In this document: positions 1-64,000 of the stretch, one piece after another | How positions within the stretch are numbered: position 1 is the first letter of the stretch | Layout: every line of letters begins with the position of its first letter | Assembly: GCA_018668255.1 (NCBI GenBank) | Contig: JABISZ010000010.1 | Span: 48,724-112,723 of the forward strand | From: Pseudomonadota bacterium | GTDB lineage: Bacteria > Pseudomonadota > Gammaproteobacteria > Ga0077536 | Reading direction: 5' to 3' | Length of the DNA: 64,000 bases | Notes under the pieces: generated by a model | What the model was told of the DNA's origin: nothing | The model's input: only the letters and a program-made list of their open reading frames with translations | Databases searched by the model: none | Position numbers and translations under genes: made by a program

Positions 1-1272
1 AAAGAAGGTGCTCACCAGATATTGCATGGCAGCGGATTACGCACGGTCGCCGGCTTACAGACTGGGTTCGCGTATTCCGATGATCTTACCTTTGATGCTC
101 TAAAAAACGCAGCGCAAGCTGCTCGCACTATCGTTGCCGGCGGACAAACCAGAGAATACAAGCTTAAGACTCGAACTGACAAGGTTTCGTATTATGAAAA
201 TATAGACCCCATAGAACAAATGAGTGCACAAACAAAAGTAGATTTATTAAATTCAATAAATAGTCGCTTACGGGGGGCGGATAAACGCGTTATCGAAGTC
301 AAAGCCAGTCTCTCTGGACAATACACTACCGTACTTATAGCCGCTTCTGATGGAAGCTTGGCGAGTGACATCAGGCCTTTAGTAAGGCTAAACGTCACGG
401 TCATCGTCGAGGAAAAAGGGAGAAAAGAGACGGCAAGCTTCGGCGGCGGTGGTCGTCATAGCTACAAAAAACTGATAAGCGAAGGAAATGCGGAGAAAAT
501 AGCTGACGAAGCCCTACGTCAAGCTATTACTAACTTATCAGCAGAGGATGCTCCTGCCGGGGAAATGACTGTAGTGCTTGCCCCAGGTTGGCCCGGTATA
601 TTACTTCACGAAGCGATTGGTCATGGATTAGAAGGTGACTTCAATCGGAAAAAGACGTCCGCTTTTTCTGGCCGCATTGGTGAAAAAATTGCACATGAGA
701 GCTGTACTGTCGTTGACGATGGCACCCTTAATGAACGTCGCGGCTCTCTCAGTGTTGACGATGAAGGTACTTCTTCAAGTTGCACCACTCTTATAGAAAA
801 CGGCTACCTGAGAGGGTATCTTCATGACCGCCAAAATGCAGGACTTATGGGCTCCTCACCCACGGGAAATGGAAGACGCCAGTCTTATGCGCATCGACCA
901 ATGCCAAGAATGACTAACACTTATATGAGACCAGGCGCACACCCTCCGGAAGAGATTCTAAAAAGTGTTAAAAAAGGACTGTACGCCGTTAGCTTTGGTG
1001 GGGGGCAAGTGGACATCACAAATGGTAAATTTGTATTTAGTGCCAGTGAAGCTTACCTCATAGAAAATGGAAAGATCACCAATCCAGTAAAAGGTGCCAC
1101 TCTGATTGGTGACGGGCCAGATGTTCTGACCAAAGTGTCGATGGTAGGTAATGATCTAGAGCTAGACAGTGGAGTCGGCACCTGCGGTAAAAATGGTCAG
1201 TCAGTGCCAGTGGGCGTAGGCCAACCCACTCTAAAAATCAATTCCTTGACCGTGGGAGGTACAAAAACTTAA
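1..1272 (+). CDS. tldD: TldD metalloprotease (peptidase U62, TldD/PmbA family), 5-prime partial. The reading frame is open to the window edge.
   Basis: The translation contains HEAIGHGLEGDF and the TldD-like C-terminal region. The frame continues upstream of the first Met at 22 with no stop back to position 1. Confidence 0.85.
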   Translation, partial: KEGAHQILHGSGLRTVAGLQTGFAYSDDLTFDALKNAAQAARTIVAGGQTREYKLKTRTDKVSYYENIDPIEQMSAQTKVDLLNSINSRLRGADKRVIEVKASLSGQYTTVLIAASDGSLASDIRPLVRLNVTVIVEEKGRKETASFGGGGRHSYKKLISEGNAEKIADEALRQAITNLSAEDAPAGEMTVVLAPGWPGILLHEAIGHGLEGDFNRKKTSAFSGRIGEKIAHESCTVVDDGTLNERRGSLSVDDEGTSSSCTTLIENGYLRGYLHDRQNAGLMGSSPTGNGRRQSYAHRPMPRMTNTYMRPGAHPPEEILKSVKKGLYAVSFGGGQVDITNGKFVFSASEAYLIENGKITNPVKGATLIGDGPDVLTKVSMVGNDLELDSGVGTCGKNGQSVPVGVGQPTLKINSLTVGGTKT

Positions 1273-1296
1273 ATTAGAAAAAACCTTGGAGAGCGC

Positions 1297-2742
1297 CTAA
1301 AACCTTTCTATTTCGGGGTGCGGCAATTGTCCATTGTGGACATGCATGCCTCCAAGCTCGGCGCAGCGATGAAGAGAAGGTATGGCTTTGCCAGGATTTA
1401 GGAGATTTTCAGAGTCAAAAGCCTTTTTTATCGCCTGCATTTGACTAATCTCTTTCTCTGAAAATTGGATGCACATTGCATCAAGTTTTTCAACCCCAAC
1501 CCCGTGCTCGCCAGTAATAGTACCCCCAACTTCAACGCATAATGCTAAAATCTCGGTGCCCAATCTCTCCGCATGCTCTAGCTGAGAGTCGATATTTGCG
1601 TCATAGGCAATTAGTGGATGTAGATTACCGTCACCTGCATGAAAAACGTTGGCAACTCTTAATCCGTAAGTCAGTGATAATTCATGAATACGATTCAACA
1701 CAAACCCTAAAGACCGCCTCGGGATAGTGCCATCCATACAATAGTAGTCAGGTGCTATCCTCCCCAGAGCTGGGAACGCAGATTTTCTTCCTTTCCAGTA
1801 TAAAAGCCTTTCAGCCTCGGTTTCAGACACACGAAGCTGGGTAGCGCCGGCGCTGTTCATTAACCCACTTACTCGGGTAATTTCCGCAGTGACTTCGGCC
1901 TCAACGCCGTCTAGTTCACATAGTAAGATAGCCGCACACCCCAGCGGGTAGCCCGCTTTACAGTAGTCTTCCGCGACCTCTACCGACAGCTCATCCATCA
2001 TTTCCAACCCGGCGGGAACAACACCTGCGCTGATTATAGACTCCACAGCCGAGCTGGCATTATCCACACTGTCAAAAGAGGCCAAAATAACACGTGCCTG
2101 CTCAGGCTTCGGCAACAACTTAACCGTAACCTCTACCACAACCCCTAGTAACCCTTCAGAGCCATGCATCAAAGCTAACAAGTCTAAGCCAGAAGTATCC
2201 GGTGCACGCGACCCAATAGTTAATAGCTCTCCATCAATCGTCACTACCTTAATTTCCAGCACATTATGGACAGTCAAACCGTATTTAAGGCAATGCAATC
2301 CACCAGAATTCTCAGCAACATTTCCCCCAATACTGCATGCGATTTGAGATGAGGGGTCTGGAGCATAATAGAGACCATGCTCGCTAACTGCGTCACTGAT
2401 CGCCGCGTTGCGCACGCCCGGCTCCAAGGTTGCTGTCAAATTTTCAATATCAACGGAAAGAATCTTATTCATCTTAGCCAGGCTCATCAAACAACCGTTA
2501 GCTAATGGCAAAGCACCGCCGGAAAGACCGGTTCCAGAGCCGCGTGTAACAAGAGGCGTAGATTGTTCTGCACATATCTTTACTATCTTAACCACCTCAT
2601 CAACAGCAGCTGGAATAACAACTATCAAGGGAGTTTGTTGGTACGCAGATAAGCCGTCACATTCGTAAGGCCTCATCGCCTCATTAGACGACAAGCAGCG
2701 CTCAGGAGGCAGAAATTTTCGCAACTCAGATTCAATCGTCAT
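1297..2742 (-). CDS. FAD-linked oxidase (GlcD / D-2-hydroxyacid dehydrogenase family)
   Basis: 481 aa. The N-terminal part has a PCMH-type FAD-binding fold signature (RGSGTGLSGGALP) and the C-terminal part a FAD-oxidase domain. No glcE/glcF partners are adjacent. Confidence 0.75.
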   Translation of the reverse strand: MTIESELRKFLPPERCLSSNEAMRPYECDGLSAYQQTPLIVVIPAAVDEVVKIVKICAEQSTPLVTRGSGTGLSGGALPLANGCLMSLAKMNKILSVDIENLTATLEPGVRNAAISDAVSEHGLYYAPDPSSQIACSIGGNVAENSGGLHCLKYGLTVHNVLEIKVVTIDGELLTIGSRAPDTSGLDLLALMHGSEGLLGVVVEVTVKLLPKPEQARVILASFDSVDNASSAVESIISAGVVPAGLEMMDELSVEVAEDYCKAGYPLGCAAILLCELDGVEAEVTAEITRVSGLMNSAGATQLRVSETEAERLLYWKGRKSAFPALGRIAPDYYCMDGTIPRRSLGFVLNRIHELSLTYGLRVANVFHAGDGNLHPLIAYDANIDSQLEHAERLGTEILALCVEVGGTITGEHGVGVEKLDAMCIQFSEKEISQMQAIKKAFDSENLLNPGKAIPSLHRCAELGGMHVHNGQLPHPEIERF

Positions 2743-3010
2743 CTGAAACCTTTTCTCAAAATGCGTAGCTCACTTTTCGCTAAGTTATAATTACTTCTTA
2801 GTGCTCAATGATATTCTAATCTTTCAGCGAGCTCAAAGATCAAAAAGATCCATTTCTTCCGCTTTAAAATAGGTTTGTATTGGCGAGTACTGTTATCATT
2901 ATCATGACGTAATCTGAACGGTTACGTGGATAATGGATATTTTTTCCATCTCAAGCTGAGCGCTTGTTTTACGTAAATTAAGGCAGCTTCCTAGCGATGA
3001 TTAAAAACAT

Positions 3011-6000
3011 ATGTTCAAAATCATAGAAGCCATTGGGGCAAAGGTTCCTAAGGCGTTCGCATATTTCATAATAGCAGTTGGGTTTGCGGCTGTTATTACG
3101 CGCATTTTACTCCCCCTCAGCAAACTCGACACCGATTTCTTCTCAGACCATGTAACCGCTTTCTCTGGTAGACCCGCCTCAATCCAAAATGTCCGATTCA
3201 GTTGGACGGGATGGGCACCTACGTTAACAGCGCAAAAACTGGATATCTTGGATAAGCAGAACGGCACCACACTGATTCATTTTCCCCTAGTAAGAATCGA
3301 AGTATCGCCTATTCAGAGTTTAATTAACCGCGAGCTTACTGCTAAAAAAATAACCTTTGAAAAACTCAATATCAGTTTGGTTCGAGATGAAGTAGGTAAA
3401 ATATCAGTGAGGGGGATGCCTCCTCCTAAATTTCCAATTTTCAACTGGTTACTTTCGCAAAAAGTATTCAGCCTGATTGACGTGACTCTTCAATTTGAAG
3501 ATAAAACGACTCAACAAGATATCTTGCTTACAAATCTCACAGCAATAAGCACTCATAAGGAAGGCCATCAAATATTTGGCTCCGCCCAATTACCAAAAGA
3601 ATTAGGACAATATTTCGAATTCTCTATGGAATCTGACTCTACGATAGCGAATGGAGTAGAAAATCTAGAGGTGTTACTCAGAGCTGAAAATCTAAATTTA
3701 AGGAGCGTACTTAAGATATTAAATCAGCCCTTAGGTCTTGATGAAGTGCTGATAGCAGACTTCAGTGGGAAAGGTGTCTGGGAAGATTCAACTTTGAAAA
3801 TTTTTGACTTTTCTTTTCGGGAACCGTCTTCGGCCATCAGGTCAGAAAAGTCTATCGCTATTGAAGGCTCGGTTAGCTCCACAGAATCGACTTGGAAGCT
3901 CGATATAAGACACCTATCAGTGCCACATATCTCTTCGCTGAAAACACAAAACGCAATAAACTTAGTGTGGCAGCAAGATCCCCTAATCAATAAAGAAATC
4001 GAGTTCTCAGCTAAGCAGTTTGACATTGCGATAGCGATGTACTTGGCTCGACTGACAGCTGCCATGCCTCTTGAAGCCCAAAACCTACTGGAAACTGTCC
4101 ATCCGCGAGGTTCAATGGAAAATATCATAGGTCATTATTATCCTGATGATACGGACTCCGCTTTTGATATAGACCTCGGTGTAAAAAATTTATCCACTAG
4201 AGGAACTGATAAATATCCGGCTCTAAACGGTTTTTCAGGGGTTGCAAAAATAACCCGGATTGAGGGGAAACTAATGCTATTGAAGACGGATTTCACTCTC
4301 GATGAACATCATAATCTTGATAGCGCTTTAGAATTCAACAGTCTTGAAGGCTCGCTCGGCTGGGAGAAAAATGAAAAAGGTAAATGGAGTATTTCGGTAC
4401 CTGGTATTTCTGGAAAACTAAACAACTCGGCCTTTCATATCTCTGGTCGTTATAAGAACTTGCTCTCTAATGAGGCTTATCTCGAAGTTGGTGTCTCTTT
4501 CCCTAAGATTGACGCTCAGAGTCTTAGTAGCCTAGTGCCTGTCAACATAGTCTCCCGCAAAGGTGAAGCCTGGATGCGGAACTTGTTCCATAAGGGGCAG
4601 TTGACCGAAGGGATAATAGCTTTTCGGGGACCGACGAAAAATTTTCCATTTAGAAACTCTGAAGGTACGCTCGTCGCTGATTTCAAAGTCAGTAAATCGA
4701 CGTTGGAATATGCTGAATTCTGGCCTTTAGCACGTGACGTAAATGGACATATAGCTCTGCGGGAGGACAACCTTTATTTGCTCATTAATGAAGGAACTAT
4801 CAGTGAAGCCTCAATATCGAAGGCCAATATTAAGTGCGAGCAACTCTTTAATAAAGAAAAATTTGTAAGCATCACTGGTACAGCAACGGCTCCCGGCACC
4901 TTTCCCTCCGAGCTAGTCCTAGCAAGTCCATTAATAAACACCAAGGCGAAGCAAATTACGCAATTCATATTAGAGGACGATATTACGCTGTACCTAGATA
5001 TGACTGTTCCTCTTTTTAGTGGAGGGAAAAAGGATATTTCTGGTAGAGCTGCTCTTGATAAAAATACGTTAAGTTTAGCTCGTACGGATATTAAATTAAC
5101 GGAGGTTTCGGGAAACCTGTTCCTCAAAAATAACCAATGGTGGACGAATGAGCTAACCGCTATTTTAGATGGTACAGAAATACATCTTAATGCTAAAAGT
5201 GGAAGAAATACTGAGCTCTACGCTGCTGAAGCGCATATCCGAGGCAATTCGACAATCGAAAAACTGATGTTTAGGCTTGGGAAACACAGTCCAGTCTTCG
5301 CCAAATGGCTTACTGAAAAAAACTTTACCGCATACAATAAAGGAAATTTAGACTGGGATACGACTATAACGCTGCCTAAAAAAACCTATAAAGATAATAA
5401 GCAGAAGTTTAATGGTCAGTTTAAATTTAGCTCTAATTTAGTAGGTGTAAAATCAACATTGCCTCTGCCGATGAAAAAATTAGCACGAAATGAAAAACAA
5501 TTTTCAGTTGATCTTGAAATAGAAGACGGAAAATTAAAAGGTGGCTTCATCGACTTCTCTGAAAGCGGTGAGGTGCCGACCGTCGAAACTGGAGAACATA
5601 CTGCACCGCACAAGGGCATTCTCTTTCGTGGATCATTTGATCATTTAGAAATAGATTTATGGATGAATTTTTTCAAAGGAGATAGTCCCACCAATGAAGA
5701 TATGGCAAAAATCCCACTGCTTTTTGACTTACGAACTGGAGCTGCCACTCTTTTCGGCCACAAATTTAGTGATATGCGGATTAAAGGTCTCCAAATCGGA
5801 AAAGGCTGGAATATCGAGATAGAGGGAATAGACGCCTCTGGTAATATTATCACTCCTTCTCTCAGCAACTCCAACGTGCTTGACATTAAACTTCAACACC
5901 TGCGTCTAATAAAAAATAAATCGTCAATAGAAGCTGTTCCGCAAGAAAACTCCGATTTGAAACCTAATGAATTCCCTTCTCTTGTAATAGACATTAATGA

Positions 6001-6796
6001 TTTCATGTATCACGGTATTGAGCTAGGGAAAACAAAGGTTACTGCTTCGAAGAACGAGAATGAATTGATATTTAACACCCTAACTTCTGAGACAGAAGAT
6101 GCTTTGATTGGAGCCAGCGGACGATGGATAACGAAAGAAAGCTCCCAAACTAGTACTTTTGAAATTACTGCAAATGGTAAATCAGCTTCTAAATTTTTAC
6201 GACAGTTCGGCTATCAAGGTAAAAACATCAAAGGAGGTGAGATCGAGTTCAACGCGAAAGTAAATTGGGCCGGCTCTCCTTCTTCTCTTAAAATGAAAAA
6301 CCTTAACGGTAGCATGCAAGTGATGTTAACTGATGGACGCTTTAAGAATATTGACCCAGGAAGTGGCCGAATTTTTGGTCTTTTAAGTCTACAATCTTTG
6401 CCAAGACGACTATCTCTAGATTTCAACGACCTCTTCAAAAAAGGATTCGCGTTTGATTCTATTTCTGGAGACTTCCAAATTATCAAAGGCTACGCGCACA
6501 CTGATAACCTAATAACCGAAGGTCCCTCAGCTAAAATAGCTATTAGAGGGACAACTGGCTTAGCCAGTCATGACTATGATCAAATCGCAACAGTCACGCC
6601 AGCACTTTCTGGCAGTATTCCTGTAGCAAGCGCTTTGTTTGGACCAGTCGGAATAGGTGCAGGAGCGGTATACTATATAGGGGGGAAAATGTTCAAATCT
6701 ATCCCTAAAAAAATTGATAAATTTCTGACCCAAAACTATTCAATAACTGGAACGTGGGACACACCGATCATCAAAAAAATCAAAAAGAGTAAGTAA
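3011..6796 (+). CDS. yhdP: YhdP/AsmA-like large envelope protein (TIGR02099-type, DUF3971)
   Basis: 1261 aa with an N-terminal TM anchor and a long repetitive beta-rich body. It sits next to tldD as in enterobacteria. Confidence 0.7.
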   Translation: MFKIIEAIGAKVPKAFAYFIIAVGFAAVITRILLPLSKLDTDFFSDHVTAFSGRPASIQNVRFSWTGWAPTLTAQKLDILDKQNGTTLIHFPLVRIEVSPIQSLINRELTAKKITFEKLNISLVRDEVGKISVRGMPPPKFPIFNWLLSQKVFSLIDVTLQFEDKTTQQDILLTNLTAISTHKEGHQIFGSAQLPKELGQYFEFSMESDSTIANGVENLEVLLRAENLNLRSVLKILNQPLGLDEVLIADFSGKGVWEDSTLKIFDFSFREPSSAIRSEKSIAIEGSVSSTESTWKLDIRHLSVPHISSLKTQNAINLVWQQDPLINKEIEFSAKQFDIAIAMYLARLTAAMPLEAQNLLETVHPRGSMENIIGHYYPDDTDSAFDIDLGVKNLSTRGTDKYPALNGFSGVAKITRIEGKLMLLKTDFTLDEHHNLDSALEFNSLEGSLGWEKNEKGKWSISVPGISGKLNNSAFHISGRYKNLLSNEAYLEVGVSFPKIDAQSLSSLVPVNIVSRKGEAWMRNLFHKGQLTEGIIAFRGPTKNFPFRNSEGTLVADFKVSKSTLEYAEFWPLARDVNGHIALREDNLYLLINEGTISEASISKANIKCEQLFNKEKFVSITGTATAPGTFPSELVLASPLINTKAKQITQFILEDDITLYLDMTVPLFSGGKKDISGRAALDKNTLSLARTDIKLTEVSGNLFLKNNQWWTNELTAILDGTEIHLNAKSGRNTELYAAEAHIRGNSTIEKLMFRLGKHSPVFAKWLTEKNFTAYNKGNLDWDTTITLPKKTYKDNKQKFNGQFKFSSNLVGVKSTLPLPMKKLARNEKQFSVDLEIEDGKLKGGFIDFSESGEVPTVETGEHTAPHKGILFRGSFDHLEIDLWMNFFKGDSPTNEDMAKIPLLFDLRTGAATLFGHKFSDMRIKGLQIGKGWNIEIEGIDASGNIITPSLSNSNVLDIKLQHLRLIKNKSSIEAVPQENSDLKPNEFPSLVIDINDFMYHGIELGKTKVTASKNENELIFNTLTSETEDALIGASGRWITKESSQTSTFEITANGKSASKFLRQFGYQGKNIKGGEIEFNAKVNWAGSPSSLKMKNLNGSMQVMLTDGRFKNIDPGSGRIFGLLSLQSLPRRLSLDFNDLFKKGFAFDSISGDFQIIKGYAHTDNLITEGPSAKIAIRGTTGLASHDYDQIATVTPALSGSIPVASALFGPVGIGAGAVYYIGGKMFKSIPKKIDKFLTQNYSITGTWDTPIIKKIKKSK

Positions 6797-6806
6797 GACT
6801 TAAATT

Positions 6807-7268
6807 ATGTCAACGATCTGGAAGCCGCATGTCGTAGTCGCTACTGTTCTGGAAGAGGATAATAAGTATTTGTTAGTAGAAGAGTCAGTAGATGAAAAAA
6901 GAGTCCTCAACCAGCCCGCTGGACACCTAGAGCCAGGAGAGTCTCTAAAAGACGCGGCAATAAGAGAGACTTTGGAAGAGACGGGGCGAGTCGTGTCCAT
7001 TGATTATCTTATAGGTATCTACTTAATGTGTTCTGAGGATTTTCAAAACACCTTTTTAAGGTTTTGCTTCAAGGGAAAAATTCTAAGCTATGACGAAGAC
7101 CACAAATTAGATGATGATATCATTAGGACCCATTGGATGAGTAAGAAGAATCTCACGCAACAGCAGAAAAAACCTCGGAGCAGCTTGGTGATGAAGGCTA
7201 TTCAGGATTATGAAAAGGGTAACAAATACTCTCTAACTCTGCTTCATACCGACCATTATTATGTATAA
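6807..7268 (+). CDS. nudJ: NUDIX hydrolase (NudJ-like)
   Basis: 153 aa with the Nudix box GHLEPGESLKDAAIRETLEETG. It lies directly upstream of mnmA, as nudJ does in E. coli. Confidence 0.8.
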   Translation: MSTIWKPHVVVATVLEEDNKYLLVEESVDEKRVLNQPAGHLEPGESLKDAAIRETLEETGRVVSIDYLIGIYLMCSEDFQNTFLRFCFKGKILSYDEDHKLDDDIIRTHWMSKKNLTQQQKKPRSSLVMKAIQDYEKGNKYSLTLLHTDHYYV

Positions 7269-8385
7269 GTCTTGGTTAGCCCCGTCAGATTCTCGCTCGC
7301 CGGATCAGATACATGTAGTTGTTGCTATGTCGGGCGGGGTCGACTCTTCAGTAGCGGCGTTGATGCTTAAGGAAGCTGGTTTTAACTGCTCGGCTCTTTT
7401 TATGAAAAATTGGGATGAGATGGAAGATCAGGGAACATGTCAATGGGAGGAGGATGTTGCAGATGCACTTCAGGTCTGCGATATGCTGGAAATTCCTCTC
7501 AATACTGTCGATTTGTCAAAAAATTATTGGGATTTAGTATTCAAAGACTTACTAGACGGCTATAAATTAGGACGAACGCCTAACCCAGACGTTTTGTGTA
7601 ATCGGGAAATTAAGTTTAAGGCATTTGCGGATGAAGCTTTTCGACTGGGAGGTGACTTCATCGCAACAGGTCACTACGTACAGAGTATATTTGACGGTCA
7701 AAAAAAATTACTCTTAAGAGGGGATGACCCTCAAAAAGATCAAAGCTATTTCCTCCATACACTGGATCAAGAACAACTAAAAAAAGCACTTTTCCCAGTT
7801 GGCCACCTCAAGAAAGAACAAGTAAGAGAGCTTGCAAAAAAAGCTGGTATAAAGGTACATGACAAAAAAGACAGCACGGGAATCTGTTTTATTGGCGAAA
7901 GGGATTTTAGACAATTCCTTTCAAAATATATTCCCTCAGAAGAAGGACACATAATCGATACTGCCGGGAATAAAATAGGTCTACATCAGGGAGCCGCGCT
8001 TTATACCATAGGGCAGCGTAAAGGTCTGGGTATTGGAGGTATTAAAAATGCAACAGACGAGCCGTGGTTCGTGGTAGAAAAAAACCTTGCAAAGAACGAA
8101 CTTACGGTGGCTCAAGGCACATCTAATCCAGCCTTGCTTGGTGACGAGCTGACGCTATCGGAGATATCCTGGGTCAACCAAGACAACGGTGAATATCCTA
8201 AATCTCTATTAGCAAAAATCCGATATCGACAACCTGATCAAAAATGTCTTGTGTCGAAGAGAGATGGTCCCGGATATGAAGTGTCTTTCGAGCAGAAGCA
8301 ACGCTCAATCGCCCCAGGCCAGTCAATAGTTTTTTACGAAGAAGATGTCTGCTTGGGTGGAGGAATAATAGAAATCTCTGAATAA
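7261..8385 (+). CDS. mnmA: tRNA-specific 2-thiouridylase MnmA
   Basis: PP-loop motif AMSGGVDSS and conserved catalytic cysteines. The start overlaps the nudJ stop by 8 nt. Confidence 0.9.
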   Translation: MYKSWLAPSDSRSPDQIHVVVAMSGGVDSSVAALMLKEAGFNCSALFMKNWDEMEDQGTCQWEEDVADALQVCDMLEIPLNTVDLSKNYWDLVFKDLLDGYKLGRTPNPDVLCNREIKFKAFADEAFRLGGDFIATGHYVQSIFDGQKKLLLRGDDPQKDQSYFLHTLDQEQLKKALFPVGHLKKEQVRELAKKAGIKVHDKKDSTGICFIGERDFRQFLSKYIPSEEGHIIDTAGNKIGLHQGAALYTIGQRKGLGIGGIKNATDEPWFVVEKNLAKNELTVAQGTSNPALLGDELTLSEISWVNQDNGEYPKSLLAKIRYRQPDQKCLVSKRDGPGYEVSFEQKQRSIAPGQSIVFYEEDVCLGGGIIEISE

Positions 8386-8475
8386 TCAGGCGTCGCACTA
8401 CACATCAGCCTCGTTTTTGAAGATAATGCTTCCGCAAATCTACGCAATTTATAATATCAGCCAATAGGGAATACA

Positions 8476-11139
8476 ATGAAAAACTCATTTAATGCCAGTA
8501 AAGAACTTTCAGTAGGCGAAAAAACCTACCAAATTTTCAGCTGCAAGCGCCTCGCCGATCAGTATCCCATAGATAAATTACCATTTGCTCACAAAATTCT
8601 CTTAGAAAACCTTTTACGTTTCGAGGATGGAGTCAATGTCACCAGAAGTGATATTCAGGCTGTCGCTAATTGGAATCCAACTGCAGAGCCGAGTCAAGAG
8701 ATTGCTTTCACACCGGCTAGAGTTCTAATGCAAGATTTTACCGGAGTACCTTGTGTGGTCGACTTAGCTGCCATGCGAGATGCCATGATAGCCATGGGAG
8801 GGGATCCTAAGAAAATTAACCCTCTGTCACCAGCAGAACTTGTCATTGACCACTCTGTTCAAGTTGATCACTTCGGCGCACAAAGCGCAGCGGAAAAAAA
8901 TGCTAAAATTGAGTTCGATAGGAATAAAGAACGGTATGGTTTTCTTCGATGGGGGCAAAATGCATTCTCTAACTTCTCAGTAGTCCCGCCTGATACTGGC
9001 ATCGTTCACCAAGTCAACCTCGAGTTTTTAGCGAGGACGGTGTTTGAAAACACTGTAAATGGAGTACTTCAAGCATATCCGGATACCGTTGTTGGTACCG
9101 ACTCACACACAACAATGATTAACGGTTTAGGTGTTCTCGGATGGGGTGTTGGAGGCATTGAGGCTGAAGCGGCAATGCTCGGTCAACCGATAACCATGCT
9201 GATCCCGCAGGTAGTGGGCTTCAAACTAGAAGGGAATCTTCCAGAAGGCGCTACTGCGACTGACTTGGTACTAAAGGTTGTAGAAATGCTCAGGCAGAAA
9301 GGAGTAGTTGGGAAGTTTGTAGAATTTTATGGCTCAGGGCTAAGTAGTTTACCTTTAGCTGATCGCGCAACATTAGCAAATATGGCCCCTGAATACGGCG
9401 CTACTTGTGGGCTATTCCCTATCGACATTGAAACTACCGCTTACCTCAAACTCTCGGGGCGAAGTTCAGACCAAGTAGCTTTAGTGGAAGCTTATGCAAA
9501 AGAGACAGGTATGTGGCGCGATGCCTCGAGCCCAGAAGCTACGTACTCTGATTCACTTACACTGAATATGAATTCGATTAAGCCAAGCTTAGCGGGCCCT
9601 AAAAGACCACAAGATAGAATTGACCTCGACTCAGCTCATACTGTCTTCCAAAGAGCTTTGATTGAAGCGACAAAAGATAGAACCTCAGGCGGATCTTCGA
9701 CTACTGACATAAATGGATCGAAAGCTGAAATAAAAGATGGTGCTGTGGTTATTGCAGCCATCACGTCATGTACAAACACGTCAAATCCTTCAGTTATGGT
9801 TGGGGCAGGATTACTTGCTAAAAAAGCCAATGAACTAGGACTAAAAGTACAACCTTGGGTTAAAACAAGCTTAGGGCCCGGCTCTCTAGTTGTAACTGAC
9901 TATCTTAATAAAGCCGGCCTGACAGAGCACTTGAATGCTTTGGGATTTCACACGGTGGGCTATGGTTGTACAACCTGTATTGGTAATTCAGGTCCCATTC
10001 CTGAACCAGTCAGCACCGCAATCAAGGATGGCGATGTAATCGCGTGTTCAGTACTTTCAGGAAACCGGAATTTTGAGGGACGTGTGCACGCTGAAGTGAA
10101 AATGAATTTCCTAGCATCTCCCCCTTTAGTTGTTGCCTATGCCATAGCAGGAAGGATGGATATCGACATCATGACTGCTCCTCTAGGCGAAACACCAGAG
10201 GGAAACCCTGTCTATTTAAAAGACATATGGCCTAGCTCTGCCGAGATCCAGCAGGCTGTTACTTCGACGATCGACTCCGAAATGTTTAAAGATAGTTACG
10301 CGAACGTATTCTCAGGAGACGCGCGATGGGCGGGCATTGATGTTAGTGAATCTAGCCTGTATGCGTGGGACGATAACTCTACTTATGTCAAAAACCCGCC
10401 TTATTTTAAAGATATGCCAAAAAAACCAAAAGAATTAAAACAAATAGAGGGTGCTCGGATTTTACTAAAGCTCGGGGATTCAATAACAACCGACCACATA
10501 TCGCCTGCTGGGAACATAAAAGCCGATAGCCCGGCAGGAAAATACCTAATTGATAACGGAGTAGCATCGAAAGATTTTAATTCTTATGGATCCCGTCGTG
10601 GAAACCATGAAGTCATGATGCGAGGAACGTTCGCTAACATTAGACTGCGAAATCAACTGGCCCCGGGAACTGAGGGTGGCTGGACAAGACACCAACCTAG
10701 CGATACCGAAATGTCAGTTTATGACGCTGCAATGCGATATCAAAAGGAAAACACCCCGCTGATAGTTCTGGGCGGAAAAGAATATGGTACTGGGTCGTCA
10801 CGAGATTGGGCTGCTAAAGGGACTTCCTTACTAGGTGTGAGTGCGGTAATTACCGAAAGTTTCGAAAGAATTCATCGCTCTAATCTAGTAGGAATGGGAG
10901 TACTTCCACTAAACTTTAAGAATGGGCAAAATAGCGAATCTTTAGGATTGACGGGCTTAGAAACCTATACGGTAGAAGGTTTTTCACAGGGCGTTAAAGA
11001 AGTGGTAATCGTCACGGAAGCAAACGACGGGACGATAACTCGATTCCCGTGTGACGTAAGAATTGATACTCCAAAAGAGTGGCAATACTACCAACATGGT
11101 GGCATCTTGCAGTTTGTTTTGCGGGAGCTAGCTGCCTAA
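8476..11139 (+). CDS. acnA: Aconitate hydratase A
   Basis: 887 aa with aconitase family motifs (three Fe-S-ligand Cys regions, swivel domain). Confidence 0.9.
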
Positions 11140-11268
11140 ACTCGATGAGGACGTGCTAAAGGGAAAGAAACTGATGAGAGATAGAGGCGGTGCCCCACAC
11201 CGTAGTTGCACCCTGGCAAAGATTAAGCTCTGGTAACAATTAAGGAAAACATAAAAGGATCCGTTTTA

Positions 11269-12774
11269 ATGATACAGCAAACAATGTGGTCGGCACTCGC
11301 TGAAAACTTTCTAGGTAACGCGCCAGACTGGTATAAAAAGACAATAGTAGGCTTCTTGATTTTCAATCCAGTAGTACTTTTTACATTAGGGCCATTTATA
11401 GCTGGTTGGCTGCTCATCGTAGAATTTATATTCTGCTTAGCTATGGCCTTAAAGTGTTACCCTCTCCAGCCAGGGGGGTTGCTCGCGATTCAGGCCGTCA
11501 TGCTTGGGATGACTTCTGCGGAAAGCGTTTACCATGAAACCGTCCAGAATTTCCCCGTTATTATGCTCCTAATGTTCATGGTTGCTGGGATCTACTTCCT
11601 GAAAGACCTTCTATTGTTCAGTTTTACAAAAATACTACTGAAGGTGGAATCGAAAACTAAACTCTCATTTCTCTTCTGTTTCGTAGCTGCGGTGCTTTCG
11701 GCTTTCCTAGATGCCCTCACCGTCACTGCAGTAGTCATAACTGTAGCTCAGGGGTTCTATCTGGTATATCACAAGGTCGCCTCTGGAAAAGAATACCATC
11801 ATGAGCATGATGTGAGTGGTGACACGGAAATACAGGACTCGTATAGACAAGATCTACACGATTTTCGTTCCTTCCTATGTAGCTTAATGATGCATGCCGC
11901 GATAGGCACAGCTCTGGGCGGCGTTTGTACGCTAGTCGGAGAGCCTCAAAATCTATTAATAGCGAAAATTGCTGGGTGGGAATTCGGCGAATTCTTTATG
12001 AGAATGGCCCCAGTATCGATGCCCGTTTTAGTAACAGGGCTTCTTACTTGTATTGTTCTTGAAAAGACTAAAGTTTTTGGTCATGGAGGTGCCTTACCGG
12101 CGAAGGTGAAATCGATTCTAAAGGACTACGATTCTCATCAAACCGAAAGACGTACCCAACAAGACATCGCTAAACTTTGGGTTCAAGGAGGAGCCGCCCT
12201 CTTCCTATGTGTCGCTCTGGGATTCCACTTAGCAGAAGTTGGCGTTATCGGACTGGCAGTAATCGTTATAGCAACTGCTCTCAACGGGATAACCGAAGAA
12301 CATCAAATCGGTCATGCTTTTGAGGAAGCTCTTCCTTTTACTTCGTTACTCGTGGTTTTCTTCGCCATCGTAGCCGTAATCCACGATCAACATTTGTTTT
12401 CTCCTGTCATAGGTTGGGTACTGACACTAGAAGGGACAACGCAGACCTCTGCTTTCTATTTGGCTAATGGATTGCTATCCATGATAAGTGACAACGTATT
12501 TGTTGCGACAGTCTACATAACTGAGGTTAAAGAAGCTTTTGATGCAGGAAAAATAACAAGAGAACAATTCGACTTGCTTGCTATTGCCATCAATACCGGA
12601 ACTAATATCCCGAGTGTCGCGACACCAAACGGCCAAGCCGCGTTCCTTTTCCTGTTGACCTCTGCGATCGCACCCCTTATTAGACTTTCTTATGGGAAAA
12701 TGGTCTGGATGGCGCTCCCTTATACTTTAACTATGTCGATAGCAGGTCTGCTATCGGTTATATATTTTTTATAA
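11269..12774 (+). CDS. nhaB: Na+/H+ antiporter NhaB
   Basis: 501 aa polytopic membrane protein. It matches E. coli NhaB blocks I know, for example [30 protein letters not shown] and [25 protein letters not shown]. Confidence 0.9.
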
Positions 12775-12812
12775 AATAGTTGCCGGCGGATAGGGCGCAA
12801 AAAGGAAATTTG

Positions 12813-13472
12813 ATGAACTTATCAGAAGTAATTGAGAGTACAAACACTTGCAGGTTTTACCAGAAAAAGCCAGTTACCGATGACGATATAGCAGTTACCC
12901 TAGATGCTGCTAGATTCGGTCCAAGCGGAGGTAATCGACAACCTGTGAGCTTTGTTATAGTCAAAGACCATGAAATGAAAAAACAGATGCAAGCGCTCTA
13001 CTTACCATTCTGGGAAACGTATATTCAAGCAATCGACGAAGGCATGGTACGACTAGGTTCTAAAGATAAGGGAATAGTCGATTCGGCGGATCACTTTGCT
13101 CGCCATTTAGCGGAAATTCCAGTATTTATTGTTGTTTGTGCACAACTGGCCGACTGTCACGCGACAGATACAGACTTGGATAGACTGAGTATTGTTGGAG
13201 GTGCATCTATCTACCCTGCCGTTCAAAATGTGTTGCTGAAAGCGCGAAGTATTGGTCTTGGGACTGCATTGACGACTCTGCTTTGTCATGTTGAACCCGA
13301 AATCAAAAAGCTACTTAATATTCCTGAAGACATATCAACCGCCGCTATGATCACCATGGGCTGGCCTACTAAAAAATTCCCTAAAAAACTTCTAAGACGA
13401 CCTTTATCAGAAATAGCATGGGCAGAGACATATGGAGCGCCTTTAAGCACTGGAACCATTACAAAAAAATAA
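12813..13472 (+). CDS. Nitroreductase family protein
   Basis: Nitroreductase fold motifs. The start is uncertain: the ORF opens at 12780, but the ATG at 12813 has better RBS spacing. Confidence 0.7.
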   Translation: MNLSEVIESTNTCRFYQKKPVTDDDIAVTLDAARFGPSGGNRQPVSFVIVKDHEMKKQMQALYLPFWETYIQAIDEGMVRLGSKDKGIVDSADHFARHLAEIPVFIVVCAQLADCHATDTDLDRLSIVGGASIYPAVQNVLLKARSIGLGTALTTLLCHVEPEIKKLLNIPEDISTAAMITMGWPTKKFPKKLLRRPLSEIAWAETYGAPLSTGTITKK

Positions 13473-14589
13473 GCTGCAAGTCATTTAGAAATCTATAGCC
13501 CAATGGTGTTGGTTTAACCCATCGATCTTCGCATTGTAGAAAGTTCTTGGTATATGCGCTATCAAGACATTCAAAAAAATGCGCCTGCAAATTCAATTTA
13601 GGAATATTGGCTAGCAAAGCATCAATACAAAATCCATTCTTTAATCTCAATGCATTTATCATATACTCGCCAATCAATTGTTCTTCAGCAATAAATCGGT
13701 CTGTGTGAATTTTTTTATTTGATAAAGCTGATTGCATATAACGATCTGGGTTTTTTATTTTCTCTGTGCGAACAACACCTTCACTGCTCGCTCGTTTCCC
13801 GTGCGCGCCGGCTCCGATTCCAACATAATCTCCAAAGTTCCAATAATTTAAGTTATGGCGAGATTCACTACCCTGCTTAGAGTAAGCAGAAATTTCATAC
13901 TGAGAGAACCCTGCCTCAGTAAGCAAAATTTGACCCGCTTCATATTCGTCACAAATCTCATCATGAGATGGCAGCATAGGTGGCTTTTTCGCAAAGGCAG
14001 TATTTTCTTCTATAGTCAGCTGATACCAAGAAATATGTTGAGGATTAAATGATATCGCCTGTGATAAATCTTTCAGAGTCCGAGAGCTATCCTCCGAAGG
14101 TAAGCCAAACATAAGATCAATGTTCATATTATCGAAGCCCGCACCAACTGCGGCATCTAGAGCATCACAAGAATCAACAGCATTGTGGGCCCGCCCCAGA
14201 GCAGTTAAGCAAGCATTACTGAAACTTTGAATGCCTATAGAAATACGATTTACACCTGCTGTTTTATAATGTTTAAAACGACTTGCATCAGCGCTACCTG
14301 GGTTAGCTTCCAAAGTAATCTCAACATCATCTGTAAGGGTTAAACGATTACTAATTCCATCTAGGAGAGCATTAATGGCATTTCCAGAGAACAAACTAGG
14401 CGTCCCGCCCCCTATAAAAATACTGGAAATAGACTCCACCGATTGCACGGAACACTCCCGATCTAAATCTCGCATCAATGCGTTAACGTACATTTTCTCG
14501 GCAATAGTGTCCTTGGCTTGATATGAGTTAAAATCACAATATGGGCATTTGTTAGTGCACCAAGGCAAATGAACATAGAGTCCGCTCAA
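13459..14589 (-). CDS. hemW: Radical SAM heme chaperone HemW (coproporphyrinogen III oxidase-like)
   Basis: CxxxCxxC radical-SAM motif (CTNKCPYCDFNS) and HemN-like C-terminus. It is downstream of rdgB, as yggW is in E. coli. Confidence 0.85.
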   Translation of the reverse strand: MSGLYVHLPWCTNKCPYCDFNSYQAKDTIAEKMYVNALMRDLDRECSVQSVESISSIFIGGGTPSLFSGNAINALLDGISNRLTLTDDVEITLEANPGSADASRFKHYKTAGVNRISIGIQSFSNACLTALGRAHNAVDSCDALDAAVGAGFDNMNIDLMFGLPSEDSSRTLKDLSQAISFNPQHISWYQLTIEENTAFAKKPPMLPSHDEICDEYEAGQILLTEAGFSQYEISAYSKQGSESRHNLNYWNFGDYVGIGAGAHGKRASSEGVVRTEKIKNPDRYMQSALSNKKIHTDRFIAEEQLIGEYMINALRLKNGFCIDALLANIPKLNLQAHFFECLDSAYTKNFLQCEDRWVKPTPLGYRFLNDLQLIFL

Positions 14590-14592
14590 AAC

Positions 14593-15210
14593 TTATACCA
14601 GTTCACAATCAGTACCTGCTTGCAGATCATCAAGAAGTTTTTTCATCGCTTGGCCTCTATGACTAATCCGGTTTTTAATTTCAGGCGGCAGTTGAGCAGC
14701 AGAACATTTATAGCTAGGAATGTAAAAAAGTGGGTCATAGCCAAACCCATTTGCTCCTTTCGGAGTCTCAAGCACTTCACCCTGCCATGTTTTACTAACT
14801 ATGTATGGTGCTGCATCATCTTTTGATTTCAGCAACACTAATACGCAGATAAAAAAGCAGGCACGCTTCGATCCGACAGCACCACTGAGAGAAGAAAGAA
14901 GTTTCTCTATATTTGCCGTATCCGAAGAACCTTCACCTGCGTAACGAGACGACAATATTCCCGGTGCACCGCCCAAAGACGGCACACATAATCCCGAATC
15001 ATCTGCTAATGTTGGCATTCCTGTTTTTTCACAAACATATCTAGCTTTCAACAAGCTGTTTTCGACAAAAGTAAGCCCCGTCTCTGCGGGAGTCTCTAAA
15101 CTGAACTCAGCCTGAGTTCTGACTTCAATCTTAGATACTGACAAAAGCTTTTTAAACTCATCCACTTTCCCTTGGTTACCCGTCGCTATAACGAGCTCTT
15201 TTTTTTTCAC
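14593..15210 (-). CDS. rdgB: Non-canonical purine NTP pyrophosphatase RdgB (Ham1 family)
   Basis: 205 aa with the motif [11 protein letters not shown]. Confidence 0.9.
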
Positions 15211-15926
15211 CGCCGAGAAGCTGCTTGCAGCTCAAGGAGATCTTTGATCCCACTAGCCGCCAAGTCGAGCATCGCATCCATCTCGTCTCGTCTAAACGCA
15301 TGTCCCTCAGCTGTCCCTTGGACTTCAACAAAATGTCCTGCGTCATTCATCACAACATTCATATCTGTTTCCGCATTCGAATCTTCTGCATAATCTAAGT
15401 CAATAACTGGCAAGCCTTCAAAAATGCCAACGGACACCGAGGCGATAGCACCATGAATAGGGCTTTTCTTCAGTTTTCGGGATGCGAGTAGGCTATCTAT
15501 AGCATCGGAGAGAGCGACAAAGGCACCGGTTATTGACGCTGTACGAGTGCCCCCATCTGCCTGTAAGACGTCACAGTCCAAGGTGATAGTCATCTCTCCT
15601 AGCGCATGCAAATCGACAACCGAGCGCAGTGAACGTCCGATAAGTCTCTGGATCTCCATAGTCCTTCCACTTTGTTTCCCAACGCTCGCCTCTCGACGCA
15701 TTCGCGAATCTGTAGAACGTGGCAACATCCCATACTCCGCTGTTATCCAGCCAGAGCCTGTGCCCTTCAAAAAAGACGGCACTCGTCTTTCTACACTGGC
15801 GTTACAAAGCACTTTGGTATTCCCAAACTCGACTAGGACAGAACCCTCCGCATGACACGTATAATTGCGAGTAAAGACAACTTCTCGCATTTCATTGGCC
15901 GCGCGGCCACTAGGTCTTATAGTCAT
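15207..15926 (-). CDS. rph: Ribonuclease PH
   Basis: 239 aa. The MRPSGR start and phosphorolytic exoribonuclease motifs are present. Confidence 0.9.
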
Positions 15927-16080
15927 AGTGAATCTCTCTAATTTTATAAAACTCTATTATAGCTTCAGGTTTAAGGTAACGGTGGCTATTATATCTAATA
16001 AAAACGGGATCTATGTAATCCCACCACATAAACGACGAATGCAGTTGTGCACAGTATGAAAACTGCAGGGAGAAAATCTT

Positions 16081-16950
16081 TTGACAAATAGTATGACGTC
16101 TTTCGCCAGGACAGACTTTGAAAATGCTGACATTTGTGGGTCATGGGAGATCAAATCCGTAAACCACCGGTTCTGTGATATAGCTATTCGTGTCCCAGAA
16201 GATCTCCGAACCGTTGAGAGTAAGGCGCGAGAAAGTATCAGTATTATAGTAAAAAGAGGCAAAATAGATTGTACTTTAAGAGTTTCACCAATAACGAAAG
16301 GCACTGAGACCACTAATATTAATGAAAATGCTGCAAAATCTCTTCTATCCGCCATGGAATGGGTGTGTACACTAATGACTACGCCCTCTAGAAATGTAAG
16401 TCCCCTAGAGATACTCGCATGGCCTGGAGTAGTAAACGAACTCGAGCCCCTCACGAACAGTATTGTGTCTTACCTTTTGACTAATTTCGAACTGACGTTA
16501 GAACAATTCGCAATCAGTCGCGCAAACGAGGGGCAAAAGCTTGAATCTATTATAAAAAAACAACTTACTAAGATGGCAGCCCAAGTATCTTATCTAGAAG
16601 AGAGAATCCCAGATATAATAAGTTCCATGACTAAACGGCATAAAGCTAGGCTCTCGGAGCTAGATAAAGAACTTGATCACGGTCGAGTAGAACAAGAGAG
16701 CGCGATACTCATTAGTAAGCTTGATATTAAGGAAGAGGTAGATAGACTCTTTATACATATTCAAGAGACCAACTCTGTATTCGACCGGCAAGAGCCCATA
16801 GGAAGGAGGCTGGATTTCTTAATGCAAGAATTAAATAGAGAAGCCAACACGATAGGTTCGAAATCGGTGCATGTGGATACAACTAGTGCATCCATAGAGC
16901 TTAAGGTTCTCATAGAACAAGTCAGGGAACAGGTACAAAATGTCGAGTAG
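16081..16950 (+). CDS. yicC: YicC-family stress-induced protein
   Basis: 289 aa with the N-terminal MxxSMT motif as in E. coli YicC. It is divergent from rph, as in E. coli. Confidence 0.8.
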   Translation: MTNSMTSFARTDFENADICGSWEIKSVNHRFCDIAIRVPEDLRTVESKARESISIIVKRGKIDCTLRVSPITKGTETTNINENAAKSLLSAMEWVCTLMTTPSRNVSPLEILAWPGVVNELEPLTNSIVSYLLTNFELTLEQFAISRANEGQKLESIIKKQLTKMAAQVSYLEERIPDIISSMTKRHKARLSELDKELDHGRVEQESAILISKLDIKEEVDRLFIHIQETNSVFDRQEPIGRRLDFLMQELNREANTIGSKSVHVDTTSASIELKVLIEQVREQVQNVE

Positions 16951-17572
16951 TCAAAGTTCCTCCTTTGGTAAGCTATTTGTAGTGTCTGCACCGTCAGGTG
17001 CAGGGAAAACCAGCATTATCAAGCAAATCATCGGCGATAAAAACAATGTGAGAATGTCAATATCACATACTACTCGTCAGCCGCGAGAAGGAGAGATTGA
17101 TGGTATTGACTATCATTTTATAAGTAATGAGACTTTCCTGAAAATGTCGAGAAACTCTGATTTTCTGGAGGAAGCCAAAGTATTTGATAACCTTTATGGT
17201 ACTTCGAAAGTCGAAGTTAAAAAAACCTTAGCAGCAGGCTTAGATGTAATTCTTGAAATAGACTGGCAAGGAGCTCGACTAATAAAGCAATCTGAATTTG
17301 ACGTTAGCTCAGTGTTTATCCTCCCGCCGTCACTAGAAGAATTGAATATAAGGTTGCAAAAAAGAGGAGATGAGAAAGAAACCGTGATTCGCAGAATGCG
17401 CGATGCAATCAACGAAATGTCCCACTATCACGAGTATGATTATCTAATTGTCAATGAAGACTTCTCAAAAGCATGCCTACAATTAACCTCTATTATATGT
17501 GCTCAAAAATTACACAATTCCATCCAAAAAACACGTTTAGAAAAACTTCTGGCCGAACTCGTACCCAACTAG
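16940..17572 (+). CDS. gmk: Guanylate kinase
   Basis: P-loop SAPSGAGKTS and a GMP-binding region. Conserved gmk-rpoZ-spoT order. Confidence 0.9.
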   Translation: MSSSQSSSFGKLFVVSAPSGAGKTSIIKQIIGDKNNVRMSISHTTRQPREGEIDGIDYHFISNETFLKMSRNSDFLEEAKVFDNLYGTSKVEVKKTLAAGLDVILEIDWQGARLIKQSEFDVSSVFILPPSLEELNIRLQKRGDEKETVIRRMRDAINEMSHYHEYDYLIVNEDFSKACLQLTSIICAQKLHNSIQKTRLEKLLAELVPN

Positions 17573-17635
17573 GCTATGTTTGCTATAATGTTTCACAATA
17601 TTATATCAATAACCCTATTTTAGGATAATGGAATT

Positions 17636-17947
17636 ATGGCACGAGTAACCGTTGAAGATTGCTTACCTGCTGTTGAGAACCGATTTGACTTGGTCTTGGT
17701 GGCCAGTAGACGCGCCAGACAGATAGCTCTAGGCTCTAAACCACTAGTGGATGAAGAGAATGATAAACCCACCGTACTCGCCTTAAGAGAAATTGCGGCG
17801 GGTGTAATGGATGCAAAAATACTCGACGAGATAGATGCGAAAGAAAAGCAGGCAGAAGAGTACGAAGCGGCATTAGAATTCGCGGAAACAAAGACTGATG
17901 AAGCCGCGCAAAGCGTCGAAAAAGCTGCTGTAGGTGACAGTTTTTAG
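17636..17947 (+). CDS. rpoZ: DNA-directed RNA polymerase subunit omega
   Basis: 103 aa with the N-terminal MARVTVEDC motif. Confidence 0.9.
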
Positions 17948-18022
17948 AACACCTATATTTTAATCAAACATGACTTGGTTGAATGGATGCTTATAAAAAA
18001 CACTAATAACTGTTGTGGTTAG

Positions 18023-20203
18023 GTGGCGCGTCCTCCGGTGAGAAAAGAACAAGTTGACTTAATTAAATTAGAATCGCCCAACAAACGTATAGAAAGCCTC
18101 TGTCGTCTAGCACGCTCGTACCTTAGCGCTGAACAGGTCAGAGAAGTGCGTCTCGCATATAAGTTCAGCTCGTCGGCTCACGAGGGTCAAAAGAGACAGA
18201 GCGGAGAGCCCTATATACAGCACCCTCTCTCAGTTGCGCAAATCTTAGCGCAAATGCACATGGACCATGAAACACTTATAGCCGCGATGCTACATGACGT
18301 TATAGAAGACACTTCCATTGCAAAACCAATTATTCTAGAAGAGTTTGGGCCAGAAGTTGCTCATATCGTTGATGGCCTCAGCAAGCTAACGCATATAGAG
18401 TTTGAGTCACAAGCAGAAGCCCAGGCTAAAAACTTTCAAAAGATGCTCTTAGCTATGGCAGATGATATAAGAGTTATTCTGGTAAAGCTTGCCGACCGAC
18501 TACATAACATGCGAACAATTAGTGCCTTAAACCCCGAAAAAAGGCGGCGAATAGCAAGAGAAACACTGCAGATATACGCACCTATAGCTCAGCGACTAGG
18601 AATGAATGCGATGCGTCTGGAGCTAGAAGAACTCGGGTTTGAATCACTTTATCCTCTTAGGCATGATGTCATTGCGAGGGTAATACAAAAAGTTAGAGGC
18701 AACCGTAAAGAAGTCGTGGCAAAGATCAGAAGTCGGATTACCCGTCGACTGCGCCAGGAAAGCCTAGTAACACATGTCGTAGGCAGAGAGAAACACCTCT
18801 ATAGCATCTACAGAAAAATGCGTGAAAAACGACTGCATTTTTCAGAAGTACGCGATGTTTATGCATTTCGAATCGTTGTTGATTCTGTAGATACTTGTTA
18901 CCGGGCTCTTGGTGCAGTGCACGGCTTATATAAACCTGTTCCAGATACTTTCAAGGACTATATAGCAATCCCTAAATCCAATGGATATCAATCTCTTCAC
19001 ACAGTCTTGTTTGGACCTTTTGGGGCGCCGCTAGAAGTTCAAATACGTACCAACGAGATGGACCAAGTCGCTGAAGTAGGTATTGCTGCCCACTGGACGT
19101 ATAAGATGGGAGAAACTGAATCAAAAGCGGCACATAAGAGAGCACGGGACTGGCTTCATAGCGTCATTGAAATGCAGAGTCACACCACCGACTCTCAGGA
19201 GTTTCTTGAGAACGTTCGGGTAAATCTTTTCCCAGACGAAGTTTATGTCTTCACTCCTAAAGGAGCGATCATGAAACTTCCTAAGGGTGCTACGGCAGTA
19301 GATTTTGCTTATGCAATTCACACAGCTCTTGGTAACTCGGCGGTGGGCTGCAGAATTAACCGACGATTAGTTCCTTTGGGAACTCAACTGAACACCGGTG
19401 ATAGTGTGGAAGTCCTAATATCATCTGGTTCTCATCCCAATCCCGCGTGGCTTAACTTTATTGTAACCGCTAAGGCACGGACCAGCATCCATCATTCTCT
19501 TAAAAATCTCCAAGCAGATGAGGCTCAAATTCTTGGTAAAAGATTGTTGAATAGAGAATTAGCCCGTTTTGGATTATCGATAGACGAGGTAGAAAAAACC
19601 AATCTAAATACAGTTTTAACATCCTTTAAATTATCCGATCTAAATAGCTTATTAATAGATATAGGTCTTGGCTCGAGACCTGCACCTATCGTAGCCAGAG
19701 CACTAGGAGGTGAAGAGAGCACCGCTCTTGAAACATCACCCAAAAAGGACTCGAGCTTGGGCCCGCTGATTATTCATGGGACCGAAGGAATGGTAGTGAC
19801 CATCCCGAAATGCTGCAGACCAATCCCAGGAGATCCGATAATTGGGCTTATTACTACAGGTAGAGGAATCGTAATTCACCATCCATCATGTAAAAATGTT
19901 ATCGAATATCGTAGCGCTCCAGATAAATGGGTTGACGTACAGTGGGCATCCGAACTAAACAGAGAATTTAGCGCAGAAATTATCCTTGATGTTGTTAATG
20001 AACGCGGCGTACTGGCAACAATCGCAGCAAAATGTGCAGCAAAAGGAGCTAATATTGAGGGCGTGGAAATGAGTGAGCTAGATGATCAGATCTCAAAAAT
20101 GAGACTCACGATAGGAGTAAGCGACCGAAAACATTTAGCTGACATTATTCGTGTGCTGAGAAACAGTAAACCAATAGTCCGCGTCAATAGAAAACGGAAA
20201 TAA
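18023..20203 (+). CDS. spoT: Bifunctional (p)ppGpp synthetase/hydrolase SpoT
   Basis: HD hydrolase domain (HDVIED), synthetase domain, TGS and ACT domains. The start codon is uncertain (GTG at 18023 or 18038). Confidence 0.9.
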   Translation: MARPPVRKEQVDLIKLESPNKRIESLCRLARSYLSAEQVREVRLAYKFSSSAHEGQKRQSGEPYIQHPLSVAQILAQMHMDHETLIAAMLHDVIEDTSIAKPIILEEFGPEVAHIVDGLSKLTHIEFESQAEAQAKNFQKMLLAMADDIRVILVKLADRLHNMRTISALNPEKRRRIARETLQIYAPIAQRLGMNAMRLELEELGFESLYPLRHDVIARVIQKVRGNRKEVVAKIRSRITRRLRQESLVTHVVGREKHLYSIYRKMREKRLHFSEVRDVYAFRIVVDSVDTCYRALGAVHGLYKPVPDTFKDYIAIPKSNGYQSLHTVLFGPFGAPLEVQIRTNEMDQVAEVGIAAHWTYKMGETESKAAHKRARDWLHSVIEMQSHTTDSQEFLENVRVNLFPDEVYVFTPKGAIMKLPKGATAVDFAYAIHTALGNSAVGCRINRRLVPLGTQLNTGDSVEVLISSGSHPNPAWLNFIVTAKARTSIHHSLKNLQADEAQILGKRLLNRELARFGLSIDEVEKTNLNTVLTSFKLSDLNSLLIDIGLGSRPAPIVARALGGEESTALETSPKKDSSLGPLIIHGTEGMVVTIPKCCRPIPGDPIIGLITTGRGIVIHHPSCKNVIEYRSAPDKWVDVQWASELNREFSAEIILDVVNERGVLATIAAKCAAKGANIEGVEMSELDDQISKMRLTIGVSDRKHLADIIRVLRNSKPIVRVNRKRK

Positions 20204-20227
20204 ATTCTATTCTCAAGGAAGACGACA

Positions 20228-20626
20228 ATGAGTGTCTCTCATATAAAAACAAAAGAAGCACCTGCCGCAATAGGTGCTTACTCACAGGCTACTACGCATC
20301 AAGGCGTGCTTTATATTTCAGGTCAAATCCCTTTAGATCCGAAATCTATGAAAGTGATTAATAGTGGATTTCAAAGTCAAATAAAACAGGTATTTGATAA
20401 CATAAATGCGATCGCGCTCGCCGCAAATACTGCGCTAGAGAACTGTATAAAACTCAATGTTTATTTGTCCGACTTGGAGAATTTCAAACATGTAAACGAA
20501 ATCATGGAAGAACTATTCGTCCCCCCTTATCCTGCCCGCGCTGCAATAGAGGTATCAAGACTTCCACGTGATGTCGATGTCGAGATAGATGCAATAATTG
20601 CGATTCGAGAGCCAGCATCAACCTAA
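20228..20626 (+). CDS. ridA: RidA/YjgF family reactive-intermediate deaminase
   Basis: 132 aa with a YjgF/chorismate-mutase-like fold signature. Confidence 0.8.
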   Translation: MSVSHIKTKEAPAAIGAYSQATTHQGVLYISGQIPLDPKSMKVINSGFQSQIKQVFDNINAIALAANTALENCIKLNVYLSDLENFKHVNEIMEELFVPPYPARAAIEVSRLPRDVDVEIDAIIAIREPAST

Positions 20627-20634
20627 GGTACTCG

Positions 20635-22725
20635 ATGAAAGCAGAAGTAACTCTTGGGGATTCGACTGATAAGCTAAATGGCGTAGGGAAAGTACTACAG
20701 AAAAAACTCTCTAGCATAGGGGTCAAGGCAATTAGCGATATCCTTTTCCACCTGCCAATACGCTATGAAGATAGGACTAGGTTAACGCCGATACACGAAG
20801 TTATACCTAGGAGAAAAGCTCTTATTGAAGGTGTAATTGAGGACTCAAGAGTGATTTTCCAAGGCAGGCGCGCGCTTATTTGCCGGATTTCTGATCTAAC
20901 TTCCTCAATACAAATACGATTTTTTTTCTTCAATCGATCACAACAAATGAGACTCTCCAAGGGAAGTTCAGTCAGGTGCTTCGGTAGTCCTCATTTGGGG
21001 CGGCATGGGCTAGAAATGATTCACCCTGAATGCAAAGTCATCGATAATAATGAGTCACCTGAGCTCGAAAGATATCTCACCCCCATATATCCAACGACCG
21101 ATGGCTTACATCAAACGCGCCTGCGCTCCCTATTAAATCAAGCGTTCGTCATTCTCTCTAAGACATCGAGCAAAAGAGTCACTGACCTCATCCCGAAAAA
21201 ATTATTGACCCATTTAGAAATGCCATCGCTAGTTGATTCGTTACGTCAAATTCATTATCCAGCGGCTGATGAAAACATAGCGGCTGTAATGGAAGGAACC
21301 CACCCGGCGCAACGTAGGCTTATTTTCGAAGAATTACTAGCCTACCAACTTAGCCTAAAAACGCTCAGGAAGAATTCCAGAACATATCTAGCACCAAAAA
21401 CTCAAAAAAGTATGCTTCAAACCAAACTAAATGGCCTATTGCCTTTCGACCTCACGGAGTCGCAACTAAAAGTAATCAGAGAAATAAATCATGACTTAGA
21501 AAGTGGTATTCCAATGCTAAGGCTACTTCAAGGGGATGTAGGCTCAGGAAAAACCGTGGTAGCGGCTATGGTTATTGCAAATATAATAGATTCTGGTCAC
21601 CAAGCTGCTTTCATGGCTCCCACAGAGCTTCTCGCTGAACAGCACTACCAAACCATGATAGCCTGGTTCAAGGAAATGAGGACTAAAGTCTTTCTCTTAA
21701 CATCTAAACTCACTGCGGCAAATAGAAAGAAAATACTCCTCGACATCAAAAGCTCGCCTGCATCTATTATCATTGGCACCCATGCTCTGTTTCAAAACGA
21801 GGTAATGTACAACAACCTAGGTCTTATAGTGGTAGACGAACAGCATCGATTTGGTGTCGAACAACGACTAGCACTTATGGGTAAAGGTGCAACCCAAGGT
21901 TTCCGTCCACATCAACTTATCATGACAGCAACACCAATTCCCCGAACCTTGGCAATGGCGGCATACGCAGATCTAGATATATCGACGATCAAAGGCTTAC
22001 CTCCGAATAGAAAATCGATCAAAACTGCCGTAATTCCTGAGGAAAGAAGACAAGAAATAATTTTCAGAATATCAGCTGCAATTAAATCTGGAACACAAGT
22101 TTACTGGGTCTGTCCTTTGATCGCAGAATCCGAAAAAATCGATATACAATCTGCTATCGATACTGCGGAAAAACTCGCGAAGGAGTTAGCTCCCTATAAA
22201 ATCGGGCTGATACACGGGAAAATGGAGTCACTTGAAAAAGAGAAGGTCATGCGCTCTTTCACAGAGGCCAAAAGTGACTTGTTAGTCGCGACAACAGTTA
22301 TAGAAGTAGGCGTGGATGTTCCAAATGCAAGTCTGATGGTGATAGAAAATGCTGAGAGACTTGGGCTAGCGCAATTGCACCAGCTAAGGGGCCGAGTAGG
22401 ACGTGGGGAAAAGCAGTCAAGCTGTCTTTTAGTGTACAAAAGTCCACTAACAGAAATAGCTCAGGAAAGATTAGAGGTAATCCGCGCAACTACTGACGGC
22501 TTCGAAATCGCGGACAGAGATATGCAGTTGCGCGGCCCTGGAGAATTACTAGGAACCCGGCAAGCCGGAGTGGCGCAATTTAAAATTGCAGACTTGACTC
22601 GGGATATTGACCTAATAGATGAGATCCAAGTAATGGCAGACAAACTTCTAGCGGAAGATCCGCACTTGGTAGAGGAGCTTAAAAAAAGGTGGCTTGGGCA
22701 TAAAATAGAATTCGCACGAATATAA
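20635..22725 (+). CDS. recG: ATP-dependent DNA helicase RecG
   Basis: 696 aa with a wedge domain, Walker A GDVGSGKT, DEQH box and helicase C motifs. Confidence 0.9.
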   Translation: MKAEVTLGDSTDKLNGVGKVLQKKLSSIGVKAISDILFHLPIRYEDRTRLTPIHEVIPRRKALIEGVIEDSRVIFQGRRALICRISDLTSSIQIRFFFFNRSQQMRLSKGSSVRCFGSPHLGRHGLEMIHPECKVIDNNESPELERYLTPIYPTTDGLHQTRLRSLLNQAFVILSKTSSKRVTDLIPKKLLTHLEMPSLVDSLRQIHYPAADENIAAVMEGTHPAQRRLIFEELLAYQLSLKTLRKNSRTYLAPKTQKSMLQTKLNGLLPFDLTESQLKVIREINHDLESGIPMLRLLQGDVGSGKTVVAAMVIANIIDSGHQAAFMAPTELLAEQHYQTMIAWFKEMRTKVFLLTSKLTAANRKKILLDIKSSPASIIIGTHALFQNEVMYNNLGLIVVDEQHRFGVEQRLALMGKGATQGFRPHQLIMTATPIPRTLAMAAYADLDISTIKGLPPNRKSIKTAVIPEERRQEIIFRISAAIKSGTQVYWVCPLIAESEKIDIQSAIDTAEKLAKELAPYKIGLIHGKMESLEKEKVMRSFTEAKSDLLVATTVIEVGVDVPNASLMVIENAERLGLAQLHQLRGRVGRGEKQSSCLLVYKSPLTEIAQERLEVIRATTDGFEIADRDMQLRGPGELLGTRQAGVAQFKIADLTRDIDLIDEIQVMADKLLAEDPHLVEELKKRWLGHKIEFARI

Positions 22726-22768
22726 TGAAACACTCTTTAATATTGCATCTTCCAGTGAACACCTAATA

Positions 22769-23644
22769 TTGATTAATATGATCGGCTTAAAGAAAATAAA
22801 ACCTTTTATAGAACTTATACGGATAGACCGTCCAATCGGTATTTTACTACTTCTATGGCCTACTTTGTGGGGTCTTTGGATTGCTGGTCATGGGCAGCCT
22901 TCGTTAAAAATCGTCATCATTTTTATCTTTGGTACTTTTTTTATGAGATCTGCTGGATGTGTAGTAAACGATTTCGCGGACAAAAAGTACGATAAAGATG
23001 TAACACGAACTCAAAAAAGACCTTTAGCCAGCGGGATCCTTAAGTCACGCCACGCAATGTGGCTGTTTTTAACGCTTATCGGTTGCTCATTTTTATTAGT
23101 CTCTCAAACTAACAGGCTTACTCTGGAGCTTGCCGTCATTGGTGTCCTCTTGGCCAGCACATATCCATATGCGAAAAGATTTACCTACCTTCCGCAAATA
23201 CACCTCGGCATAGCATTTGGTTGGGCAATCCCTATGAGCTTTGCGGCGCAGATATCAGCCTTACCTCGTGAATGCTGGACTATATTCATAGTTACGATCA
23301 TTTGGGCTATCATATATGATACTGAGTATGCGATGGTTGACAGGGACGATGATCTAAAAATAGGCGTTAAATCAACAGCGATACTATTTGGTGAAGATGA
23401 TCGCTTTATAATTGGCTTACTCCAAATTTTGATGATTTTTGGGCTTTTCATGATTGGAAACGCAGCGGACCTCCATCAACAATTCTACTTATCGATTGCA
23501 ATAACTGCCTTAATCTTCTGTCATCAACAACTTAAACTAAAGGAAAGGACCCGAGATGCTTATTTCAAAGCATTCAAAAGTAACAACTACGTAGGGTTGG
23601 TTATTTTTATTGGGATAGGTACCAGCTATTATTTTCAACCATAG
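22769..23644 (+). CDS. ubiA: 4-hydroxybenzoate polyprenyltransferase UbiA
   Basis: 291 aa with the UbiA motif NDFADKKYD and multiple TM segments. Confidence 0.85.
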   Translation: MINMIGLKKIKPFIELIRIDRPIGILLLLWPTLWGLWIAGHGQPSLKIVIIFIFGTFFMRSAGCVVNDFADKKYDKDVTRTQKRPLASGILKSRHAMWLFLTLIGCSFLLVSQTNRLTLELAVIGVLLASTYPYAKRFTYLPQIHLGIAFGWAIPMSFAAQISALPRECWTIFIVTIIWAIIYDTEYAMVDRDDDLKIGVKSTAILFGEDDRFIIGLLQILMIFGLFMIGNAADLHQQFYLSIAITALIFCHQQLKLKERTRDAYFKAFKSNNYVGLVIFIGIGTSYYFQP

Positions 23645-23737
23645 GGGTATCTTCGACTATCGAAAAAAACAATTTTCTAGTATGGTGACGAACTTAAGAC
23701 TGAAACATAGTAATTGTCGAATAAGGAGTAATAGGGT

Positions 23738-23833
23738 ATGAATCCACTCGATACAATCAAAGGAACACTAATAGCAGGTTTTGTGCTTGCTGCTGTCTTG
23801 GCTTATGTTGCTAAATGTATTGCAGGAATGTAG
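23738..23833 (+). CDS. Candidate small membrane peptide (31 aa, MNPLDTIKGTLIAGFVLAAVLAYVAKCIAGM). Not in the supplied ORF track.
   Basis: ATG is preceded by AAGGAG at a 9-nt spacing. It has a single hydrophobic helix and lies 51 nt upstream of the next membrane-protein gene. Ab initio only. Confidence 0.3.
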   Translation: MNPLDTIKGTLIAGFVLAAVLAYVAKCIAGM

Positions 23834-23884
23834 TTAGATTAGAAGAATTTAGATAAAAGATAAAAAATCTAGGGAGCTAAAAAA

Positions 23885-24397
23885 ATGGAAGAACTATTGT
23901 GGCTTGATAGAGGCCTTCACATATTTTTCGGAGTGTTATGGGTAGGCCTTTTGTATTACTTTAATTTTGTTCAAGTGCCTGCAATGGCTGAAGCTGCTGC
24001 AGACAAAGATGGACCGGGACCGGCAGCGATTGGAAAGTATGTTGCTCCGCGTGCCTTACTCTATTTTAGGCATGCGGCTCTCGGCACTTGGGTAACTGGA
24101 GCCTGGTACATGATGGCTATATACGGGCATAGCGCCTGGACTTTGGGTATAGGAAAAGAAAGCTTAGCAACAACATGTATTGGAATAGGTGCCTGGTTGG
24201 GAACAATTATGTTATTCAACGTATGGGTTTTAATTTGGCCAAATCAGAAAAAGGTATTGGGCATAGTTCCGGCTACAGATGCAGAAAAAGCCACCGCAAA
24301 AAGAGTAGCCTTTCTAGCGTCCCGTTCAAATACAGCAATGTCTATACCAATGCTGATGTTCATGATGGCTTCAAACCATGGCTTGCCCTTCTTTTAG
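23885..24397 (+). CDS. Conserved polytopic membrane protein, possibly HemJ/CopD-like (UPF0093-like)
   Basis: 170 aa with ~4 TM segments. The N-terminal pattern LWLDRGLHIFFGVLWVGLLYYF resembles the W-x3-H-x5-W-x-GL-x-Y start of HemJ-type proteins. Family assignment is tentative. Confidence 0.4.
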   Translation: MEELLWLDRGLHIFFGVLWVGLLYYFNFVQVPAMAEAAADKDGPGPAAIGKYVAPRALLYFRHAALGTWVTGAWYMMAIYGHSAWTLGIGKESLATTCIGIGAWLGTIMLFNVWVLIWPNQKKVLGIVPATDAEKATAKRVAFLASRSNTAMSIPMLMFMMASNHGLPFF

Positions 24398-24416
24398 GAG
24401 CTTATGTTTATACTCT

Positions 24417-24445
24417 AAGCCCAGCAACCGCTGGGCTTTTTTTTA
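24417..24445 (+). terminator. Rho-independent terminator
   Basis: AAGCCCAGC-AACC-GCTGGGCTT hairpin (9-bp stem) followed by TTTTTTT, immediately after the 23885..24397 CDS. Confidence 0.7.
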
Positions 24446-24507
24446 TACTTTTAAAAATCGTATAGAAGATAGCATCTTCTATATCTACTAGGTGGGACAG
24501 ATAAACG

Positions 24508-25710
24508 ATGAATAAAGAACTAGACCCCAGACCCTTAGCAGGCCTAAGAGTGATAGAAATTGGACAGCTGCTTGCGGGTCCTTTCACCGGAACAATTCTT
24601 GGTTACTTTGGCGCAGAAGTTATAAAAGTAGAACCTCCTGAAGTGGGCGATCCGATCAGAGGTTGGAGGGAAGTCCGAGACGGTACTTCACTGTGGTGGG
24701 CAAGTCTGTCTCGTAATAAAAAATGTATTACTCTAGATCTCAAAACCCCAAAAGGACAAGAGGTACTAAAAAAACTCGCTAATACCGCTGATGTCTTCGT
24801 CGAAAATTTCAGACCCGGAACAATGGAAAAATGGGGTATAGGGCCAGATACCTTCAAAGAGGAAAATCCTGGACTTATATATGCCCGGATTTCAGGTTAT
24901 GGCCAAACTGGCCCAGCGGCATCCAAAGCTGGATTTGCATCCGCATGCGAGGCATTCGGGGGGTTTCGTTACGTTAACGGGTTCCCTGGTGAAGTGCCTG
25001 TCCGGCCAAATATTAGTATCGGAGATACACTGGCTGGTATTCATGCTGCACTCGGGGTCCTGCTAGCTTACATAGGTCGACAAAAAAGTGGTCAAGGACA
25101 AGTCGTTGATGTGGCTATCTTTGAAGGCCTATTTAACTTATTAGAGGCCGTGATTCCTGAATATAGTGGAGCTGGTATCGTCAGAGAACCTTCTGGCACA
25201 GCAATCACTGGAATCGTTCCCACGAATACGCACCGCTGCAAAGATGGCAAGCATATCGTCATCGGGGCCAATACCAATTCGATGTTTAAACGACTGGCAA
25301 AGGCCATGGATAAGCCAGAGATGGGCGACGATTCGAGATTCGCTGAGAATGCTGATCGAGTTGTCAACCAAAAAGAGATTGAGACGATCATTGAATCATG
25401 GACCTTGCAGACAAACTCAAAAGAAGCCTTAGAGGCACTTGACGTCGCCGGTGTAGCTGCCGGACCAATTTACAGCGTAAAAGATATGTTTGAAGATGAA
25501 CAGTATCACGCGCGTGAACTGTTCCAAGAAGTATCCATAGATGGAAAGCCCCTAACTATTCCCGCGATAATACCGCGACTCTCTAGAACACCTGGGAAAA
25601 CCGACTTTCCAGGATCGAAATTGGGCGCACATAACGAGGAAGTGCTGCAAAATATACTAGGATATACAGAACAAGAAATTGCAGATTTAAAAACTGAGAA
25701 AATCATCTGA
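24508..25710 (+). CDS. CoA-transferase family III (CaiB/BaiF)
   Basis: 400 aa with a typical family III CoA-transferase N-terminus (RVIEIGQLLAGPF) and a conserved Asp region. Confidence 0.8.
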   Translation: MNKELDPRPLAGLRVIEIGQLLAGPFTGTILGYFGAEVIKVEPPEVGDPIRGWREVRDGTSLWWASLSRNKKCITLDLKTPKGQEVLKKLANTADVFVENFRPGTMEKWGIGPDTFKEENPGLIYARISGYGQTGPAASKAGFASACEAFGGFRYVNGFPGEVPVRPNISIGDTLAGIHAALGVLLAYIGRQKSGQGQVVDVAIFEGLFNLLEAVIPEYSGAGIVREPSGTAITGIVPTNTHRCKDGKHIVIGANTNSMFKRLAKAMDKPEMGDDSRFAENADRVVNQKEIETIIESWTLQTNSKEALEALDVAGVAAGPIYSVKDMFEDEQYHARELFQEVSIDGKPLTIPAIIPRLSRTPGKTDFPGSKLGAHNEEVLQNILGYTEQEIADLKTEKII

Positions 25711-25791
25711 TTGCGTCAGTTCTCAACACCGTCAGAAAAACTAAAAGTATTTTTTAACAGCATTAATTAGCAAGGAATAAAAGGGGAAAAA

Positions 25792-26385
25792 ATGAGCACC
25801 AATCCGAAAATTATAGCATTAGATATAGAGCTTCCCGATCGAGAAAGCCTCCCCGAAGATTTACAAAAACTGTTCGCTGTTTGCGAAACGAAACTTGGTC
25901 TAATCCCTAATGTCCTAGCTGCCTATTCTCACGAACCAGAACAGCTAAGAACGTTCTCACGCTTTTATAATGAAATCATGTTCGCAAAAACTGGGTTAGA
26001 GCCACTAGAGCGGGAAATGATTGCCGTCGTTGTATCGTCGATAAACCATTGCTACTACTGCCTCACTGCTCATGGGCAAGCTGTTCGGCAGTACTCGGAA
26101 GATCCAATACTTGGTGAGCAAATGGTGATGAACTATCGTGCCGCTGGGCTGTCTGATCGCCATATCGCCATGCTCGACTTTGCGGTCAAGTTGACAAAGG
26201 ATAGTAGTGAAATAGTTGAGAACGATAGGCAGCAACTCAGAGACGCTGGATTTGATGAGAAACAGATCTGGGATATCGCAAATGTCGCTGCTTTTTACAA
26301 TATGACAAACCGTGTGGCAGCGGCTGTGGACATGCAACCGAACTGCGAATACCACTCAAAAAACAGAGAACCTTCGGCACAGTAA
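25792..26385 (+). CDS. Carboxymuconolactone decarboxylase / AhpD-like peroxidase-related family protein
   Basis: 197 aa with the CYYCLTAH (CxxC...H) AhpD-core motif. Confidence 0.65.
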   Translation: MSTNPKIIALDIELPDRESLPEDLQKLFAVCETKLGLIPNVLAAYSHEPEQLRTFSRFYNEIMFAKTGLEPLEREMIAVVVSSINHCYYCLTAHGQAVRQYSEDPILGEQMVMNYRAAGLSDRHIAMLDFAVKLTKDSSEIVENDRQQLRDAGFDEKQIWDIANVAAFYNMTNRVAAAVDMQPNCEYHSKNREPSAQ

Positions 26386-26418
26386 AACAAAAGAGAAAGA
26401 GGATATACTAGGTTAATA

Positions 26419-27852
26419 ATGACTCATTCGCTTCTGCCAAAGCTAGCTGGAATTGTGATACTTCTGTTCGTGGCGGGAAGGTCGATAGCATCTGACAGCT
26501 TTCCCATCGAAATTGAACAAGCACTAATACACCACCAAATAGCTCAAAAAAACGTCAGCCTGGTTGTACAAGCGCTTGATGAAAGTGAAGCGCGATTGTC
26601 CCTCAACCCTGATACTTTGCGTAATCCGGCGTCTCTAGCGAAGCTAATCACTTCCTGGGTCGCGTTGAAACGTTTAGGCCCGTCATACAAATGGAAAACG
26701 GAATTCTATGCTGCAGGAGAAATTAAAGACGGTATTTTACATGGTGACTTAGTAGTAAAAGGATATGGAGATCCATATCTCACCAACCAAGACCTCTGGT
26801 CGATACTAGGGAAATTAAGTCGAAATGGGTTAAAACGGATAACGGGACGGCTGCTGTTAGACGACACATACTTCATCACTGATGAAATTGATCCTTATGC
26901 TTTTGATGGAGATGGCACGCATATATACAACAACCTACCAAACGCACTCACACTGAATTTTAACGCATTAGATCTGACATTCTCGGCAAAAAAAACCAAC
27001 ACGCAGATAACTGCTAATTTCTGGCCGCCTATCGAAAACATAAAATTAAACAACTCTGTTAAATTAATTAACGGTCCATGTACAAGAAAAATGCCAGATA
27101 TTAAAATAGATTCTATTACTATTGAAAACAAGACACATCTAAAAGCGCGCGGCGAAATGCCCCTATCATGCAAAGAATATAGCGTTTCTAGAAACCTGAT
27201 GTCTCGGGAACACTACTTTTTCAACAACTTTAAAATGATTTGGAACCAGTGGGGAGCACAAATTGATGGAGATGTCGGTAGAACTATTCTAGCTAAAGAG
27301 CACACCCTGCTCTATAGCCATGACTCTCAATCGCTAGCTGATATTATTACTGCTATGAATAAGTGGAGTAATAATCAAATGGCCAGATCACTAATTTATA
27401 CTTTGGGAGTGTCTCCCGACGGTGCACACGCTACTCGAGCAAGAGGTATCAAAGTTATTAATGAAGAGCTGGACAGCTACAATATTCCAAAAACAGCATT
27501 AACCATTATCAACGGTTCCGGGCTTTCTAGAAATGTCAGAGCATCGGGGAATTCAATTACCCAGGTCCTACGTGCCGCCTGGAATGATAAGAATTCCAGC
27601 GAATTTGTCTCTTCTTTATCTATTGTCGGATATGATGGCACTGCCGCAAAGCGTTCTTTATCTGCCACTTCAAAAACCACAATGAGAGTAAAAACAGGCA
27701 GCTTAGATGACGTCTCAGCCATAGCTGGCTACATCCATCAAGGAAATAAGGTTTTTACTGTCGTCTGCATTGTGAATTCACCTATCGTAAACGAAGGAAT
27801 AGGAAAGAAGTTTGAGAATGAGGTGCTAAATTGGGCTTCTAGACTGCGCTAG
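26419..27852 (+). CDS. dacB: D-alanyl-D-alanine carboxypeptidase/endopeptidase PBP4
   Basis: 477 aa with a signal peptide and the SxxK active-site motif (PASLAKL). Same length as E. coli DacB. Confidence 0.8.
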   Translation: MTHSLLPKLAGIVILLFVAGRSIASDSFPIEIEQALIHHQIAQKNVSLVVQALDESEARLSLNPDTLRNPASLAKLITSWVALKRLGPSYKWKTEFYAAGEIKDGILHGDLVVKGYGDPYLTNQDLWSILGKLSRNGLKRITGRLLLDDTYFITDEIDPYAFDGDGTHIYNNLPNALTLNFNALDLTFSAKKTNTQITANFWPPIENIKLNNSVKLINGPCTRKMPDIKIDSITIENKTHLKARGEMPLSCKEYSVSRNLMSREHYFFNNFKMIWNQWGAQIDGDVGRTILAKEHTLLYSHDSQSLADIITAMNKWSNNQMARSLIYTLGVSPDGAHATRARGIKVINEELDSYNIPKTALTIINGSGLSRNVRASGNSITQVLRAAWNDKNSSEFVSSLSIVGYDGTAAKRSLSATSKTTMRVKTGSLDDVSAIAGYIHQGNKVFTVVCIVNSPIVNEGIGKKFENEVLNWASRLR

Positions 27853-27860
27853 CCTTAAAA

Positions 27861-29039
27861 TTACGGATGCTCTCGACTAGAAACGATGACCTTATCTATC
27901 CTCTCAAGAATACTTACTAGAATGTCATGGCTCGTAGCAAAATTTAATCTCACATGCTGAACACCTTCGGCACCAAAGTCGACTCCGTTCCCTAGGGCAA
28001 CTCTGCCCTCCTCCAAAATATGCGTATAGGGATTTGAGCTCAACTTTAACGCGCGCATATCCAGCCAAGCCAAGTAAGTCGCCTCCGGCGGATAATAAAC
28101 AACCTCGGGCCATCTAGACGCCACAAATTGTGAAACTAGATCTCTGTTTTCTCGCAACATGCCCAAAGTATTCTCCAACCATTCCTCCCCCTGAGTCCAT
28201 GCAGCATGCACGGCGGCGATGCTAAGAGTATTTGTACCACCCCTAGTGTGTCTAGGAACCGAGTCAAACTGCTTGCGGAGGTTAGCCGAGCCAAAGTGGG
28301 CAAATGCCAAGCATAAACCCGCGATATTAAATGCTTTGCTGGCAGACATTAATGTCACTGTGCGTTCAGCGATGTCGCTGCCAAGACTGGCAATAGGTAT
28401 ATGATCGGTGTCGTTCAAAATCAGGTCAGCATGTATTTCATCAGATAATATAAGTAGATCGTTCCTACAACAGAAATCAGCTAATTCTTCCAATTCCCGT
28501 CGACTAAACGATCTCCCTGTAGGGTTATGCGGATTGCATAACATAAAAATTCGAGTACTTTTCGTTATGGAAGATTGTAGCCGGTCAAAATCTATCCCGT
28601 ATCCATTAGCCCTTAGAACAAGAGGTACTGAAACCAATCGACGATCAGTTTCTTGCACGGAGTGGAGGAAAGGTGGATATATGGGTGGTTGAACAACCAC
28701 TCCTTCCCCTTTTTTGGAGAAAGTCTGTAACCCTAAATACAGTCCTTGGACAACGTCGTTGATTAGCAAGACACTATCACTCTTAACGTCCCAATCGAAC
28801 TTTTTCTTTACCCGCTCACAGAACAACTCAGGTAAACTAGTCTGTTGCTGCCCTACTGGATAACCGTAATCTGAAGTCTCAACTCTATTAGCTAGAGCCG
28901 CCTTTATTGGTTGGGCGACTTCGAAATCCATATCTGCCACCCACGCGGGCAAAACGTCGGTTTGATAATGGCTCCATTTAACACCCGTCTTTAAACGTAA
29001 AGTGTGTTCGTTTACATTGTAAATACCCATAGAATACAA
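27861..29039 (-). CDS. PLP-dependent aminotransferase class I/II, MalY/PatB-type C-S lyase
   Basis: 392 aa with the PLP-lysine motif SASKAFNIAGL. Confidence 0.75.
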   Translation of the reverse strand: MYSMGIYNVNEHTLRLKTGVKWSHYQTDVLPAWVADMDFEVAQPIKAALANRVETSDYGYPVGQQQTSLPELFCERVKKKFDWDVKSDSVLLINDVVQGLYLGLQTFSKKGEGVVVQPPIYPPFLHSVQETDRRLVSVPLVLRANGYGIDFDRLQSSITKSTRIFMLCNPHNPTGRSFSRRELEELADFCCRNDLLILSDEIHADLILNDTDHIPIASLGSDIAERTVTLMSASKAFNIAGLCLAFAHFGSANLRKQFDSVPRHTRGGTNTLSIAAVHAAWTQGEEWLENTLGMLRENRDLVSQFVASRWPEVVYYPPEATYLAWLDMRALKLSSNPYTHILEEGRVALGNGVDFGAEGVQHVRLNFATSHDILVSILERIDKVIVSSREHP

Positions 29040-29081
29040 GTGTAATGGGTAATCAGTTTTGAATCATCAGGAAACTTTAAA

Positions 29082-29789
29082 ATGAGTGTTTTAATCACCG
29101 GTCACTCCAGTGGGCTCGGACGAGCCCTTGCAGAAAATTATCTAAAAAAAGGGAAGCTAGTATGGGGTATATCCAGAAGAACTCTGGACAGGAGTGATCT
29201 TGACTTAGTTCAAATTGAAGCTGACTTGTCCGACATGGCTGCTCTAAAATCAACCCTAAATAACGCTCAAGACATTCTCTCAGGGAGACCTCAGATCGTT
29301 TTTCTCAACGCAGCGACATTAGGCCCAATAGGACCGATGAGTAAAGTCACACAACAGGATATTCAAACGGTTATGAATACTAATGTTTGGGGAAATAAAG
29401 TTATTCTAGATTGGCTTATAGAAAAAAAAATAGCCCCAAAACAAATTATTTTAATTTCTTCAGGTGCAGCACTATCTGCAAATTATGGCTGGGGGCCATA
29501 TGCTCTTTCCAAATCCTCATTAAACATGCTGGGGAAACTTTACTCTCAGGAAATGGTGAACACACATATTATATCATTGGCGCCAGGTTACGTGGATACG
29601 GCAATGCAGGAGAAATTGAGAGCAGTGGACGCTAATTCATTCCCTTCAATGAAGCCATTACATGAAGCTCAGGGTACTACTTTAATGCCAAGCGCGGAGG
29701 ACGCCGCAAGAGAGATTATTAGTCATGTAGATGGCCTGAGAAAATATCCCACGGGGACATTTGTTGACCTTCGGCATGTCACCGAATGA
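29082..29789 (+). CDS. SDR-family oxidoreductase
   Basis: 235 aa with the N-terminal Rossmann motif TGHSSGLGRALA and a YxxxK active site. Confidence 0.7.
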   Translation: MSVLITGHSSGLGRALAENYLKKGKLVWGISRRTLDRSDLDLVQIEADLSDMAALKSTLNNAQDILSGRPQIVFLNAATLGPIGPMSKVTQQDIQTVMNTNVWGNKVILDWLIEKKIAPKQIILISSGAALSANYGWGPYALSKSSLNMLGKLYSQEMVNTHIISLAPGYVDTAMQEKLRAVDANSFPSMKPLHEAQGTTLMPSAEDAAREIISHVDGLRKYPTGTFVDLRHVTE

Positions 29790-29793
29790 AAAG

Positions 29794-30603
29794 TCAAACC
29801 CGGCGTTCATAAACTTGAACAGGAGCTCCTTGCTGCATACTAAGAAGCTGGGAAGCATTTTGCTCAGCACATGCTACTTCTACAACATTAGACGAATTAA
29901 ATAATGCTAAGAAGGTCCCTGGTTTCACGTTACTGTAAGTTCTTTGGAAATTTATTTCATGGCCACCGATGCTTACTACGGGGTCGGAAAACTTTTGAAT
30001 CTCACTCTTTTCAATATTTGTGATTAGGTTCCCGAAATGATCGGTAGTCACAACAACTCCAGACAAAACACCTCCTCTGATTTCAGGATATTCAAGAAGA
30101 GACGGTACGATATTATCTATCAGTAGTCCACAATTTACCTCGGTAAGAACCCTTGATGCTAAAGCTGCAGCAACAGGTGCAAAAACATCTCGACCATGAA
30201 ACGTGTCACTCACAGTAGATAATTGATATTTTTTGAGCAAATCTTCGGTCATTAAGTAGACATTAGCTCCGGTTTTTTCTACAACCTCAGCCAGCAAACC
30301 GTTATCAGGGCCGAGAAAGACATGTCCGTCTCCAAAAGCAACAATTAAACTGCGGTCTGAGCCAACACCCGGATCGACAACGCCCAGATGAACAGTCCCC
30401 GAAGGAAAATAATGATAACAGCGAGCAATCCAAAACCCAGCCTCTGCAGGCCAATGAACGTGTGCTTCATTAGTAAGATCAACGATACGCGCATCTAAAA
30501 ATCTACTATGAATGACTCCTTTCATAGTCCCAACAAAAGGACCTCGGTGACCGAAGTCTGTAGTTAGAGTAATAATCCCATTCGCTTGGAAATCGCTCCG
30601 CAT
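29794..30603 (-). CDS. SAM hydroxide adenosyltransferase / SAM-dependent halogenase superfamily protein (DUF62)
   Basis: 269 aa with DUF62 blocks ITLTTDFG, MKGVI, VDPGVGS, GPDNGLL and TFHGRDVFAP. Confidence 0.75.
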   Translation of the reverse strand: MRSDFQANGIITLTTDFGHRGPFVGTMKGVIHSRFLDARIVDLTNEAHVHWPAEAGFWIARCYHYFPSGTVHLGVVDPGVGSDRSLIVAFGDGHVFLGPDNGLLAEVVEKTGANVYLMTEDLLKKYQLSTVSDTFHGRDVFAPVAAALASRVLTEVNCGLLIDNIVPSLLEYPEIRGGVLSGVVVTTDHFGNLITNIEKSEIQKFSDPVVSIGGHEINFQRTYSNVKPGTFLALFNSSNVVEVACAEQNASQLLSMQQGAPVQVYERRV

Positions 30604-30706
30604 ACTCTCTCCCTTAAGGATGGCGACACAGAAAGATAAAAGCTATGCATGCCTGATTATTTGTAAACTTGAGATAATTTAAAGTAACAGTTATACAATA
30701 ATCACC

Positions 30707-31456
30707 GTGGATAATCCAAAAATAGAAAAAAAGCTTGAAAAAATTTCGTGCCCGATCTGCGCAGGGAACAGTTTCAAACATTTATTTGAGAAAGCCGGTG
30801 AACCCTTTGTTCAGTGCCATAATTGCGAGCTTACACTAATAAATCCTCGGCCTTCTCTAAGCGATATCACAGCAGGCTATGATGCTAGCTATAGTGCGGG
30901 CTATACAAAAAAAGCTACTAAAAAGAAACGCCGGGCATCTCACCGTGTGAAGCGCCTTAAAAAAGAGTACAAGATTTCTGGACGATGGTTAGACGTAGGA
31001 TGTTCTGCTGGATTTGTTGTCGAAGCGGCTGTATGTAATGGATTTCAAGCCTTTGGTGTAGATATTGAAAAAGCGGGAATAGAATACGGCCAAAAAACAT
31101 TGCACCTGGAAAATCTCGCAGAAGGAACGCTTAGTGAGCAGGACTATCCTAGCGCACACTTTCATGCTATTTCTGCCTATGATGTTCTAGAACATGTCCC
31201 TGACTTAAATAACTTTCTAAAAGAACTGAAAAGGATCTTGCATCCTAAGGGAGTTCTAGATCTTGGTACTCCAGACATAGGGCACTGGAGAGTACCTAAA
31301 ATCCTTTCACATTGGAATGAGCTCAAACCCTCAGAACATTTATACTATTTCAATAAAGGAACCTTAAACCAACTGCTAGACAAAAATGAACTACGTATAG
31401 ATAAAGTCAGATGGTCGATAAAGCCAAGTCTTAAGGTGACAATTACTCATCAATAG
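30707..31456 (+). CDS. Class I SAM-dependent methyltransferase with N-terminal zinc ribbon
   Basis: 249 aa. N-terminal CPICAGNSF...CHNCEL zinc-ribbon, MTase motif I LDVGCSAGF. GTG start. Confidence 0.7.
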   Translation: MDNPKIEKKLEKISCPICAGNSFKHLFEKAGEPFVQCHNCELTLINPRPSLSDITAGYDASYSAGYTKKATKKKRRASHRVKRLKKEYKISGRWLDVGCSAGFVVEAAVCNGFQAFGVDIEKAGIEYGQKTLHLENLAEGTLSEQDYPSAHFHAISAYDVLEHVPDLNNFLKELKRILHPKGVLDLGTPDIGHWRVPKILSHWNELKPSEHLYYFNKGTLNQLLDKNELRIDKVRWSIKPSLKVTITHQ

Positions 31457-31468
31457 CCAACTACTTTT

Positions 31469-32269
31469 CTAATCATTTCTCCAAGAAGGTAACTCTTTAA
31501 GTAAAAAGCTATTAATCCCCTCTAAAGCTTCTCTGCTAAGACGTTTCTCTGAATGTCCTGCAATCAGTTTATCCAGTAATTTTCTATTCGTATTTTTGTC
31601 GGACAGTGCCAAAAACCCGTCCTTGCTGACAGCGCTTGTTTTCGGGCCCGTGGATAAAATTTTACAGATGATTTTATCCGCATGCTGGTCTAAATTTCCA
31701 GGCTCGACCAGCTCACTAACTAAACCAATTTCTGAGGCAACTTCTCCCGAAAAATCCTCTCCAGTAAGCGCATAACGTTTAGCGTGACGTATTCCAATAG
31801 CATCGATTAATTGCGGGAAAATAATATTTGCTACCATACCAAAACGCGCCTCACTAATAGCAAAAACTGATGTTGTCTCTGCTAGTACAATATCGCAAGA
31901 TGCCACAATACCGCAGCCGCCTCCCATACATGCTCCCTGCACCAAAGCAATAGTGACTGTCTTCAAATTACGCAGCTGCCAAAAAGTCTCAGCTGTCTTT
32001 TTTGAGACTCTCTGATTTTCAGCAGCACTACAGAGGCTTACCTTCTTCAGCCATTGAATGTCTGCTCCGGCCTGAAAATGACGACCGGCTCCTCTAATCA
32101 AAATTATCCTCACATGACTATCAAGATCTAATTTTTTTATACAATCACTAAACTGATCAAGAAAATCTTCGTTATACGCGTTATTAGAACTGGAACGATT
32201 GAACATTATCGTTGCTACTCCAGATACTGTGATATCAGTTATCGAAACCAAATTACCCATAACGTGCAA
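31469..32269 (-). CDS. Enoyl-CoA hydratase/isomerase (crotonase) family
   Basis: 266 aa with crotonase fold motifs (oxyanion-hole Gly regions). Confidence 0.75.
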   Translation of the reverse strand: MHVMGNLVSITDITVSGVATIMFNRSSSNNAYNEDFLDQFSDCIKKLDLDSHVRIILIRGAGRHFQAGADIQWLKKVSLCSAAENQRVSKKTAETFWQLRNLKTVTIALVQGACMGGGCGIVASCDIVLAETTSVFAISEARFGMVANIIFPQLIDAIGIRHAKRYALTGEDFSGEVASEIGLVSELVEPGNLDQHADKIICKILSTGPKTSAVSKDGFLALSDKNTNRKLLDKLIAGHSEKRLSREALEGINSFLLKELPSWRND

Positions 32270-32277
32270 CTCACTCC

Positions 32278-32916
32278 TTAAGTAGAACCTTTACATAAAC
32301 GGGAAAACCCAGCCGATAAAAATGGAACCATGCGTAAATGTATCTCAGATAAATCGGAGCCACGGCAGGTGTCTCCAGAGAGTAAATCTATGCGACCAGT
32401 CTGTGCAAATGTCATAGTCATAGCACCAAGAAGAAAATGAAAACTCCAATAGACATCCTCCGTCTTAGCAACAGGGAACCTCACTCGTACGCGACGGATA
32501 AACTCAATCGCTACCGGATCGAACTCCGCTGACATGATCTCGCTCGTCCATCGGGGTGAGTTTGCAATCTGAGCGACTACACGAGCATAGTCTCTCCAGC
32601 CCTCACCTCCAAATAAACTTCGCCGAAGAAACGGACCAATGAAAGCCTCTATCAAATCTTCGCTTTCTGCTCTATCAGAAAGCGCGTTCAAAGCTTCCAT
32701 CCTCTCGTTGTTGAGGATTACAGAGCGTCGCTGAATAACAGCGCGAAAAAGTCCTAACTTAGAACCAAAATGATAATTTGGCAGAGCCAATTCTACTCCA
32801 GCAAGCTTAGTAATCATCCTCAAAGACACTCCGTCATAACCGCTTTCGGCAAATAGGGCCTCAGCTGAGTCTAAGATGCGCTGAGGCGTTGAAGTTTTGT
32901 CAGTTTTTTTATTCAC
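32278..32916 (-). CDS. TetR/AcrR family transcriptional regulator
   Basis: 212 aa with an N-terminal HTH typical of TetR. It is divergent from hyuA and has a palindromic operator in the intergenic region. Confidence 0.8.
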   Translation of the reverse strand: MNKKTDKTSTPQRILDSAEALFAESGYDGVSLRMITKLAGVELALPNYHFGSKLGLFRAVIQRRSVILNNERMEALNALSDRAESEDLIEAFIGPFLRRSLFGGEGWRDYARVVAQIANSPRWTSEIMSAEFDPVAIEFIRRVRVRFPVAKTEDVYWSFHFLLGAMTMTFAQTGRIDLLSGDTCRGSDLSEIHLRMVPFLSAGFSRLCKGST

Positions 32917-32938
32917 AGGTGGTTGCTCTTTATTTCTA

Positions 32939-32980
32939 ATTTACGCTATATTTGAACACATGTTCAAATATAGCGTAAAT
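32939..32980. promoter_or_regulatory. Palindromic operator with 20-bp arms and a 2-nt spacer (candidate TetR binding site)
   Basis: ATTTACGCTATATTTGAACA-CA-TGTTCAAATATAGCGTAAAT, checked base by base, is a perfect inverted repeat. It lies between the divergent TetR gene and the TTG start of hyuA (33024). Confidence 0.75.
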
Positions 32981-33023
32981 ACATAATATCCATAGTAGGT
33001 ATCTTTTTAACAGGGGAATAGCG

Positions 33024-35129
33024 TTGAGCTCTTATATTTGCGGTCTAGATATAGGCGGAACTTTTACAGATTGCGTGCTCATAGACGAACATGGCGATCT
33101 TACAATCGCAAAATCACCTTCCACACCATCCGATTTTGCAGTTGGTGTGTTGAATGCTATAGAAAGAGCTGCCGTAAAAATTGGCCTCTCAACCCCGGAT
33201 CTTCTTGACTCAATTAACGTGTTAGCTCACGGAACTACAGTAGGAACTAACACTATAATTCAAAGACGGGGAGCTAAAGTTGGGCTCATTACGACAAAAG
33301 GCCATAACGATGTTATTCATATTATGCGAGGCTCTCGAGGGCTTGCAGGCCAAGATATCAAGTTAATTGTCCACATCCCTGAAAGCAGTAAGCCTAAACC
33401 TCTGATTCCTAAAAGATTGATTCGCGGAGTGTCTGAACGAGTCGACTGCTTTGGAAAAATTGTCGTTGAGTTAAATGAACTAGAAGTAGAAACCGCAATC
33501 AGAGAACTTCAAGATGCGGGATGCGACGCATTAGCCGTCTGCTGTCTCTGGTCTTTTCTCGAACCGAAACATGAGCAAAGGATCAAGGCCATCGCTCATA
33601 AAATAGCTCCAGAAATGTACGTTACGTGCTCTACCGATTTAGCTCCGAAATGGGGTGAGTATGAACGCACTACCGCTGTCGCTCTTAATGCATACATTGG
33701 ACCTATTACTGTCGGGTACATTACTCGCTTAGATAAACAGCTAAAAGAAATGGGTTATAAACCTCCACTGCAGATAACGCATTGTGCTGGAGGGACAATT
33801 ACTGTGCCAAAAGCACAGGAGGCTCCTTTACTAACCCTCGATTCAGGACCTGTATCAGGTGTCACAGGCTCTGTTTTCCTAGGTGGCTTGATGGGCTATC
33901 CCAACGTAATTACCACTGATCTCGGCGGCACCTCCTTTGATGTCGGTGTGATACACAATGGCAGTCCTGTAGTCTCTTATAAAAGCACAGTTAATCAGTA
34001 TGAATATTTTCTACCCAAAGTTGATGTCCAAACATTAGGTACTGGAGGTGGCAGTAAAGTTTGGATAGATCAGACAACAAATTCTCTTCGGGTAGGTCCC
34101 AATAGTGCTGGAGCGGATCCAGGACCGGTATGCTATGGGAAAGGAGGAACTACTCCGACAACGACTGACGCTGATCTTGTTCTAGGCTATCTCGACCCCA
34201 ATAACTTTGCAGCAGGAACGATTAAACTGGACCATAAAGCGGCAACTGAGGCTCTACAAAAGATAGCAGATGAACTCGAAATGACACTTTTTGAGCTTGC
34301 CAGCGGCGTTGCTACTATCGCTGAATTCCAGATGGCAGATCTAATTCGTAAAGTGACCGTACAAAAAGGCCTAGACCCACGAGAATTTGTCGTGTTCGCT
34401 TTTGGTGGCGCAGGTCCTGTACATATGGGCGTCGCTGCACGGGAGCTAGGAGTTGACAAGGTCATAGTCCCACAAGGCGATACTGCGGCGGTCTGGTGCG
34501 CATTTGGAGCAGCCTCCGCAGATATTCTCCATGTTGGAGAACAAGCGAAAATTATTTCATCTCCATTCAACTTAACCGAAATCAATAAGATTCTGAACGG
34601 GTTGTCTTTGAAAGGAAGCCAACAGTTGCAGAGCGATGGTATAGAACAGGCGAAGCATCAGTTTCAATATTCATTGGACATGAGACATCGTGGCCAAATT
34701 AATGAAGTCGAAGTGTTTATAGATAGTGGAATACTCGATGAGAAAGCACTTGAGGCGTTAAGAGAGAAGTTCGTAGCTCGGTACGAGCAACTATACGGCC
34801 GTGGCTCTGCAATGCATGATGCTCGACTAGAAATCGTAACGGCGAGGTGCCGCTCATCTGCTCTATCATTAAAACCTAAACTTAAAGAGTTTTCTTTAAC
34901 ATTAGAGCCTCTCCCCGCGGACGCCAAAACTGGGACCAGGGATATCTATTGGGCTGAAAAACAATCTGTCGAAACAACTCCTATATTTAATGGCTATCTT
35001 TTTAAACCTGGAAACAGCGCTGAAGGGCCTTGCGTTGTCGAAACAGAAACCACGTCGATCGTTGTGCACCCTAAACAGGAAATCAGCATGGACACTTTTA
35101 GAAACTTTGTGATCAACCCCAATACCTGA
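33024..35129 (+). CDS. Hydantoinase/oxoprolinase A-type subunit (HyuA; acetone-carboxylase beta-like)
   Basis: 701 aa, TTG start, N-terminal GLDIGGTFTD ATPase (ASKHA) motif. Confidence 0.85.
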   Translation: MSSYICGLDIGGTFTDCVLIDEHGDLTIAKSPSTPSDFAVGVLNAIERAAVKIGLSTPDLLDSINVLAHGTTVGTNTIIQRRGAKVGLITTKGHNDVIHIMRGSRGLAGQDIKLIVHIPESSKPKPLIPKRLIRGVSERVDCFGKIVVELNELEVETAIRELQDAGCDALAVCCLWSFLEPKHEQRIKAIAHKIAPEMYVTCSTDLAPKWGEYERTTAVALNAYIGPITVGYITRLDKQLKEMGYKPPLQITHCAGGTITVPKAQEAPLLTLDSGPVSGVTGSVFLGGLMGYPNVITTDLGGTSFDVGVIHNGSPVVSYKSTVNQYEYFLPKVDVQTLGTGGGSKVWIDQTTNSLRVGPNSAGADPGPVCYGKGGTTPTTTDADLVLGYLDPNNFAAGTIKLDHKAATEALQKIADELEMTLFELASGVATIAEFQMADLIRKVTVQKGLDPREFVVFAFGGAGPVHMGVAARELGVDKVIVPQGDTAAVWCAFGAASADILHVGEQAKIISSPFNLTEINKILNGLSLKGSQQLQSDGIEQAKHQFQYSLDMRHRGQINEVEVFIDSGILDEKALEALREKFVARYEQLYGRGSAMHDARLEIVTARCRSSALSLKPKLKEFSLTLEPLPADAKTGTRDIYWAEKQSVETTPIFNGYLFKPGNSAEGPCVVETETTSIVVHPKQEISMDTFRNFVINPNT

Positions 35130-35140
35130 GGTTATTTCAG

Positions 35141-37420
35141 ATGCCACGAATAAGCGAAATGACTGACGTAGACTTCAATGGAATTGAAAATCCCTACGTG
35201 CCACCGAAAATCCTGAAAATAGCCTCAAAACTAAGGCTTCATCAAACCTGGGACAAAGAAGTCGACCCGGTAACTTATGAAGTTATCCGTCATAACCTTT
35301 GGCAAATTAATGAAGAGCATGGGGCAACGATACAGCGCCTGTCGGGGTCTCCTGTCGCAATGTACGCTCTCGACTTAAACCCATCCATCCTGACTGAAGA
35401 TGCAGAGTTCGTATACTTTGGCCCTTATATGCAATACATGTCTGGTGTGACAGACACCCAAGTAAAATGGACTCTGGAATACCGAAGTGAGAATCCTGGG
35501 ATAAATGAGGGGGACATGTTTATAGCCAATGATCCGTGGGTAGGGGCGGCTCATCAACAAGATGTGATGCTACTTTGTCCAGTTTTTTGGGAAGGAGAGC
35601 TTTTCTGTTGGATAACAAACTGTCTTCACCAATATGACATCGGAGGGATAACTCCCGGCAGCTTCTGTCCATCTGCGGAATCAGTTTACGAAGAAGGACT
35701 AATGCTTCCACCTCTCAAGATAATTGAAAACTATGAAGTCAGAAAAGATATTGAAGCCGTATATCTAAGGTCGTCCAGAAAGCCTGATTTAGTAGCGTTA
35801 GACTTCCGAGCCCAAATTGCAGGTAACACAACTGCGCGTGATCGAATTTTAGAGCTCATCAAGCGCTATGGAGCAGCCACACTGAAAGGTGTAATGAAAA
35901 GGATTATAGACAACTCGGAAAAATCCTACTTAGATAAAATGTCACGCTTACCTGACGGAGAATGGTCTGATCGAACGTATATAGAGGCTTGCCGCCCGGG
36001 TGACAGACGAACTCATCGGGTCATGTTAGGTCTTCGTAAAGAAGGCAATAAACTTATCTTTAACAATGACGGTTCTGCACCCCAGGAAGGAGCTATGAAT
36101 GCAACTTACTCGGGTTGGCGTGGTTCCGTAATGGTTGCTGTGAATGAATTACTTTGCTGGGATCAGTATTTTGCATGTGGCGGTGCTTTACGGCACATTG
36201 AGTTTGACCCTACGCCGGGAACGCTCAATTGTGCAGACTTCCCATCGTCCGTCTCGACTGCTCCGATACAAGCTATGGAAATTTCACTATATCCCGCCTA
36301 TAACGTCATATCCAAAATGATTTACCCCGATCCGATCATGCGAAAAGACATCATGTGTATCGGCGGCACCAGCCAATGGCCTGCTACTTTATTCAGAGGG
36401 ATCGATCAGTGGGGTGAAAAGTATGGCTATCTACTCATTGATCCTATTGGCGGCGCCATAGGCGCATTTACTATGGCAGATGGTATAAACACTGGTGGAC
36501 AAGCAAGAACGCCTATCTGTCAATTGCCTAATGTGGAACATACGGAACAAAATTTTCCTATCTTGTTCCTTTACCGCAAAGAGCTCAGTGACTCGGGTGG
36601 AGCAGGGAAATACAGAGGCGGACTTTCTGCTGAAAGCTGCTTCATCCCTCATAATACTGAATTCGTTACGCAGGACACTCTTTCTTCTGGCAATGCAATA
36701 CCTACTTCACCTGGCCTGATGGGAGGATACCCATCAACTACTAATGCCTATACATTCGTCAAAGACAGCAATATTTTTGACTGTATGGCGTCGTCACAGA
36801 TGCCAAAGGATACAGACGAATTATTAGGGAATTCCGTAACGTTGCAGCTTCGGGAACAAAACTTCACCCAAGATCCTAAAGATGTATACGCCGTCAGATG
36901 GAGTGGTGGTGGTGGATTCGGTGACCCTTTTGATAGAGCACCAGAGGATATAGAGGATGACTTGGAGTCGCTTGCTATAACCGAAAATTCTGCGGAAACA
37001 CTTTATGGTGCAATCTTAGGCAAAGATGGCCATGTTGATGTTGAAAGGACACGCGAACATAGAGCCAAAATAAGGAAATCTAGAGTTACTGAAATTAAGA
37101 AATCAAATAGGAAGGGTCAGTTGTTATCTGAAAATTCGCACTCAATCAACATTATGCGAGATGACGCCGGCACCTACTGGGCTTGCGCAAAATGTGACTT
37201 CGAATTGGGTGATATCTCAGAGAACTATAAAGAACATTGCGTGACCGAGAATCAAAGCATCGCAGTCTCCAATCCTTTGATTGGCGACGAAGCTAGATTC
37301 ATCGATAACGCGGTTGAATTTAGGCAATTCTATTGCTGCCAGTGCGGCTGCCTTCTAGACAACGAAATCGCAATCGCTGAAGATCCTTTGCTCCACGATT
37401 CAAGGCATCAGCTCAGTTAA
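35141..37420 (+). CDS. Hydantoinase B/oxoprolinase-type subunit (HyuB) fused to a C-terminal Cys4 zinc-ribbon extension
   Basis: 759 aa. The HyuB core ends near GGGGFGDP. The ~110-aa C-terminal tail carries CAKC (residue 682) and CCQCGC (residue 732). Confidence 0.8.
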   Translation: MPRISEMTDVDFNGIENPYVPPKILKIASKLRLHQTWDKEVDPVTYEVIRHNLWQINEEHGATIQRLSGSPVAMYALDLNPSILTEDAEFVYFGPYMQYMSGVTDTQVKWTLEYRSENPGINEGDMFIANDPWVGAAHQQDVMLLCPVFWEGELFCWITNCLHQYDIGGITPGSFCPSAESVYEEGLMLPPLKIIENYEVRKDIEAVYLRSSRKPDLVALDFRAQIAGNTTARDRILELIKRYGAATLKGVMKRIIDNSEKSYLDKMSRLPDGEWSDRTYIEACRPGDRRTHRVMLGLRKEGNKLIFNNDGSAPQEGAMNATYSGWRGSVMVAVNELLCWDQYFACGGALRHIEFDPTPGTLNCADFPSSVSTAPIQAMEISLYPAYNVISKMIYPDPIMRKDIMCIGGTSQWPATLFRGIDQWGEKYGYLLIDPIGGAIGAFTMADGINTGGQARTPICQLPNVEHTEQNFPILFLYRKELSDSGGAGKYRGGLSAESCFIPHNTEFVTQDTLSSGNAIPTSPGLMGGYPSTTNAYTFVKDSNIFDCMASSQMPKDTDELLGNSVTLQLREQNFTQDPKDVYAVRWSGGGGFGDPFDRAPEDIEDDLESLAITENSAETLYGAILGKDGHVDVERTREHRAKIRKSRVTEIKKSNRKGQLLSENSHSINIMRDDAGTYWACAKCDFELGDISENYKEHCVTENQSIAVSNPLIGDEARFIDNAVEFRQFYCCQCGCLLDNEIAIAEDPLLHDSRHQLS

Positions 37421-37422
37421 TG

Positions 37423-37878
37423 CTAGTGCTTGACGCGATACTCATCGTGGCAGCCTTTGCACATCTTTACAGTAACGCCAAATTGTCTCTTCATGGCCGC
37501 CTTGTCTCCTTCACTAGCAACTATGGCCAACTTCTGAGATGCAGATGCCAAATCACTCATTCTTTTTTGAAAGTCAGGCAAGTTCTCCCATAATTCAGGC
37601 CGAGCTTCAGACTTCGCATCCTTCGTAGACACGTCAAAACCCTCAGCCACCATCGGTGCCAACTGCGCTACTCGGTCTGCCAAAAAAGCAAAGCGCTCTT
37701 TATCAAACGGCACCTTCCCTTGGACCATGGCACCCATAGGCCCGATATTCCAACCTAGCGCCATCAATACACCTTGGCGATAATGAACTGCATCATCGGG
37801 TTTGGGCGCGGCTTGTGCTCCTCCCAAAAAAGCTAACAAGACGCATAGAGTTACAACGACGTTCAATACTTTTTTCAC
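37423..37878 (-). CDS. Cytochrome c' / class II cytochrome c
   Basis: 151 aa with a signal peptide and a single CKGCH heme motif near the C-terminus. Confidence 0.8.
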   Translation of the reverse strand: MKKVLNVVVTLCVLLAFLGGAQAAPKPDDAVHYRQGVLMALGWNIGPMGAMVQGKVPFDKERFAFLADRVAQLAPMVAEGFDVSTKDAKSEARPELWENLPDFQKRMSDLASASQKLAIVASEGDKAAMKRQFGVTVKMCKGCHDEYRVKH

Positions 37879-37889
37879 TTACATCCCCT

Positions 37890-38561
37890 TTATAAGTTGA
37901 ATCTAAAATTAACTATTACACAAATAATCGCAATACTCAGTAACAAAGTTGCAAAAGGTAGGAAAAAACCGTGCCGGATCTTACTTGCATTTTTATCTCT
38001 CAAATATTTATAGCCACTCAGCATCGCACCTACTAAGTGCTCGCGCTTCCAAACTCGATAAAAAAATATCGCCAAAACATGGATGATAATCAAAACAGTC
38101 AAATTATTGAAATTCGTATGGTGTACCCACGTCAGCCAATCGCTGGTGAGCTTAGTCACATTGGCATAAAGCGGCCCTTCATTAAACAAGTCGTCATTGG
38201 CAAACAAGCCCGTAGCAAACTGCACAACCAAAAGTAAAAGAAACGCTATGACTACCCAGCCACCAATAGGGTTGTGCGTTAAGTAATGTTCTGGTTGCCT
38301 GATTTTTAGCTCCAAAATAGCACGAACAACTATTCTTGGACCTCGAATAAACTCGGAGAACTTGGCAGACTGTGATCCCCAAACCCCCCAAAACAGACGA
38401 AAAAAAACAAGAATACCAATGCCGTAACCACAAAACATATGGTATTTCATCAATAGACCGCCTTCTCGCGCTGTCCACCAAGCGGACAGAATCAAAACGA
38501 CTAATAACCAATGAAAGCACCTGATCCATAGGTCCCAGACGTAAACTTTCTCACTGCTCAT
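37890..38561 (-). CDS. Cytochrome b561 family membrane protein
   Basis: 223 aa with 4 TM segments carrying conserved His pairs. Operonic with cytochrome c'. Confidence 0.75.
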   Translation of the reverse strand: MSSEKVYVWDLWIRCFHWLLVVLILSAWWTAREGGLLMKYHMFCGYGIGILVFFRLFWGVWGSQSAKFSEFIRGPRIVVRAILELKIRQPEHYLTHNPIGGWVVIAFLLLLVVQFATGLFANDDLFNEGPLYANVTKLTSDWLTWVHHTNFNNLTVLIIIHVLAIFFYRVWKREHLVGAMLSGYKYLRDKNASKIRHGFFLPFATLLLSIAIICVIVNFRFNL

Positions 38562-38738
38562 TTGAAACCTCTGGCTTTTTCAGTATGAAAAGCATAATTA
38601 ATGTGGCTATGTGCTGCAAATCAAGCTGGCTATATTGAACCATACGAAGCTGCGAAATGTTTTTCTTATTCTTCGTAAAAGTGCTATAAAAAGAATCAAG
38701 CAATCAGAAAACCAATCTCGCATCTAAAAAGAACATTC

Positions 38739-40262
38739 TTGGGGACAATAGTGAAAATCAAAAGACCTACTAGTGAGCAAATTGACTTAATCGCTGAGCA
38801 ATTCGGACTAAATCTTGAATTGGATGATATTGAGTCATTCAAGGCGCTAATGGAGGGGCCAATAGCTTCTTACGAACGGCTAGATGAGCTTTGCGAACCG
38901 AAGCCAGAAGTCAAATATCCTAGAAACCCGGGCTATCGACCTAACGCTGATGAAAATCCGAACAACGCATGGTATTACAAAACATTAATAAAGGGCGCGG
39001 CTCACGGTAAGCTCAGTGGAAAAACCATTGCTATAAAAGACAACGTCTGTGTAGCTGGAGTTCCGATGATGAATGGCTGTTCAGTACTCGAAGGGTATAT
39101 TCCAGATATAGATGCGACAGTGGTAACAAGGATCTTAGATGCGGGGGGTGAAATAGCAGGGAAGTCTGTATGCGAAAACTTATGTTTTTCCGGAGGAAGT
39201 CACACTACTGCCGCGGGACCGGTGACTAACCCTCATAATCCGGAATACACTACCGGTGGTTCTTCAAGCGGAAGTGCAGCGCTGGTTGCATCTGGTGGCG
39301 TTGACATGGCTATTGGCGGAGATCAAGGCGGTTCAATACGTATGCCAGCTAGCTGGTGTGGGGTGTATGGCTTAAAACCTACGCATGGGCTAGTGCCTTA
39401 TACGGGCGCATTTCCGATTGAGATAACCCTTGACCATTTAGGGCCCATAACTAACAACGTAACGGACTGTGCTCTGCTACTCGAAGTTATTGCTGGGGAC
39501 GATGGAATGGATCCGCGACAACGTAATTTAAAAGTAGACAAATATACGGAAGCACTTGTCACTGATATACATGAACTCAAAATTGGCGTTGTGTCTGAAG
39601 GTTTCAATTGGGAAGGTCAATCCGAACAAGATGTGGATACAAACGTGCGTGCTGCGGCTAGTCAACTAGAAAAGCTTGGAGCTCACGTTGAGGAAGTGTC
39701 TATCCCTATGCATAAAGATGGGATCCACATCTGGAATGCAATCGCTATTGAAGGTGCCAATTCCTTGATGATAAAAGGCAATAGCATGGGAACGAATTGG
39801 AAGGGCTATTACAACACTGGGTTGCTCGATTCATTTGCGAGAGGTCGTATCACTAGAGCTGACGATCTGTCAGAAACTACCAAACTGGTAATGTTAATGG
39901 GCCAGTATATGGATGAGCAGTACCATGGTCGCTATTATGCTAAGGCGCAAAATCTTGCCACTGCTCTCAAAGCAGCGTACGACTCAGCTTTTGAAAAATA
40001 CGACCTACTATTGATGCCTACTCAACCAATGAAAGCGACAAAAATACCTGAAAAATCTTGTTCCAGAGAAGATTATGTCGCTCGCGCTTTGGAAATGGTA
40101 AATAATACAGCTCCTTTTGACGTCACCGGACACCCGGCCATAACTATTCCAGTAGGCAAGTCAAAGGGACTCCCTGTAGGTATGATGCTTATCGGGAAAA
40201 GCTTTGATGAGAGTACAATACTAAGAGCAGCTTATACATACGAACAAGCGACAGTAATATAA
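38739..40262 (+). CDS. Amidase (amidase signature family)
   Basis: 507 aa with the [14 protein letters not shown] amidase signature. It is directly upstream of nitrile hydratase. Start is TTG at 38739 or GTG at 38751. Confidence 0.85.
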
Positions 40263-40276
40263 AAGGACTAAATGAT

Positions 40277-40915
40277 ATGAGCGATCATGACCATAATCAC
40301 GACCACGCTAATAGTCGACCATTGACCGATGTAGAGCTAAGGGTCAAAGCGTTGGAACAAGTTCTCACGGAAAAAGGCCTGGTAGATCCTTCGGCTGTCG
40401 ATGCACTCATAGAAACTTATGAGACTAAAGTCGGCCCCCATAACGGCGCTCAGGTAGTGGCTCGAGCGTGGACTGATCCAGAATATAAAAAAAGACTGCT
40501 GATAAATGGGACTGAAGCTATCGCAGAGTTGGGTTATTCGGGTATACAAGGTGAAGATATGGTCGTCGTTGAAAATACTTCAAACATCCATAATGTCTTG
40601 GTCTGCACCTTATGCTCCTGTTATCCATGGCCAACCTTAGGCTTACCTCCGGTCTGGTATAAATCAGCTCCATATCGGTCTCGGGTTGTCAGTCAGCCTC
40701 GCGAGGTTTTAAAAGAGTTTGGCGTAGAGTTAGATAAAAACACAGAGGTCCGAGTATGGGATAGTACAGCTGAACTGCGTTACATGGTTTTACCGGAGCG
40801 TCCTCAAGGAACAGAGCTATTGAGTGAAAACGAACTCTCTTCCCTAGTCACTAGAGACTCGATGATAGGGGTAGAGGTGCTTAAAACAGCCGAATCTCAA
40901 GGGGTATCAGAATGA
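40277..40915 (+). CDS. Nitrile hydratase alpha subunit (cobalt-type)
   Basis: 212 aa with the [10 protein letters not shown] metal-binding motif. The Thr/Tyr variant is characteristic of Co-type NHase. Confidence 0.9.
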
Positions 40916-41571
40916 ATGGCGCACATGACCTAGGTGGCATGCATGGCTTCGGGAACGTCAATCCTGAACAGAATGAACCTGTTTTTCATGAAGAGTGGGA
41001 AAAACGGGTCCTAGGCCTATTTGTTCCCGTCTCTGCCGCGGGACCATTTTGTGTTGACGAGTTTCGAGCACGTATTGAAAGAATGGGGGCAACAAACTAC
41101 CTCTCAACTAGTTATTACGAGCATTGGTTACATGCGTTTGAGACGCTCGCTGTTGAGAAAGGTGTTGTAACAAAGGAAGAGTTGAAAGCTGGAAAATCTT
41201 TCACACCCCGAGGAGAGTCTATGCCACCAGTCTTAGCCAAAGATGTACCTTACATTTCGTCTCATGGCTCTAGTGCCAGAATAGACAAGGCGATTACGCC
41301 AAAATTCAAAGCCGGCAATCTAGTCATGGTGAACAACAATCACCCAGAACATCATACGCGCTGTCCGCGATATGCAAGAGACAAACTAGGTTCTATTGAG
41401 AAAGATAATGGAGTCTTTGTTTTCCCCGATACGGCTGCCCATGGCCAAGGAGACAGCCCCCAGCATTGCTATAGCGTTCGATTCGATGCTCAAGAGTTGT
41501 GGGGAAGCGAAGCCTCCGAGAAAGATTCTGTATACATAGATCTATGGGATGATTACCTTACTTTAGCCTAG
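40912..41571 (+). CDS. Nitrile hydratase beta subunit
   Basis: 219 aa with the [15 protein letters not shown]-terminus. The start overlaps the alpha-subunit stop. Confidence 0.9.
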
Positions 41572-41623
41572 AGGCCTGATTAGAAATTTCAAACCCACCC
41601 CAACATATAAGTGTAAGCGTACT

Positions 41624-41983
41624 ATGAAAAAATCACCCTCAGAACTTGTCGCCCTAGTTGATGCCCCTCTTGACGAAAATAATGAGGTGATCTTCGCCAA
41701 CCCTTGGGAGGCAAAAGCTTTTGCTTTAGTGGTCCAAATGCATCAAGAAAATCGGTATACCTGGAAAGAATGGGCAAATCAACTTAGTCACGAAATCAAA
41801 GAATCAAATACTCTCAATGAAAAAGAGGAAGACTATTACCTTCTCTGGCTCAAAGCTGCCGAGGAACTCGTGGTAACAAAAGGTTTGTGCGCAAAGGATG
41901 AACTATCTTCAAGAAAAGAATCATTACTGCATACTCAAGAAGCACTGAAAGAAACAGCTGACCATCACCACTCTACCGGATAA
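41624..41983 (+). CDS. Nitrile hydratase accessory (activator) protein, beta-subunit-like
   Basis: 119 aa with similarity to the N-terminal region of NHase beta (PWEAKAFALVVQMHQ). Its position matches accessory proteins of Co-type NHase clusters. Confidence 0.7.
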   Translation: MKKSPSELVALVDAPLDENNEVIFANPWEAKAFALVVQMHQENRYTWKEWANQLSHEIKESNTLNEKEEDYYLLWLKAAEELVVTKGLCAKDELSSRKESLLHTQEALKETADHHHSTG

Positions 41984-42173
41984 GAAATCAAGATTTCTGC
42001 TATAGATTGAACATATATTGGGTGTGCAGCTTTACATGTCCGTTCTGTTCCTCTTCCACTGTCGGAGCTGCGGCGCGACCAGCCAAGCAAAGACAATGAT
42101 CTCTCTATTTTTCAGAGCTACTCCATTGGGTAACAGCAGTCGCGAACAGACAGTACTTTGAGCATCTCTAAAT

Positions 42174-43079
42174 TCACGTGTACCTTTTTGAAACAGACTG
42201 GCCTGATTTTTCAGCACAAACAGTGACTAGAAGCACACCGGCTAGAACGACCGCTCCACCAATCAAGACGGAGCTGCTAATAGATTCTCCTAAAAAAATA
42301 AAGGCAAAAAGAACGCCAAAAACAGGAACGAAATTTATATATATGGCGGTTTCTACGACGCCTAGCAATGCAACAGCTTCGTAGTACCATAAAAAAGCCA
42401 AGGCGGAACCAAAAAAACCTAAAAATGAAATTAGCGCCACACTCTCCAGATCCGTAAATATATCAAAAGTAACACTTGGATTATGAAAGAAAAATGGCGT
42501 CATCAATGCAACGCCTATCACTGAGGCGTAAGTAGTGACCAACAGAGGCTTATAGCTCGTCAGCAAGTCTCGTCCAATCACCGAATAGACCGCCCAGGAC
42601 AGTCCCGAGAGCAGAACTAACACTTCACCTTTACCCACCTTGAGATCTAGAAAATCACTGGGGTGACCATTGGTAACAACATACATCGCTCCAAAAAATC
42701 CAAGTAACACTCCCACTACAATGTTCCACCTTGGCAATCTCCGGCTGAGAAAAGAATCAATCACAGTAATTTTAATAGCGATTAAAGCAAGTAAGATAGA
42801 CGCTGTCGATGCAGTCACGGACTCTAAACCTTCATACATCAGACTGTTATGCAACAGAATCCCAGTCAAGCCGAGAAAAAAGAACTTCACCCATAGTTTC
42901 ATAGGTATTGTCAGAAATTCTCCTCTGAATTTCATGAATACCAACAATACGGCTGATGCAATTATAAAACGTCCCCCTACTATGACAATTGGAGCCTCAT
43001 AACTAGCAAGAATGCGCCCTACTGTCGGAGTTGCTCCCCAGAAAGCGGCGGTTAAAAAAAGCTTGAAACGAATTGGCAT
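42174..43079 (-). CDS. DMT superfamily (EamA-like) transporter
   Basis: 301 aa with 10 predicted TM segments in two EamA repeats. Confidence 0.7.
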   Translation of the reverse strand: MPIRFKLFLTAAFWGATPTVGRILASYEAPIVIVGGRFIIASAVLLVFMKFRGEFLTIPMKLWVKFFFLGLTGILLHNSLMYEGLESVTASTASILLALIAIKITVIDSFLSRRLPRWNIVVGVLLGFFGAMYVVTNGHPSDFLDLKVGKGEVLVLLSGLSWAVYSVIGRDLLTSYKPLLVTTYASVIGVALMTPFFFHNPSVTFDIFTDLESVALISFLGFFGSALAFLWYYEAVALLGVVETAIYINFVPVFGVLFAFIFLGESISSSVLIGGAVVLAGVLLVTVCAEKSGQSVSKRYT

Positions 43080-43263
43080 TCGTAAACCTCATCCTTAATA
43101 GTCATATTCCTCTCAAAGGCAAACACGATAACTTAATGCCCTAACACGCTTGAGATGTTAACCTCATGAATAGATCAAAGCGACACCCAATACATCCAGC
43201 CATAAATGGGATTGCATCCTAAAAGAACCGCCGGTTGAAATCGAAACTTAAGGGGATAACTAA

Positions 43264-44067
43264 ATGATAAAAACAGCTTTTGTAACAGGAGGTGCCAGTG
43301 GCATAGGAGCCGCAACGTGTCGTCTATTTGTTGAAAGTGGATACCATGTCTATATTGGAGACATTCAAGAGAATGCTGGAATTGCACTTGCGAAAGAATT
43401 AAAAAATGCAGATTTCATCAACGTTAATATTCGGCGTGAAGAAGAGTTAGCGGCGGCCTTCACCACAATCAAAAAAAAATCTGAGCATTTGGATGTGATG
43501 GTCAACAACGCCGCAATTGTAGGAGTAATGGGTCCAATCACGACCTTGTCAGCAGAGCAGTACGATCTGTCACAAGAAATAATACAACGGAGTGTATTTC
43601 TCGGCACAAAACATGCAGCCAAGATGATGGTGGAAAAGAGCTCAGGCTCAATTATCAACGTAGCTAGCATAGCAGGGATTATGGCTGGCTATTCTCCCCA
43701 TACCTATGCCGCCTGTAAGGCCGCGGTAATACAGTTCACGAAATCAGTCGCTATTGAACTTGCCGAAGAAAATATTCGTGTGAATGCAGTTTGTCCAGGT
43801 GCGATCGCTACACCGATCCACACCGGAACAAACAGCGAAGTTTGGAAAGAAAGGATTAAAACTGTTAAACAAGCATCCACAGATGAACAGCCAATCCCTA
43901 GGATGGGAGAGCCGGAAGAGATTGCTGAAGCGATACTTTGGCTAGCCTCTGAAAAATCTAGTTATGTCACCGGCCATGCATTAGCAGTCGACGGCGGTGC
44001 CACCTCCGGAAAAATATGGCGCCATCAGCCTGATTTTTTAAGACAAATGCACCCGGCTAGGAGTTAG
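43264..44067 (+). CDS. SDR-family NAD(P)-dependent oxidoreductase
   Basis: 267 aa with TGGASGIG and a YAACK catalytic motif. Confidence 0.8.
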   Translation: MIKTAFVTGGASGIGAATCRLFVESGYHVYIGDIQENAGIALAKELKNADFINVNIRREEELAAAFTTIKKKSEHLDVMVNNAAIVGVMGPITTLSAEQYDLSQEIIQRSVFLGTKHAAKMMVEKSSGSIINVASIAGIMAGYSPHTYAACKAAVIQFTKSVAIELAEENIRVNAVCPGAIATPIHTGTNSEVWKERIKTVKQASTDEQPIPRMGEPEEIAEAILWLASEKSSYVTGHALAVDGGATSGKIWRHQPDFLRQMHPARS

Positions 44068-44071
44068 GACA

Positions 44072-44917
44072 ATGGTACGCTTTGGGATTTGCGTGTTACC
44101 TACGGATCTAATTCCTCCAGCAGTCGAGATAGCTCAAACAGTCGAGTCAAAAGGGCTAGATATGCTGTTTTTTGCCGAAAACAGTCACGTTCCTGTAGTA
44201 CATCGCAAGAATTCGTACCATCGACCAGAGATGGTTCAACCATTTGCCAGGATGCATGATTCAATAACTGCGCTAGCAGCTTGTGCCGCGGTTACCACTC
44301 GCATTCAGCTAGGCACGGGAGTCTGTCTTTTAACCGAGCGAGACCCGATCATAACCGCAAAATCTATAGCTACTCTAGATCACATTTCACAAGGCAGGGT
44401 AATTTTTGGAATTGCTGGCGGGTGGATCAAAGAAGCAATAGAGAATCATGGTTGCCCGTTCCGAGAAAGATGGGCAGTTGTTAGAGAGCGCGCATTGGCA
44501 ATTCGTGCTCTTTGGCAAACCGATCCAACTGAGTTCCATGGAGATTATGTCGATTTCAAACCGCTAACTATGATGCCAAAACCATTCCAGAAAGGGGGTC
44601 CACCTATTTATATAGGTTCAAATTCTAGCAAAGTTCCTGCAAGAGTGGTCGACTACGCAGACGGCTGGATGCCTATCTATGAAAAATATGAGGGCGATCC
44701 TCTAGTCGATATTAAAGCTGCATGCGAAAAAGCAGGCCGAGACCCATCTGAAATAACCACATTATTATTTGGAGCACCTAGGGATCAGCTTATACTTCAA
44801 GATTATGCAACACGAGGTTGCGCAGGCTTTATTTTCTTGATCCCACCTGAGCAAAGTGGAAACTTAATACCTATTTTAGACGAGATCAAAAAACTGCGAG
44901 ACGCCATTAATAAATGA
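44072..44917 (+). CDS. Luciferase-like monooxygenase (LLM) family oxidoreductase, ~280-aa subclass
   Basis: 281 aa with a TIM-barrel LLM signature. It is 4 nt downstream of the SDR gene. Confidence 0.7.
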   Translation: MVRFGICVLPTDLIPPAVEIAQTVESKGLDMLFFAENSHVPVVHRKNSYHRPEMVQPFARMHDSITALAACAAVTTRIQLGTGVCLLTERDPIITAKSIATLDHISQGRVIFGIAGGWIKEAIENHGCPFRERWAVVRERALAIRALWQTDPTEFHGDYVDFKPLTMMPKPFQKGGPPIYIGSNSSKVPARVVDYADGWMPIYEKYEGDPLVDIKAACEKAGRDPSEITTLLFGAPRDQLILQDYATRGCAGFIFLIPPEQSGNLIPILDEIKKLRDAINK

Positions 44918-44928
44918 AATAAGCCTCT

Positions 44929-45426
44929 CTATTGTTCTGCTGTGTCACTAAGCCAAGACCGGATACCATCTATCCCATTAAATGCCCAAGAATGGGCACG
45001 ATTCCAATTCATCACAATCATGGTAGGAGTGCCTTTGAAAAGTGGGATAGAGCGATACTGAGGATACTTCTCTCTAAGCCTATCAACTGCCTCACACCAG
45101 TCACCGTGAGAGCTCGTGCACACCCCTGCCCTCACATCCAACCGCAACCACCAGAGTTTGGACCAGTCTTTCTGATAAGAGTCCAAAAGAAGCGTTGACT
45201 CTGGGGTTTTACCGACATGCCTCAAACGTTCAAGATCCGCCGTTTTCTTTGGCTTTCCATCAATGGGTGAAAAAATCTGATTCCCGACCCTCGAAAAGAC
45301 AATCGGCATAGCCTCAGCTCTCCCATCGGATCGCGTGACCGCAAATCGAGCAACAGGCATTTTATCTAGTAACTGGTGAACGAGGCTATCAGATAAATTC
45401 ATATATCTCATCTCTTTAGAAAGCAT
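44929..45426 (-). CDS. Pyridoxamine 5'-phosphate oxidase (PPOX)-like flavin-binding family protein
   Basis: 165 aa with a split-barrel FMN-binding fold pattern. Weak assignment. Confidence 0.45.
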   Translation of the reverse strand: MLSKEMRYMNLSDSLVHQLLDKMPVARFAVTRSDGRAEAMPIVFSRVGNQIFSPIDGKPKKTADLERLRHVGKTPESTLLLDSYQKDWSKLWWLRLDVRAGVCTSSHGDWCEAVDRLREKYPQYRSIPLFKGTPTMIVMNWNRAHSWAFNGIDGIRSWLSDTAEQ

Positions 45427-45565
45427 TCGAGGGCCGCAGATAATCCTGTCCGAACTGTCGCCCTCTCAATTAATTTAGTAAAATAACGCATATGGGTTAT
45501 CACAGGTCCCGATGCCTTAGATAATGCCGCATAATAAACCATACTATATACTTTAAGGAGCTAGC

Positions 45566-46945
45566 ATGATCCAACAATTTCGTCGCTTTGGTGCAGGACT
45601 GTCAGATGTAACAGAACGATGGGTACCCGACGCTTGGGTGATCTCGATGATGCTTACAGCAGTGGCAATTTTACTTTGTATCTTTGGAGCAGGTGCAACC
45701 GTAGAAGAAACTGTCCTTGCTTGGGGAGATGGAGTCTGGAGCCTCTTGGGACTGGCAATGCAGTTCACCATCGCTATGGTAGCGGCGCATGCATGTGCCG
45801 CATCGCCCCCTATTTACCGTTTTTTCAATTGGCTAGCATCGCTTCCAAACCCATCCAAACCCGTTCAAGCTCTTGTTCTGGCTGGTATGTTTTCTCTTGT
45901 AATGGGTTACCTTAACTGGGCCGTATGCCTGGTTTCTTGTGCGCTATTTACCCCATTTATACTCCGTCGTAATCCGAACGTAGATGTGCGACTCCTTATA
46001 TGCGCCTCCTATTTAGGGATAGGTACAGTTTGGCATGGTGGCCTATCCGGCTCTGCTCCTTTGATTTTAGCTACGCCGGGTAACCCGCTAATAAATCCAT
46101 CAAGCGGAGCACCTATTGTAGATCGGTTGTACCCTGTGACTGAAACCCTCTACAACAATTTCAATCTTGTTTTTATCTGCATCCTTGGCGCAGTAGCTCT
46201 AGCTACCACTTGCTTACTGCATCCTCGTTCAGGCGCTCGCACGCTTAGTGCAGAAGAAATAGAAAAAATCCTACCCACTCCACCTAAAGAAGATGGTCCT
46301 CCTAGGACTCCTGCTGAATACATCGATCAATTCAGAGGTTGGGTATTACTTGCGGTGGTCTTATTAGCCTATCCACTCGGTTATTCGATAGTGACTAAAG
46401 GTTTCGGCACTAGCTGGACTATAAACGCATATAACATCACATTCCTAGTCATCGCATTATTATTGCACGGTAGAGCACCATCTTTTCTGCGAGCTTGTCG
46501 CAACGGTGTCGACAGCGCCTGGGGTATTGTGGTGCAGTTCCCTTTCTACGCCGGCATTTTTGGGTTAATGCAGAACACTGATCTTGGTGAGTGGCTTGGA
46601 AGCTTTTTCTCGAACATCGCCACAACAGCAACTTATCCATGGGTCGTCTACGTATACTCTGGACTCATGAATTTGTTTGTCCCTTCTGCTGGCTCTAAAT
46701 GGATGATTGAAGCCCCTTTCCTGATACCGGCAGGCGAGCTTCTTAATGTTTCTGTTGTCACAACTACGCTCGCTTATGCCTACGGGGATTCTGTTACTAA
46801 TCTCATACAACCCTTTTTTGCTATTCCAATATTAGCGGTAACTCGGATGCGATTTGGTGACGTTGTAGGGTATACATTTTTGGTTGCTGTTGTGTGCTTC
46901 ATGGTAACTTCCGTAGCCATGTTTATGATCCCTCCACAGTGGTAG
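45566..46945 (+). CDS. Short-chain fatty acid transporter (AtoE family)
   Basis: 459 aa polytopic membrane protein with an AtoE-like N-terminus (FRRFGAGLSDVTERWVPDAWV). Confidence 0.65.
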   Translation: MIQQFRRFGAGLSDVTERWVPDAWVISMMLTAVAILLCIFGAGATVEETVLAWGDGVWSLLGLAMQFTIAMVAAHACAASPPIYRFFNWLASLPNPSKPVQALVLAGMFSLVMGYLNWAVCLVSCALFTPFILRRNPNVDVRLLICASYLGIGTVWHGGLSGSAPLILATPGNPLINPSSGAPIVDRLYPVTETLYNNFNLVFICILGAVALATTCLLHPRSGARTLSAEEIEKILPTPPKEDGPPRTPAEYIDQFRGWVLLAVVLLAYPLGYSIVTKGFGTSWTINAYNITFLVIALLLHGRAPSFLRACRNGVDSAWGIVVQFPFYAGIFGLMQNTDLGEWLGSFFSNIATTATYPWVVYVYSGLMNLFVPSAGSKWMIEAPFLIPAGELLNVSVVTTTLAYAYGDSVTNLIQPFFAIPILAVTRMRFGDVVGYTFLVAVVCFMVTSVAMFMIPPQW

Positions 46946-47031
46946 AATTTCTCAAGTGCAAACTCTTTTGTAATTATCTGTTTGCACCATAATCTAAAGC
47001 TATACAGGAAAAATCTAAGAGGACTGATGAT

Positions 47032-47805
47032 ATGTTGATAGTGATTTCTCCAGCGAAGACACTTGATTATGACTCTCCTTTGTCATTCAAGAAATCGACT
47101 TCTGCTCATTTTCATGGTTATAGTGACAAGCTGATAGAAATACTCAAAAAGAAATCAGCCTCACAGATCAGTCATTTAATGAAGATAAGCGACAATCTTG
47201 GAGAGCTCAACTACCGTCGATATCATTCATGGAGCTCTACGCCTGGCCCAGAAAAGACTAGACAAGCAGTCTTAGCTTTTATGGGCGATGTATATTCAGG
47301 ATTAGATGCTAAGTCGCTTAGTGAAAAGAACATAGTGTTCGCACAAGAGCATTTGCGTATCCTATCTGGGCTTTACGGAATACTCAGACCTTTAGATTCT
47401 ATGCAACCACATCGCTTAGAAATGGGCACTCACCTCGAGACGCCTAACGGAAAAAATTTATATCAATTCTGGACGGAGAAACTAACGCTCACTCTCAATG
47501 AGCAAGCAAAACTGCTAAAAACCAAATACCTAGTCAACCTTGCCTCTAACGAATACTTTAAAGTAATAGACAAGAAACGACTAGAGCCAGTCATTATCGC
47601 CCCAGTATTCAAGGACCGAAAAAATGGAAATTATAAAATAATTAGCTTCTATGCAAAAAGAGCACGCGGTCTCATGGCTCGGTATATAATTCAAAATCAG
47701 ATACAAAAGCCGGAAGAGCTTAAAGGCTTTTGCTCTGAAGGCTATGTTTATAACGAAATCCTGTCTAATACAGGTGATTTAGTCTTTACTCGAGAAGAGC
47801 GTTAA
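47032..47805 (+). CDS. yaaA: Peroxide stress protein YaaA (UPF0246)
   Basis: 257 aa with MLIVISPAKTLDY. Confidence 0.85.
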   Translation: MLIVISPAKTLDYDSPLSFKKSTSAHFHGYSDKLIEILKKKSASQISHLMKISDNLGELNYRRYHSWSSTPGPEKTRQAVLAFMGDVYSGLDAKSLSEKNIVFAQEHLRILSGLYGILRPLDSMQPHRLEMGTHLETPNGKNLYQFWTEKLTLTLNEQAKLLKTKYLVNLASNEYFKVIDKKRLEPVIIAPVFKDRKNGNYKIISFYAKRARGLMARYIIQNQIQKPEELKGFCSEGYVYNEILSNTGDLVFTREER

Positions 47806-47853
47806 ATAAAAAACATCACGGCCTTAAGTTTAATGATAAACAGGAGAACCTAA

Positions 47854-48423
47854 ATGGGGAAAATCGCTTTACTCGCCTACTTATTAGTACTAATCAGTCC
47901 GCTTTCTGCGAACGAAAAAACTGACCGTGTGCGTTTGGAGACAACTAAAGGTGACATTGAAATAATACTTTTCACAAATAAAGCACCTATATCTGTTAAA
48001 AACTTCAAAGCCTATGTCCAGTCTGAATTTTATGATGAGACTGTTTTCCACAGAGTCATTCCTGATTTTATGATTCAAGGAGGTGGCTTTGAATCTGATC
48101 TCACTTTCAAAAAGACAGACAAGCCCATAATCAACGAGGCAGACAATGGTCTAGCCAATCAACGTGGAACTCTTGCGATGGCCAGGACCAGTAACCCACA
48201 CAGTGCTACTGGGCAATTCTTTATTAACCTGAAAGACAATACTTTCTTAAATCATACGGCCAAGAACTCTAGAGGCTGGGGATATGCGGTATTCGGACGC
48301 GTGACAAAAGGTATTGATGTCGTGGATGCGATCGCTGCGGCAAAAACAACAACTAAGAATGGAATGGAAAATGTACCTGTAGAACAGATTATTATCAGTA
48401 AAGCATATCTTTTAACCGACTAA
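47854..48423 (+). CDS. ppiA: Periplasmic peptidyl-prolyl cis-trans isomerase A (cyclophilin)
   Basis: 189 aa with a signal peptide and cyclophilin motifs (FHRVIPDFMIQGGG). Confidence 0.85.
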   Translation: MGKIALLAYLLVLISPLSANEKTDRVRLETTKGDIEIILFTNKAPISVKNFKAYVQSEFYDETVFHRVIPDFMIQGGGFESDLTFKKTDKPIINEADNGLANQRGTLAMARTSNPHSATGQFFINLKDNTFLNHTAKNSRGWGYAVFGRVTKGIDVVDAIAAAKTTTKNGMENVPVEQIIISKAYLLTD

Positions 48424-48454
48424 ATCACACCCATGAACTTAAGGAAGCCCCGAA

Positions 48455-48748
48455 ATGCCCTACGTTATTTTGACTCATGATAAGCCTGATAGCTTGGATC
48501 TTCGATTAGCGACCCGAGCCTCCCATCTGGAGTATTTAAGGCCCTTTAAGGATCAAGTATTAGCTGGAGGTGCATTCCTCACAGAAGATGGATCTCTCGC
48601 AGGCGGTGCGATGATTGTTTTCAATACAGAGAAACTCAGTGAGGCGGAAGAGTTGATCAAGAACGATCCGTACACTAAAGCCGGCTTATTCAGTCACGTC
48701 GAAGTAAAACGATGGAAAAAAGTATTTTTTGATGGACATGAAACTTAA
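48455..48748 (+). CDS. YciI-family protein
   Basis: 97 aa with a YciI-like fold pattern. Confidence 0.7.
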   Translation: MPYVILTHDKPDSLDLRLATRASHLEYLRPFKDQVLAGGAFLTEDGSLAGGAMIVFNTEKLSEAEELIKNDPYTKAGLFSHVEVKRWKKVFFDGHET

Positions 48749-48824
48749 TAATTACTAGAGACCCACCTTGGTTTGACCTTTCACCGTCCGGTATTGCTCT
48801 AACGCCTTCTAATGAGAAAATGAT

Positions 48825-50726
48825 ATGTCGCTTCTTACTTTCCACGGGGTCAACCTTGCTTTTGGTGATCAAATCATTTTTCGCGAGGCCAACTTCGTGC
48901 TTGAGCCCAATGAAAGAGTCTGTATCATCGGCCGCAACGGTGCAGGTAAGTCCACGCTGTTCCGCCTAATCGCCGGAGGTCAAGAGCTTGACTCAGGCGA
49001 AATAAGAAAGCGTGACAATCTTAAAATTGCACAACTAGACCAAACGCTTCCTATGCAAACAAATATCAGCGTCTTTGACTTTGTAGCAGAAGGACTGCAG
49101 GAACAAAAAATTCTGTTGAAAAGATATGAATCTCTGACCAGTCGAGAGATGAGTACTGAAGGGATGCGCGAACTCGATGACCTACAGCGTCAATTAGATG
49201 CCCATGGTGGCTGGGATATCAATAATCAAGTCGACAGTATAATTGACCAGCTCGAGCTCCCTGCCAACAAAACACTTAGTGAGCTTTCCGGTGGGTGGAG
49301 AAGAAGAGTAGCTTTGGCTCGCACGCTTGTGAGTAAGCCCGATGTTTTATTGCTTGACGAGCCCACAAACCACTTGGACCTTGAAGCCATTGAATGGTTG
49401 GAAATTCGAATTAAAGCTTATACTGGAAGTGTCATATTCATCACGCATGACCGTTCATTTCTGAGATCTTTAGCAACGCGCATTGTAGATATTGATCGGG
49501 GACAACTGAAAAGCTGGCCTGGAGACTACGCTCAGTATGTAAAACACAAAGAACAAAGTTTAGACGAAGAAGATCGTCAAAACTCACTCTTCGATAAAAA
49601 GCTTGAGGAAGAGGAGAAATGGATTAGACAGGGAGTTAAAGCCCGAAGAACGAGGAATGAAGGGAGAGTGCGTGCTCTCGAGAAACTTAGAAAAGAGTAT
49701 ACCGAGCGTGTCAAACGTGAAGGGAAAGCTCGAATAATTCTCCAAGACTCTGAAAAATCTAGTAGACGGGTCCTGCAAGGTAAAAATCTACACTACTCAT
49801 ATGGCGATCTGAAAATAATTGATGCCCTATCGCTGAAAATTATGCGTGGAGACAGAGTCGGACTCATAGGAAATAACGGTGTAGGAAAAAGCACGCTAAT
49901 AAAGATATTGCTTGGAGAACTTGAGCCCCAAGTAGGGACTCTAAAGAGAGGAGAGAATCTTAAAATAGGCTACTTTGATCAATTAAGACAAAAGCTTGAC
50001 CCTAAGTTGAACGTCGTCGATATTGTCGGAGAAGGTAAGGAGCACATCATAGTCAATGGAAAAGAACGGCATGTGATCGGTTATTTAAAAGGTTTTCTGT
50101 TTTCTCCTAAAAGAGCTTTGACCCCCGTAGGATACTTATCAGGAGGCGAGTGTAACCGTGTGATACTAGCGAAACTCCTGTCTAGAGCAACTAATCTCCT
50201 CGTCTTAGACGAACCTACTAATGATCTCGACGTAGAAACTCTGGAGGTTCTCGAACAACAACTAATAGACTACGAAGGAACTCTTATTGTTGTCAGCCAT
50301 GACCGCGTCTTCTTAGACAATGTTGTAACAAGCACCTTAGTTTTCGAGTCCACCGGAGAATTGCGAAGCTATCCTGGAGGTTACTCAGACTGGTATGGTA
50401 AAGGGAAGAAACTAGCGGCTACAGACACTATTTCCATTACGAAATTTTCTAGACCGACTACCGACGAAAACTCTGTTGTCAGGCAAAAAACAATCCTTTC
50501 AAAAAAGAAACTTAGCTTTAACTTACAACGAGAATTAGAGCAACTCCCCGAAACAATCGAGTCTCTAGAAAAATCAATCTCGAATTTGGAGAATAAAGTT
50601 GCATCCCCAGACTTTTATACCCAAGCATACGAGGCAGTAGAACCTACCCTTAAAGAGCTCGAAAAACACAAGTTAGATTTAGAAACAGCAACTGGCCGAT
50701 GGCTAGAGCTGGAGGCAAGCTCGTGA
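48825..50726 (+). CDS. uup: ABC-F family ATPase (Uup-like)
   Basis: 633 aa with two ABC cassettes (GRNGAGKST; GNNGVGKST) and a C-terminal coiled-coil tail. Confidence 0.85.
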   Translation: MSLLTFHGVNLAFGDQIIFREANFVLEPNERVCIIGRNGAGKSTLFRLIAGGQELDSGEIRKRDNLKIAQLDQTLPMQTNISVFDFVAEGLQEQKILLKRYESLTSREMSTEGMRELDDLQRQLDAHGGWDINNQVDSIIDQLELPANKTLSELSGGWRRRVALARTLVSKPDVLLLDEPTNHLDLEAIEWLEIRIKAYTGSVIFITHDRSFLRSLATRIVDIDRGQLKSWPGDYAQYVKHKEQSLDEEDRQNSLFDKKLEEEEKWIRQGVKARRTRNEGRVRALEKLRKEYTERVKREGKARIILQDSEKSSRRVLQGKNLHYSYGDLKIIDALSLKIMRGDRVGLIGNNGVGKSTLIKILLGELEPQVGTLKRGENLKIGYFDQLRQKLDPKLNVVDIVGEGKEHIIVNGKERHVIGYLKGFLFSPKRALTPVGYLSGGECNRVILAKLLSRATNLLVLDEPTNDLDVETLEVLEQQLIDYEGTLIVVSHDRVFLDNVVTSTLVFESTGELRSYPGGYSDWYGKGKKLAATDTISITKFSRPTTDENSVVRQKTILSKKKLSFNLQRELEQLPETIESLEKSISNLENKVASPDFYTQAYEAVEPTLKELEKHKLDLETATGRWLELEASS

Positions 50727-50742
50727 CTATAGGTATCCTAAA

Positions 50743-52122
50743 TTATGTCCCTAATCGACGCAATGCAGCCTTAGTCAGAAATTCATCATAGATCCTAAGA
50801 TCCTGATTGACAGACCATTTCCAACCACCGGCGATTTCTGCAACCTGTTTTAGGCGCGTCATATGGTTACTTTGTACATTATGGGCATGAACATGGGTCC
50901 AGGACCAATACGGGTTAGCCCCATCCATAATTTTTTCCCCCTTGTTCTCATAAACAGAAAATGCACCATCAAATGATTTAAACATCTCTCCTTTTCTATC
51001 ATAAGTGACCATACAAAGAGGCAGACTCGTCCGAGCATCGAACCATACTCTCTTTTTACTGATAGGAGCGCGAGGATACCCCGTGGGCTCTGCCTCACAG
51101 ATGATAACTTCTGGGACGAGCTCAACTTTTGTATCCCAAAACGTATCACCTTTGGGGCCACCATGTGTCTTACCTTCCCAGTTAGGGTCGCTGGAATCCC
51201 AATTTTCAGTCAAACCAGCTAAAAATGGTCCACGCGCGATTACCTTAAAATTACCCCAGGTGAGATATGGGTCTCCTGCTGCCCAGACGTCAGAAAAATA
51301 CAAATTAGACCCTGGCAGTAGAGGTTCAAATCTTTGACTAGTCGGAAATTTCCGAACTCTTTTGAACTGTGGGAGGTATCCATATAACTTAGGGAACTTC
51401 CTTTGGTCGTAGTCCCAAATGTTAAGAAAAGAGGTCCCTTTGTAATCTTGAGGTACCGTAAAAAGAACTGACTGGTAGCGCAGTTTATCTTCGTGTCCCG
51501 GCCAATATGGCATCGGCTCGACACTAATCCTTCCCGTAGGCGCAAATTCACACCAAACCAACTCATATTTATAGCCAATATGTCCATCAGAATTCTGTTC
51601 GAAGGTCTTAACCGGATAGAAAGAGACATCATGCCTACCCCACGTTAAGGTAACTGCCGCAAATAACTCCATCGCAGTTGTAGGTTCAGGAAAAGGATTT
51701 CCCCCTACCCAAGGCTGGTCACCATTTACCACAACATTTCCATCGGCATTAAACGATGCCATTCCTTTATGCCGCATGGTCGCTTCGACATATTCAACAG
51801 GACTGAGCTTGGTTATGTCCGTTGTCGCCTTCACTAATTCTAACTTCCTCCCTTGCTGTTTTATTTGCATGAAGCGGACCGGATCCAAAAGGTCCTGAAC
51901 AGTGTCTACGTTATTAGCATCGATAGTATCCCCGGGCTTCAGTCTTCCACGTGTATATTCCTCAATAGACAATAGCTCTTCAGGATATGATGCCGAAAAA
52001 TCGCCATTCTCTGCAGCAGACGACCAAACTGGCGAAAGCACGCCTGCTCCAAGCACACTTTTTGCTGTCTTCTCTATAAACTTTCGTCGACTATAGTCTG
52101 GCGTATATTTCCTGATGTGCAT
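50743..52122 (-). CDS. DUF1329-family periplasmic protein with a Tat-type signal peptide
   Basis: 459 aa. N-terminal SRRKFIEK twin-arginine motif. An internal block GGNPFPEP...W resembles the DUF1329 core. Confidence 0.5.
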   Translation of the reverse strand: MHIRKYTPDYSRRKFIEKTAKSVLGAGVLSPVWSSAAENGDFSASYPEELLSIEEYTRGRLKPGDTIDANNVDTVQDLLDPVRFMQIKQQGRKLELVKATTDITKLSPVEYVEATMRHKGMASFNADGNVVVNGDQPWVGGNPFPEPTTAMELFAAVTLTWGRHDVSFYPVKTFEQNSDGHIGYKYELVWCEFAPTGRISVEPMPYWPGHEDKLRYQSVLFTVPQDYKGTSFLNIWDYDQRKFPKLYGYLPQFKRVRKFPTSQRFEPLLPGSNLYFSDVWAAGDPYLTWGNFKVIARGPFLAGLTENWDSSDPNWEGKTHGGPKGDTFWDTKVELVPEVIICEAEPTGYPRAPISKKRVWFDARTSLPLCMVTYDRKGEMFKSFDGAFSVYENKGEKIMDGANPYWSWTHVHAHNVQSNHMTRLKQVAEIAGGWKWSVNQDLRIYDEFLTKAALRRLGT

Positions 52123-52328
52123 GTGGAAGTTCCCCTTGGTCTCATGAAGTTACAGTAACGTCCAGAAAGTTGTTCTGTAGAAAGTAGGTACGTAGCAATA
52201 CAACAGCTAGATCAAAACACAAAATTAGCACAGATAAAACAAACGTTCTATCTCTAATCTCGACTTAGACAGAAAGTGTTTATCGAGCTAGGAATAACCT
52301 TACTTGACTGAGTGGCGGCATCAGACGA

Positions 52329-54782
52329 CTAACTCCTTGTCCGTACGCTTTTCGGATCGTACATTGGTGTCAGTGAAGCCTTAGCCTTATACAGTCTATC
52401 AGCTTGCTCGATTTCAAACACTCCCGTCGACAAGAATTCACTGGTTATTCCCTCTGAATTTTGCAGGTAGCCCATAGAAGCGCACGCTCCTAAAGTGTGC
52501 GCATATGCCGAGGAAGCCGTGTATCCGATCCTCTCCCCATCGCGTAAGATTGATTCATTGTGAGAAAGTACCGGCCCATTATCTTCTAGTAAGAACTGTA
52601 CCAGTCGCTTATTAACTGGCCCTCTCTCACGCTGGGCGAGCAAGGCTTCTCGTCCAATGAAGCCTGCAGGTTTATCCCAGTCACATGTGAACGACAGCCC
52701 GCACTCAATTAACGTATCTCTCGGGCTCATATCGTGAGCCCACTCGCGATACCCTTTTTCGATTCGCAAAGAATTAAGAGTATGATAACCACAGTGTTTG
52801 AGTCCATACTGAGCTCCTTCTTCAACTATCTTGTCATACACCATGAGAGCCATTTCGGTTGGAATATAAAGTTCCCAACCAAGTTCTCCGGTATATGAAA
52901 TCCTCACAGCCATAGCACTCTGGTAGCCAATTTCTATAGATTGCATTGTTCCAAACGGAAAGCTACTGGAGGAGAAGTCAGTAGATGAAATACTTGCCAT
53001 TAATGACCGTGCTTGAGGCCCTTGTATGTTGAGCATCGCGTATGAACTGGTTATATCAGTGATTATACAATGTGCATCATCTGGTATGTGCTCATGTATC
53101 CATGCTTTCACGTGGGTCGCAGTAAATGCCGCTGTTACAATCAGATATTTATCTTTTTCTATTCTAGTGACTGTTAAATCAGCTTCAACTCCGCCCGTTT
53201 GATTTAAGAACTGAGTGTAAACGACTGTTCCAGCTTTGACTGACATACTCGCCGTCGCGATAAAATTTGGTGTCTTTTCAGCATCTTTTCCTTGAACTAA
53301 TATTTTCTGGAAAGAAGATTGGTCAAAGATTCCCACAGCAGTTCGTACAGCTTGATGCTCTGCGGCATTATTATTAAACCAATTTTGTTTTCCAAAATCG
53401 TACTTATACTCCGCTTCCTCTCCAGGTAGCGCGTACCAATTGGGTCGCTCCCATCCAGCAGACTCACCAAAACAAGCTCCGACTTTCTCTAAACGTTCGT
53501 GTAAAACTGACTTTTTCATATTGCGCCCAGTTTCCCATTGCCGGTTAGGCCAATGCATTTTATAGGCGATACCGAGAGACTCGCTAGTGCGATCGACTAT
53601 AAATGCTTTGTTGTTTTGGCAAGGTTGCATCCGTCGGACATCGACATCCCACATATCCATTGGCTGAACACCGTCGTTGATCCATTGAGCCATAACATTA
53701 CCAGCCCCACCACCTGACAATATTCCTAGGGAATTAAATCCACAGGCTATAAATAGCTGTTTAATGTAAGGAGCCTTTCCCATGAGGTAGTTATGATCAG
53801 GAGTAAATGACTCGGGGCCACAAAAAAATTGTCGAATTCCCGTATCGTTAAGAATAGGAAGGCGCTGCATCCCTGTTTCAATATGAGGCAGCATACGATC
53901 CCAGTCAGGGTCAATTTCATCAAAGCAAAAATTTTCAGGGATCCCCTCAGTGGCCCAAGGTGATGCAACTGGTTCAAAAAAACCCAACAAAATTTTTCCC
54001 GCTTCCTCTCTCGCGTAGATGCCTCGACCAGGATCTCTCAATATAGGAAGTTGATTGTGTACTTCTTTTATCGGTTCTGAAATCAAGTAATAGTGTTCCG
54101 CGGCTTGCAAAGGTATATCTATTCCATTTGTTAACCCGAATTCTCTTCCCCACATACCTGGGCACATTACAACGACTTTTGCTCTCATTTCGCCTTGGTC
54201 TGTAATTACACCAACGGCTCGACCATTTTCTATGATGAGTTCTTTAACTAGTGTGTCTTCAAAAATACGTACACCTTGTTGTCTTGCGCCTTTTGCGAGT
54301 GCCTGAGCGACATCAGCAGGATTTACTCGACCATCGTTCGGAAAGTAAAACCCTGCGAGCAAATCATCTACATAAGTTAACGGAAATAGATCTTGGACTT
54401 GTTGAGGGGAAATTTCTTCACTTTCTACACCGAATGTTCGCGCCAAAGCACATCCACGCCGCATTTCTTCAACCTTGTCTTTAGTCATAGCTAGCTGTAT
54501 CGAACCACATTTAATGAATCCAGTAGCTTGCCCCGTCTCTTCTTCTAGATCTTCATATAATTTTAAAGAATATTGAGCAAGACGTGTTTGACTCTCCGTG
54601 TCACGAAGTGTCGTAACAAGTCCAGCCGCATGCCAAGTTGTACCAGAGCTTACTTTTTTTCTTTCTAGAACAACTACGTCATCCCACCCAAGCTTAGCTA
54701 AGTGATAGGCAGTTGAACACCCTATAACACCTCCTCCAATTACAATCGCACGGGCGTTTTTAGGTAGGGTTTTCTCACTCAT
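52329..54782 (-). CDS. Dimethylglycine/sarcosine dehydrogenase family flavoprotein (DAO domain plus GcvT-like aminomethyltransferase domains)
   Basis: 817 aa. N-terminal GGGVIGCSTAYHLAKLG FAD motif and a C-terminal GcvT fold. Confidence 0.8.
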   Translation of the reverse strand: MSEKTLPKNARAIVIGGGVIGCSTAYHLAKLGWDDVVVLERKKVSSGTTWHAAGLVTTLRDTESQTRLAQYSLKLYEDLEEETGQATGFIKCGSIQLAMTKDKVEEMRRGCALARTFGVESEEISPQQVQDLFPLTYVDDLLAGFYFPNDGRVNPADVAQALAKGARQQGVRIFEDTLVKELIIENGRAVGVITDQGEMRAKVVVMCPGMWGREFGLTNGIDIPLQAAEHYYLISEPIKEVHNQLPILRDPGRGIYAREEAGKILLGFFEPVASPWATEGIPENFCFDEIDPDWDRMLPHIETGMQRLPILNDTGIRQFFCGPESFTPDHNYLMGKAPYIKQLFIACGFNSLGILSGGGAGNVMAQWINDGVQPMDMWDVDVRRMQPCQNNKAFIVDRTSESLGIAYKMHWPNRQWETGRNMKKSVLHERLEKVGACFGESAGWERPNWYALPGEEAEYKYDFGKQNWFNNNAAEHQAVRTAVGIFDQSSFQKILVQGKDAEKTPNFIATASMSVKAGTVVYTQFLNQTGGVEADLTVTRIEKDKYLIVTAAFTATHVKAWIHEHIPDDAHCIITDITSSYAMLNIQGPQARSLMASISSTDFSSSSFPFGTMQSIEIGYQSAMAVRISYTGELGWELYIPTEMALMVYDKIVEEGAQYGLKHCGYHTLNSLRIEKGYREWAHDMSPRDTLIECGLSFTCDWDKPAGFIGREALLAQRERGPVNKRLVQFLLEDNGPVLSHNESILRDGERIGYTASSAYAHTLGACASMGYLQNSEGITSEFLSTGVFEIEQADRLYKAKASLTPMYDPKSVRTRS

Positions 54783-54966
54783 AATTAGATAGTCTCCAGC
54801 TAGTATTCACATGGCTATGGATAAATTTATTTGCTGTGGAAATTTATCATTTTTAAAAGCATTTAGACAGGTTTATCTTGACCCTGTCCTGGCATATTGT
54901 AATCCCCATCTATTAATACATACCTGTTAAACTTGTATGGGCTGACTATGACATTAAGGAATAAGC

Positions 54967-56121
54967 ATGCGCGAAAAAGATAAAAATTTTCAGGCTATTT
55001 ATAAAGCAGCAGAATCCATTGTAGATGTCATTCGGTCGAATGCCTCCCAGGGGGAAATAAATTGTCAGCTCCCTCCACAAACGGTTAATGCTCTGAAAGA
55101 ATCAGGCATGTTAAGTCTCTGGAAGCCGGAAAGTCTCGGTGGCCTTCAATGTGATCCCGAAGCTTACGCTTTAGTAGCTGAATTAATTGCCTCTGCTGAT
55201 ACTTCCGCAGCTTGGACTATGCATGGTGTTGCAGCCAGCTGGTTAGTTTTAAGGAGCGCATCTGATCAACTGGTAGATGAGATAATCGCGAGCGCTGATA
55301 TCCCTGTAATTGCTGATACTTATAACAAGCCAATGCAAGGGGAAAAAGTAGATGGTGGATATCGCTTGAATGGGGATACGCCATTTGCAAGTGGTTCGAA
55401 AATTGCCGATTGGATTGCTCATACTACATTGGTTGATGGACGGATGTTTCTTACCTTTCATCCAGCAGGAACTCTAGAGATTAAAGAGGACTGGGATACT
55501 TTAGGCATTAGAGGAAGTGCGAGTAACACAGTGGTAGCAAAAGATATTTTCGTGCCAGAGCATCGAGCAATAGACATTATGGGAGATGTAACACCATCCC
55601 CGCGTTTCAATGGCGCTCTTTATAGGATGCCCACCGCTGTGGTGCCAGTTGGTATCGCTGCAGTCAGTTTGGGCACGATACGAACTGCTTTAGATTGCTT
55701 GAATGATATTGCTGAGAATCGTATCCCGTTCGGCGGATCAGCTACTCTTAAACACCGAACTTTAGCACAACTGCATTATGGACGTGCCCTGTCAACTTAC
55801 CGTGCATCAAGAAGTTATATCCACGAATGTTTGAGGGACAATTTTAAAACTGCTGAACAAAACCTACAGTTCAGTACCCAGTCTAAGGCGGATATGGTTT
55901 TAGCAGCCACTTTTGTTTTGCAGAATTGTGCAGACGCAGTCAAGGAAGTCGCAAAAGCTGCGGGCACTGCATCCATCCACAAAGGTGGTGGTATTGAAAG
56001 AGCACTTAGAGATGTAGAGGTAACTTCTCATCACGCTTTTGGTTCCGAGAGTAGATTCGCTAGCGTAGCGCAAGCTTATTGGGGTCTAGACATAGATTTT
56101 CCTCTGATAGAGATCGAATAA
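54967..56121 (+). CDS. Acyl-CoA dehydrogenase-fold flavoprotein (ACAD-like oxygenase/dehydrogenase)
   Basis: 384 aa with a three-domain ACAD architecture pattern. No clear catalytic Glu. Weak. Confidence 0.5.
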   Translation: MREKDKNFQAIYKAAESIVDVIRSNASQGEINCQLPPQTVNALKESGMLSLWKPESLGGLQCDPEAYALVAELIASADTSAAWTMHGVAASWLVLRSASDQLVDEIIASADIPVIADTYNKPMQGEKVDGGYRLNGDTPFASGSKIADWIAHTTLVDGRMFLTFHPAGTLEIKEDWDTLGIRGSASNTVVAKDIFVPEHRAIDIMGDVTPSPRFNGALYRMPTAVVPVGIAAVSLGTIRTALDCLNDIAENRIPFGGSATLKHRTLAQLHYGRALSTYRASRSYIHECLRDNFKTAEQNLQFSTQSKADMVLAATFVLQNCADAVKEVAKAAGTASIHKGGGIERALRDVEVTSHHAFGSESRFASVAQAYWGLDIDFPLIEIE

Positions 56122-56173
56122 GGAGCAGAAAGTTACATCATTAATAATAAATACTAAAAGCGAGGTAGAAAAA

Positions 56174-56590
56174 ATGAAAGATAAGACAGCAACGGGTTCC
56201 TGCCAGTGTGGAAATATTCGTTATTCACTTCTCGCCCCCAGTCGTGAGTTACATCATTGTCATTGCTCAATGTGTCGAAAATCTCATGCGTCGATGTTTG
56301 GGACCTATGCAACAATAGAAAGAGAGTATTTTGTAGTCGAAGAAGGAAAAGATTTTCTTTCTACTTACTTAACTACTCCTGACGTCCATCGCCACTTCTG
56401 CTCGGGCTGCGGATCACACATTTTCATAGATGTTGACTGGGAACCTGATTTAGTTTGGTTTACACCAGGCACCATTGACACGGGCCATCCAAATCATCCT
56501 CCGGAAACCGAGAGGCACATTTGGGTAGATTCTAAAAATCCTCTTTATGAGATCACTGGCGACCTTCCAAAGTACAGGGAATTTGATTAG
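56174..56590 (+). CDS. GFA family protein (glutathione-dependent formaldehyde-activating enzyme/CENP-V fold)
   Basis: 138 aa with zinc-binding motifs CQCGNIRY and CHCSMCRK. Confidence 0.8.
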   Translation: MKDKTATGSCQCGNIRYSLLAPSRELHHCHCSMCRKSHASMFGTYATIEREYFVVEEGKDFLSTYLTTPDVHRHFCSGCGSHIFIDVDWEPDLVWFTPGTIDTGHPNHPPETERHIWVDSKNPLYEITGDLPKYREFD

Positions 56591-56625
56591 CTTTCGCTTA
56601 GATATGAGATCGGGCGTAATTACGC

Positions 56626-58311
56626 TTAAAGGCCGTAGAACTCCTTAGCCCGATCTTCAGTGACGTAGCCTTCGCGGACATCTTCTTCCACCGACGCCCT
56701 CGATCTCTCTAGTGGGGATCCGTACCCGCCACCACCCGGCGCTAACACTCTCACTCGATCACCTGGGGTCATAGGGATGTTTGAATATTTGCTCGGGCTT
56801 ACTTTCCCATAACCCTCAACGGTTGTCTCCCATTTTTCGGTGCCGGATTTTTTGTATAGAGTAGCCCCGAGCGCTCCTTCTTGCCCGTCCTCTAGCCCCC
56901 ACGCAGAAAGTTTATGTTTGTTAGTCATTTGACTTACCAGCATTTCTCCGGTGCAGAGCATTTGTTTCACATTACTTAGCCCTCCTCGGAATTTACCTGG
57001 CCCACCTGAGTTCGGTCGCAGAGCATACTCCTCCACTATCCAAGGGAAGCGAGTCTCAAATACTTCCATAGGCGTATTTGAACAGTTTCCATTGATTGAG
57101 TCAGTGGCATCATTTCCGTCAGCGAACAACCGGCCACCATAACCAACGTAGCTAAAGTCGAAGCCTCCATACGGCTCATCGTTCAGGGGGTCGTGCCCTC
57201 CAAAAACAAAACAACCATGAGTTGTCCCTTCTGATGCCATCACACGATCAGGCACGCAATTCACCATAGCCCCAAAAATGGCACAAACTATTAAAGGATG
57301 GCTTTCAGTATTTCCTCCTACCGAGGAGCCGGGATAATCAACATTCATCACCGTGCCAGCTGGAGCTATTACTCGTATCGGTCTCAAGCAGCCAGAATTT
57401 AAAGGAATGGTTTCATCGGTCATGTGCAGGATTGCGTTAAAAGCGGCTGACCAAGCAACACCGAGCGTGGCATTGATAGGCCCTTTGGCCTGTTTAGAGG
57501 AACCCGTATAGTCCACCACAACTTCTCCACCCTGCACGTAAACAGCAACATGAATTTCATACTTTTTATCTTCAATTCCATCATCTTCAATTGTGTCAAT
57601 AAAGGTATACTTGCCGTCTTTGAATGTCTCTAATTCTGCACGCATTCGTTTTTCGGAGTAATCCATCAAGTCCTGCACGGTCTTCTCAAAAGCTTGAGCA
57701 CCATATTTTTCAATCAGACTTTTCAGCCTTTCTTCTCCTAGATCTACAGCACTAATTAGGGCTCGCATGTCTCCATAATTACCTCGCGGAGTGCGTACAT
57801 TCGCCAACATCATTTTCCAAACTTCTGGAACGTCTTTGCCTTCCTTCATGATTTTTACAGGAGGGACGCGTAATCCTTCATGGAATACTTCAGTAGCTTC
57901 ACCAGGAAAGCCTCCAGGAACCATTCCTCCTACTTCTACGAAATGACCGATACAAACCGAAAATGCGACAATCTCTTTGTTGACAAAAATTGGCTTGAAA
58001 ACGGTATGCTCTGGAGTATGCAACCCGCCTCTATACGGATCGTTGTGCACGATGACATCTCCTTCATTCATATCGGAAAGAGGGATTTCCTTAACCATCG
58101 AGCGCACCAACAAAGGCACGCCACCTATCTGGGCAGGGCAGAAATCTGCTACCGCCATTAACTCCCCGTTACGGTTGGCTAAAGCACAAGTGAAATCTTC
58201 AGCTTCACTAAAAATAGTCGAATAAGCTGTTTTCTGTACATTTATTCCCATTTCCCGAGCAATAGCGATCATTGCCGATTCAACTATGTTCATGTGGATC
58301 ATGTCCATCAA
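56626..58311 (-). CDS. Hydantoinase B/oxoprolinase-type subunit (HyuB), second copy
   Basis: 561 aa, canonical HyuB length with no C-terminal extension. Confidence 0.85.
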   Translation of the reverse strand: MMDMIHMNIVESAMIAIAREMGINVQKTAYSTIFSEAEDFTCALANRNGELMAVADFCPAQIGGVPLLVRSMVKEIPLSDMNEGDVIVHNDPYRGGLHTPEHTVFKPIFVNKEIVAFSVCIGHFVEVGGMVPGGFPGEATEVFHEGLRVPPVKIMKEGKDVPEVWKMMLANVRTPRGNYGDMRALISAVDLGEERLKSLIEKYGAQAFEKTVQDLMDYSEKRMRAELETFKDGKYTFIDTIEDDGIEDKKYEIHVAVYVQGGEVVVDYTGSSKQAKGPINATLGVAWSAAFNAILHMTDETIPLNSGCLRPIRVIAPAGTVMNVDYPGSSVGGNTESHPLIVCAIFGAMVNCVPDRVMASEGTTHGCFVFGGHDPLNDEPYGGFDFSYVGYGGRLFADGNDATDSINGNCSNTPMEVFETRFPWIVEEYALRPNSGGPGKFRGGLSNVKQMLCTGEMLVSQMTNKHKLSAWGLEDGQEGALGATLYKKSGTEKWETTVEGYGKVSPSKYSNIPMTPGDRVRVLAPGGGGYGSPLERSRASVEEDVREGYVTEDRAKEFYGL

Positions 58312-58353
58312 TATCTCTCCTTAGGTACTAAGTGCTTTATTGTGCTTAACCGC

Positions 58354-58566
58354 CTAACCAATCTCATGTAGCTTTTCATGTCCGAACGGAATCTTGGGTT
58401 CTTCCACCCCATCAGCTTTTGCTGATGACCAATCTATACACCATTTAGAGCAGAATACTTCATTCGGCGCGATCTCAGATTTCAACCCGTCTGAATAAAG
58501 TAGCATTCCACAGTTCGAGCACTTGATGTATCGCTCGATATAATATCCATTATCTGAAAATTTCAT
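58354..58566 (-). CDS. Small Cys4 zinc-ribbon protein (candidate gamma-like subunit of the adjacent HyuA/HyuB enzyme)
   Basis: 70 aa with CSNC...CSKWC motifs. It lies between hyuA and hyuB on the same strand with short gaps. Confidence 0.5.
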   Translation of the reverse strand: MKFSDNGYYIERYIKCSNCGMLLYSDGLKSEIAPNEVFCSKWCIDWSSAKADGVEEPKIPFGHEKLHEIG

Positions 58567-58583
58567 GTGTTAGCCCTTATATA

Positions 58584-60617
58584 TTAGTTCGTTGCGATTT
58601 CTGCGATTAAAATATTTCCATAAGGATCTATTTTTACGTTGTACTCGGGTCTGATTACAGTCACGGAGGCGCCCTCTTCGATAATAGCCGGCCCATTGAA
58701 GTGATCGCCTGCCTTTAGTTTTGTACGAGAATATACGGCCGTGTTTAAGTATCCAGAATCAAATCTCACTTCGCGTGTGCTCATTGGTTCGGCTGGGGTA
58801 ATAGCTTTTTCAATTTCCGGGAGACTTGGTTTTAAAGTCACCGATACTGCTGTTACTTTAATACTTATCAGTTCAATAGTTTCTCCAGGGATATCAAAAC
58901 CATACCGGGCCTTATGGACTGAATGAAACCGTTCCCATACTTCCGTAGTTGTCAGGTCGTCAAAGACATCGAATGCGATAGGAACCTCTAGTTCATGATT
59001 TTGTCCGAAATACCTCATTTCTAGGGACCGATAGACCTCAAGCGTTCCCGAGTATCCTTGAGCAGAAAGCGATTCTTCTGCTTCTTTTACAAGATCAGAC
59101 AACACCCTGCTAGCATGTTCTTCACCGAAGGCTTTCGATGTCATTTGCGCCGTCCGCTCTAAGTCAATTCGAGCGTCCGTCATAATGAACCCGAAGGCGG
59201 AAAATTGGCCTGGGTAATTAGGTACGATACCACTTGAAATATTCGCCGAATGCATCACGTCAGTGATGTGCACGGGCCCAGCTCCACCAAAAGCCAGCAG
59301 CGTAAAATCTCTCGGATCCAAGCCTCTTTCTGTTAATACCATCCGCAGGGCGCCAACCATATTGTTGTTAGCTATTTGAACGATACCGATAGCAGCTTCA
59401 TCAATAGTAACTTTAATTTCATCAGCTACTTTTTGCACTGCATTCTTAGCTGCGGCAACATCTAATCCCATTTCACCCCCAAGGAAATTAGATGGGTTTA
59501 TGCGACCTAAAACGACATTGGCATCAGTAACAGTCGGCTCCTCGCCCCCGCGGCCATAACATGCTGGCCCCGGTTGAGCGCCAGCACTTTGTGGTCCTAC
59601 GCGCAGCATTCCACCTTTATCAATCCAAGCAATAGATCCACCGCCTGCTCCCATGGTTCGAATATCTAACATCGGAATTTGTATGGGGATCCCAAATTCA
59701 ATTTCGTAACTCGTCGTGAAACTTTCCCGGGCATTGACCACTGTAGAAACGTCAGTCGAAGTGCCGCCCATGTCTAGTGTTACGAGATTTCTAATGCCTG
59801 ACAAATTTGCAATATATTTGGCACCAATGACACCTCCGGTGGGCCCCGACAAACTCAAATGAATAGGGAATTGTCTTGCCGCCTGAAGTGTTATTTCACC
59901 GCCGTTTGATTTTATTACAGCAATTTTTCCGATGTCGCCTCTCGCTTCTACTCGATCCTGAAGAAGTTGCAGGTTTTTGGACACAATAGGCTTAATGTAA
60001 GCATCAGCTATGGTAGTTGACGATCTTTCATGCTCTTTCCATTTAGGTAGGAGATCGTATGAAATAGACACAGGTTTTTTCGGACATTCGGTTTCAAAAA
60101 TAGCTTTTAGCTGGCGCTCATGTTCGGGGAAAATATACGAGCACAACAGACATATTGCGATTGATTCAATCTCAGGGTCTGAGTTTATTTTTTTCGCCAC
60201 TTCACGAGCTTGCGATTCATTTAACGGCTTATAGATACCCTCTCGAGGAGTTACTCTTTCATCTATCTCATAACAGTCGCGTCTTTTAACAAGCGGTTTG
60301 GATTTAATCCATGTGATGTCATAGTGACTTTTACGTTTTCCTCTTTGTATAAACGGAACATCCTTAAACCCTTGTGTAGTGACAAATGCGACCTTCGCGC
60401 CCTTTCTCTCGAGAATCGCGTTGGTCGCGACAGTTGTCCCAAAACGCATATATTCAACTTTATCGGAAATCTTCTGCGCCATCCCATTTAAAATTCCATC
60501 GCTGGGGTCTCCTGGAGTAGACGAAGTTTTCCAAACCTCTAAAGTTTGCGTTTTCGGATCGTAAGAAACAAAATCTGTGAATGTCCCACCAACATCTATA
60601 CCGAGAATACGGGCCAT
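58584..60617 (-). CDS. Hydantoinase/oxoprolinase A-type subunit (HyuA), second copy
   Basis: ILGIDVGGTFTD motif. The start is placed at the internal Met (MARILGID), which has a GGGGAG RBS. The ORF track's first Met is at 60650. Confidence 0.85.
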   Translation of the reverse strand: MARILGIDVGGTFTDFVSYDPKTQTLEVWKTSSTPGDPSDGILNGMAQKISDKVEYMRFGTTVATNAILERKGAKVAFVTTQGFKDVPFIQRGKRKSHYDITWIKSKPLVKRRDCYEIDERVTPREGIYKPLNESQAREVAKKINSDPEIESIAICLLCSYIFPEHERQLKAIFETECPKKPVSISYDLLPKWKEHERSSTTIADAYIKPIVSKNLQLLQDRVEARGDIGKIAVIKSNGGEITLQAARQFPIHLSLSGPTGGVIGAKYIANLSGIRNLVTLDMGGTSTDVSTVVNARESFTTSYEIEFGIPIQIPMLDIRTMGAGGGSIAWIDKGGMLRVGPQSAGAQPGPACYGRGGEEPTVTDANVVLGRINPSNFLGGEMGLDVAAAKNAVQKVADEIKVTIDEAAIGIVQIANNNMVGALRMVLTERGLDPRDFTLLAFGGAGPVHITDVMHSANISSGIVPNYPGQFSAFGFIMTDARIDLERTAQMTSKAFGEEHASRVLSDLVKEAEESLSAQGYSGTLEVYRSLEMRYFGQNHELEVPIAFDVFDDLTTTEVWERFHSVHKARYGFDIPGETIELISIKVTAVSVTLKPSLPEIEKAITPAEPMSTREVRFDSGYLNTAVYSRTKLKAGDHFNGPAIIEEGASVTVIRPEYNVKIDPYGNILIAEIATN

Positions 60618-60818
60618 ACAAAAATCTCCCCAAACATTTAAACGACACACGCTTTTTTTATCGCGCTAATTCTTTCTACATAGGGTAGACCATGTAGATT
60701 ATAAAAACTATGGATATCTCCTGCTACCAAATACACACGTATTTACTACAGAAGCGAGCTATAGAAGACGTTGGGAAAGGTATTCTTAAACTCATGATCT
60801 TAGATAATATAGGGGCTT

Positions 60819-61091
60819 CTAGTTGCTCAACTTGTTATTAAAATAATTCCATACCCCATAAATACTTATAGCAGTCCAGCATACTTCGATTATTAACGCA
60901 GATAGATTGAAATCGAACAAAAGGGTAAATCCAATCAGGAGAGATCCTCCTAAGTTGAGCACAGAATACTGTAAATCAAAGCTAGTCCAGCGCCGCGTTT
61001 GCAACTGAAAGTAAGCGATTAAACACAGCACTACACCTATTGTTCCGATAAAGTCATACCACTGGATTGTCATTTCCCATCCTTTTGACAA
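60819..61091 (-). CDS. Small membrane protein (2 TM), hypothetical
   Basis: 90 aa with two hydrophobic helices and no recognisable family. Confidence 0.4.
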   Translation of the reverse strand: MSKGWEMTIQWYDFIGTIGVVLCLIAYFQLQTRRWTSFDLQYSVLNLGGSLLIGFTLLFDFNLSALIIEVCWTAISIYGVWNYFNNKLSN

Positions 61092-61295
61092 ATTATTGTT
61101 TGTCGAGTTGCTGGTTTAAATAAATTAACTGTGTTGCACGCTCAGCAAACTGTAATGGTGCGTGTCTTATTGCTCGAGCACAAGGCTCCCATTGACTAAA
61201 GTTATAGGATATTGCTTCAGGTGCTGGAACGTTTGTATTTGACCACCTAAGAGCTGCATGGAATACTCATCTATAGGCAAGAGAGGTGAGATCAT

Positions 61296-62114
61296 ATGGA
61301 GTACTGGGAAACAGAAAACCGTTCAGGCTTGTTTATAGCAGGATATAAAAACCCACCTACCAATTATTTTATTGCCGCTGCTGCCATAGAGTTTTCAGAA
61401 TTGATAAAAATCTGGAGACAGCCGGAGGTAAAAGTAATTGTTCTTTCTGGAGCAGTTAAAGATCGCTTCATCACGCACTACAGCGTCGAAGAGCTCGTCG
61501 AGATGGCTGAAAATCCAGAAGTTTTAGAAACCTCAGCCCACAGCATGATTCATGGTTACCACACAATGTTAAGGTCTCTCGCGTACCTAGATAAACCAAT
61601 TGTAGTGGGGATGACTGGCGACACCATGGGTTGCGGACTAGAACTGTCCTTAAATTGTGATATCAGAATAGCTCAGAAAGGCGAGTATCGCATAGGGTTC
61701 CCTGAAATAGCTTTAGGTATCTTAACAGGAACTGGTTCTCAATTACTTACACGCATTATTGGCCATGGTCGTGCGCTTGATTTTCTGTTGCGCAGCCGAA
61801 TAGTTAGTCCTGAAGAGGCTCTGCAACTCGGCATTGTCACTGAAGTCGCGGCGGACGCGAAGGCCCGAGCCATAGAAATTGGTGAAGCTCTCATACAACA
61901 ATCGGGTACCTCACTTGCAGCCGCAAAACGCTCGTTAGTTCGAGGGGGAAACCTCCCAATCGAAGAAGGCCTGAAAATAGAGGCTGAAGAGTGGCTGAAA
62001 ACCGTCGTAACTCAAGAAGCTCTAGATCTAATGCGCGACTATGTTAGCCAACCATTTGAAAACCGCCGGGCATGGATTGAACAGCACGGAGTTCCATTCA
62101 AGCCTATCGATTAA
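61296..62114 (+). CDS. Enoyl-CoA hydratase/isomerase family protein
   Basis: 272 aa with a crotonase fold. Confidence 0.7.
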   Translation: MEYWETENRSGLFIAGYKNPPTNYFIAAAAIEFSELIKIWRQPEVKVIVLSGAVKDRFITHYSVEELVEMAENPEVLETSAHSMIHGYHTMLRSLAYLDKPIVVGMTGDTMGCGLELSLNCDIRIAQKGEYRIGFPEIALGILTGTGSQLLTRIIGHGRALDFLLRSRIVSPEEALQLGIVTEVAADAKARAIEIGEALIQQSGTSLAAAKRSLVRGGNLPIEEGLKIEAEEWLKTVVTQEALDLMRDYVSQPFENRRAWIEQHGVPFKPID

Positions 62115-62176
62115 ATCAGCCACAAAGCCAGCATTTCTTAATCTACGTCATCGTGGATTTTAGCTTATGTGCGCAG

Positions 62177-62647
62177 TCAAATGCCTAAGGCACCGTTTTT
62201 AGCTTCCCACATTGAGCGAACATCACCAATTTTTATAGTTGCAATTACTTGCTCTTTATCATCTAGGATATCAAATAATTCGTCTCTCTCGTCAACTCGT
62301 ACGCTGTAGAAAACTATGGCACCTTCTGGTCCACCGCCTTCGCTATGGGTATCGTCTTTTTTACCACGAAAATATTGACCTGCGTGTCTGATTTCTTTAA
62401 TGGAACCGTCAGTTTCATACATGCGGAGTTCTCCCTGGACAACCAACATGTTCGTTTGCTGAATATGGGTATGAACTGTTATCTTTTTATTTGCCGCAAA
62501 TTTAAAAAGTACGTCTATGACTCGACGCTCCTCATCGAAGTCTGATAATGCAAACTCAGCATTCTCGACATACGGGAACGGTCCCCAGCTTATGCGACTA
62601 TCATCAAATGTGAAATTACCTTGGTCTATTTCAGGTCTTGCAGCCAT
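62177..62647 (-). CDS. Cupin-domain protein
   Basis: 156 aa with a cupin beta-barrel pattern carrying His residues. Confidence 0.55.
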   Translation of the reverse strand: MAARPEIDQGNFTFDDSRISWGPFPYVENAEFALSDFDEERRVIDVLFKFAANKKITVHTHIQQTNMLVVQGELRMYETDGSIKEIRHAGQYFRGKKDDTHSEGGGPEGAIVFYSVRVDERDELFDILDDKEQVIATIKIGDVRSMWEAKNGALGI

Positions 62648-62910
62648 TAGTCCCTCTCCCTTTTTTTAAACCCTCAACTGGAGTAAGACAACAGTTGATT
62701 ACTTAATTTAAGATACTATCTGAATAAAACACCTATTAGAAGTAAAGCAGGCTGTCATAATTTTATATCGATTATTATGTGGGAAAATTTCTTCGACCTA
62801 CTATGTTTAAATAGTATTTTGAATGCTGTGAAAATAGCTCTGCTTCCTTAATGTAATAAACTCTGTAAAATTTACTTCATGATGACCCCATGTTTAGCAA
62901 AAAATAATAA

Positions 62911-63744
62911 ATGACAACTTTAACTCGGTGCCAGCCTCACCTAGGAACCTATGTAGAAATAACAGTTTCTGCAGAAACCAGTGACAAAGTACTTATCGGT
63001 GCAAGCAACGCAGCTTTTTCAGTTATAAAAAAAATTGACAACTTAATGAGCTTTCACAGCGAAGAAAGCGAACTAACTATGATCAACAAAACCGCATCCC
63101 GACAAGCAGTGAAAATATCTTCCGATACAACCTTTGTTATAGAACAAGCATTATCTTTAAGTAAGAAAACAAATGGCATTTTTGACATTACTATTGCCCC
63201 ACAACTAATCACTAACAAGCTATTACCTGATCATGGATTAGATTTCTCTGAGACTGGGACCTGGGAGGACATCATGCTTTCGAATGGACAGATTCAGTTT
63301 AAACAGCCTGTACTGCTAGATCTTGGCGGAATTGCCAAAGGCTATGCTGTTGATTGCGCTATAAATGCCGTCGACGAAACAATTGACATTACGGTTAATG
63401 CCGGCGGAGATCTGCGCATGCGACCTTGGCGCGACAAATATATTTCCATGAGACATCCTAGTTCGCCTCAGTCTCTTTTTATCGAGGCGGTAATGGAGAA
63501 TTGCGCTTCAGCGACCAGTGCAAGCTATTATGACAGCACAGATTCAATTATAATTCCGCGAAACTTTCTACCTAACCAGTTGGGATGTAACAATAAAAGT
63601 GTGACAGTGTTTGCGGAAACCTGCCTGACAGCGGATGCGTTAACTAAAGTCGCATACTTGAACCCAGACATGCTGCGGAGAAACACTTTCTCCGGTGTTC
63701 GTTTTGCCTCTCTAGACAGTGACGGCGCTGTCACTTGGGATTAA
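62911..63744 (+). CDS. apbE: FAD:protein FMN transferase (ApbE family), lacking an N-terminal signal/lipobox
   Basis: 277 aa. The ApbE core motif GGIAKGYAVD is present. In-frame stops lie immediately upstream of the start. Confidence 0.7.
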   Translation: MTTLTRCQPHLGTYVEITVSAETSDKVLIGASNAAFSVIKKIDNLMSFHSEESELTMINKTASRQAVKISSDTTFVIEQALSLSKKTNGIFDITIAPQLITNKLLPDHGLDFSETGTWEDIMLSNGQIQFKQPVLLDLGGIAKGYAVDCAINAVDETIDITVNAGGDLRMRPWRDKYISMRHPSSPQSLFIEAVMENCASATSASYYDSTDSIIIPRNFLPNQLGCNNKSVTVFAETCLTADALTKVAYLNPDMLRRNTFSGVRFASLDSDGAVTWD

Positions 63745-63746
63745 TT

Positions 63747-64000
63747 ATGGCCATGATAAACTTCAGAATCCCAATCAAATATAGAGCGATATTATTCGCA
63801 GCATTGGGATGCTCATGGGTTACTGGCCTGATATTTTTTTATCTAAACCGATGGGTGACTGTAGATAGTGATTTTGGAATGACCAAACATCCTGCCCAAA
63901 CTTTTTTCCTAATGACACATGGGGCGTCTGCGTTTGTCATGCTGATGTGCTTCGGGGTGCTACTAGTTAATCATTTACCCGCAGCATGGCGGTTGAAACG
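63747..64000 (+). CDS. Polytopic membrane protein, 3-prime partial (runs off the window)
   Basis: ATG 3 nt after the apbE stop. At least 2 TM helices with conserved His. Open to the window end. Confidence 0.45.
   Translation, partial: MAMINFRIPIKYRAILFAALGCSWVTGLIFFYLNRWVTVDSDFGMTKHPAQTFFLMTHGASAFVMLMCFGVLLVNHLPAAWRLK

Follow-up and report, generated by a model that had tools for sequence, protein, structure and literature searches.

The divergent gene pair considered here most likely combines a conventional SAM hydrolase of the DUF62 family with an independent methyltransferase of an LPS-core-associated family, the two being vertically inherited neighbors without functional coupling; we put the probability of this interpretation at about 80%. 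It is based on the family membership of the two proteins, the catalytic triad and fold of the DUF62 protein, the distribution of the adjacency among genomes, and the genomic contexts of the methyltransferase homologues. The two unrelated genes were probably brought together by one ancient rearrangement. The window, that is, the entire stretch of DNA that was analyzed, comprises 64,000 nt from a Pseudomonadota bacterium (Gammaproteobacteria; Ga0077536; assembly GCA_018668255.1, contig JABISZ010000010.1, positions 48,724-112,723, forward). The divergent arrangement across 103 bp, as given in the original prediction, is exact (Table 1).

Table 1. Features of the DUF62-methyltransferase locus, in window positions.
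Feature	Position	Strand	Basis or remark
DUF62 protein, 269 aa (predicted SAM hydroxide adenosyltransferase / SAM hydrolase, adenosine-forming)	29794..30603	-	Pfam PF01887 + PF20257
Class I SAM-dependent methyltransferase, 249 aa, GTG start	30707..31456	+	Pfam Methyltransf_23
Divergent intergenic spacer, AT-rich, 103 bp	30604..30706	.	coordinates
Asp77 codon (triad Asp)	30373..30375	-	MAFFT alignment; codon checked
Arg84 codon (triad Arg)	30352..30354	-	MAFFT alignment; codon checked
His136 codon (triad His)	30196..30198	-	MAFFT alignment; codon checked
SDR oxidoreductase, convergent with DUF62 (4 bp between stop codons)	29082..29789	+	
PatB-family C-S lyase (conserved backbone gene)	27861..29039	-	NCBIfam TIGR04350
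Enoyl-CoA hydratase (ECH), backbone gene	31469-32269	-	
TetR/PsrA-like regulator, backbone gene	32278-32916	-	
UbiA prenyltransferase	22769-23644		~7 kb from methyltransferase

The assignment of the minus-strand protein to DUF62, initially made from four motifs, holds in full. The protein contains each of them, namely, TLTTDFG (residue 12), VDPGVGS (76), GPDNGLL (98) and TFHGRD (134), and it has the two-domain architecture, with both domains above the Pfam gathering scores: SAM_HAT_N (PF01887) matches with E=1.2e-45 (155.3 bits, cut-off 26.3) and SAM_HAT_C (PF20257) with E=7.6e-21 (74.7 bits, cut-off 25.5). A good Shine-Dalgarno sequence, AAGGGAGAGAG, lies close 5' of the ATG. In a sequence search of the PDB, the hydrolases match with E-values from 6e-38 to 1e-26, the top matches (E about 1e-37) being the structures 2wr8 and 1wu8 of PH0463, whereas the halogenases reach only 4e-14 to 7e-10. 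The same ranking is seen with the AF2 model (pLDDT 88), for which the top Foldseek matches are 2zbu, 1wu8 and 2wr8 (TM 0.83-0.87), as compared to 0.77-0.82 for halogenases of the FlA/SalL type; the identity by fold match is 31-35% to the hydrolases and 23-26% to the halogenases. PH0463 (PhDUF62), the SAM hydroxide adenosyltransferase of Pyrococcus horikoshii, shares with the window protein the two-domain fold, the triad, the Asp of TDFG and the FHGRD motif, and the other solved hydrolase relatives are alike in this respect, namely, TM DUF62 (2zbu), MJ1651 (2f4n/22uy) and TTHA0338 (2cw5). These proteins come from thermophiles, whereas the window protein is bacterial, from an uncultured gammaproteobacterium with a GC content of about 43%.

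Whether this DUF62 copy is a hydrolase or a halogenase was to be settled, according to the original prediction, by alignment with FlA, SalL and PH0463. FlA (1rqp) and SalL (2q6i) belong to the same superfamily, have the same fold and perform the same type of SN2 displacement at C5' of SAM. The rival reading is a halogenase that, in this marine organism, would serve the synthesis of a halogenated natural product. In the MAFFT alignment, where the FlA sequence is an exact match to 1rqp_A and the SalL sequence to 2q6i_A, residues D77, R84 and H136 align without gaps with D68, R75 and H127 of PH0463, whereas the equivalent positions are Y77, T84 and Y157 in FlA and Y72, T79 and Y130 in SalL. The Asp-Arg-His triad is invariant across 27 sequences, i.e. 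the DUF62 protein and 26 orthologues. This triad is strictly conserved in the DUF62 hydrolases, where it has a water-activating role, and is missing in both halogenases (PMC10491745); since its positions are taken by Tyr, Thr and Tyr in the latter, water would be excluded beside the sulfonium. Also invariant in the DUF62 alignment is D16 of the TLTTDFG motif (D16 in FlA, D7 in PH0463), the Asp of the (T/S)D(F/L)G element that, according to the structural work on FlA, binds the ribose hydroxyls.

The halide-pocket residues lead to the same result. The mutated pocket residues, as can be judged from PDB entry titles, are Y70T (2q6o), Y70T/G131S (2q6l) and S158G/A (2v7t and 2v7x). The position of Tyr70 of SalL is occupied in the DUF62 protein by Val75, that of Thr80 of FlA by Val80, and that of Ser158 of FlA by Gly137, the residue next to His136; thus, no halogenase-type residues are found beside the canonical triad. 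It is true that Gly137 is equivalent to Gly131 of SalL, but this match is non-discriminating because the same Gly is found in PH0463, TTHA0338, MJ1651 and all 26 orthologues. The inserted loop specific to FlA (residues about 94-115) is absent from the DUF62 protein in the alignment, and the fluorinase model TIGR04507 yields 44.2 bits against a cut-off of 400. The full triad, the lack of the FlA/SalL pocket residues and the hydrolase identity of the closest structures, taken together, argue that the protein, as judged from its sequence, is a SAM hydroxide adenosyltransferase, a standard member of DUF62, and not a fluorinase or chlorinase. The label "SAM-dependent chlorinase/fluorinase" on some database records of homologues, including the DUF62 records of the clade described below, is a generic family name, and the DUF62 proteins tested in published assays showed no halogenating activity (PMC4227530). 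Hence, since the active-site residues (triad and pocket), the absent loop, the model score and the context in the surveyed ORFs all point the other way, we consider the halogenase ruled out, the chance of its being correct being next to nil.

The genomic context speaks against natural-product potential, the aspect that had been singled out for a marine organism. The Pfam scan of the window covered 28 of the 49 larger ORFs, at positions 22-40262, and the matches in these ORFs are all to housekeeping or catabolic genes; no halometabolite pathway gene (phosphorylase, isomerase, aldolase or others), no nucleoside phosphorylase and no biosynthetic cluster was found among them. Since the surveyed parts of the window are housekeeping chromosome, the natural-product angle is unsupported. 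Thus, with an ordinary hydrolase and a methyltransferase of the LPS-core type, the pair appears ordinary and devoid of natural-product significance, and a possible false lead, that of a marine halogenase and, among the surveyed ORFs, a natural-product cluster, can be removed.

In the proposed mechanism, the DUF62 enzyme would bind SAM, the Asp77-Arg84-His136 triad would activate water, and the activated water would attack C5' of SAM, yielding adenosine and L-methionine. The preferred substrate would most likely be the inactive SAM epimer with (R) configuration at the sulfonium, which arises spontaneously, by homology to the characterized members from Salinispora tropica, S. acidocaldarius and H. 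volcanii; with such a preference, the DUF62 protein, probably an (R)-SAM hydrolase by analogy, would be a metabolite-repair enzyme. We know of no sequence determinant of (R)-SAM selectivity. This selectivity has been reported for StDUF62, SaciSAMH and HvSAMH (bioRxiv 10.1101/2025.08.29.672840; PMC12120602), which belong to the same Pfam family as the window protein and presumably catalyze the same reaction, whereas FlA prefers (S,S)-SAM (PMC12120602). The window protein scores below the cut-offs of the two (R)-SAM hydrolase equivalogs, NF058624 and NF053629 (154.5 versus 350 bits and 150 versus 470 bits), these models representing narrow Thermus-type and Pyrococcus-type subfamilies; it therefore falls outside these subfamilies, and its stereoselectivity is an extrapolation. 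Differences from the studied members are also apparent: StDUF62 is lysine-free (PMC12120602), whereas the window protein contains 7 Lys, and the S. acidocaldarius gene shares its operon with those for a triphosphate tunnel metalloenzyme and NMN adenylyltransferase rather than lying beside a methyltransferase (bioRxiv 10.1101/2025.08.29.672840). The role of DUF62 in non-thermophiles is debated and, specifically, hydrolysis of (R,S)-SAM as a physiological role in a marine mesophile has been questioned (PMC12120602); the locus described here is no better a test of this role than any other DUF62 gene.

The second gene was correctly recognized as encoding a class I methyltransferase with an N-terminal CxxC...CxxC element. 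The Methyltransf_23 match is well above the cut-off (E=4.3e-20; 72.5 bits versus 27), and C15, C18, C37 and C40, which make up a predicted zinc ribbon, are invariant in 18 of 18 family members from both genomic contexts, i.e. next to DUF62 and in LPS-core loci. The same invariance is shown by the motifs TPDxGHWR (TPDIGHWR in the window protein), KPSEHLYYF and CPxC...CxxC, and the family alignment also shows D96, G98, S100 and G102 of Rossmann motif I (LDVGCSAG) to be invariant. The homologues at 52-56% identity are found, in 7 cases out of 7, in LPS-core clusters of the type Aminotran_4 (ilvE)-ELM1-MTase-GT4-GT9, the gene order being Aminotran_4 - (zf-CHCC) - ELM1-like - MTase - GT4 - GT2/GT9, and none of the seven has DUF62 nearby. 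This layout matches that of the LPS/LOS core locus of A. baumannii, which starts with an ELM1-like gene (A1S_2903) downstream of ilvE (PMC10936431); the word methyltransferase does not occur in the text of that paper. The LPS-core location is a feature of context and no strict criterion of the family. Unlike these homologues, the window methyltransferase is detached from glycosyltransferase genes, as no LPS/LOS core glycosyltransferase cluster was found in the surveyed window parts or in the loci of its clade. Since the family usually resides in an LPS/LOS core locus, the contexts of the homologues suggest that the methyltransferase most likely acts on an envelope glycan or its precursor.

A different identity, that of a quinone methyltransferase of the UbiG/UbiE type linked to the UbiA gene located some 7 kb away, might be read from the top NCBIfam match, which is UbiG, and from the JGI annotation of several homologues as benzoquinol methylase. 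The score against TIGR01983 is, however, 43.5 bits as compared to a cut-off of 102.95, and the match covers only the generic Rossmann core (residues 85-188), whereas the zinc ribbon, TPDIGHWR and KPSEHLYYF define a separate family whose other members sit among glycosyltransferases. With the score below the cut-off and the homologues in LPS-core contexts, the UbiG identity can be ruled out as highly improbable. For annotators, it may be of use that this family of ~250-aa zinc-ribbon methyltransferases, labelled quinol methylase by JGI, is really associated with LPS-core loci of the ilvE-ELM1 type, and that one clade of uncultured Gammaproteobacteria has such a methyltransferase head-to-head with a SAM hydrolase.

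The linkage of the two genes, whose conservation in other genomes was a further point raised in the original prediction, stands within this clade and not beyond it. In a survey of 80 species-level genomes (81 loci in the neighbor counts), the methyltransferase is adjacent and divergent to DUF62 in 23 of the 80, and these 23 genomes form one clade; the pair is absent from the sister lineages. The 23 positive loci correspond to exactly one bipartition of the unrooted DUF62 tree, with 59% bootstrap. An NJ tree with PH0463 as the root placed these loci in two groups, but this split is likely to be a rooting or long-branch artefact, given the single exact bipartition in the unrooted tree. Within the clade, DUF62 identity outside near-identical genomes is 57-64% and GC content ranges from 43 to 71%; the two genes are separated by 71-182 bp in every member, and their adjacency is the most stable junction, the outer neighbors on both sides being variable. 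The SDR oxidoreductase co-occurs with the methyltransferase in this clade; at two of the loci (L007 and L012) the methyltransferase heads an MTase-HAD-kinase unit pointing away from DUF62.

The backbone HydA-TetR-ECH-DUF62-PatB-S13 peptidase is also seen in the sister lineages, where the methyltransferase is missing from it. In the two sister lineages that were examined (L024 and L050), the genes TetR-ECH-DUF62-ZIP-PatB are co-directional, with ECH and TetR directly upstream of DUF62. The scenario that we favor for the origin of the pair is that, in the ancestor of the clade, the methyltransferase most likely landed in a housekeeping array of mixed content, of the type TetR-ECH-DUF62-X-PatB, where it was flanked by ECH and DUF62 but encoded on the other strand, and would have been inherited there since. 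The tree, being unrooted and supporting this split with a bootstrap of just 59%, does not decide between gain in the clade and loss in the sisters. The PatB-family C-S lyase (379.6 bits against TIGR04350, cut-off 340) is present in 34 of the 81 loci, and a sulfur-metabolism operon of DUF62 and PatB was considered and rejected: the gene between the two differs by clade, being the opposite-strand SDR or, in a sister clade, a ZIP zinc transporter, and ECH and TetR flank the other side, so that the array is functionally mixed.

The stability of the methyltransferase-DUF62 junction, against the background of changing outer genes, could reflect selection for co-regulation. The hydrolase and the methyltransferase could, accordingly, be envisaged as a functional module co-regulated from the spacer, with DUF62, for example, adjusting the supply of SAM to this particular methyltransferase or ridding it of inhibitory (R,S)-SAM, and the short divergent spacer in every clade member is what might be expected of such a module. 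However, the distribution fits a single event followed by vertical descent, and the PatB-S13 peptidase and HydA-TetR junctions, which join unrelated genes, are conserved as widely or more widely. Furthermore, the sister lineages carry DUF62 without the methyltransferase, the distant homologues of the latter reside in LPS-core clusters that lack DUF62, and the DUF62 family is very widespread, with 7,999 matches versus 359 for the methyltransferase. On balance, a module seems unlikely. Slightly less probable still is the more specific possibility that selection in the clade keeps an envelope-glycan methyltransferase together with an (R)-SAM hydrolase as a bidirectionally transcribed pair of "cofactor hygiene plus consumer"; if true, this would be a natural case of a SAM repair enzyme that serves, or is regulated together with, a single methyltransferase, and a possible handle on the disputed role of DUF62 in mesophiles.

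The spacer itself argues against co-regulation, as no element in it is conserved across the clade: the sequence is nearly identical among relatives at 94-96%, but the spacers of low-GC and high-GC members share nothing alignable. A scan for the sigma-70 consensus gave 5 sites in 2 kb versus 4.1 +/- 2.0 expected from shuffles, i.e. the chance level. With these two results, a conserved operator or promoter was rejected, and the "shared promoter region" of the original prediction comes down to presumed promoters within the 103 bp. A SAM riboswitch or another structured RNA in the spacer was likewise rejected, as no Rfam family reaches the gathering score anywhere in the 64-kb window. In the high-GC subgroup, CTTGCGC and GATCATCG recur in the spacers and resemble ordinary -35 and -10 elements.

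In the original prediction, the choice between a hydroxide transferase and a halogenase was left to a few active-site residues of the DUF62 protein. An alignment of the window protein with the fluorinase FlA and the chlorinase SalL (both exact full-length matches to the PDB chains 1rqp_A and 2q6i_A), the P. horikoshii hydrolase PH0463, TTHA0338, MJ1651 and 26 orthologues gives the canonical Asp-Arg-His triad, gap-free against that of PH0463 and invariant in all 27 sequences of the window protein and its orthologues, whereas both halogenases have Tyr, Thr and Tyr there. The halide-pocket positions hold V75 and V80, the inserted loop specific to FlA is absent from the window protein in the same alignment, and Gly137 is non-discriminating, since every hydrolase in the alignment has Gly at this position. 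According to a 2023 review, DUF62 proteins strictly conserve the His-Arg-Asp triad, with which they activate the water for hydrolysis, and neither halogenase has it (PMC10491745); assayed DUF62 proteins lacked halogenating activity (PMC4227530).

Active-site residues at aligned positions
Position	Window	PH0463	FlA	SalL
Triad Asp	D77	D68	Y77	Y72
Triad Arg	R84	R75	T84	T79
Triad His	H136	H127	Y157	Y130
SalL Tyr70	V75	V66	T75	Y70
FlA Thr80	V80	V71	T80	T75
FlA Ser158 / SalL Gly131	G137	G128	S158	G131

Similarly, the solved structures nearest by sequence are hydrolases, with PH0463 (2wr8/1wu8) at E ~1e-37 and MJ1651, TTHA0338 and the TM DUF62 protein at 1e-26 to 3e-28; fluorinases and chlorinases reach only 4e-14 to 7e-10, and the NCBIfam fluorinase model gives the window protein 44 bits where 400 are required. 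The AlphaFold2 model built from the 27-sequence alignment (pLDDT 88, pTM 0.85) is nearest to the hydrolases 2zbu, 1wu8 and 2wr8 (TM 0.83-0.87, 31-35% identity); the halogenases share the fold, at 23-26% identity. We put the probability that the protein is a hydrolase and not a halogenase at about 0.95 and, since triad and pocket are ordinary in the very comparison proposed originally, it is a predicted SAM hydroxide adenosyltransferase. Recent work shows DUF62-type enzymes to be selective for the inactive (R)-sulfonium epimer of SAM, which they hydrolyse (bioRxiv 10.1101/2025.08.29.672840; PMC12120602), and by extrapolation the window protein probably shares this selectivity; it scores under the cut-offs of two narrow NCBIfam "(R)-SAM hydrolase" equivalogs (154 vs 350 and 150 vs 470 bits), and (R)-SAM hydrolysis as a physiological role in a marine mesophile has been questioned (PMC12120602). 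As a member of a known enzyme family, the gene is unremarkable: among 7,999 homologues scored, the best identities are 96% and 87%, these sequences are already public, the 87% one is named a SAM hydrolase, and JGI calls several homologues S-adenosylmethionine hydrolase.

Both ORFs lie exactly where they had been predicted, diverging across an AT-rich spacer of 103 bp. All four expected DUF62 motifs are present (TLTTDFG at residue 12, VDPGVGS at 76, GPDNGLL at 98, TFHGRD at 134), along with both Pfam domains (SAM_HAT_N, 1.2e-45; SAM_HAT_C, 7.6e-21). The plus-strand METHYLTRANSFERASE matches Methyltransf_23 (4.3e-20) and carries the anticipated zinc-ribbon cysteines, C15-x2-C18 ... C37-x2-C40. 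Since a sigma-70 consensus scan for promoters around the spacer stayed at chance level, the proposed shared promoter is still something that we infer. No Rfam family reached its gathering score in the window, and there is no terminator-like hairpin between the convergent stop codons of the SDR and DUF62 genes.

Features in the window and in homologous loci (L handles)
Feature	Sequence	Positions	Strand	Remarks
S13 DD-carboxypeptidase	window	26419-27852
PatB-family C-S lyase	window	27861-29039		above NCBIfam cut-off
Convergence of SDR and DUF62	window	29789-29794		stop codons only 4 bp apart
DUF62 ORF	window	29794-30603	minus	269 aa, ATG start
Methyltransferase ORF	window	30707-31456	plus	249 aa, GTG start
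Hydantoinase/oxoprolinase A, then B	window	33024-37420		B fused to acetone-carboxylase gamma-like C-terminus (one 759-aa ORF)
TetR, ECH, DUF62, ZIP zinc transporter, PatB	L024	4357-8834		co-directional, tightly spaced
TetR, ECH, DUF62, ZIP zinc transporter, PatB	L050	4431-8861		co-directional, tightly spaced
Zinc-ribbon methyltransferase, TylF/Methyltransf_24 methyltransferase, DUF62	L056	4438-9946		cytochrome P450 and luciferase-like monooxygenase after DUF62
Methyltransferase, HAD-family hydrolase, APH-type phosphotransferase	L007	3054-5965		overlapping stop/start codons
Methyltransferase, HAD-family hydrolase	L012	~1938-3734		overlapping stop/start codons
LPS/LOS-core cluster	L082	4075-6873		ilvE, zf-CHCC, ELM1-like, methyltransferase, GT4, GT9

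How far is the linkage of DUF62 to the methyltransferase kept? Scanning a single genome for each species yielded 80 loci (DUF62 identity 51-94%); all of them come from MAGs, most of these gammaproteobacterial, and they were searched by tblastn with eight local window proteins. The methyltransferase adjoins DUF62 in 23 of the 80, as well as in the ENA contig L001, on the opposite strand and immediately upstream, with a spacer estimated at 71-182 bp; the sole exception is L056, where a TylF-type methyltransferase intervenes. Sister lineages retain the backbone HydA-TetR-(ECH)-DUF62-...-PatB-S13 peptidase without the methyltransferase and the SDR, and the most distant loci (51-54% identity) have no neighbours in common with the window. 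The linkage is conserved within one clade and absent from its sisters. Between DUF62 and PatB, the methyltransferase-negative sister loci L024 and L050 have the ZIP transporter, and the window clade has an SDR on the opposite strand.

In an unrooted NJ tree of DUF62, the methyltransferase-adjacent loci form exactly one bipartition (Jaccard 1.0; exact in 59 of 100 bootstraps), so that a single gain or loss, passed on vertically thereafter, accounts for the distribution. This is an old clade, with GC contents of 43 to 71%. The pair is its most stable junction, with varying outer neighbours: ECH, TetR, HydA or a HAD-hydrolase and APH-kinase unit upstream of the methyltransferase; the SDR directly, an inserted TPP enzyme or a P450 downstream of DUF62. 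This stability is the only argument for a functional coupling of the two enzymes, which we consider improbable. Other backbone genes with no relation to each other have junctions that are kept equally widely. The PatB/S13 junction, for instance, is kept in ~30 of 81 loci despite unrelated functions; hence, gene-order turnover of the region is generally slow. That the two genes lie head to head is specific to this clade, within which the arrangement has been inherited vertically, and the small residual novelty lies in its clade-wide persistence and in the uncharacterised methyltransferase family. In spacers of high-GC members (L004-L036), CTTGCGC is followed ~17-20 nt on by GATCATCG or, in another subgroup, by GACAATG; these strings are probably the DUF62 promoter, and the low-GC window clade lacks them.

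The methyltransferase family is small (359 hits), with the zinc-ribbon cysteines, LDVGCSAG, TPDxGHWR and KPSEHLYYF invariant. Seven homologues on long contigs (52-56% identity) all belong to one kind of cluster, in the order Aminotran_4 (IlvE-type), small zf-CHCC, ELM1-like, methyltransferase, GT4, GT2 or GT9 (heptosyltransferase family), the ELM1 stop and the methyltransferase start overlapping by 4 bp in most loci; a sulfotransferase or TylF-type methyltransferase is sometimes included, as is a Wzy_C ligase in P0227 loci, and no DUF62 gene occurs within 5 kb of the seven. The layout is that of the Acinetobacter baumannii core-oligosaccharide locus, whose first gene, the ELM1-like 2903, lies downstream of ilvE and is needed to assemble the inner core (PMC10936431). 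The roughly 250-aa zinc-ribbon class I enzymes of such clusters (L082-L092), labelled benzoquinol methylase by JGI, are probably uncharacterised core-oligosaccharide methyltransferases. A TylF-type gene adjoins the methyltransferase in the LPS clusters of L089 and L090 (compare L056).

In one subclade (L007 and L012), the methyltransferase is first in a same-strand unit directed away from DUF62, and the make-up of this unit is a hint of a pathway that modifies phospho-sugars. JGI's UbiG label is unsupported (43.5 bits where 102.95 are required, covering the Rossmann core only). Given the LPS-core contexts, these separate units and the unsupported UbiG label, the window enzyme most likely methylates an envelope glycan (LPS/LOS core), its gene having been relocated in one clade; it is an independent enzyme with a family context in LPS-core biosynthesis.

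Over the ORFs scanned, the window is core chromosome. The pair is flanked by S13 D-Ala-D-Ala carboxypeptidase, PatB-family C-S lyase, SDR oxidoreductase, enoyl-CoA hydratase (ECH), a TetR/PsrA-like regulator and hydantoinase/oxoprolinase A and B; farther out lie PmbA, YhdP, MnmA, aconitase, NhaB, nitroreductase, a radical-SAM protein, RdgB, RNase PH, YicC, Gmk, SpoT, RecG, UbiA, CoA-transferase and amidase. Among the 28 of 49 larger ORFs scanned with Pfam (positions 22-40262), there was no biosynthetic cluster or gene for processing 5'-halo-deoxyadenosine. The counterpart of the 759-aa B fusion is called as two genes (222 and 508 aa) in L001, a 96%-identical relative. HydA identity is 69-83% in most loci that have this gene, far above the conservation of its neighbours.

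Follow-up and report, generated by a model that had tools for sequence, protein, structure and literature searches.

The central approximately 20 bp of a 42-bp palindrome between a divergent TetR-family gene and hyuA is probably the operator of the adjacent PsrA-like TetR repressor, and the outer arms of the palindrome would then be a lineage-specific extension. This reading comes from comparing the sequence with related loci. The unusual features of the site are limited to the perfect lineage-specific extension and the hypervariable centre; otherwise, it is a fairly ordinary predicted switch. The window is the whole stretch of DNA that was analyzed (64,000 nucleotides), and the following features are given in its coordinates.

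31469..32269, minus strand: enoyl-CoA hydratase (ECH) gene, 8 nt downstream of tetR and on the same strand
32278..32916, minus strand: gene of a TetR-family regulator of the PsrA/NicR type (tetR; Pfam TetR_N and TetR_C_30), the predicted binder
32923..32952, plus strand: candidate hyuA promoter from a sigma70 PWM (−35 TTGCTC at 32923-32928, 18-nt spacer, −10 TATATT at 32947-32952)
32938..32967, minus strand: candidate tetR promoter (−35 TTGAAC at 32967-32962, which is the hyuA-proximal half-site, 18-nt spacer, −10 TAAATT at 32943-32938)
32939-32958 and 32961-32980, no strand: palindrome arms, 20 nt each, 100% complementary, with 2 nt between them
32939..32951, no strand: tetR-side outer arm ATTTACGCTATAT, lineage-specific, overlapping the candidate −10 elements of both promoters
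32950-32969, no strand: conserved site, the core with its flanking A/T pairs, (A)TTTGAAC-N4-GTTCAAA(T), here ATTTGAAC-ACAT-GTTCAAAT
32952..32967, no strand: conserved core TTGAAC-ACAT-GTTCAA, predicted operator of the adjacent TetR
32958..32961, no strand: central 4 nt ACAT, the N4 spacer of the operator and the predicted hairpin loop, hypervariable among close relatives
32968..32980, no strand: hyuA-side outer arm ATATAGCGTAAAT, lineage-specific, asymmetric to the other flank in the relatives at 84% and 89% TetR identity
33010-32983, minus strand: alternative tetR promoter TTAAAA-16-TATTAT, a PWM prediction
33024-35129, plus strand: hyuA, TTG start, Hydantoinase_A, in a predicted regulated operon with hyuB
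35141-37420, plus strand: hyuB, Hydantoinase_B with an acetone-carboxylase gamma-like C-terminal domain, in the same predicted regulated operon

The palindrome, ATTTACGCTATATTTGAACA-CA-TGTTCAAATATAGCGTAAAT at 32939-32980, was a perfect inverted repeat of 42 bp, and a comparison of the arms bore out the 20-nt arms and 2-nt centre that an earlier note on this DNA had described. The flanks given there (TetR gene on the minus strand, hyuA with a TTG start, and a 107-bp spacer between them, 32917-33023) agreed with the open reading frames and domains. In the 64-kb window, this was the longest and the sole perfect long inverted repeat, the next-ranked ones being 11–21 nt long and 71–93% matched. A search of the window with the 19-nt half-site (up to 3 mismatches) found no copies beyond the two arms (expected 0.02). 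Folded as single-stranded DNA, the palindrome had an energy of −18 kcal/mol (z = −9.3 against shuffled sequences).

For the comparison of loci, one genome per species was scanned with a TetR alignment, which gave 80 loci. A metagenome scan with a single TetR protein as the query gave 9 loci, and intermediate relatives were taken from exact-protein look-ups. The divergent order of tetR and hyuA-hyuB was kept in approximately 37 of the 80 loci (species-level genomes), down to about 55% TetR identity, and TTGAAC-N4-GTTCAA, with 0–2 mismatches and a spacer of exactly 4 nt, was found in 37/37 syntenic spacers; the lineages are related, so these conservation counts are not independent. Over 41 distinct sites, the information was located in A-W-TTGAAC-G-N-N-C-GTTCAA-A-W, the half-site positions holding 1.1–2 bits (mostly invariant) and the positions farther out less than about 0.7 bit each. 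At one mismatch or less, the core was matched 49 times in the 300-nt stretches upstream of tetR (23 kb in all) vs 3 times in the remaining 848 kb of the loci, which is an approximately 600-fold higher density. At the same threshold it was a single site in the 64-kb window; with up to two mismatches, two extra matches appeared (13291 and 49996), both weak and unconvincing, and no further regulon members were visible there. The core also followed the TetR gene into loci without hyuAB, namely L028 and L039 (divergent extradiol dioxygenase and Rieske oxygenase genes) as well as L038 and L043.

The conserved unit is thus only about 16–20 bp long, contrary to the view in the earlier note that a length of 42 bp is typical of TetR operators. 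The operator claim of that note is supported for the core, which was present in every syntenic relative and travelled with the TetR gene, but not for the full 42 bp. Loss of the palindrome in syntenic relatives had been named as evidence against the claim, and at 84–89% TetR identity the full 42 bp was missing and the core was kept. The outer 13 nt of each arm lie outside the predicted family-wide operator and form a symmetric extension over putative promoter DNA.

Further operator-like sites were seen in some relatives. One of them, TTATACGATCGTTCAA, was located 18 bp tetR-ward of the core in L009, L017, L031, L032, L035, and L098, and overlapped the core in L024, L027, and L036; on the hyuA-directed strand, its TTATAC half can be read as a −10 box, TATAAT. 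Locus L018 had two extra sites, TTGAACGAACGTGCAA and TTGAACGAACGTACAA (9802-9817 and 9870-9885), between an ECH gene and a second operon with a free-standing acetone-carboxylase gamma subunit first and a HyuA paralogue, which points to a larger regulon in that genome. More distant TetR paralogues, in loci lacking hyuAB (L045, L052, L053, L055, L062, L072, and L075) had a related but distinct variant about 150–200 nt upstream of the gene, TTGAAC-N4-GTTGAA and TTCAAC-N4-GTTGAA in tandem, with a swapped third position.

The TetR protein has an N-terminal HTH and a C-terminal ligand domain (TetR_N, E = 5.5e-11; TetR_C_30, E = 2.7e-32). Its closest solved full-length relative was chain 2FBQ (E = 2.8e-18 alone, 2e-30 with a profile), which we take to be PA3006, the PsrA protein of P. 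aeruginosa. The second-closest were the NicR chains 5FHP/5FGL, which presumably represent NicR2, a repressor of the nicotine pathway in Pseudomonas putida S16 with 6-hydroxy-3-succinoyl-pyridine as its ligand; here the similarity extended over the full length, at low identity. The nearest NCBIfam model was that of PsrA (NF053516, equivalog), with 102.1 bits vs a curated cut-off of 300 bits, and the protein is therefore a relative of PsrA and no orthologue. The recognition-helix residues were invariant over 32 TetR homologues, and the helix was near-identical to that of 2FBQ (AGVELALPNYHFGSK vs AGVNLAAVNYHFGSK).

PsrA is the Pseudomonas TetR-family sensor of long-chain fatty acids and controls genes of fatty-acid beta-oxidation. 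The protein in the window resembles it in the TetR_N and TetR_C_30 architecture with full-length similarity to 2FBQ, in a putative autoregulatory site upstream of its own gene, and in an AAC-N4-GTT geometry (GAAAC-N4-GTTTC or TTCAAAC-N4-GTTTGAA in PsrA, TTGAAC-N4-GTTCAA here). The published PsrA box is C/GAAAC-N2-4-GTTTG/C, the site at P. putida rpoS is TTCAAAC-N4-GTTTGAA, and PsrA occludes, and hence represses, its own promoter (PMC13104628). The literal PsrA consensus was not matched by TTGAAC-N4-GTTCAA, with which it has only AAC-N4-GTT in common, and the half-site here departs from it at the fourth and fifth positions from the centre. The targets are different as well: an ECH gene does follow tetR, but the main predicted target here is a HyuA/HyuB carboxylase- or lactamase-like operon, vs fadBA5 or rpoS for PsrA. 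To our knowledge, no 42-bp perfect palindrome has been reported among PsrA sites. The pair of TetR and its predicted operator is a new, uncharacterised case of the PsrA-like type.

In Tn10, tetR is divergent from tetA, and palindromic operators overlap both promoters, with autoregulation and ligand-induced release as the outcome; tetO is 15 bp long and occurs in two tandem copies. The locus in the window is similar in that the repressor gene is divergent from its target and the putative operator is located over predicted promoters, but the window clade has one core (two in some relatives), placed inside a far longer perfect palindrome. Operators of about this length are also known from QacR (IR1, 28 bp) and TtgR (about 40 bp), both bound by two dimers; they consist of overlapping pseudo-palindromes, each recognised by one dimer. 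The likeness extends to the palindromic organisation and an overall length in the 30–40-bp range, but the outer arms here do not resemble the half-site, and close relatives are without them. A reading of the outer arms as additional half-sites of the QacR/TtgR type was considered and rejected, as they are absent at 84–89% TetR identity and have no TTGAAC likeness in the clade of L004.

The predicted promoter geometry was examined with the sigma70 PWM over distinct spacers. Toward hyuA, a register with TTGnnn at −28 to −30 and TAnnTT at −7 to −4 from the first base of the core was the best match in 28/44 distinct spacers vs 4.5 expected with shuffled flanks, with TTG at −28 to −30 in 31/44; a binomial P value for this register overstates its support because the lineages are related. 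The hyuA start predicted in the window is at about 32959, the centre of the palindrome, and a bound dimer would span −10 to about +9. Toward tetR, TTGAAC-18-TAAATT was the best match (score 10.8), and the scan of distinct spacers found no tetR-ward register common to the family. In every candidate architecture, the core is predicted to lie over promoter elements that both units need. A pair of mirror-image −10 boxes, one on each side of the core, was rejected as a general explanation, as the window clade has no usable tetR-ward −35 in that register. The clade of L004, L005, and L007 does fit such boxes: TGTACA-16-TATATT was the second-ranked tetR-ward match in L005 and L007, and TTGCAC-18-TATATT the second-ranked hyuA-ward match in all three, both of them behind TTGAAC-15-TATGAT.

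From the conservation and position of the core, its linkage to the regulator gene, and its similarity to the PsrA box, we infer the following mode of action. A TetR dimer on the core would cover the −10/+1 region of the hyuA promoter and also the −35 region of the tetR-ECH promoter or the beginning of its transcribed stretch. Because the bound dimer would cover both promoters, both divergent units would be repressed, autoregulation included. A small ligand would then bind the TetR_C_30 domain, and TetR would be released. The pairing of tetR with the ECH gene was kept in many loci; the ECH gene is probably co-transcribed with tetR and hence would be under the same predicted operator.

The central 4 nt varied among the closest relatives. 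In the tetR orientation, the centre was ATGT in the window, GCAC in L001 and L081, and GTAC in L002, L082, and L100-103, at 94–98% overall nucleotide identity. The window and L081 were 98.3% identical over 5.6 kb, yet 4/4 centre positions were different (ATGT vs GCAC, all transitions), with one further difference in the other 103 nt of the spacer and invariant 19-nt arms. Other family members mostly had G and C as the outer two nucleotides of N4. Spacer inversion among the centre variants was not demonstrable from the few haplotypes.

The window-type 42-bp palindrome was limited to a clade with at least 96% TetR identity (the window, L001, L002, L081, L082, and L100-103), across which it was identical apart from the central 4 nt. 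In the relatives at 89% (L083/84, L090-93) and 84% (L094-97) TetR identity, the genes are in the same order, the spacer can be aligned, and the core is perfect, with a flank symmetry of only 3 bp. On the tetR side of the alignment, both of these outgroups have TTTTTTGTTATAT vs ATTTACGCTATAT in the window clade: four clustered substitutions within 13 nt, adjoining approximately 30 almost invariant nucleotides and all toward complementarity, a direction that depends on the ancestral state, for which the tree allows either choice. Over all lineages, flank symmetry was bimodal, most being at the null level and a few complete. In L031, 9 nt of the tetR-side flank were mirrored onto the hyuA side, which was not the case in L033 (91% TetR identity).

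Template switching is described as making imperfect inverted repeats perfect and homogenising their arms (PMC7202029; PMC8604942). The extension was most likely created by such hairpin-templated (quasipalindrome) mutation, and it could have been retained by its overlap with promoter elements or by symmetry itself being favoured. The resemblance to the quasipalindrome hot spots of E. coli and yeast lies in clustered changes that perfect an imperfect inverted repeat, also seen in L031 vs L033. Those hot spots, however, are mutational events at the laboratory or lineage scale, whereas here the product is located on an operator predicted to be functional, and in one superclade it has changed far more slowly than the neutral rate.

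That superclade includes L004, L005, and L007, whose 42-bp palindrome is just as perfect and built from different arms (AAATCATATATAT). Variable positions among them amounted to 0/38 in the arms, 3/4 in the centre, 10/71 (14%) in the other spacer, and about 30% at third codon positions, and in both long-palindrome clades the variation between close relatives was concentrated in the 4 central nucleotides. Their outgroups at 74% TetR identity (L104-106 and L107-108) also have the palindrome, with one compensated double change in the arms of L107/108 (A..T to G..C); the hyuA-side spacer beside the palindrome was unalignable in this comparison. In NJ trees of HyuA and TetR, the superclade was sister to a group joining the window clade with the 89% and 84% clades, which pair with each other, and one ancient origin with one loss is therefore as parsimonious as two independent gains. 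A purely neutral origin of the extension does not fit the sister superclade, given that the sister arms are unchanged or have one compensated pair over 74–100% TetR identity and the surrounding sequence is variable. Neutral drift of the arms, as looked for under the template-switch model, was not found in the sister superclade (0/38 variable). The extension could be explained by selection for symmetry, by a promoter-overlap constraint together with templated homogenisation, or by a structural role.

These observations bear on a rather unlikely alternative, in which the whole 42 bp is functional, either as a cooperative multi-dimer operator or as a symmetric bidirectional promoter-operator whose arms would each provide one promoter with its −10 and spacer, and the symmetry of the outer arms is selected. 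It would account for the perfect palindrome kept in L004/5/7 and L104-108 over 74–100% TetR identity, for arms that stay invariant beside a variable spacer in L004/5/7, and for the compensated change in L107/108, but the 89% and 84% relatives keep the genes, the spacer length, and the core without symmetric arms, as do more than 30 other lineages. Position 20 of the arm was also changed on both sides in the window clade (A..T vs G..C), and the trees permit a single ancient origin followed by one loss; against this, the outer arms of the two long-palindrome clades differ at 6/13 positions, on both sides, and the symmetry in the sister clade is in part a self-complementary (TA)n run. A further point in favour of this alternative is that, in both clades and on both strands, the distal arm has a −10-like hexamer (TATGAT; TAAATT/TAAATA) 15–18 nt away from TTGAAC. 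Other lineages have a second full operator-like site 18 bp away, and multi-dimer occupancy may therefore occur in the family, but the L004 outer arm is unlike the TTGAAC half-site, so it would hold nothing for a further dimer of the same protein to recognise.

A decidedly unlikely variant makes the palindrome an ancient mirror-symmetric control element of a low-GC marine clade, seeded by the operator and maintaining itself via compensatory changes. It would act as a bidirectional promoter-operator with full symmetry, or else as a cruciform switch that responds to supercoiling, and the hypervariable centre would record hairpin or cruciform extrusion in vivo (loop deamination or template switching). 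If this were true, 6/13 outer positions would have changed on both sides between the clades, plus one change per clade.

A role as a nucleic-acid structure, either a DNA cruciform extruded by the negative supercoiling that divergent transcription causes or an RNA hairpin in the tetR or hyuA 5' leader that affects stability or translation, is very unlikely. The predicted hairpin is strong, and there is one compensatory stem change, but the palindrome is only 16–22 bp long in most lineages and has no T-run for a terminator. The confinement of close-relative variation to the 4 loop nucleotides in both long-palindrome clades is what a hairpin would lead one to expect, but the same positions are simply the operator spacer, which is under no constraint. 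Transcription from the candidate upstream tetR promoter, TTAAAA-16-TATTAT, would include most of the palindrome; on the other side, the conserved hyuA register would start transcription at the palindrome centre, and the hyuA mRNA would therefore hold one arm only. In an Rfam scan of the palindrome, there were only sub-threshold generic miRNA hairpins (15–28 bits vs gathering scores of 60–211), the best match having 28 bits vs a gathering score of 70. A known RNA family and an intrinsic terminator were accordingly rejected, with no Rfam match at the gathering score and no terminator at the palindrome.

It is very unlikely that the palindrome is the site of another regulator, or a repeated or mobile element inserted in the spacer: the link between site and TetR does come from comparison, but the motif travels with the TetR gene into hyuAB-less loci, resembles the operator of the closest characterised TetR subfamily, and has a fixed place in the syntenic spacer in approximately 40 lineages, and a repeat or mobile element is rejected because the sequence is unique in the window and its syntenic position fixed.

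The preferred reading, a core operator with a lineage-specific extension, offers a defined candidate operator that can be put to the test, TTGAAC-N4-GTTCAA, together with the regulon predicted for a PsrA-like subfamily of TetR proteins; this subfamily is uncharacterised and occurs widely in uncultured Gammaproteobacteria of marine and fresh waters. The predicted target is an uncharacterised two-subunit member of the acetone/acetophenone-carboxylase/caprolactamase family, and it is plausible that the identity of the inducer could point to the substrate of HyuA/HyuB. The repeated growth of the operator to a perfect 42-bp palindrome, its arms frozen and its centre hypervariable, offers a clean natural case for setting template switching against selection for symmetry. 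Neither the operator finding nor the palindrome case overturns current understanding.

HyuA/HyuB represents the three-subunit carboxylase family in a fused form encoded by two genes. Residues 671-755 of HyuB (about 37151-37405) matched the acetone-carboxylase gamma subunit (PF08882, E = 1.2e-9), and the best NCBIfam matches were CapA, ApcC, and ApcD, all far under the cut-offs. A literature search for TetR regulators of hydantoinase, caprolactamase, or acetone-carboxylase operons returned nothing relevant, and an Arctic acetone-carboxylase preprint mentioned no regulator.

Cytochrome c' and cytochrome b561 genes (opposite strand) and then an amidase-family gene are located 3' of hyuB (37423-38561 and 38739-40262), with no operator-like site near any of the three. 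In the MAG contig of L102 (1-2818), the sequence that begins 75 nt inside hyuA and runs past tetR was 99.9% identical to L100, and the DNA upstream of it was unrelated to L100 (SDR, luciferase-like, and transporter fragments). The contig is either a chimeric assembly or a rearrangement truncating hyuA, and its breakpoint is 118 nt away from the palindrome. A SAM hydroxide adenosyltransferase gene (SAM_HAT_N/C) was found near the TetR gene in the fetched close relatives L090, L094, L098, and L100, and it adjoins the TetR gene in L028 (6831-7637) and L039 (5283-6086), where Rieske/extradiol dioxygenase genes replace hyuAB. In the window clade, the ECH gene and a methyltransferase gene are placed between the SAM_HAT gene and tetR (29794-32916 in the window).

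Follow-up and report, generated by a model that had tools for sequence, protein, structure and literature searches.

The genes at 38751-41983 very probably form one operon for two-step nitrile hydrolysis, in which a Co-type nitrile hydratase (NHase) is combined with an amidase and an activator. Four same-strand (+) genes are found there, for an amidase, NHase alpha, NHase beta and a 119-aa accessory protein, and each of the four proteins passes curated NCBIfam or Pfam cut-offs. The window, that is, the whole stretch of 64,000 nt that was analyzed, comes from an uncultured marine gammaproteobacterium according to the labels of NCBI MAGs and of Tara Oceans sources, and the earlier note had placed it in the same group. 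The sample accessions, looked for in the literature for the habitat, matched no paper, and the marine origin relies on the Tara Oceans labels. The amidase-alpha-beta-accessory operon of that note is present with all its named sequence features, and only its first base, 38739, is revised below. The features are as follows.

38562..38750, + strand, upstream intergenic region of 189 nt, divergent from the cytochrome b561 gene; presumed promoter region
38751..40262, + strand, amidase-signature amidase, 503 aa (longest ORF from TTG at 38739)
40277..40915, + strand, nitrile hydratase alpha, Co-type, 212 aa
40601..40630, + strand, metal-claw codons, alpha residues 109-118 by direct translation
40912..40915, + strand, ATGA, 4-bp overlap of alpha stop and beta start
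40912..41571, + strand, nitrile hydratase beta, 219 aa
41624..41983, + strand, nitrile hydratase accessory (activator) protein, 119 aa
42019..42042, + strand, weak terminator-like hairpin 3′ of the accessory gene, 8 pairs with 3 G-C and a T-rich tail

The alpha gene has an AAGGA Shine-Dalgarno sequence ~9 nt upstream. At the alpha/beta junction, an AAGGGG Shine-Dalgarno sequence lies ~8 nt before the beta ATG, within the alpha gene, and the ATGA, at the gene overlap already pointed out in the earlier note, suggests translational coupling of alpha with beta. Among the 80 species-level related loci used for comparison, this −4 overlap is the commonest single class of alpha/beta junction (14 loci), such gap statistics being indicative only, as automated ORF starts over-extend in high-GC relatives. 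It is likewise annotated in the Roseomonas plasmid p1318-4. The accessory gene follows beta after a gap of 52 nt and has a weak ribosome-binding site.

Upstream of the amidase, a possible extended −10 element (TGcTATAAA) is located at 38682-38690, and a consensus promoter scan of this intergenic region found no site. We infer a promoter here from reading the sequence. Shuffled sequence gave at least as many promoter and terminator sites, so that the hairpin at 42019..42042 is suggestive only. Rfam at gathering thresholds found no riboswitch or structured RNA in the whole window, cobalt- and B12-responsive ones included. Incidentally, the convergent EamA gene ends at 42174.

On the other side of the operon, the neighbors are those that the earlier note named, with a TetR gene beyond them.

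37890-38561, − strand, cytochrome b561
37423-37878, − strand, cytochrome c′
33024-37420, + strand, HyuA/HyuB
32278-32916, divergent from HyuA, TetR gene, the regulator nearest to the operon

From these neighbors a nitrile/amide-nitrogen-scavenging island had been proposed. That the operon, HyuAB and the cytochrome b561/c′ pair were acquired horizontally as one catabolic island is unlikely. HyuAB-like pairs do lie ≤8 kb from NHase genes in ~5 independent lineages (loci L005, L006-L009, L013, L022 and L057), and in the Myxococcota MAG L057, HyuB and HyuA are 77% and 62% identical to those of the window and stand beside L057's own NHase. Alpha subunits with >65% identity also span several phyla. 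However, the HyuAB pairs near NHase genes belong to at least three subfamilies, with 24-77% identity and differing orientations, and the cytochrome pair adjoins the operon only in loci L001-L005 of the same species group, among which L005 has the same layout as the window. GC content is flat (0.44-0.45 across the region vs 0.41-0.47 for the window), a tRNA search of the window found none, a Pfam survey of all window ORFs ≥130 aa found no integrase, transposase or recombinase, and core genes (spoT, recG, gmk, rph and acn) stand on the flanks. The island is therefore unsupported, and what is possible is a loose functional link between HyuAB and NHase. On the longer time scale, the spread of alpha over several phyla makes horizontal movement of the four-gene module itself probable.

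Among the window ORFs of ≥130 aa, no Ni/Co transporter family was found, which agrees with the earlier reading that no cobalt transporter is encoded in the window. Because a CbiM-like gene is nearby in only 4 of the 80 related loci, this is the norm rather than a peculiarity. The same ORFs included no aldoxime dehydratase, nitrilase or dedicated nitrile regulator.

The amidase matches PF01425 with 336 bits (E 4e-100) and belongs to the PRK07235 subfamily, scoring 820.9 bits on NF005565 against a cut-off of 545. The amidase signature GGSSSGSAA, expected from the earlier note, is found at residues 169-177 in the numbering of the 503-aa protein. Among solved structures, the Rhodococcus amidase 3A1K comes closest (E 2e-156 over residues 9-503), and Lys96, Ser171 and Ser195 are in register and share their numbering with 3A1K/3A1I. 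We take Lys96/cis-Ser171/Ser195 to be the Ser-cisSer-Lys catalytic triad, with numbering from the published structure. 3A1K/3A1I is presumably the amidase of Rhodococcus strain N-771, encoded in the NHase gene cluster of that strain; it would thus adjoin NHase genes as in the window, although its partner is, we assume, an Fe-type NHase whereas the partner of the window amidase is Co-type.

The longest amidase ORF begins at TTG 38739, but the true start is most likely GTG 38751, 12 nt inside, because a GGGGA Shine-Dalgarno sequence is located before it at ~38741-38745, the NCBIfam profile alignment begins at this GTG, independent gene callers called the 503-aa amidase on four other contigs, and an identical 503-aa protein is recorded at NCBI as ‘amidase’.

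By homology, a pathway of NHase and amidase would let the host use nitriles as nitrogen and/or carbon source, or detoxify them. A role other than nitrogen scavenging, either the conversion of a specific biogenic nitrile from the phytoplankton environment (e.g. indole-3-acetonitrile via indole-3-acetamide to the auxin IAA) or nitrile detoxification, is improbable. NHase plus amidase is a known route to IAA in plant-associated bacteria. The host is abundant, marine and uncultured, as 135 blocks of the assembly collection, and Tara catalogues too, contain an identical alpha protein, and homologues of the accessory protein are carried by Sulfitobacter, Rhizobium and Agrobacterium plasmids. However, the amidase scores only 229 bits on the indoleacetamide hydrolase model NF005688 (cut-off 532), the neighborhood has no gene of a tryptophan or aldoxime pathway, and a substrate range is not readable from sequence.

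The alpha subunit scores 306.5 bits on TIGR01323 against the equivalog-level cut-off of 249.85, and matches PF02979 at E 1.2e-88. Its ten-residue claw occupies residues 109-118 (nt 40601-40630), where Cys110, Cys113, Ser114 and Cys115 are all present, and alpha contains no other cysteine. The claw core reads VCTLCSCY. As CTLCSCY is the Co-type motif and CSLCSCT the Fe-type one (PMC2667541, PMC2770081), the Thr/Tyr claw from which a Co-type enzyme had been proposed is confirmed.

When alpha was compared with solved structures, Co-type enzymes scored 316-253 bits and Fe-type ones 212-168 bits. The nearest was the Co-type Pseudomonas putida alpha (3QXE_A, 316 bits, 69.4% identity), followed by the Pseudonocardia/Bacillus-type Co structures with ~260 bits. 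Beta gave the same ranking, Co-type above Fe-type, and it is likewise nearest to the P. putida enzyme (3QXE_B, 233 bits, 52.6% identity). Comparison with characterized NHases, which the earlier note had called for, thus places both subunits with Co-type enzymes and finds the claw cysteines conserved.

Beta scores 255.5 bits on TIGR03888 (cut-off 152.2), being a single 219-aa protein with both domains, PF21006 and PF02211. It keeps Arg52, Glu56, Tyr68, Tyr69, His71, Trp72 and Tyr215 together with the HTRxPRY block. Of these, Arg52, Tyr68, Trp72 and the HTRxPRY arginines are presumably the residues that support the active site in published structures. As judged from the aligned residues, amidase, alpha and beta all retain an intact set of catalytic residues.

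The claw motif, the overall similarity and the activator type together predict cobalt as the NHase metal. An Fe-type or metal-promiscuous NHase instead of a cobalt enzyme is very unlikely. Fe-type NHases (Rhodococcus N-771, 2AHJ; Comamonas testosteroni Ni1, 4FM4) have a homologous alpha/beta fold and a Cys-X-Leu-Cys-Ser-Cys claw and catalyze the same reaction, and the window alpha still matches 2AHJ strongly (212 bits, E 6e-62) and 4FM4 with 171 bits. Metal substitution at low activity has also been reported in both directions (PMC7193024). However, both of these scores stand against 316 bits for the P. putida Co-type alpha, all Co-type structures outrank all Fe-type ones, by ~50-100 bits, and the claw is CTLCSCY, not CSLCSCT. 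The activator points the same way. Fe-type NHases are activated by a large, ~45-kDa G3E GTPase of COG0523 (Nha3/P44K/P47K), whereas the activator in the window is of the small, beta-like kind (TIGR03889), and no CobW/COG0523/Nha3-type GTPase (PMC2770081) is found in the window. Fe-type membership was rejected on the claw and on the absence of this GTPase from the window.

That alpha belongs to a claw enzyme with another substrate, e.g. thiocyanate hydrolase, or that its gene encodes an NHLP-type RiPP precursor, is extremely unlikely: alpha also matches TIGR03887 (thiocyanate hydrolase gamma, 179.5 bits), the thiocyanate hydrolase structure 2DD4_C and TIGR03793 (NHLP leader, 62 bits), but the TIGR03887 score is far under the cut-off of 291.45 whereas that of TIGR01323 is above its own, the beta equivalent of thiocyanate hydrolase is split into two genes whereas the window beta has its N and C domains in one protein, and alpha, rather than being a leader peptide, is a full-length protein whose claw is intact. 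Like the Fe-type reading, both candidates were rejected on the motif, the curated cut-offs and the make-up of the subunits. Among the solved enzymes that alpha matches, thiocyanate hydrolase scores lowest, and the one weaker match listed is an NHLP leader peptide.

Returning to the Co-type enzyme, the closest known system is the Co-NHase of P. putida NRRL-18668 (5B) with its activator P14K (PDB 3QXE; PMC3511329). It has the same alpha-beta-small activator order, and its likeness to the window alpha and beta is the highest among solved structures. A claw region of 17 residues is identical in the two alphas, both alphas have a His-rich N-terminus (THDHHHD in P. putida; the His/Asp-rich DHDHNHDH in the window), and Glu56, His71 and Tyr215 are common to the two betas. 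Unlike the P. putida system, the window operon resides in an uncultured marine gammaproteobacterium with 43-45% GC, and has an amidase directly upstream in the same operon.

The Co-NHases of Rhodococcus rhodochrous J1 and Rhodococcus sp. M8 have the same ten-residue Co-type claw as the window, and Rhodococcus alpha is 56% identical to the window alpha. Their gene order is beta-alpha-accessory, in contrast to alpha-beta-accessory in the window. The M8 genes are plasmid-borne, IS-flanked and beside an ArsR/SmtB metalloregulator, whereas the window operon is chromosomal with no adjacent regulator or mobile element.

The accessory protein scores 78 bits on TIGR03889 (nitrile_acc, cut-off 46) and 45.6 bits on PF21006 (NHase_beta_N, cut-off 21.5). 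It is homologous to the N-terminal domain of beta, with 25-31% identity to beta N-terminal regions. The Rhodococcus accessory proteins of the NhlE/NhhG type are also small and beta-like, that of Rhodococcus sp. M8 being 38.6% identical to the window protein (E 2e-20), and the Roseomonas accessory protein is 36.9% identical. RefSeq-annotated accessory relatives at 37-39% identity come from both known gene orders. The near-invariant residues of the family, F24, P27, W28, F33, W47, W50, Y71, Y72, W75 and E80, are all kept. As a side observation, the Sulfitobacter, Rhizobium and Agrobacterium homologues mentioned above are plasmid-encoded.

Self-subunit swapping was first established in the R. rhodochrous J1-type system, and experiments on the alpha-beta-activator gene type have demonstrated maturation by the same swapping, by way of alpha(P14K)2 (PMC3511329). 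Because of its TIGR03889 score, its likeness to the M8 and Roseomonas proteins, and a gene order shared with the P. putida system in which swapping is proven, the 119-aa protein is a predicted cobalt metallochaperone and self-subunit-swapping chaperone, its homology to P14K being indirect, via TIGR03889 and the Rhodococcus/Roseomonas accessory proteins. This is consistent with the earlier note, which had suggested such a chaperone. The C-termini may differ. The window accessory protein ends in DHHHSTG and is His/acid-rich, with 4 K/R, 6 D/E and 4 His in the last 30 residues, whereas the P14K C-terminal tail is reported to be positively charged (review PMC7193024), so that the tail charge may not be the same in the two proteins.

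We propose the following course from these homologies. Translation of alpha and beta would be coupled by the ATGA overlap, with the accessory gene coming after the 52-nt gap. The accessory protein would bind free alpha as alpha(acc)2, in which cobalt would be inserted, by analogy with P14K, NhlE and NhhG. It would then swap holo-alpha for the apo-alpha of apo-NHase. In the first step of hydrolysis, the resulting alpha2beta2-type Co NHase would hydrate R-CN to the amide R-CONH2 at a non-corrin Co(III) held by the alpha claw C110-T-L-C113-S114-C115. Two claw cysteines are oxidized to sulfinic and sulfenic acid in characterized NHases, and the same oxidation would be expected here. In the second step, the amidase would hydrolyze the amide with its Lys96/cis-Ser171/Ser195 triad to yield carboxylic acid and ammonia. 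The substrates are likewise taken to be nitriles and their amides by homology.

The arrangement of the operon is commonplace. The alpha-beta-accessory order is conserved in 72 of the 80 related loci, and an amidase lies directly upstream in 20 of them. All 80 carry the Co motif, a count that is biased and carries no weight, as the pattern CSCYPWPT had itself served to find part of the loci. The operon proteins are 98-100% identical on four independently assembled contigs (tblastn), a conservation that speaks for a functional gene set. NCBI records of several marine MAGs and the Tara Oceans catalogues already include four identical proteins, named as here; thus the operon is already known under the same annotation, and is ordinary. 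Searching the literature for an earlier description of such an NHase in a marine gammaproteobacterium gave nothing specific.

A broader reading was also considered, in which an abundant pelagic gammaproteobacterium has an ecologically significant need for non-corrin cobalt in cobalt-scarce seawater, with no importer nearby. The DHDHNHDH N-terminus of alpha and the DHHH C-terminus of the accessory protein would then be metal-capturing tails, and the pathway would serve a specific phytoplankton nitrile (e.g. indole-3-acetonitrile on the way to auxin IAA, or a cyanogenic or algal nitrile), maybe together with the neighboring ATP-dependent HyuAB-type enzyme. This reading is quite unlikely as a whole; its basis is the abundance in marine assemblies and the recurrent, loose proximity of HyuAB.

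The operon type, the Co/Fe motif rule, the small beta-like activator and the swapping mechanism are already established, and the importance of the present operon is small beyond its correct annotation. Sharing 69% identity with the P. putida enzyme and coming from a cold/temperate marine bacterium, this Co-NHase is a possible biocatalyst candidate. For the biology of the host, an abundant bacterioplankton population encodes a predicted non-corrin cobalt enzyme, which would be a small datum on marine cobalt demand and nitrile turnover.

The operon consists of four co-directional open reading frames on the + strand, where the earlier note had placed them, except that its amidase start was most probably off by 12 nt.

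Genes of the operon as given by the ORF list
38739-40262, + strand, amidase, 507 aa if started at TTG
40277-40915, + strand, nitrile hydratase (NHase) alpha subunit, 212 aa
40912-41571, + strand, NHase beta subunit, 219 aa
41624-41983, + strand, accessory protein, 119 aa

The amidase start is most probably the GTG at 38751, which gives 503 aa, because sequence inspection finds a GGGGA Shine-Dalgarno 5′ of it, the NCBIfam subfamily profile alignment begins at its residue, the gene callers in four independent assemblies report 503 aa, and the exact 503-aa sequence is an existing NCBI protein. The amidase stops with TAA at 40260-40262, and the alpha ATG lies 14 nt further on with an AAGGA Shine-Dalgarno. 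The overlap claimed for alpha and beta can be read directly as an ATGA at 40912-40915, preceded at about 8 nt by AAGGGG. Beta and accessory genes are separated by 52 nt, and the accessory ATG is without an obvious Shine-Dalgarno.

In a profile search, all four proteins exceed the curated thresholds of their families.

Curated family matches of the operon proteins
Amidase, NF005565, 821 bits (cut-off 545)
Alpha, TIGR01323, 306 bits (cut-off 250)
Beta, TIGR03888, 255 bits (cut-off 152)
Accessory, TIGR03889, 78 bits (cut-off 46)

Their key residues are intact as well. The amidase, which contains the expected GGSSSGSAA and matches PF01425 (E 4e-100), has the Rhodococcus amidase 3A1K as its closest solved structure (E 2e-156), with Lys96, Ser171 and Ser195 (503-aa numbering) in register. 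The metal-claw decapeptide noticed earlier in alpha occupies residues 109-118, and its Cys110, Cys113 and Cys115 are the only cysteines of the subunit. Beta retains Arg52, Glu56, Tyr68, Tyr69, His71, Trp72, Tyr215 and the HTRxPRY block.

Comparative genomics assigns the claw CTLCSCY to Co-type and CSLCSCT to Fe-type enzymes (PMC2667541, PMC2770081), and the window alpha has CTLCSCY. When alpha and beta are compared with solved structures, the Co-type enzyme of P. putida NRRL-18668 is the closest for both. Its alpha chain 3QXE_A scores 316 bits (69.4% identity over 196 aligned residues) and its beta chain 3QXE_B 233 bits (52.6% identity). Among solved structures, alpha then ranks other Co-type enzymes (about 260 bits) above Fe-type ones (212 and about 170 bits) and these above thiocyanate hydrolase, and the ranking for beta is the same. 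The activators point the same way. Fe-type NHases use a large COG0523 GTPase, Nha3/P44K (PMC2770081), and Co-type NHases a small beta-like protein (PMC3511329, PMC7193024); the activator gene in the window is of the small type, and a Pfam survey of its ORFs of at least 130 aa finds no CobW/COG0523 protein in the 64 kb. The Co-type assignment is thus a prediction from claw, overall similarity and activator type. The Co-type motif is also present in 80/80 related loci, but this census was set aside as evidence because CSCYPWPT was among the patterns that retrieved those loci.

The accessory protein probably is the beta-like chaperone that had been proposed, judging by its TIGR03889 membership, its match to the beta N-terminal domain PF21006 (45.6 bits) and its P14K-type gene order. 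Its identity to beta N-terminal halves is 25-31%, and alignment with 74 homologues shows that all the near-invariant residues are retained (F24, P27, W28, F33, W47, W50, Y71, Y72, W75 and E80). Identity is 38.6% to the annotated accessory protein of Rhodococcus sp. M8, a strain from nitrile-contaminated soil with beta-alpha-accessory order, and 36.9% to that of Roseomonas plasmid p1318-4, whose alpha-beta-accessory locus has a 4-bp alpha/beta overlap.

P. putida NRRL-18668, the closest characterised enzyme, has the alpha-beta-activator order of the window. Its activator P14K forms alpha(P14K)2, the only complex in which alpha takes cobalt, after which apo-NHase receives the holo-alpha by exchange (PMC3511329). 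Because this mechanism is established for the closest relative, standard self-subunit swapping is the most likely course here. Alpha and beta would be translated in a coupled manner, cobalt would be loaded onto alpha in the accessory-bound complex, and holo-alpha would be swapped into the apo-enzyme. The NHase would then hydrate a nitrile to an amide, which the amidase would convert to acid and ammonia. For the window enzymes, the sequences establish family membership and intact residues, and from these we infer metal content, cysteine oxidation, swapping and substrates. The P14K tail is described in a review as positively charged (PMC7193024), whereas the last 30 residues of the window protein have 4 K/R, 6 D/E and 4 His and end in DHHHSTG; the two C-termini possibly differ, with the P14K tail compared by description only.

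The alpha N-terminus is His/Asp-rich (DHDHNHDH, 40283-40306), and the accessory C-terminus is His-rich (DHHHS, 41959-41973). Comparable alpha tails occur in P. putida (THDHHHD) and Roseomonas (HDHHGHDHDHDH), and 18/80 relatives (best 80 of at least 307) have at least four His within the first 25 residues. Such tails may bind metal.

Scanning GTDB with one genome for each species gave at least 307 relatives, of which the best 80 were retained. Among these 80, the alpha-beta-accessory order is kept in 72, the exceptions being truncated contigs, one insertion and one alpha-accessory-beta variant, and alpha/beta junctions fall into the ATGA-type overlap class more often than into any other. Of this best 80, 20 loci have a close amidase (at least 45% identity) immediately upstream in the same orientation; in five it is upstream but divergent, and in eight it is elsewhere in the locus. 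Given this prevalence, the window operon is a textbook gene type A of the review scheme (PMC7193024).

As noted before, no cobalt transporter accompanies the operon: the Pfam survey of window ORFs of at least 130 aa finds no cobalt or nickel transporter, nor an aldoxime dehydratase or nitrilase. Lack of a cobalt importer beside the operon is the norm among related loci. In the best 80 of at least 307, a CbiM-like gene is nearby in four, a CobW-type gene in six and a haem aldoxime dehydratase in three. The four CbiM-like membrane proteins (loci L044, L053, L068 and L082), which have no counterpart in the window, are encoded 126-485 nt 3′ of the accessory gene and have an N-terminal MHI motif (PF01891, 44.9 bits). 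CbiN, CbiQ and CbiO partners are apparently missing from the same cluster, and the protein may serve specifically in cobalt uptake. A CobW/COG0523 GTPase gene (PF02492 + PF07683) lies about 40-60 nt 3′ of the accessory gene in L061, L064, L072 and L073, and also follows the small accessory gene in L058 and L044. COG0523 activators (Nha3) were reported to cluster exclusively with Fe-type NHases (PMC2770081), yet these CobW-followed loci carry the Co-type claw; their CobW genes may represent a different COG0523 subfamily serving Co-type enzymes.

The suggestion of a nitrile/amide-nitrogen-scavenging island was not borne out. By the Pfam survey the context is normal chromosomal, with core genes (among them tldD/pmbA, mnmA, aconitase, nhaB, rph, yicC, gmk, spoT, recG, ubiA) accompanied by assorted catabolic genes. 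GC is flat, no integrase or transposase is found among ORFs of at least 130 aa, and across the 64 kb ARAGORN detects no tRNA gene and an Rfam search at gathering threshold no family. Only loci of the window's own species group (L001-L005) have the cytochrome b561/c′ pair beside the operon, from which it is divergent. Incidentally, gmk-(gap)-spoT-...-recG at 16940-22725 shows the common, conserved layout of these housekeeping genes.

In about five independent lineages, a HyuAB-type pair is found no more than 8 kb from NHase; the pairs fall into at least three subfamilies and vary in orientation. Because HyuAB are ATP-dependent lactam or amide-type hydrolases, this recurrence hints at a loose thematic link, but is no proof of an island or of a common pathway. 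Two HyuA/HyuB-type pairs of the hydantoinase/oxoprolinase/acetone-carboxylase family occur separately in the window, at 32278-37420 and 56626-60650. In the first, HyuB carries a fused acetone-carboxylase gamma-like domain (PF08882), upstream there is a divergent TetR regulator, and the best NCBIfam matches are caprolactamase and acetophenone carboxylase subunits, far below cut-offs. A Myxococcota MAG (OZ245015.1; L057, 1-3566) encodes a HyuB 77% and a HyuA 62% identical to this pair, about 3-4 kb from its own amidase/NHase genes. Between phyla such identity is high, and it suggests that HyuAB was horizontally transferred, possibly together with the NHase module.

Downstream, 42174-45426 encodes an EamA transporter (-), a short-chain dehydrogenase (+), a luciferase-like monooxygenase (+) and a 165-aa PPOX-like protein (-). 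Against TIGR03668, the F420-dependent PPOX family with a cut-off of 119, this PPOX-like protein reaches only 102.8 bits; to our knowledge, an F420-type enzyme would be unusual for a gammaproteobacterium. The block also follows the NHase operon in L017 (a UBA981 MAG, 50-73% identity) and partly in L008, which could reflect a functional link or merely clade synteny. A short-chain fatty acid transporter (PF02667, AtoE-like; 45566-46945), 3.6 kb 3′ of the operon and kept there in L005, could move carboxylate products of nitrile/amide hydrolysis, with no direct link to the operon. Further on, 52329-56590 encodes an 817-aa dimethylglycine/sarcosine-dehydrogenase-like protein (DAO + GCV_T domains), an acyl-CoA dehydrogenase-like protein and a glutathione-dependent formaldehyde-activating enzyme. 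Such a grouping suggests catabolism of methylated amines, a typical trait of marine heterotrophs.

Within the assembly collection, 135 blocks contain the exact alpha protein. The neighbourhood recurs on the four contigs with retrieved DNA, where the proteins are 98-100% identical. The nearest species representative, with 96% alpha identity and an unchanged layout, bears the label of an uncultured Gammaproteobacteria MAG. NCBI has an exact entry for each of the four proteins, from Gammaproteobacteria or Pseudomonadota MAGs, under the names 'nitrile hydratase subunit alpha', 'nitrile hydratase subunit beta', 'nitrile hydratase accessory protein' and 'amidase', and close variants bear Tara Oceans identifiers. 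These entries and variants support a marine gammaproteobacterium at class level, and the system is of a known kind, already annotated in public databases.

The original observation is thus confirmed with the 12-nt start correction, and its central interpretation is supported. What is mildly interesting beyond this is ecological and not addressed by the sequence itself: the His-rich tails of alpha and accessory protein, the natural nitrile substrate, and a predicted non-corrin cobalt enzyme in an abundant pelagic bacterium.

Follow-up and report, generated by a model that had tools for sequence, protein, structure and literature searches.

A conserved Cys4 zinc-finger protein encoded between hyuA and hyuB is a candidate third subunit of an ATP-dependent cyclic-amide hydrolase

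Organization of the hyuA-S-hyuB operon

Inspection of the window (the whole stretch of DNA analysed, 64,000 nt) showed three genes lying in tandem on the minus strand: hyuA, a 70-codon open reading frame with four cysteine codons (named S) and hyuB. The gene hyuA (58584..60650, minus strand), listed with a GTG start, codes for a 688 aa ATP-binding alpha subunit of the hydantoinase/oxoprolinase/lactamase type. S (58354..58566, minus strand) starts with ATG and codes for a 70 aa Cys4 protein containing the segments KCSNCG and FCSKWC. Finally, hyuB (56626..58311, minus strand), listed with a TTG start, codes for a metal-dependent hydrolytic beta subunit of 561 aa. The intergenic gaps are of 17 nt (hyuA–S; 58567-58583) and 42 nt (S–hyuB; 58312-58353), and these coordinates agree with the tight arrangement described in an earlier note on this DNA. 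The ribosome-binding sites (RBS) and alignments with homologues suggest that both large genes probably start at an ATG downstream of the listed codon: hyuA at 60617 (677 aa; a GGGGAG site lies 8 nt upstream) and hyuB at 58308 (preceded by AAGGAG). S has its own RBS, AAGGG, ahead of its ATG, and no internal terminator was found within the operon.

Two neighbouring genes, outside the enzyme itself, provide context. A gene for a GFA-family (glutathione-dependent formaldehyde-activating) protein (56174..56590, plus strand; Pfam GFA, 3.3e-23) is kept beside the operon at 15 related loci of a marine gammaproteobacterial clade, with 83-98% identity. A gene for a dimethylglycine/sarcosine-dehydrogenase-like (DMGDH-like) protein (52329..54782, minus strand; Pfam DAO, FAO_M, GCV_T and GCV_T_C) is kept at 14 related loci, with 85-98% identity, and DAO or GCV_T neighbours recur in other clades. 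The presence of genes for DMGDH-like, GFA, DAO and GCV_T proteins beside the operon hints at an N-methylated lactam or hydantoin as a possible substrate; the DMGDH-like protein is a possible downstream step.

HyuA and HyuB resemble ATP-dependent lactamases and hydantoinases

The two large proteins carry the full set of HyuA/HyuB family domains, all above the Pfam cut-offs: Hydant_A_N (5.4e-49), Hydantoinase_A (1.6e-94) and Hydant_A_C (2.7e-13) in HyuA, and Hydantoinase_B (4.8e-165) in HyuB. The ATP-binding motifs reported for HyuA proteins (DxGGTxTD, DxGGT and GxxPGP; PMC8453981) are present in the translation as IDVGGTFTD, LDMGGTSTD and GAQPGPACYG. The metal ligands of the caprolactamase subunit CapB (Asp41, His99 and Asp102; PMC8453981) align with D39, H98 and E101 of HyuB, the Asp-to-Glu change being conservative. 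The nearest solved structures for HyuB are those of an N-methylhydantoinase (7hk5; 1.6e-85) and of CapB (6yra_B; 2e-70), and the best NCBIfam match of HyuA is CapA. The scores obtained for the CapAB equivalogs NF050156 and NF050157 (517.8 and 312.9 bits) lie far under their cut-offs of 1000 bits, so the enzyme is not a caprolactamase orthologue.

S is a conserved gene under purifying selection

S is short, and the protein of this locus belongs to no Pfam or NCBIfam family, as might be expected of a chance 70-codon reading frame in an intergenic spacer. However, homologues were found with 54-94% identity, and a profile of S searched against 1.84 billion proteins (1.84e9) recovered 89 cluster representatives, with 49 falling below 1e-10. 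Among 33 diverse members, each of the four cysteines (C16, C19, C39 and C43) is either invariant or kept in at least 90% of the sequences. The aromatic residues F3, Y8, Y9, Y13, W42 and W46, which are not ligands, are strongly conserved across the family, and the aromatic N-terminal segment, MxFSxNGYYIExYxKC, is conserved as well. When relatives with 74% protein identity were compared, pN was 0.13-0.14 and pS 0.75-0.82, pS being saturated. S is thus a genuine gene on which purifying selection acts; together with the synteny and HyuB fusions described below, these data refute a chance origin, the probability of which is negligible. The earlier note had taken the small reading frame to be a real, selected component tied to HyuA and HyuB, which is borne out; its remark that such genes often escape annotation is not applicable in this case, since NCBI calls the exact S protein, as a 'hypothetical protein'. 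The label given in IMG to the 70 aa S proteins, 'N-methylhydantoinase B', is an annotation error.

S travels with one clade of HyuA/HyuB enzymes and is sometimes fused to HyuB

S lies beside its cognate hyuA and hyuB at 38 of 44 GTDB-species loci, in any of three gene orders (A-S-B, S-A-B and A-B-S). When the search was started from HyuB, S was present at 22 of the 26 metagenome loci whose HyuB showed at least 69% identity; the flank was truncated in all four loci without it. The small gene is therefore conserved at syntenic loci of relatives, a check that the earlier note had proposed. Even distant members (39-44% identity to S) are still found 3′ of hyuA-hyuB, in Siminovitchia (Bacillaceae), including cultured species, and in other contigs. 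A sister HyuAB clade without S also exists. Further, in six cluster representatives (P0020, P0025, P0030, P0032, P0048 and P0066) S is fused in frame to the N-terminus of HyuB, running into it from HyuB residues 3-5 onward; the gene for one of these fusions (P0066) directly follows hyuA (locus L048). One clade of ATP-dependent ring-opening amidases is thus accompanied by S across phyla, in some cases as a fusion.

At six loci S lies apart from hyuAB and adjoins LysR-type regulators. This arrangement would suit a role for S as a regulator or assembly factor, acting either as an enzyme inhibitor or activator, as YacG does on gyrase, or as a nucleic-acid-binding finger that controls the operon. 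Some zf-FCS domains do bind nucleic acids (PMC4047054), and YacG, a small Cys4 enzyme inhibitor of the FCS type, is the top structural match of S, although a weak one (see below). The occurrence, in several lineages, of S joined in frame to the catalytic subunit is, however, hard to square with a trans-acting transcription factor. In addition, loci of this type already have dedicated regulators such as GntR, and the S gene, preceded by its own RBS, lies within the operon, where no internal terminator intervenes. A regulatory role is therefore considered improbable.

S resembles TRASH/zf-FCS zinc fingers

The cysteines of S are arranged as C16-SN-C19-x18-F38-C39-S40-KW-C43, that is, CX2CX18FCSX2C (CxxC-x19-CxxxC when the cysteines alone are considered), with the C, S and W residues at least 90% conserved in the 33 members. 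This motif agrees with the zf-FCS/TRASH signature, CX2CX14-30FCSX2C (PMC4047054). Matches to TRASH_HVO_1752_C below the threshold were found in nine of the 33 members, as were such matches to zf-FCS, and one member (P0040) exceeded both gathering cut-offs (28.2 against 27, and 23.3 against 22.4, respectively). The S protein of this locus scores below the cut-offs of the Pfam clan, its Pfam link to TRASH/zf-FCS being transitive via these family members; in UniRef, the Siminovitchia members are named 'TRASH domain-containing protein'. An AF2 model of S (pLDDT 75) predicts two short hairpins followed by a helix. Its best fold matches are weak, although TRASH-clan folds recur among them (YacG, the ZMYM5 TRASH domain, L24e, MYND, HIT and FCS); the top Foldseek match, YacG, has a non-significant E value of 0.24. 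To judge from the signature, the family HMM matches and these weak model matches, S probably belongs to the treble-clef zinc fingers of the TRASH/zf-FCS type, with a single structural Zn most likely coordinated by the four cysteines.

The same cysteines might instead hold Zn or another metal only transiently and pass it to the Asp/His site of HyuB, S then being a metallochaperone or metal-insertion factor rather than a permanent subunit. N-terminal metal-binding domains fused to their client occur in Cu-ATPases, and the existence of a sister clade without S shows that S is dispensable for catalysis. Moreover, HyuB, like CapB (PMC8453981), depends on a metal for catalysis, the ligands being conserved here, and the founding description of the TRASH clan, as cited in PMC4047054, concerned metal sensing and trafficking. 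Against this, when four cysteines are invariant or nearly so and show treble-clef spacing, the Zn site that they form is usually structural and inert; the conserved aromatic residues point to a stable protein interface, and no further metal-homeostasis genes were found to be conserved near S. A metallochaperone role is thus unlikely, if slightly less so than a regulatory one.

S is not related to the gamma domain of the second HyuAB locus

The window contains a second, carboxylase-like locus, used for comparison, formed by hyuA (33024..35129, plus strand) and hyuB (35141..37420, plus strand), both identified with Pfam. Its 759 aa HyuB shows matches to Hydantoinase_B (6.3e-101), to the NCBIfam models ApcD (218.8 bits) and ApcB (1.3e-5), and to the PDB chains 5l9w_A (1.7e-56) and 5l9w_C (3.8e-4). 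Residues 671-755 (nt ∼37151-37405, plus strand) form an acetone/acetophenone-carboxylase gamma domain (PF08882 Acetone_carb_G, 1.2e-9), and this tail is 46-53% identical to four PF08882 proteins (P0099-P0102). The earlier note was therefore right that a zinc module is fused to HyuB at 33.0-37.4 kb. It had also called the two loci paralogous, which holds in a distant sense only: the HyuA proteins are 34% identical over ∼700 residues and the HyuB proteins 24%. Sequence comparison indicates that the two HyuAB pairs are distant paralogues, that of the S locus on the hydrolase (lactamase/hydantoinase) branch and the other on the carboxylase branch.

The note had further equated the 70 aa protein with this fused tail, which would make S a free-standing homologue of the carboxylase gamma subunit. 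Both are small Cys4 modules that accompany a HyuB-type subunit; in acetophenone carboxylase (Apc; PMC5214803) the HyuB-like subunit is the one to which gamma binds; and the acx-like order A-B-S occurs at some S loci. Alignment, by BLASTP and by profile-profile comparison, nevertheless revealed no similarity. BLASTP of S against the tail gave nothing (best E value 0.68). The S protein of this locus showed no match to PF08882 or ApcB at E≤0.1, while the tail, as a positive control, was detected with both (1.2e-9 and 1.3e-5), and none of the 33 S-family members matched PF08882 at E≤10. An hhalign comparison of the 33 S sequences with the tail and four PF08882 proteins reached a probability of 19.8% over 14 columns only, the overlap being centred on a single CxxCG knuckle, the first one in S and the second one in gamma. 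The tail has its cysteines as CAKC and CCQC, separated by ∼46 residues, unlike the spacing in S; no Acx or Apc gamma chain appeared among the fold matches of the S model; and the fusions involve opposite ends of HyuB, S being at the N-terminus and gamma at the C-terminus. Homology between S and gamma was thus rejected at the sequence and profile level, and is very unlikely. Since S is unrelated to the gamma module of the other locus, the two loci would have acquired their zinc modules independently.

Proposed role of S

These observations suggest that hyuA-S-hyuB codes for a HyuA/HyuB-type ATP-dependent hydrolase of cyclic amides (of the lactam or hydantoin type) that includes a third component peculiar to its clade. 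The conserved motifs and the family to which the proteins belong point to a mechanism like that of caprolactamase and oxoprolinase, in which HyuA would use ATP to phosphorylate the substrate and the ring so activated would be opened at the Asp/His metal site of HyuB. S would be a stoichiometric small subunit bound to HyuB near the N-terminus, the site of covalent attachment in the natural fusions, with its aromatic N-terminal segment and the FCSxWCxDW helix as a docking surface, and would stabilise or assemble the alpha-beta complex. We infer that S binds zinc, contacts HyuB physically and plays a structural role; Apc gamma provides an earlier example of a small Cys4 subunit with a structural role on a HyuB-like subunit (PMC5214803). 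In such a role S would correspond in function, but not in ancestry, to the Cys4 gamma of acetone and acetophenone carboxylases, each having been recruited on its own. We give this reading, in which S is a zinc-stabilised third subunit docking on HyuB, a probability of roughly 60%.

A wider and more tentative proposal, which we hold to be somewhat less probable, is that HyuB-type subunits have recruited a small Cys4 zinc module twice independently: a PF08882 gamma at the C-terminus in the carboxylase branch, and a TRASH/FCS finger at the N-terminus in one clade of the hydrolase branch. S would then define an unrecognised class of three-subunit ATP-dependent lactam/hydantoin hydrolases, its finger being needed for assembly or for gating of the alpha-beta tunnel, or acting at the HyuB metal site as a built-in switch, either regulatory or metal-delivering. 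S and gamma would offer a clean example of how unrelated zinc modules can be recruited convergently to one catalytic scaffold.

ATP-dependent hydantoinases, oxoprolinases and lactamases are relevant to marine nitrogen cycling and to the biocatalysis of lactams and nylon monomers, and are currently expressed and modelled as two-subunit enzymes. Those of the S clade may be inactive, unstable or mis-assembled if hyuA and hyuB alone are cloned. The hypothesis is directly testable, since cultured Siminovitchia species carry the locus.

Comparison with known systems

The closest enzymes are CapAB (6yra), N-methylhydantoinase (7hk5) and OplAB, which share the domain architecture, ATP motifs and HyuB metal ligands described here and include the best PDB and NCBIfam matches. 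CapAB-type lactamases and hydantoinases are described as alpha-beta heterotetramers or fused single chains without a third subunit (PMC8453981), and the Hyd branch has been stated to lack gamma orthologues (PMC5214803).

The gamma subunits of the acetone and acetophenone carboxylases (AcxC and the ApcB product, respectively; PF08882, PDB 5m45, 5svb and 5l9w_C) resemble S in being small Cys4 proteins that are encoded alongside HyuA- and HyuB-like subunits and are sometimes fused to HyuB, as in the second locus of the window. Gamma lies on the HyuB-like subunit and is regarded as structural; in Apc its two CxxC knuckles (Cys22/25/75/78) are ∼49 residues apart (PMC5214803). However, gamma is longer (∼100-170 aa, against 60-75 aa for S), has the CxxC…CxxC pattern rather than the FCS motif, and is found on the carboxylase rather than the hydrolase branch; homology with S is undetectable.

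YacG, a 65 aa Cys4 inhibitor of DNA gyrase (4tma, 1lv3), is, like S, a free-standing FCS-type finger of ∼60-70 aa, the whole function of which is to bind a large ATP-dependent enzyme, although its partner is a different one. YacG is not known to be encoded in the operon of its partner or fused to it. More broadly, S shares its signature with the TRASH clan (zf-FCS/MYM, archaeal TRASH, YHS, YacG/DUF329, L24e, MYND and HIT). In the literature, no TRASH member was found described as a partner of a hydantoinase or oxoprolinase; S differs from the clan in its own conserved 14-residue N-terminal extension and in its dedicated genomic association with HyuAB.

Organization of the hyuA–S–hyuB operon

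Three ORFs lie in tandem on the minus strand: hyuA (58584-60650; 688 aa from a GTG start; Pfam Hydant_A_N, Hydantoinase_A and Hydant_A_C), a gene for a 70-aa Cys4 protein, here named S (58354-58566; ATG start preceded by AAGGG; sequence MKFSDNGYYIERYIKCSNCGMLLYSDGLKSEIAPNEVFCSKWCIDWSSAKADGVEEPKIPFGHEKLHEIG), and hyuB (56626-58311; 561 aa from a TTG start; Pfam Hydantoinase_B). The order and the gaps of 17 nt (hyuA/S) and 42 nt (S/hyuB) are as an earlier note on this DNA had described them, as is the layout of a second locus on the plus strand, with hyuA at 33024-35129 and a 759-aa hyuB at 35141-37420. No terminator-like site was found between hyuA, S and hyuB. Ribosome-binding-site reading and homologue alignments suggest that hyuA most probably starts at ATG 60617 (GGGGAG ahead) and hyuB at ATG 58308 (AAGGAG ahead). 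The only Pfam match of S was to Zn_Ribbon_1, below threshold (E 0.028), and NCBIfam has no family for it; the exact protein has already been called in NCBI MAGs as a ‘hypothetical protein’. Upstream of hyuA, at a distance of 168 nt and also on the minus strand (60819-61091), lies a gene for a 90-aa predicted membrane protein without a Pfam family, kept only in the closest relatives (94–100% identity in loci L015, L039, L049 and L079).

S is a conserved gene under selection

A word-indexed search identified nine S homologues with 54–94% identity. In their alignment C39 and C43 were invariant, and C16 and C19 were at least 90% conserved, missing only from a single member truncated at its N-terminus. 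When 1.84 billion representatives were searched with a profile, 89 proteins were recovered at E ≤ 1e-3 (49 at E ≤ 1e-10). Thirty-three diverse members share the core M-x-F-S-x-N-G-Y-Y-I-E-x-Y-x-K-C-x-N-C-G-x-L-I-Y, followed after ∼14 residues by F-C-S-x-W-C-x-D-W. Comparison with relatives at 74% protein identity gave a pN of 0.13–0.14 and a pS of 0.75–0.82, synonymous sites being saturated; for two near-identical genomes dN/dS was 0.04–0.06, a value derived from few changes. The view that S is a real, selected component is thus upheld by its homologues, its invariant or nearly invariant cysteines, a pN far below pS and its linkage. S is a genuine gene, and its reading as a spurious ORF was rejected on the evidence of conservation, selection, linkage and fusion.

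Linkage of S to HyuA and HyuB

One genome per GTDB species was scanned for S, and hyuA and hyuB were located by tblastn with the window proteins. S was found in 44 loci, all in MAGs. Their labels are Alpha- and Gammaproteobacteria, apart from one Puniceicoccaceae and one that goes no further than Pseudomonadota. In 38 of the 44, S directly adjoins a cognate HyuA (60–98% identity) and HyuB (73–99%). The order hyuA-S-hyuB, as in the window, occurs mostly in loci labelled Gammaproteobacteria; S-hyuA-hyuB is found in those labelled Alphaproteobacteria or Rhodospirillales, often behind a second, distant hyuAB pair, and hyuA-hyuB-S in L034 and L041. When the survey started from HyuB, S was present (HMM E ≤ 3e-13) in 22 of 26 metagenome loci whose HyuB was at least 69% identical, all four S-less loci being cut at one flank. 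Both surveys show S to be kept at the hyuA-hyuB loci of relatives. A more distant S (39–44% identity to that of the window) directly follows hyuA-hyuB in GntR-regulated loci, including those of cultured Siminovitchia (Bacillaceae). The linkage outlasts gene-order rearrangement and spans phyla, which argues for S and HyuAB being functional partners.

The other six S loci had no cognate hyuAB within the stored flank (up to 8 kb). These orphan genes belong to high-GC gammaproteobacterial MAGs (∼8001-8186 in L036, 4588-4773 in L038, 234-419 in L043, 4910-5113 in L044 and 7907-8092 in L047; also L032). Genes nearby code for a LysR-type regulator, a cysteine-synthase-like protein, a luciferase-like monooxygenase and a two-component system. 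In L069, a freshwater alphaproteobacterial contig, the hyuA-hyuB spacer contained no degraded S but repeat-like sequence instead. Its repeated short elements (2050-2700 and 4780-4990) encode near-identical peptide strings (...PGMTIW..., ...RYQIVIPGVSGARAPKAPGCDACDPGTRA...) and resemble a miniature repeat family; they flank hyuA and fill the spacer where S sits at other loci.

Tandem hyuB genes with one hyuA were seen in L017, L018, L065 and L067, in L011, L024, L026, L029 and L046, and in L072-L076 and L080. The arrangements were hyuA-S-hyuB'-hyuB (B' ∼56% and B ∼73% identical to the window HyuB), S-hyuA-hyuB-hyuB, and hyuA-hyuB'-hyuB'' without S. A second, distant hyuA-hyuB pair (∼35% identity) lies directly ahead of S-hyuA-hyuB in alphaproteobacterial MAGs (L008, L009, L011, L012, L019, L022-L024, L026-L030, L033 and L035); there S has a different HyuAB enzyme on each side, and might in principle work with either of them.

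Natural fusions of S to HyuB

Six protein cluster representatives (P0020, P0025, P0030, P0032, P0048 and P0066) are in-frame fusions in which the S domain is followed by a 20–40-residue linker and by HyuB from residue 3–5 on. Their HyuB portions are 47–61% identical to the window HyuB, and on the contig of P0066 its gene comes directly after hyuA. Such fusions are classic Rosetta-stone evidence, and suggest that S acts on or with HyuB, near the HyuB N-terminus. Many free-standing S proteins of 65–77 aa are labelled ‘N-methylhydantoinase B’ or ‘5-oxoprolinase/N-methylhydantoinase B’ in IMG/JGI, a misleading name probably transferred from the fusions.

S probably belongs to the TRASH/FCS group

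The S motif C16-x2-C19-x18-F38-C39-S40-x2-C43 fits the zf-FCS signature, CX2CX14-30FCSX2C (PMC4047054). A Pfam scan of the 33 members matched TRASH_HVO_1752_C in nine (best 2.1e-6), zf-FCS in nine, Arc_trans_TRASH in five and TRASH_ZMYM4 in four; the representative P0040 lay above the gathering cut-offs of TRASH_HVO_1752_C (28.2 versus 27) and zf-FCS (23.3 versus 22.4). ‘TRASH domain-containing protein’ is also the name that UniRef independently gives to the Siminovitchia members. An AF2 model of S based on the 33-sequence alignment (pLDDT 75 overall, 81–88 over residues 11–60) predicted short hairpins and then a helix at residues 41–51; the 33 sequences were needed, since an alignment of 10 gave an uninformative model (pLDDT 44). 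Searching PDB sequences with the S profile returned chance matches only (PvuII and ADF, E > 0.1). On the combined evidence of the signature, the Pfam matches, the UniRef name and the model, we assign S to the TRASH/FCS treble-clef group; for the window protein, our confidence is moderate. The S family would then be a TRASH-clan member that is new and uncharacterised.

S is not related to the gamma tail of the second locus

The HyuB-like subunit encoded at 35141-37420 (+) ends in a domain (∼37151-37405) of the acetone/acetophenone-carboxylase gamma type. This tail is a genuine gamma domain (PF08882, 1.2e-9; NCBIfam ApcB, 1.3e-5; PDB 5l9w_C, 3.8e-4), 46–53% identical to PF08882 proteins, with two CxxC knuckles ∼46 residues apart, as in the gamma subunit of acetophenone carboxylase (Apc), whose cysteines are Cys22/25/75/78 (PMC5214803). 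The earlier note had held that S corresponds to this tail, which was not borne out. BLASTP between the two found nothing (E 0.68), hhalign gave a probability of 19.8% over 14 columns and paired non-equivalent knuckles, PF08882 was absent from the listed Pfam matches (E ≤ 10) of all 33 S members, and no gamma chain appeared among the fold matches of the S model. S was therefore rejected as a gamma homologue. Over the whole window, the S HMM matched one ORF and no second.

The two loci had also been called paralogous. Both do encode HyuA/HyuB-type proteins, but the pairs are distant (HyuA 34%, HyuB 24% identity) and belong to different branches, and their zinc modules are non-homologous. The nearest structures to the S-locus enzyme are N-methylhydantoinase 7hk5 (1.6e-85) and caprolactamase 6yra_B (2e-70), while that to the second locus is acetophenone carboxylase 5l9w_A. 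Two non-homologous Cys4 modules are thus associated with HyuB-type subunits of different branches: gamma at the HyuB C-terminus, and S free in the window and N-terminal when fused.

The second locus contains just one HyuA-like gene, alpha' and epsilon being absent. Its hyuB-gamma gene is followed directly, at 37423-38561 (-) and 38739-40262 (+), by three genes. One product is a small CxxCH protein that by eye resembles cytochrome c'; another, of 223 aa, is a multi-pass membrane protein that, again by eye, resembles cytochrome b561; the third is an amidase (Pfam Amidase, 3.7e-100). The PF08882 representatives P0099-P0101 (131–168 aa, on short contigs) open with sequence resembling a HyuB C-terminus and are probably pieces of proteins fused in the same way; if so, the beta-gamma fusion would be recurrent.

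Proposed enzyme and role of S

HyuA retains its ATP motifs, and HyuB the metal ligands of CapB, as D39/H98/E101 (ligands from PMC8453981); judged from these residues, the S-locus enzyme should be a working ATP-dependent cyclic-amide hydrolase. It was rejected as a caprolactamase orthologue because NCBIfam scores were far below the cut-offs. Neighbouring genes were clustered with a non-overlap filter, as spurious antisense ORFs in high-GC MAGs swamped unfiltered clustering. No universal neighbour besides hyuA and hyuB emerged, so the substrate is not readable from context. In the clade of marine gammaproteobacteria the operon keeps two neighbours, a GFA-family gene and a DMGDH-like one (DAO-FAO_M-GCV_T). 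In other clades, genes for DAO, GCV_T or ETF are found repeatedly. These neighbours hint at an N-methylated lactam or hydantoin as a tentative substrate, whose ring-opened product might then be oxidatively demethylated.

A sister group with HyuB of ∼58% identity and tandem hyuB copies had no S in any of eight loci; S is therefore dispensable for the chemistry itself. The simplest proposal takes Apc gamma as its model and makes S a zinc-stabilised clamp on HyuB; Apc gamma ‘partly envelops’ its HyuB-like subunit and has a Cys4 zinc site that is probably structural (PMC5214803). Two observations favour the clamp analogy: S has strongly conserved aromatic residues that are not ligands, and it occurs in S::HyuB fusions. 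Less probably, S may be a metallochaperone or a regulator. The S family is small, and its function is one that we infer; even so, S is relevant to heterologous expression of these HyuAB enzymes.

Enzymes of the hydantoinase branch have been described as lacking gamma orthologues (PMC5214803), and assemblies of alpha and beta have been described for caprolactamase and N-methylhydantoinase (PMC8453981). Within an incomplete coverage of the literature, no report was found joining TRASH domains with hydantoinase, oxoprolinase or acetone carboxylase. The S locus thus encodes a HyuAB-type enzyme whose proposed third component is a zinc finger non-homologous to gamma, and S and gamma together provide an example of convergent module recruitment.
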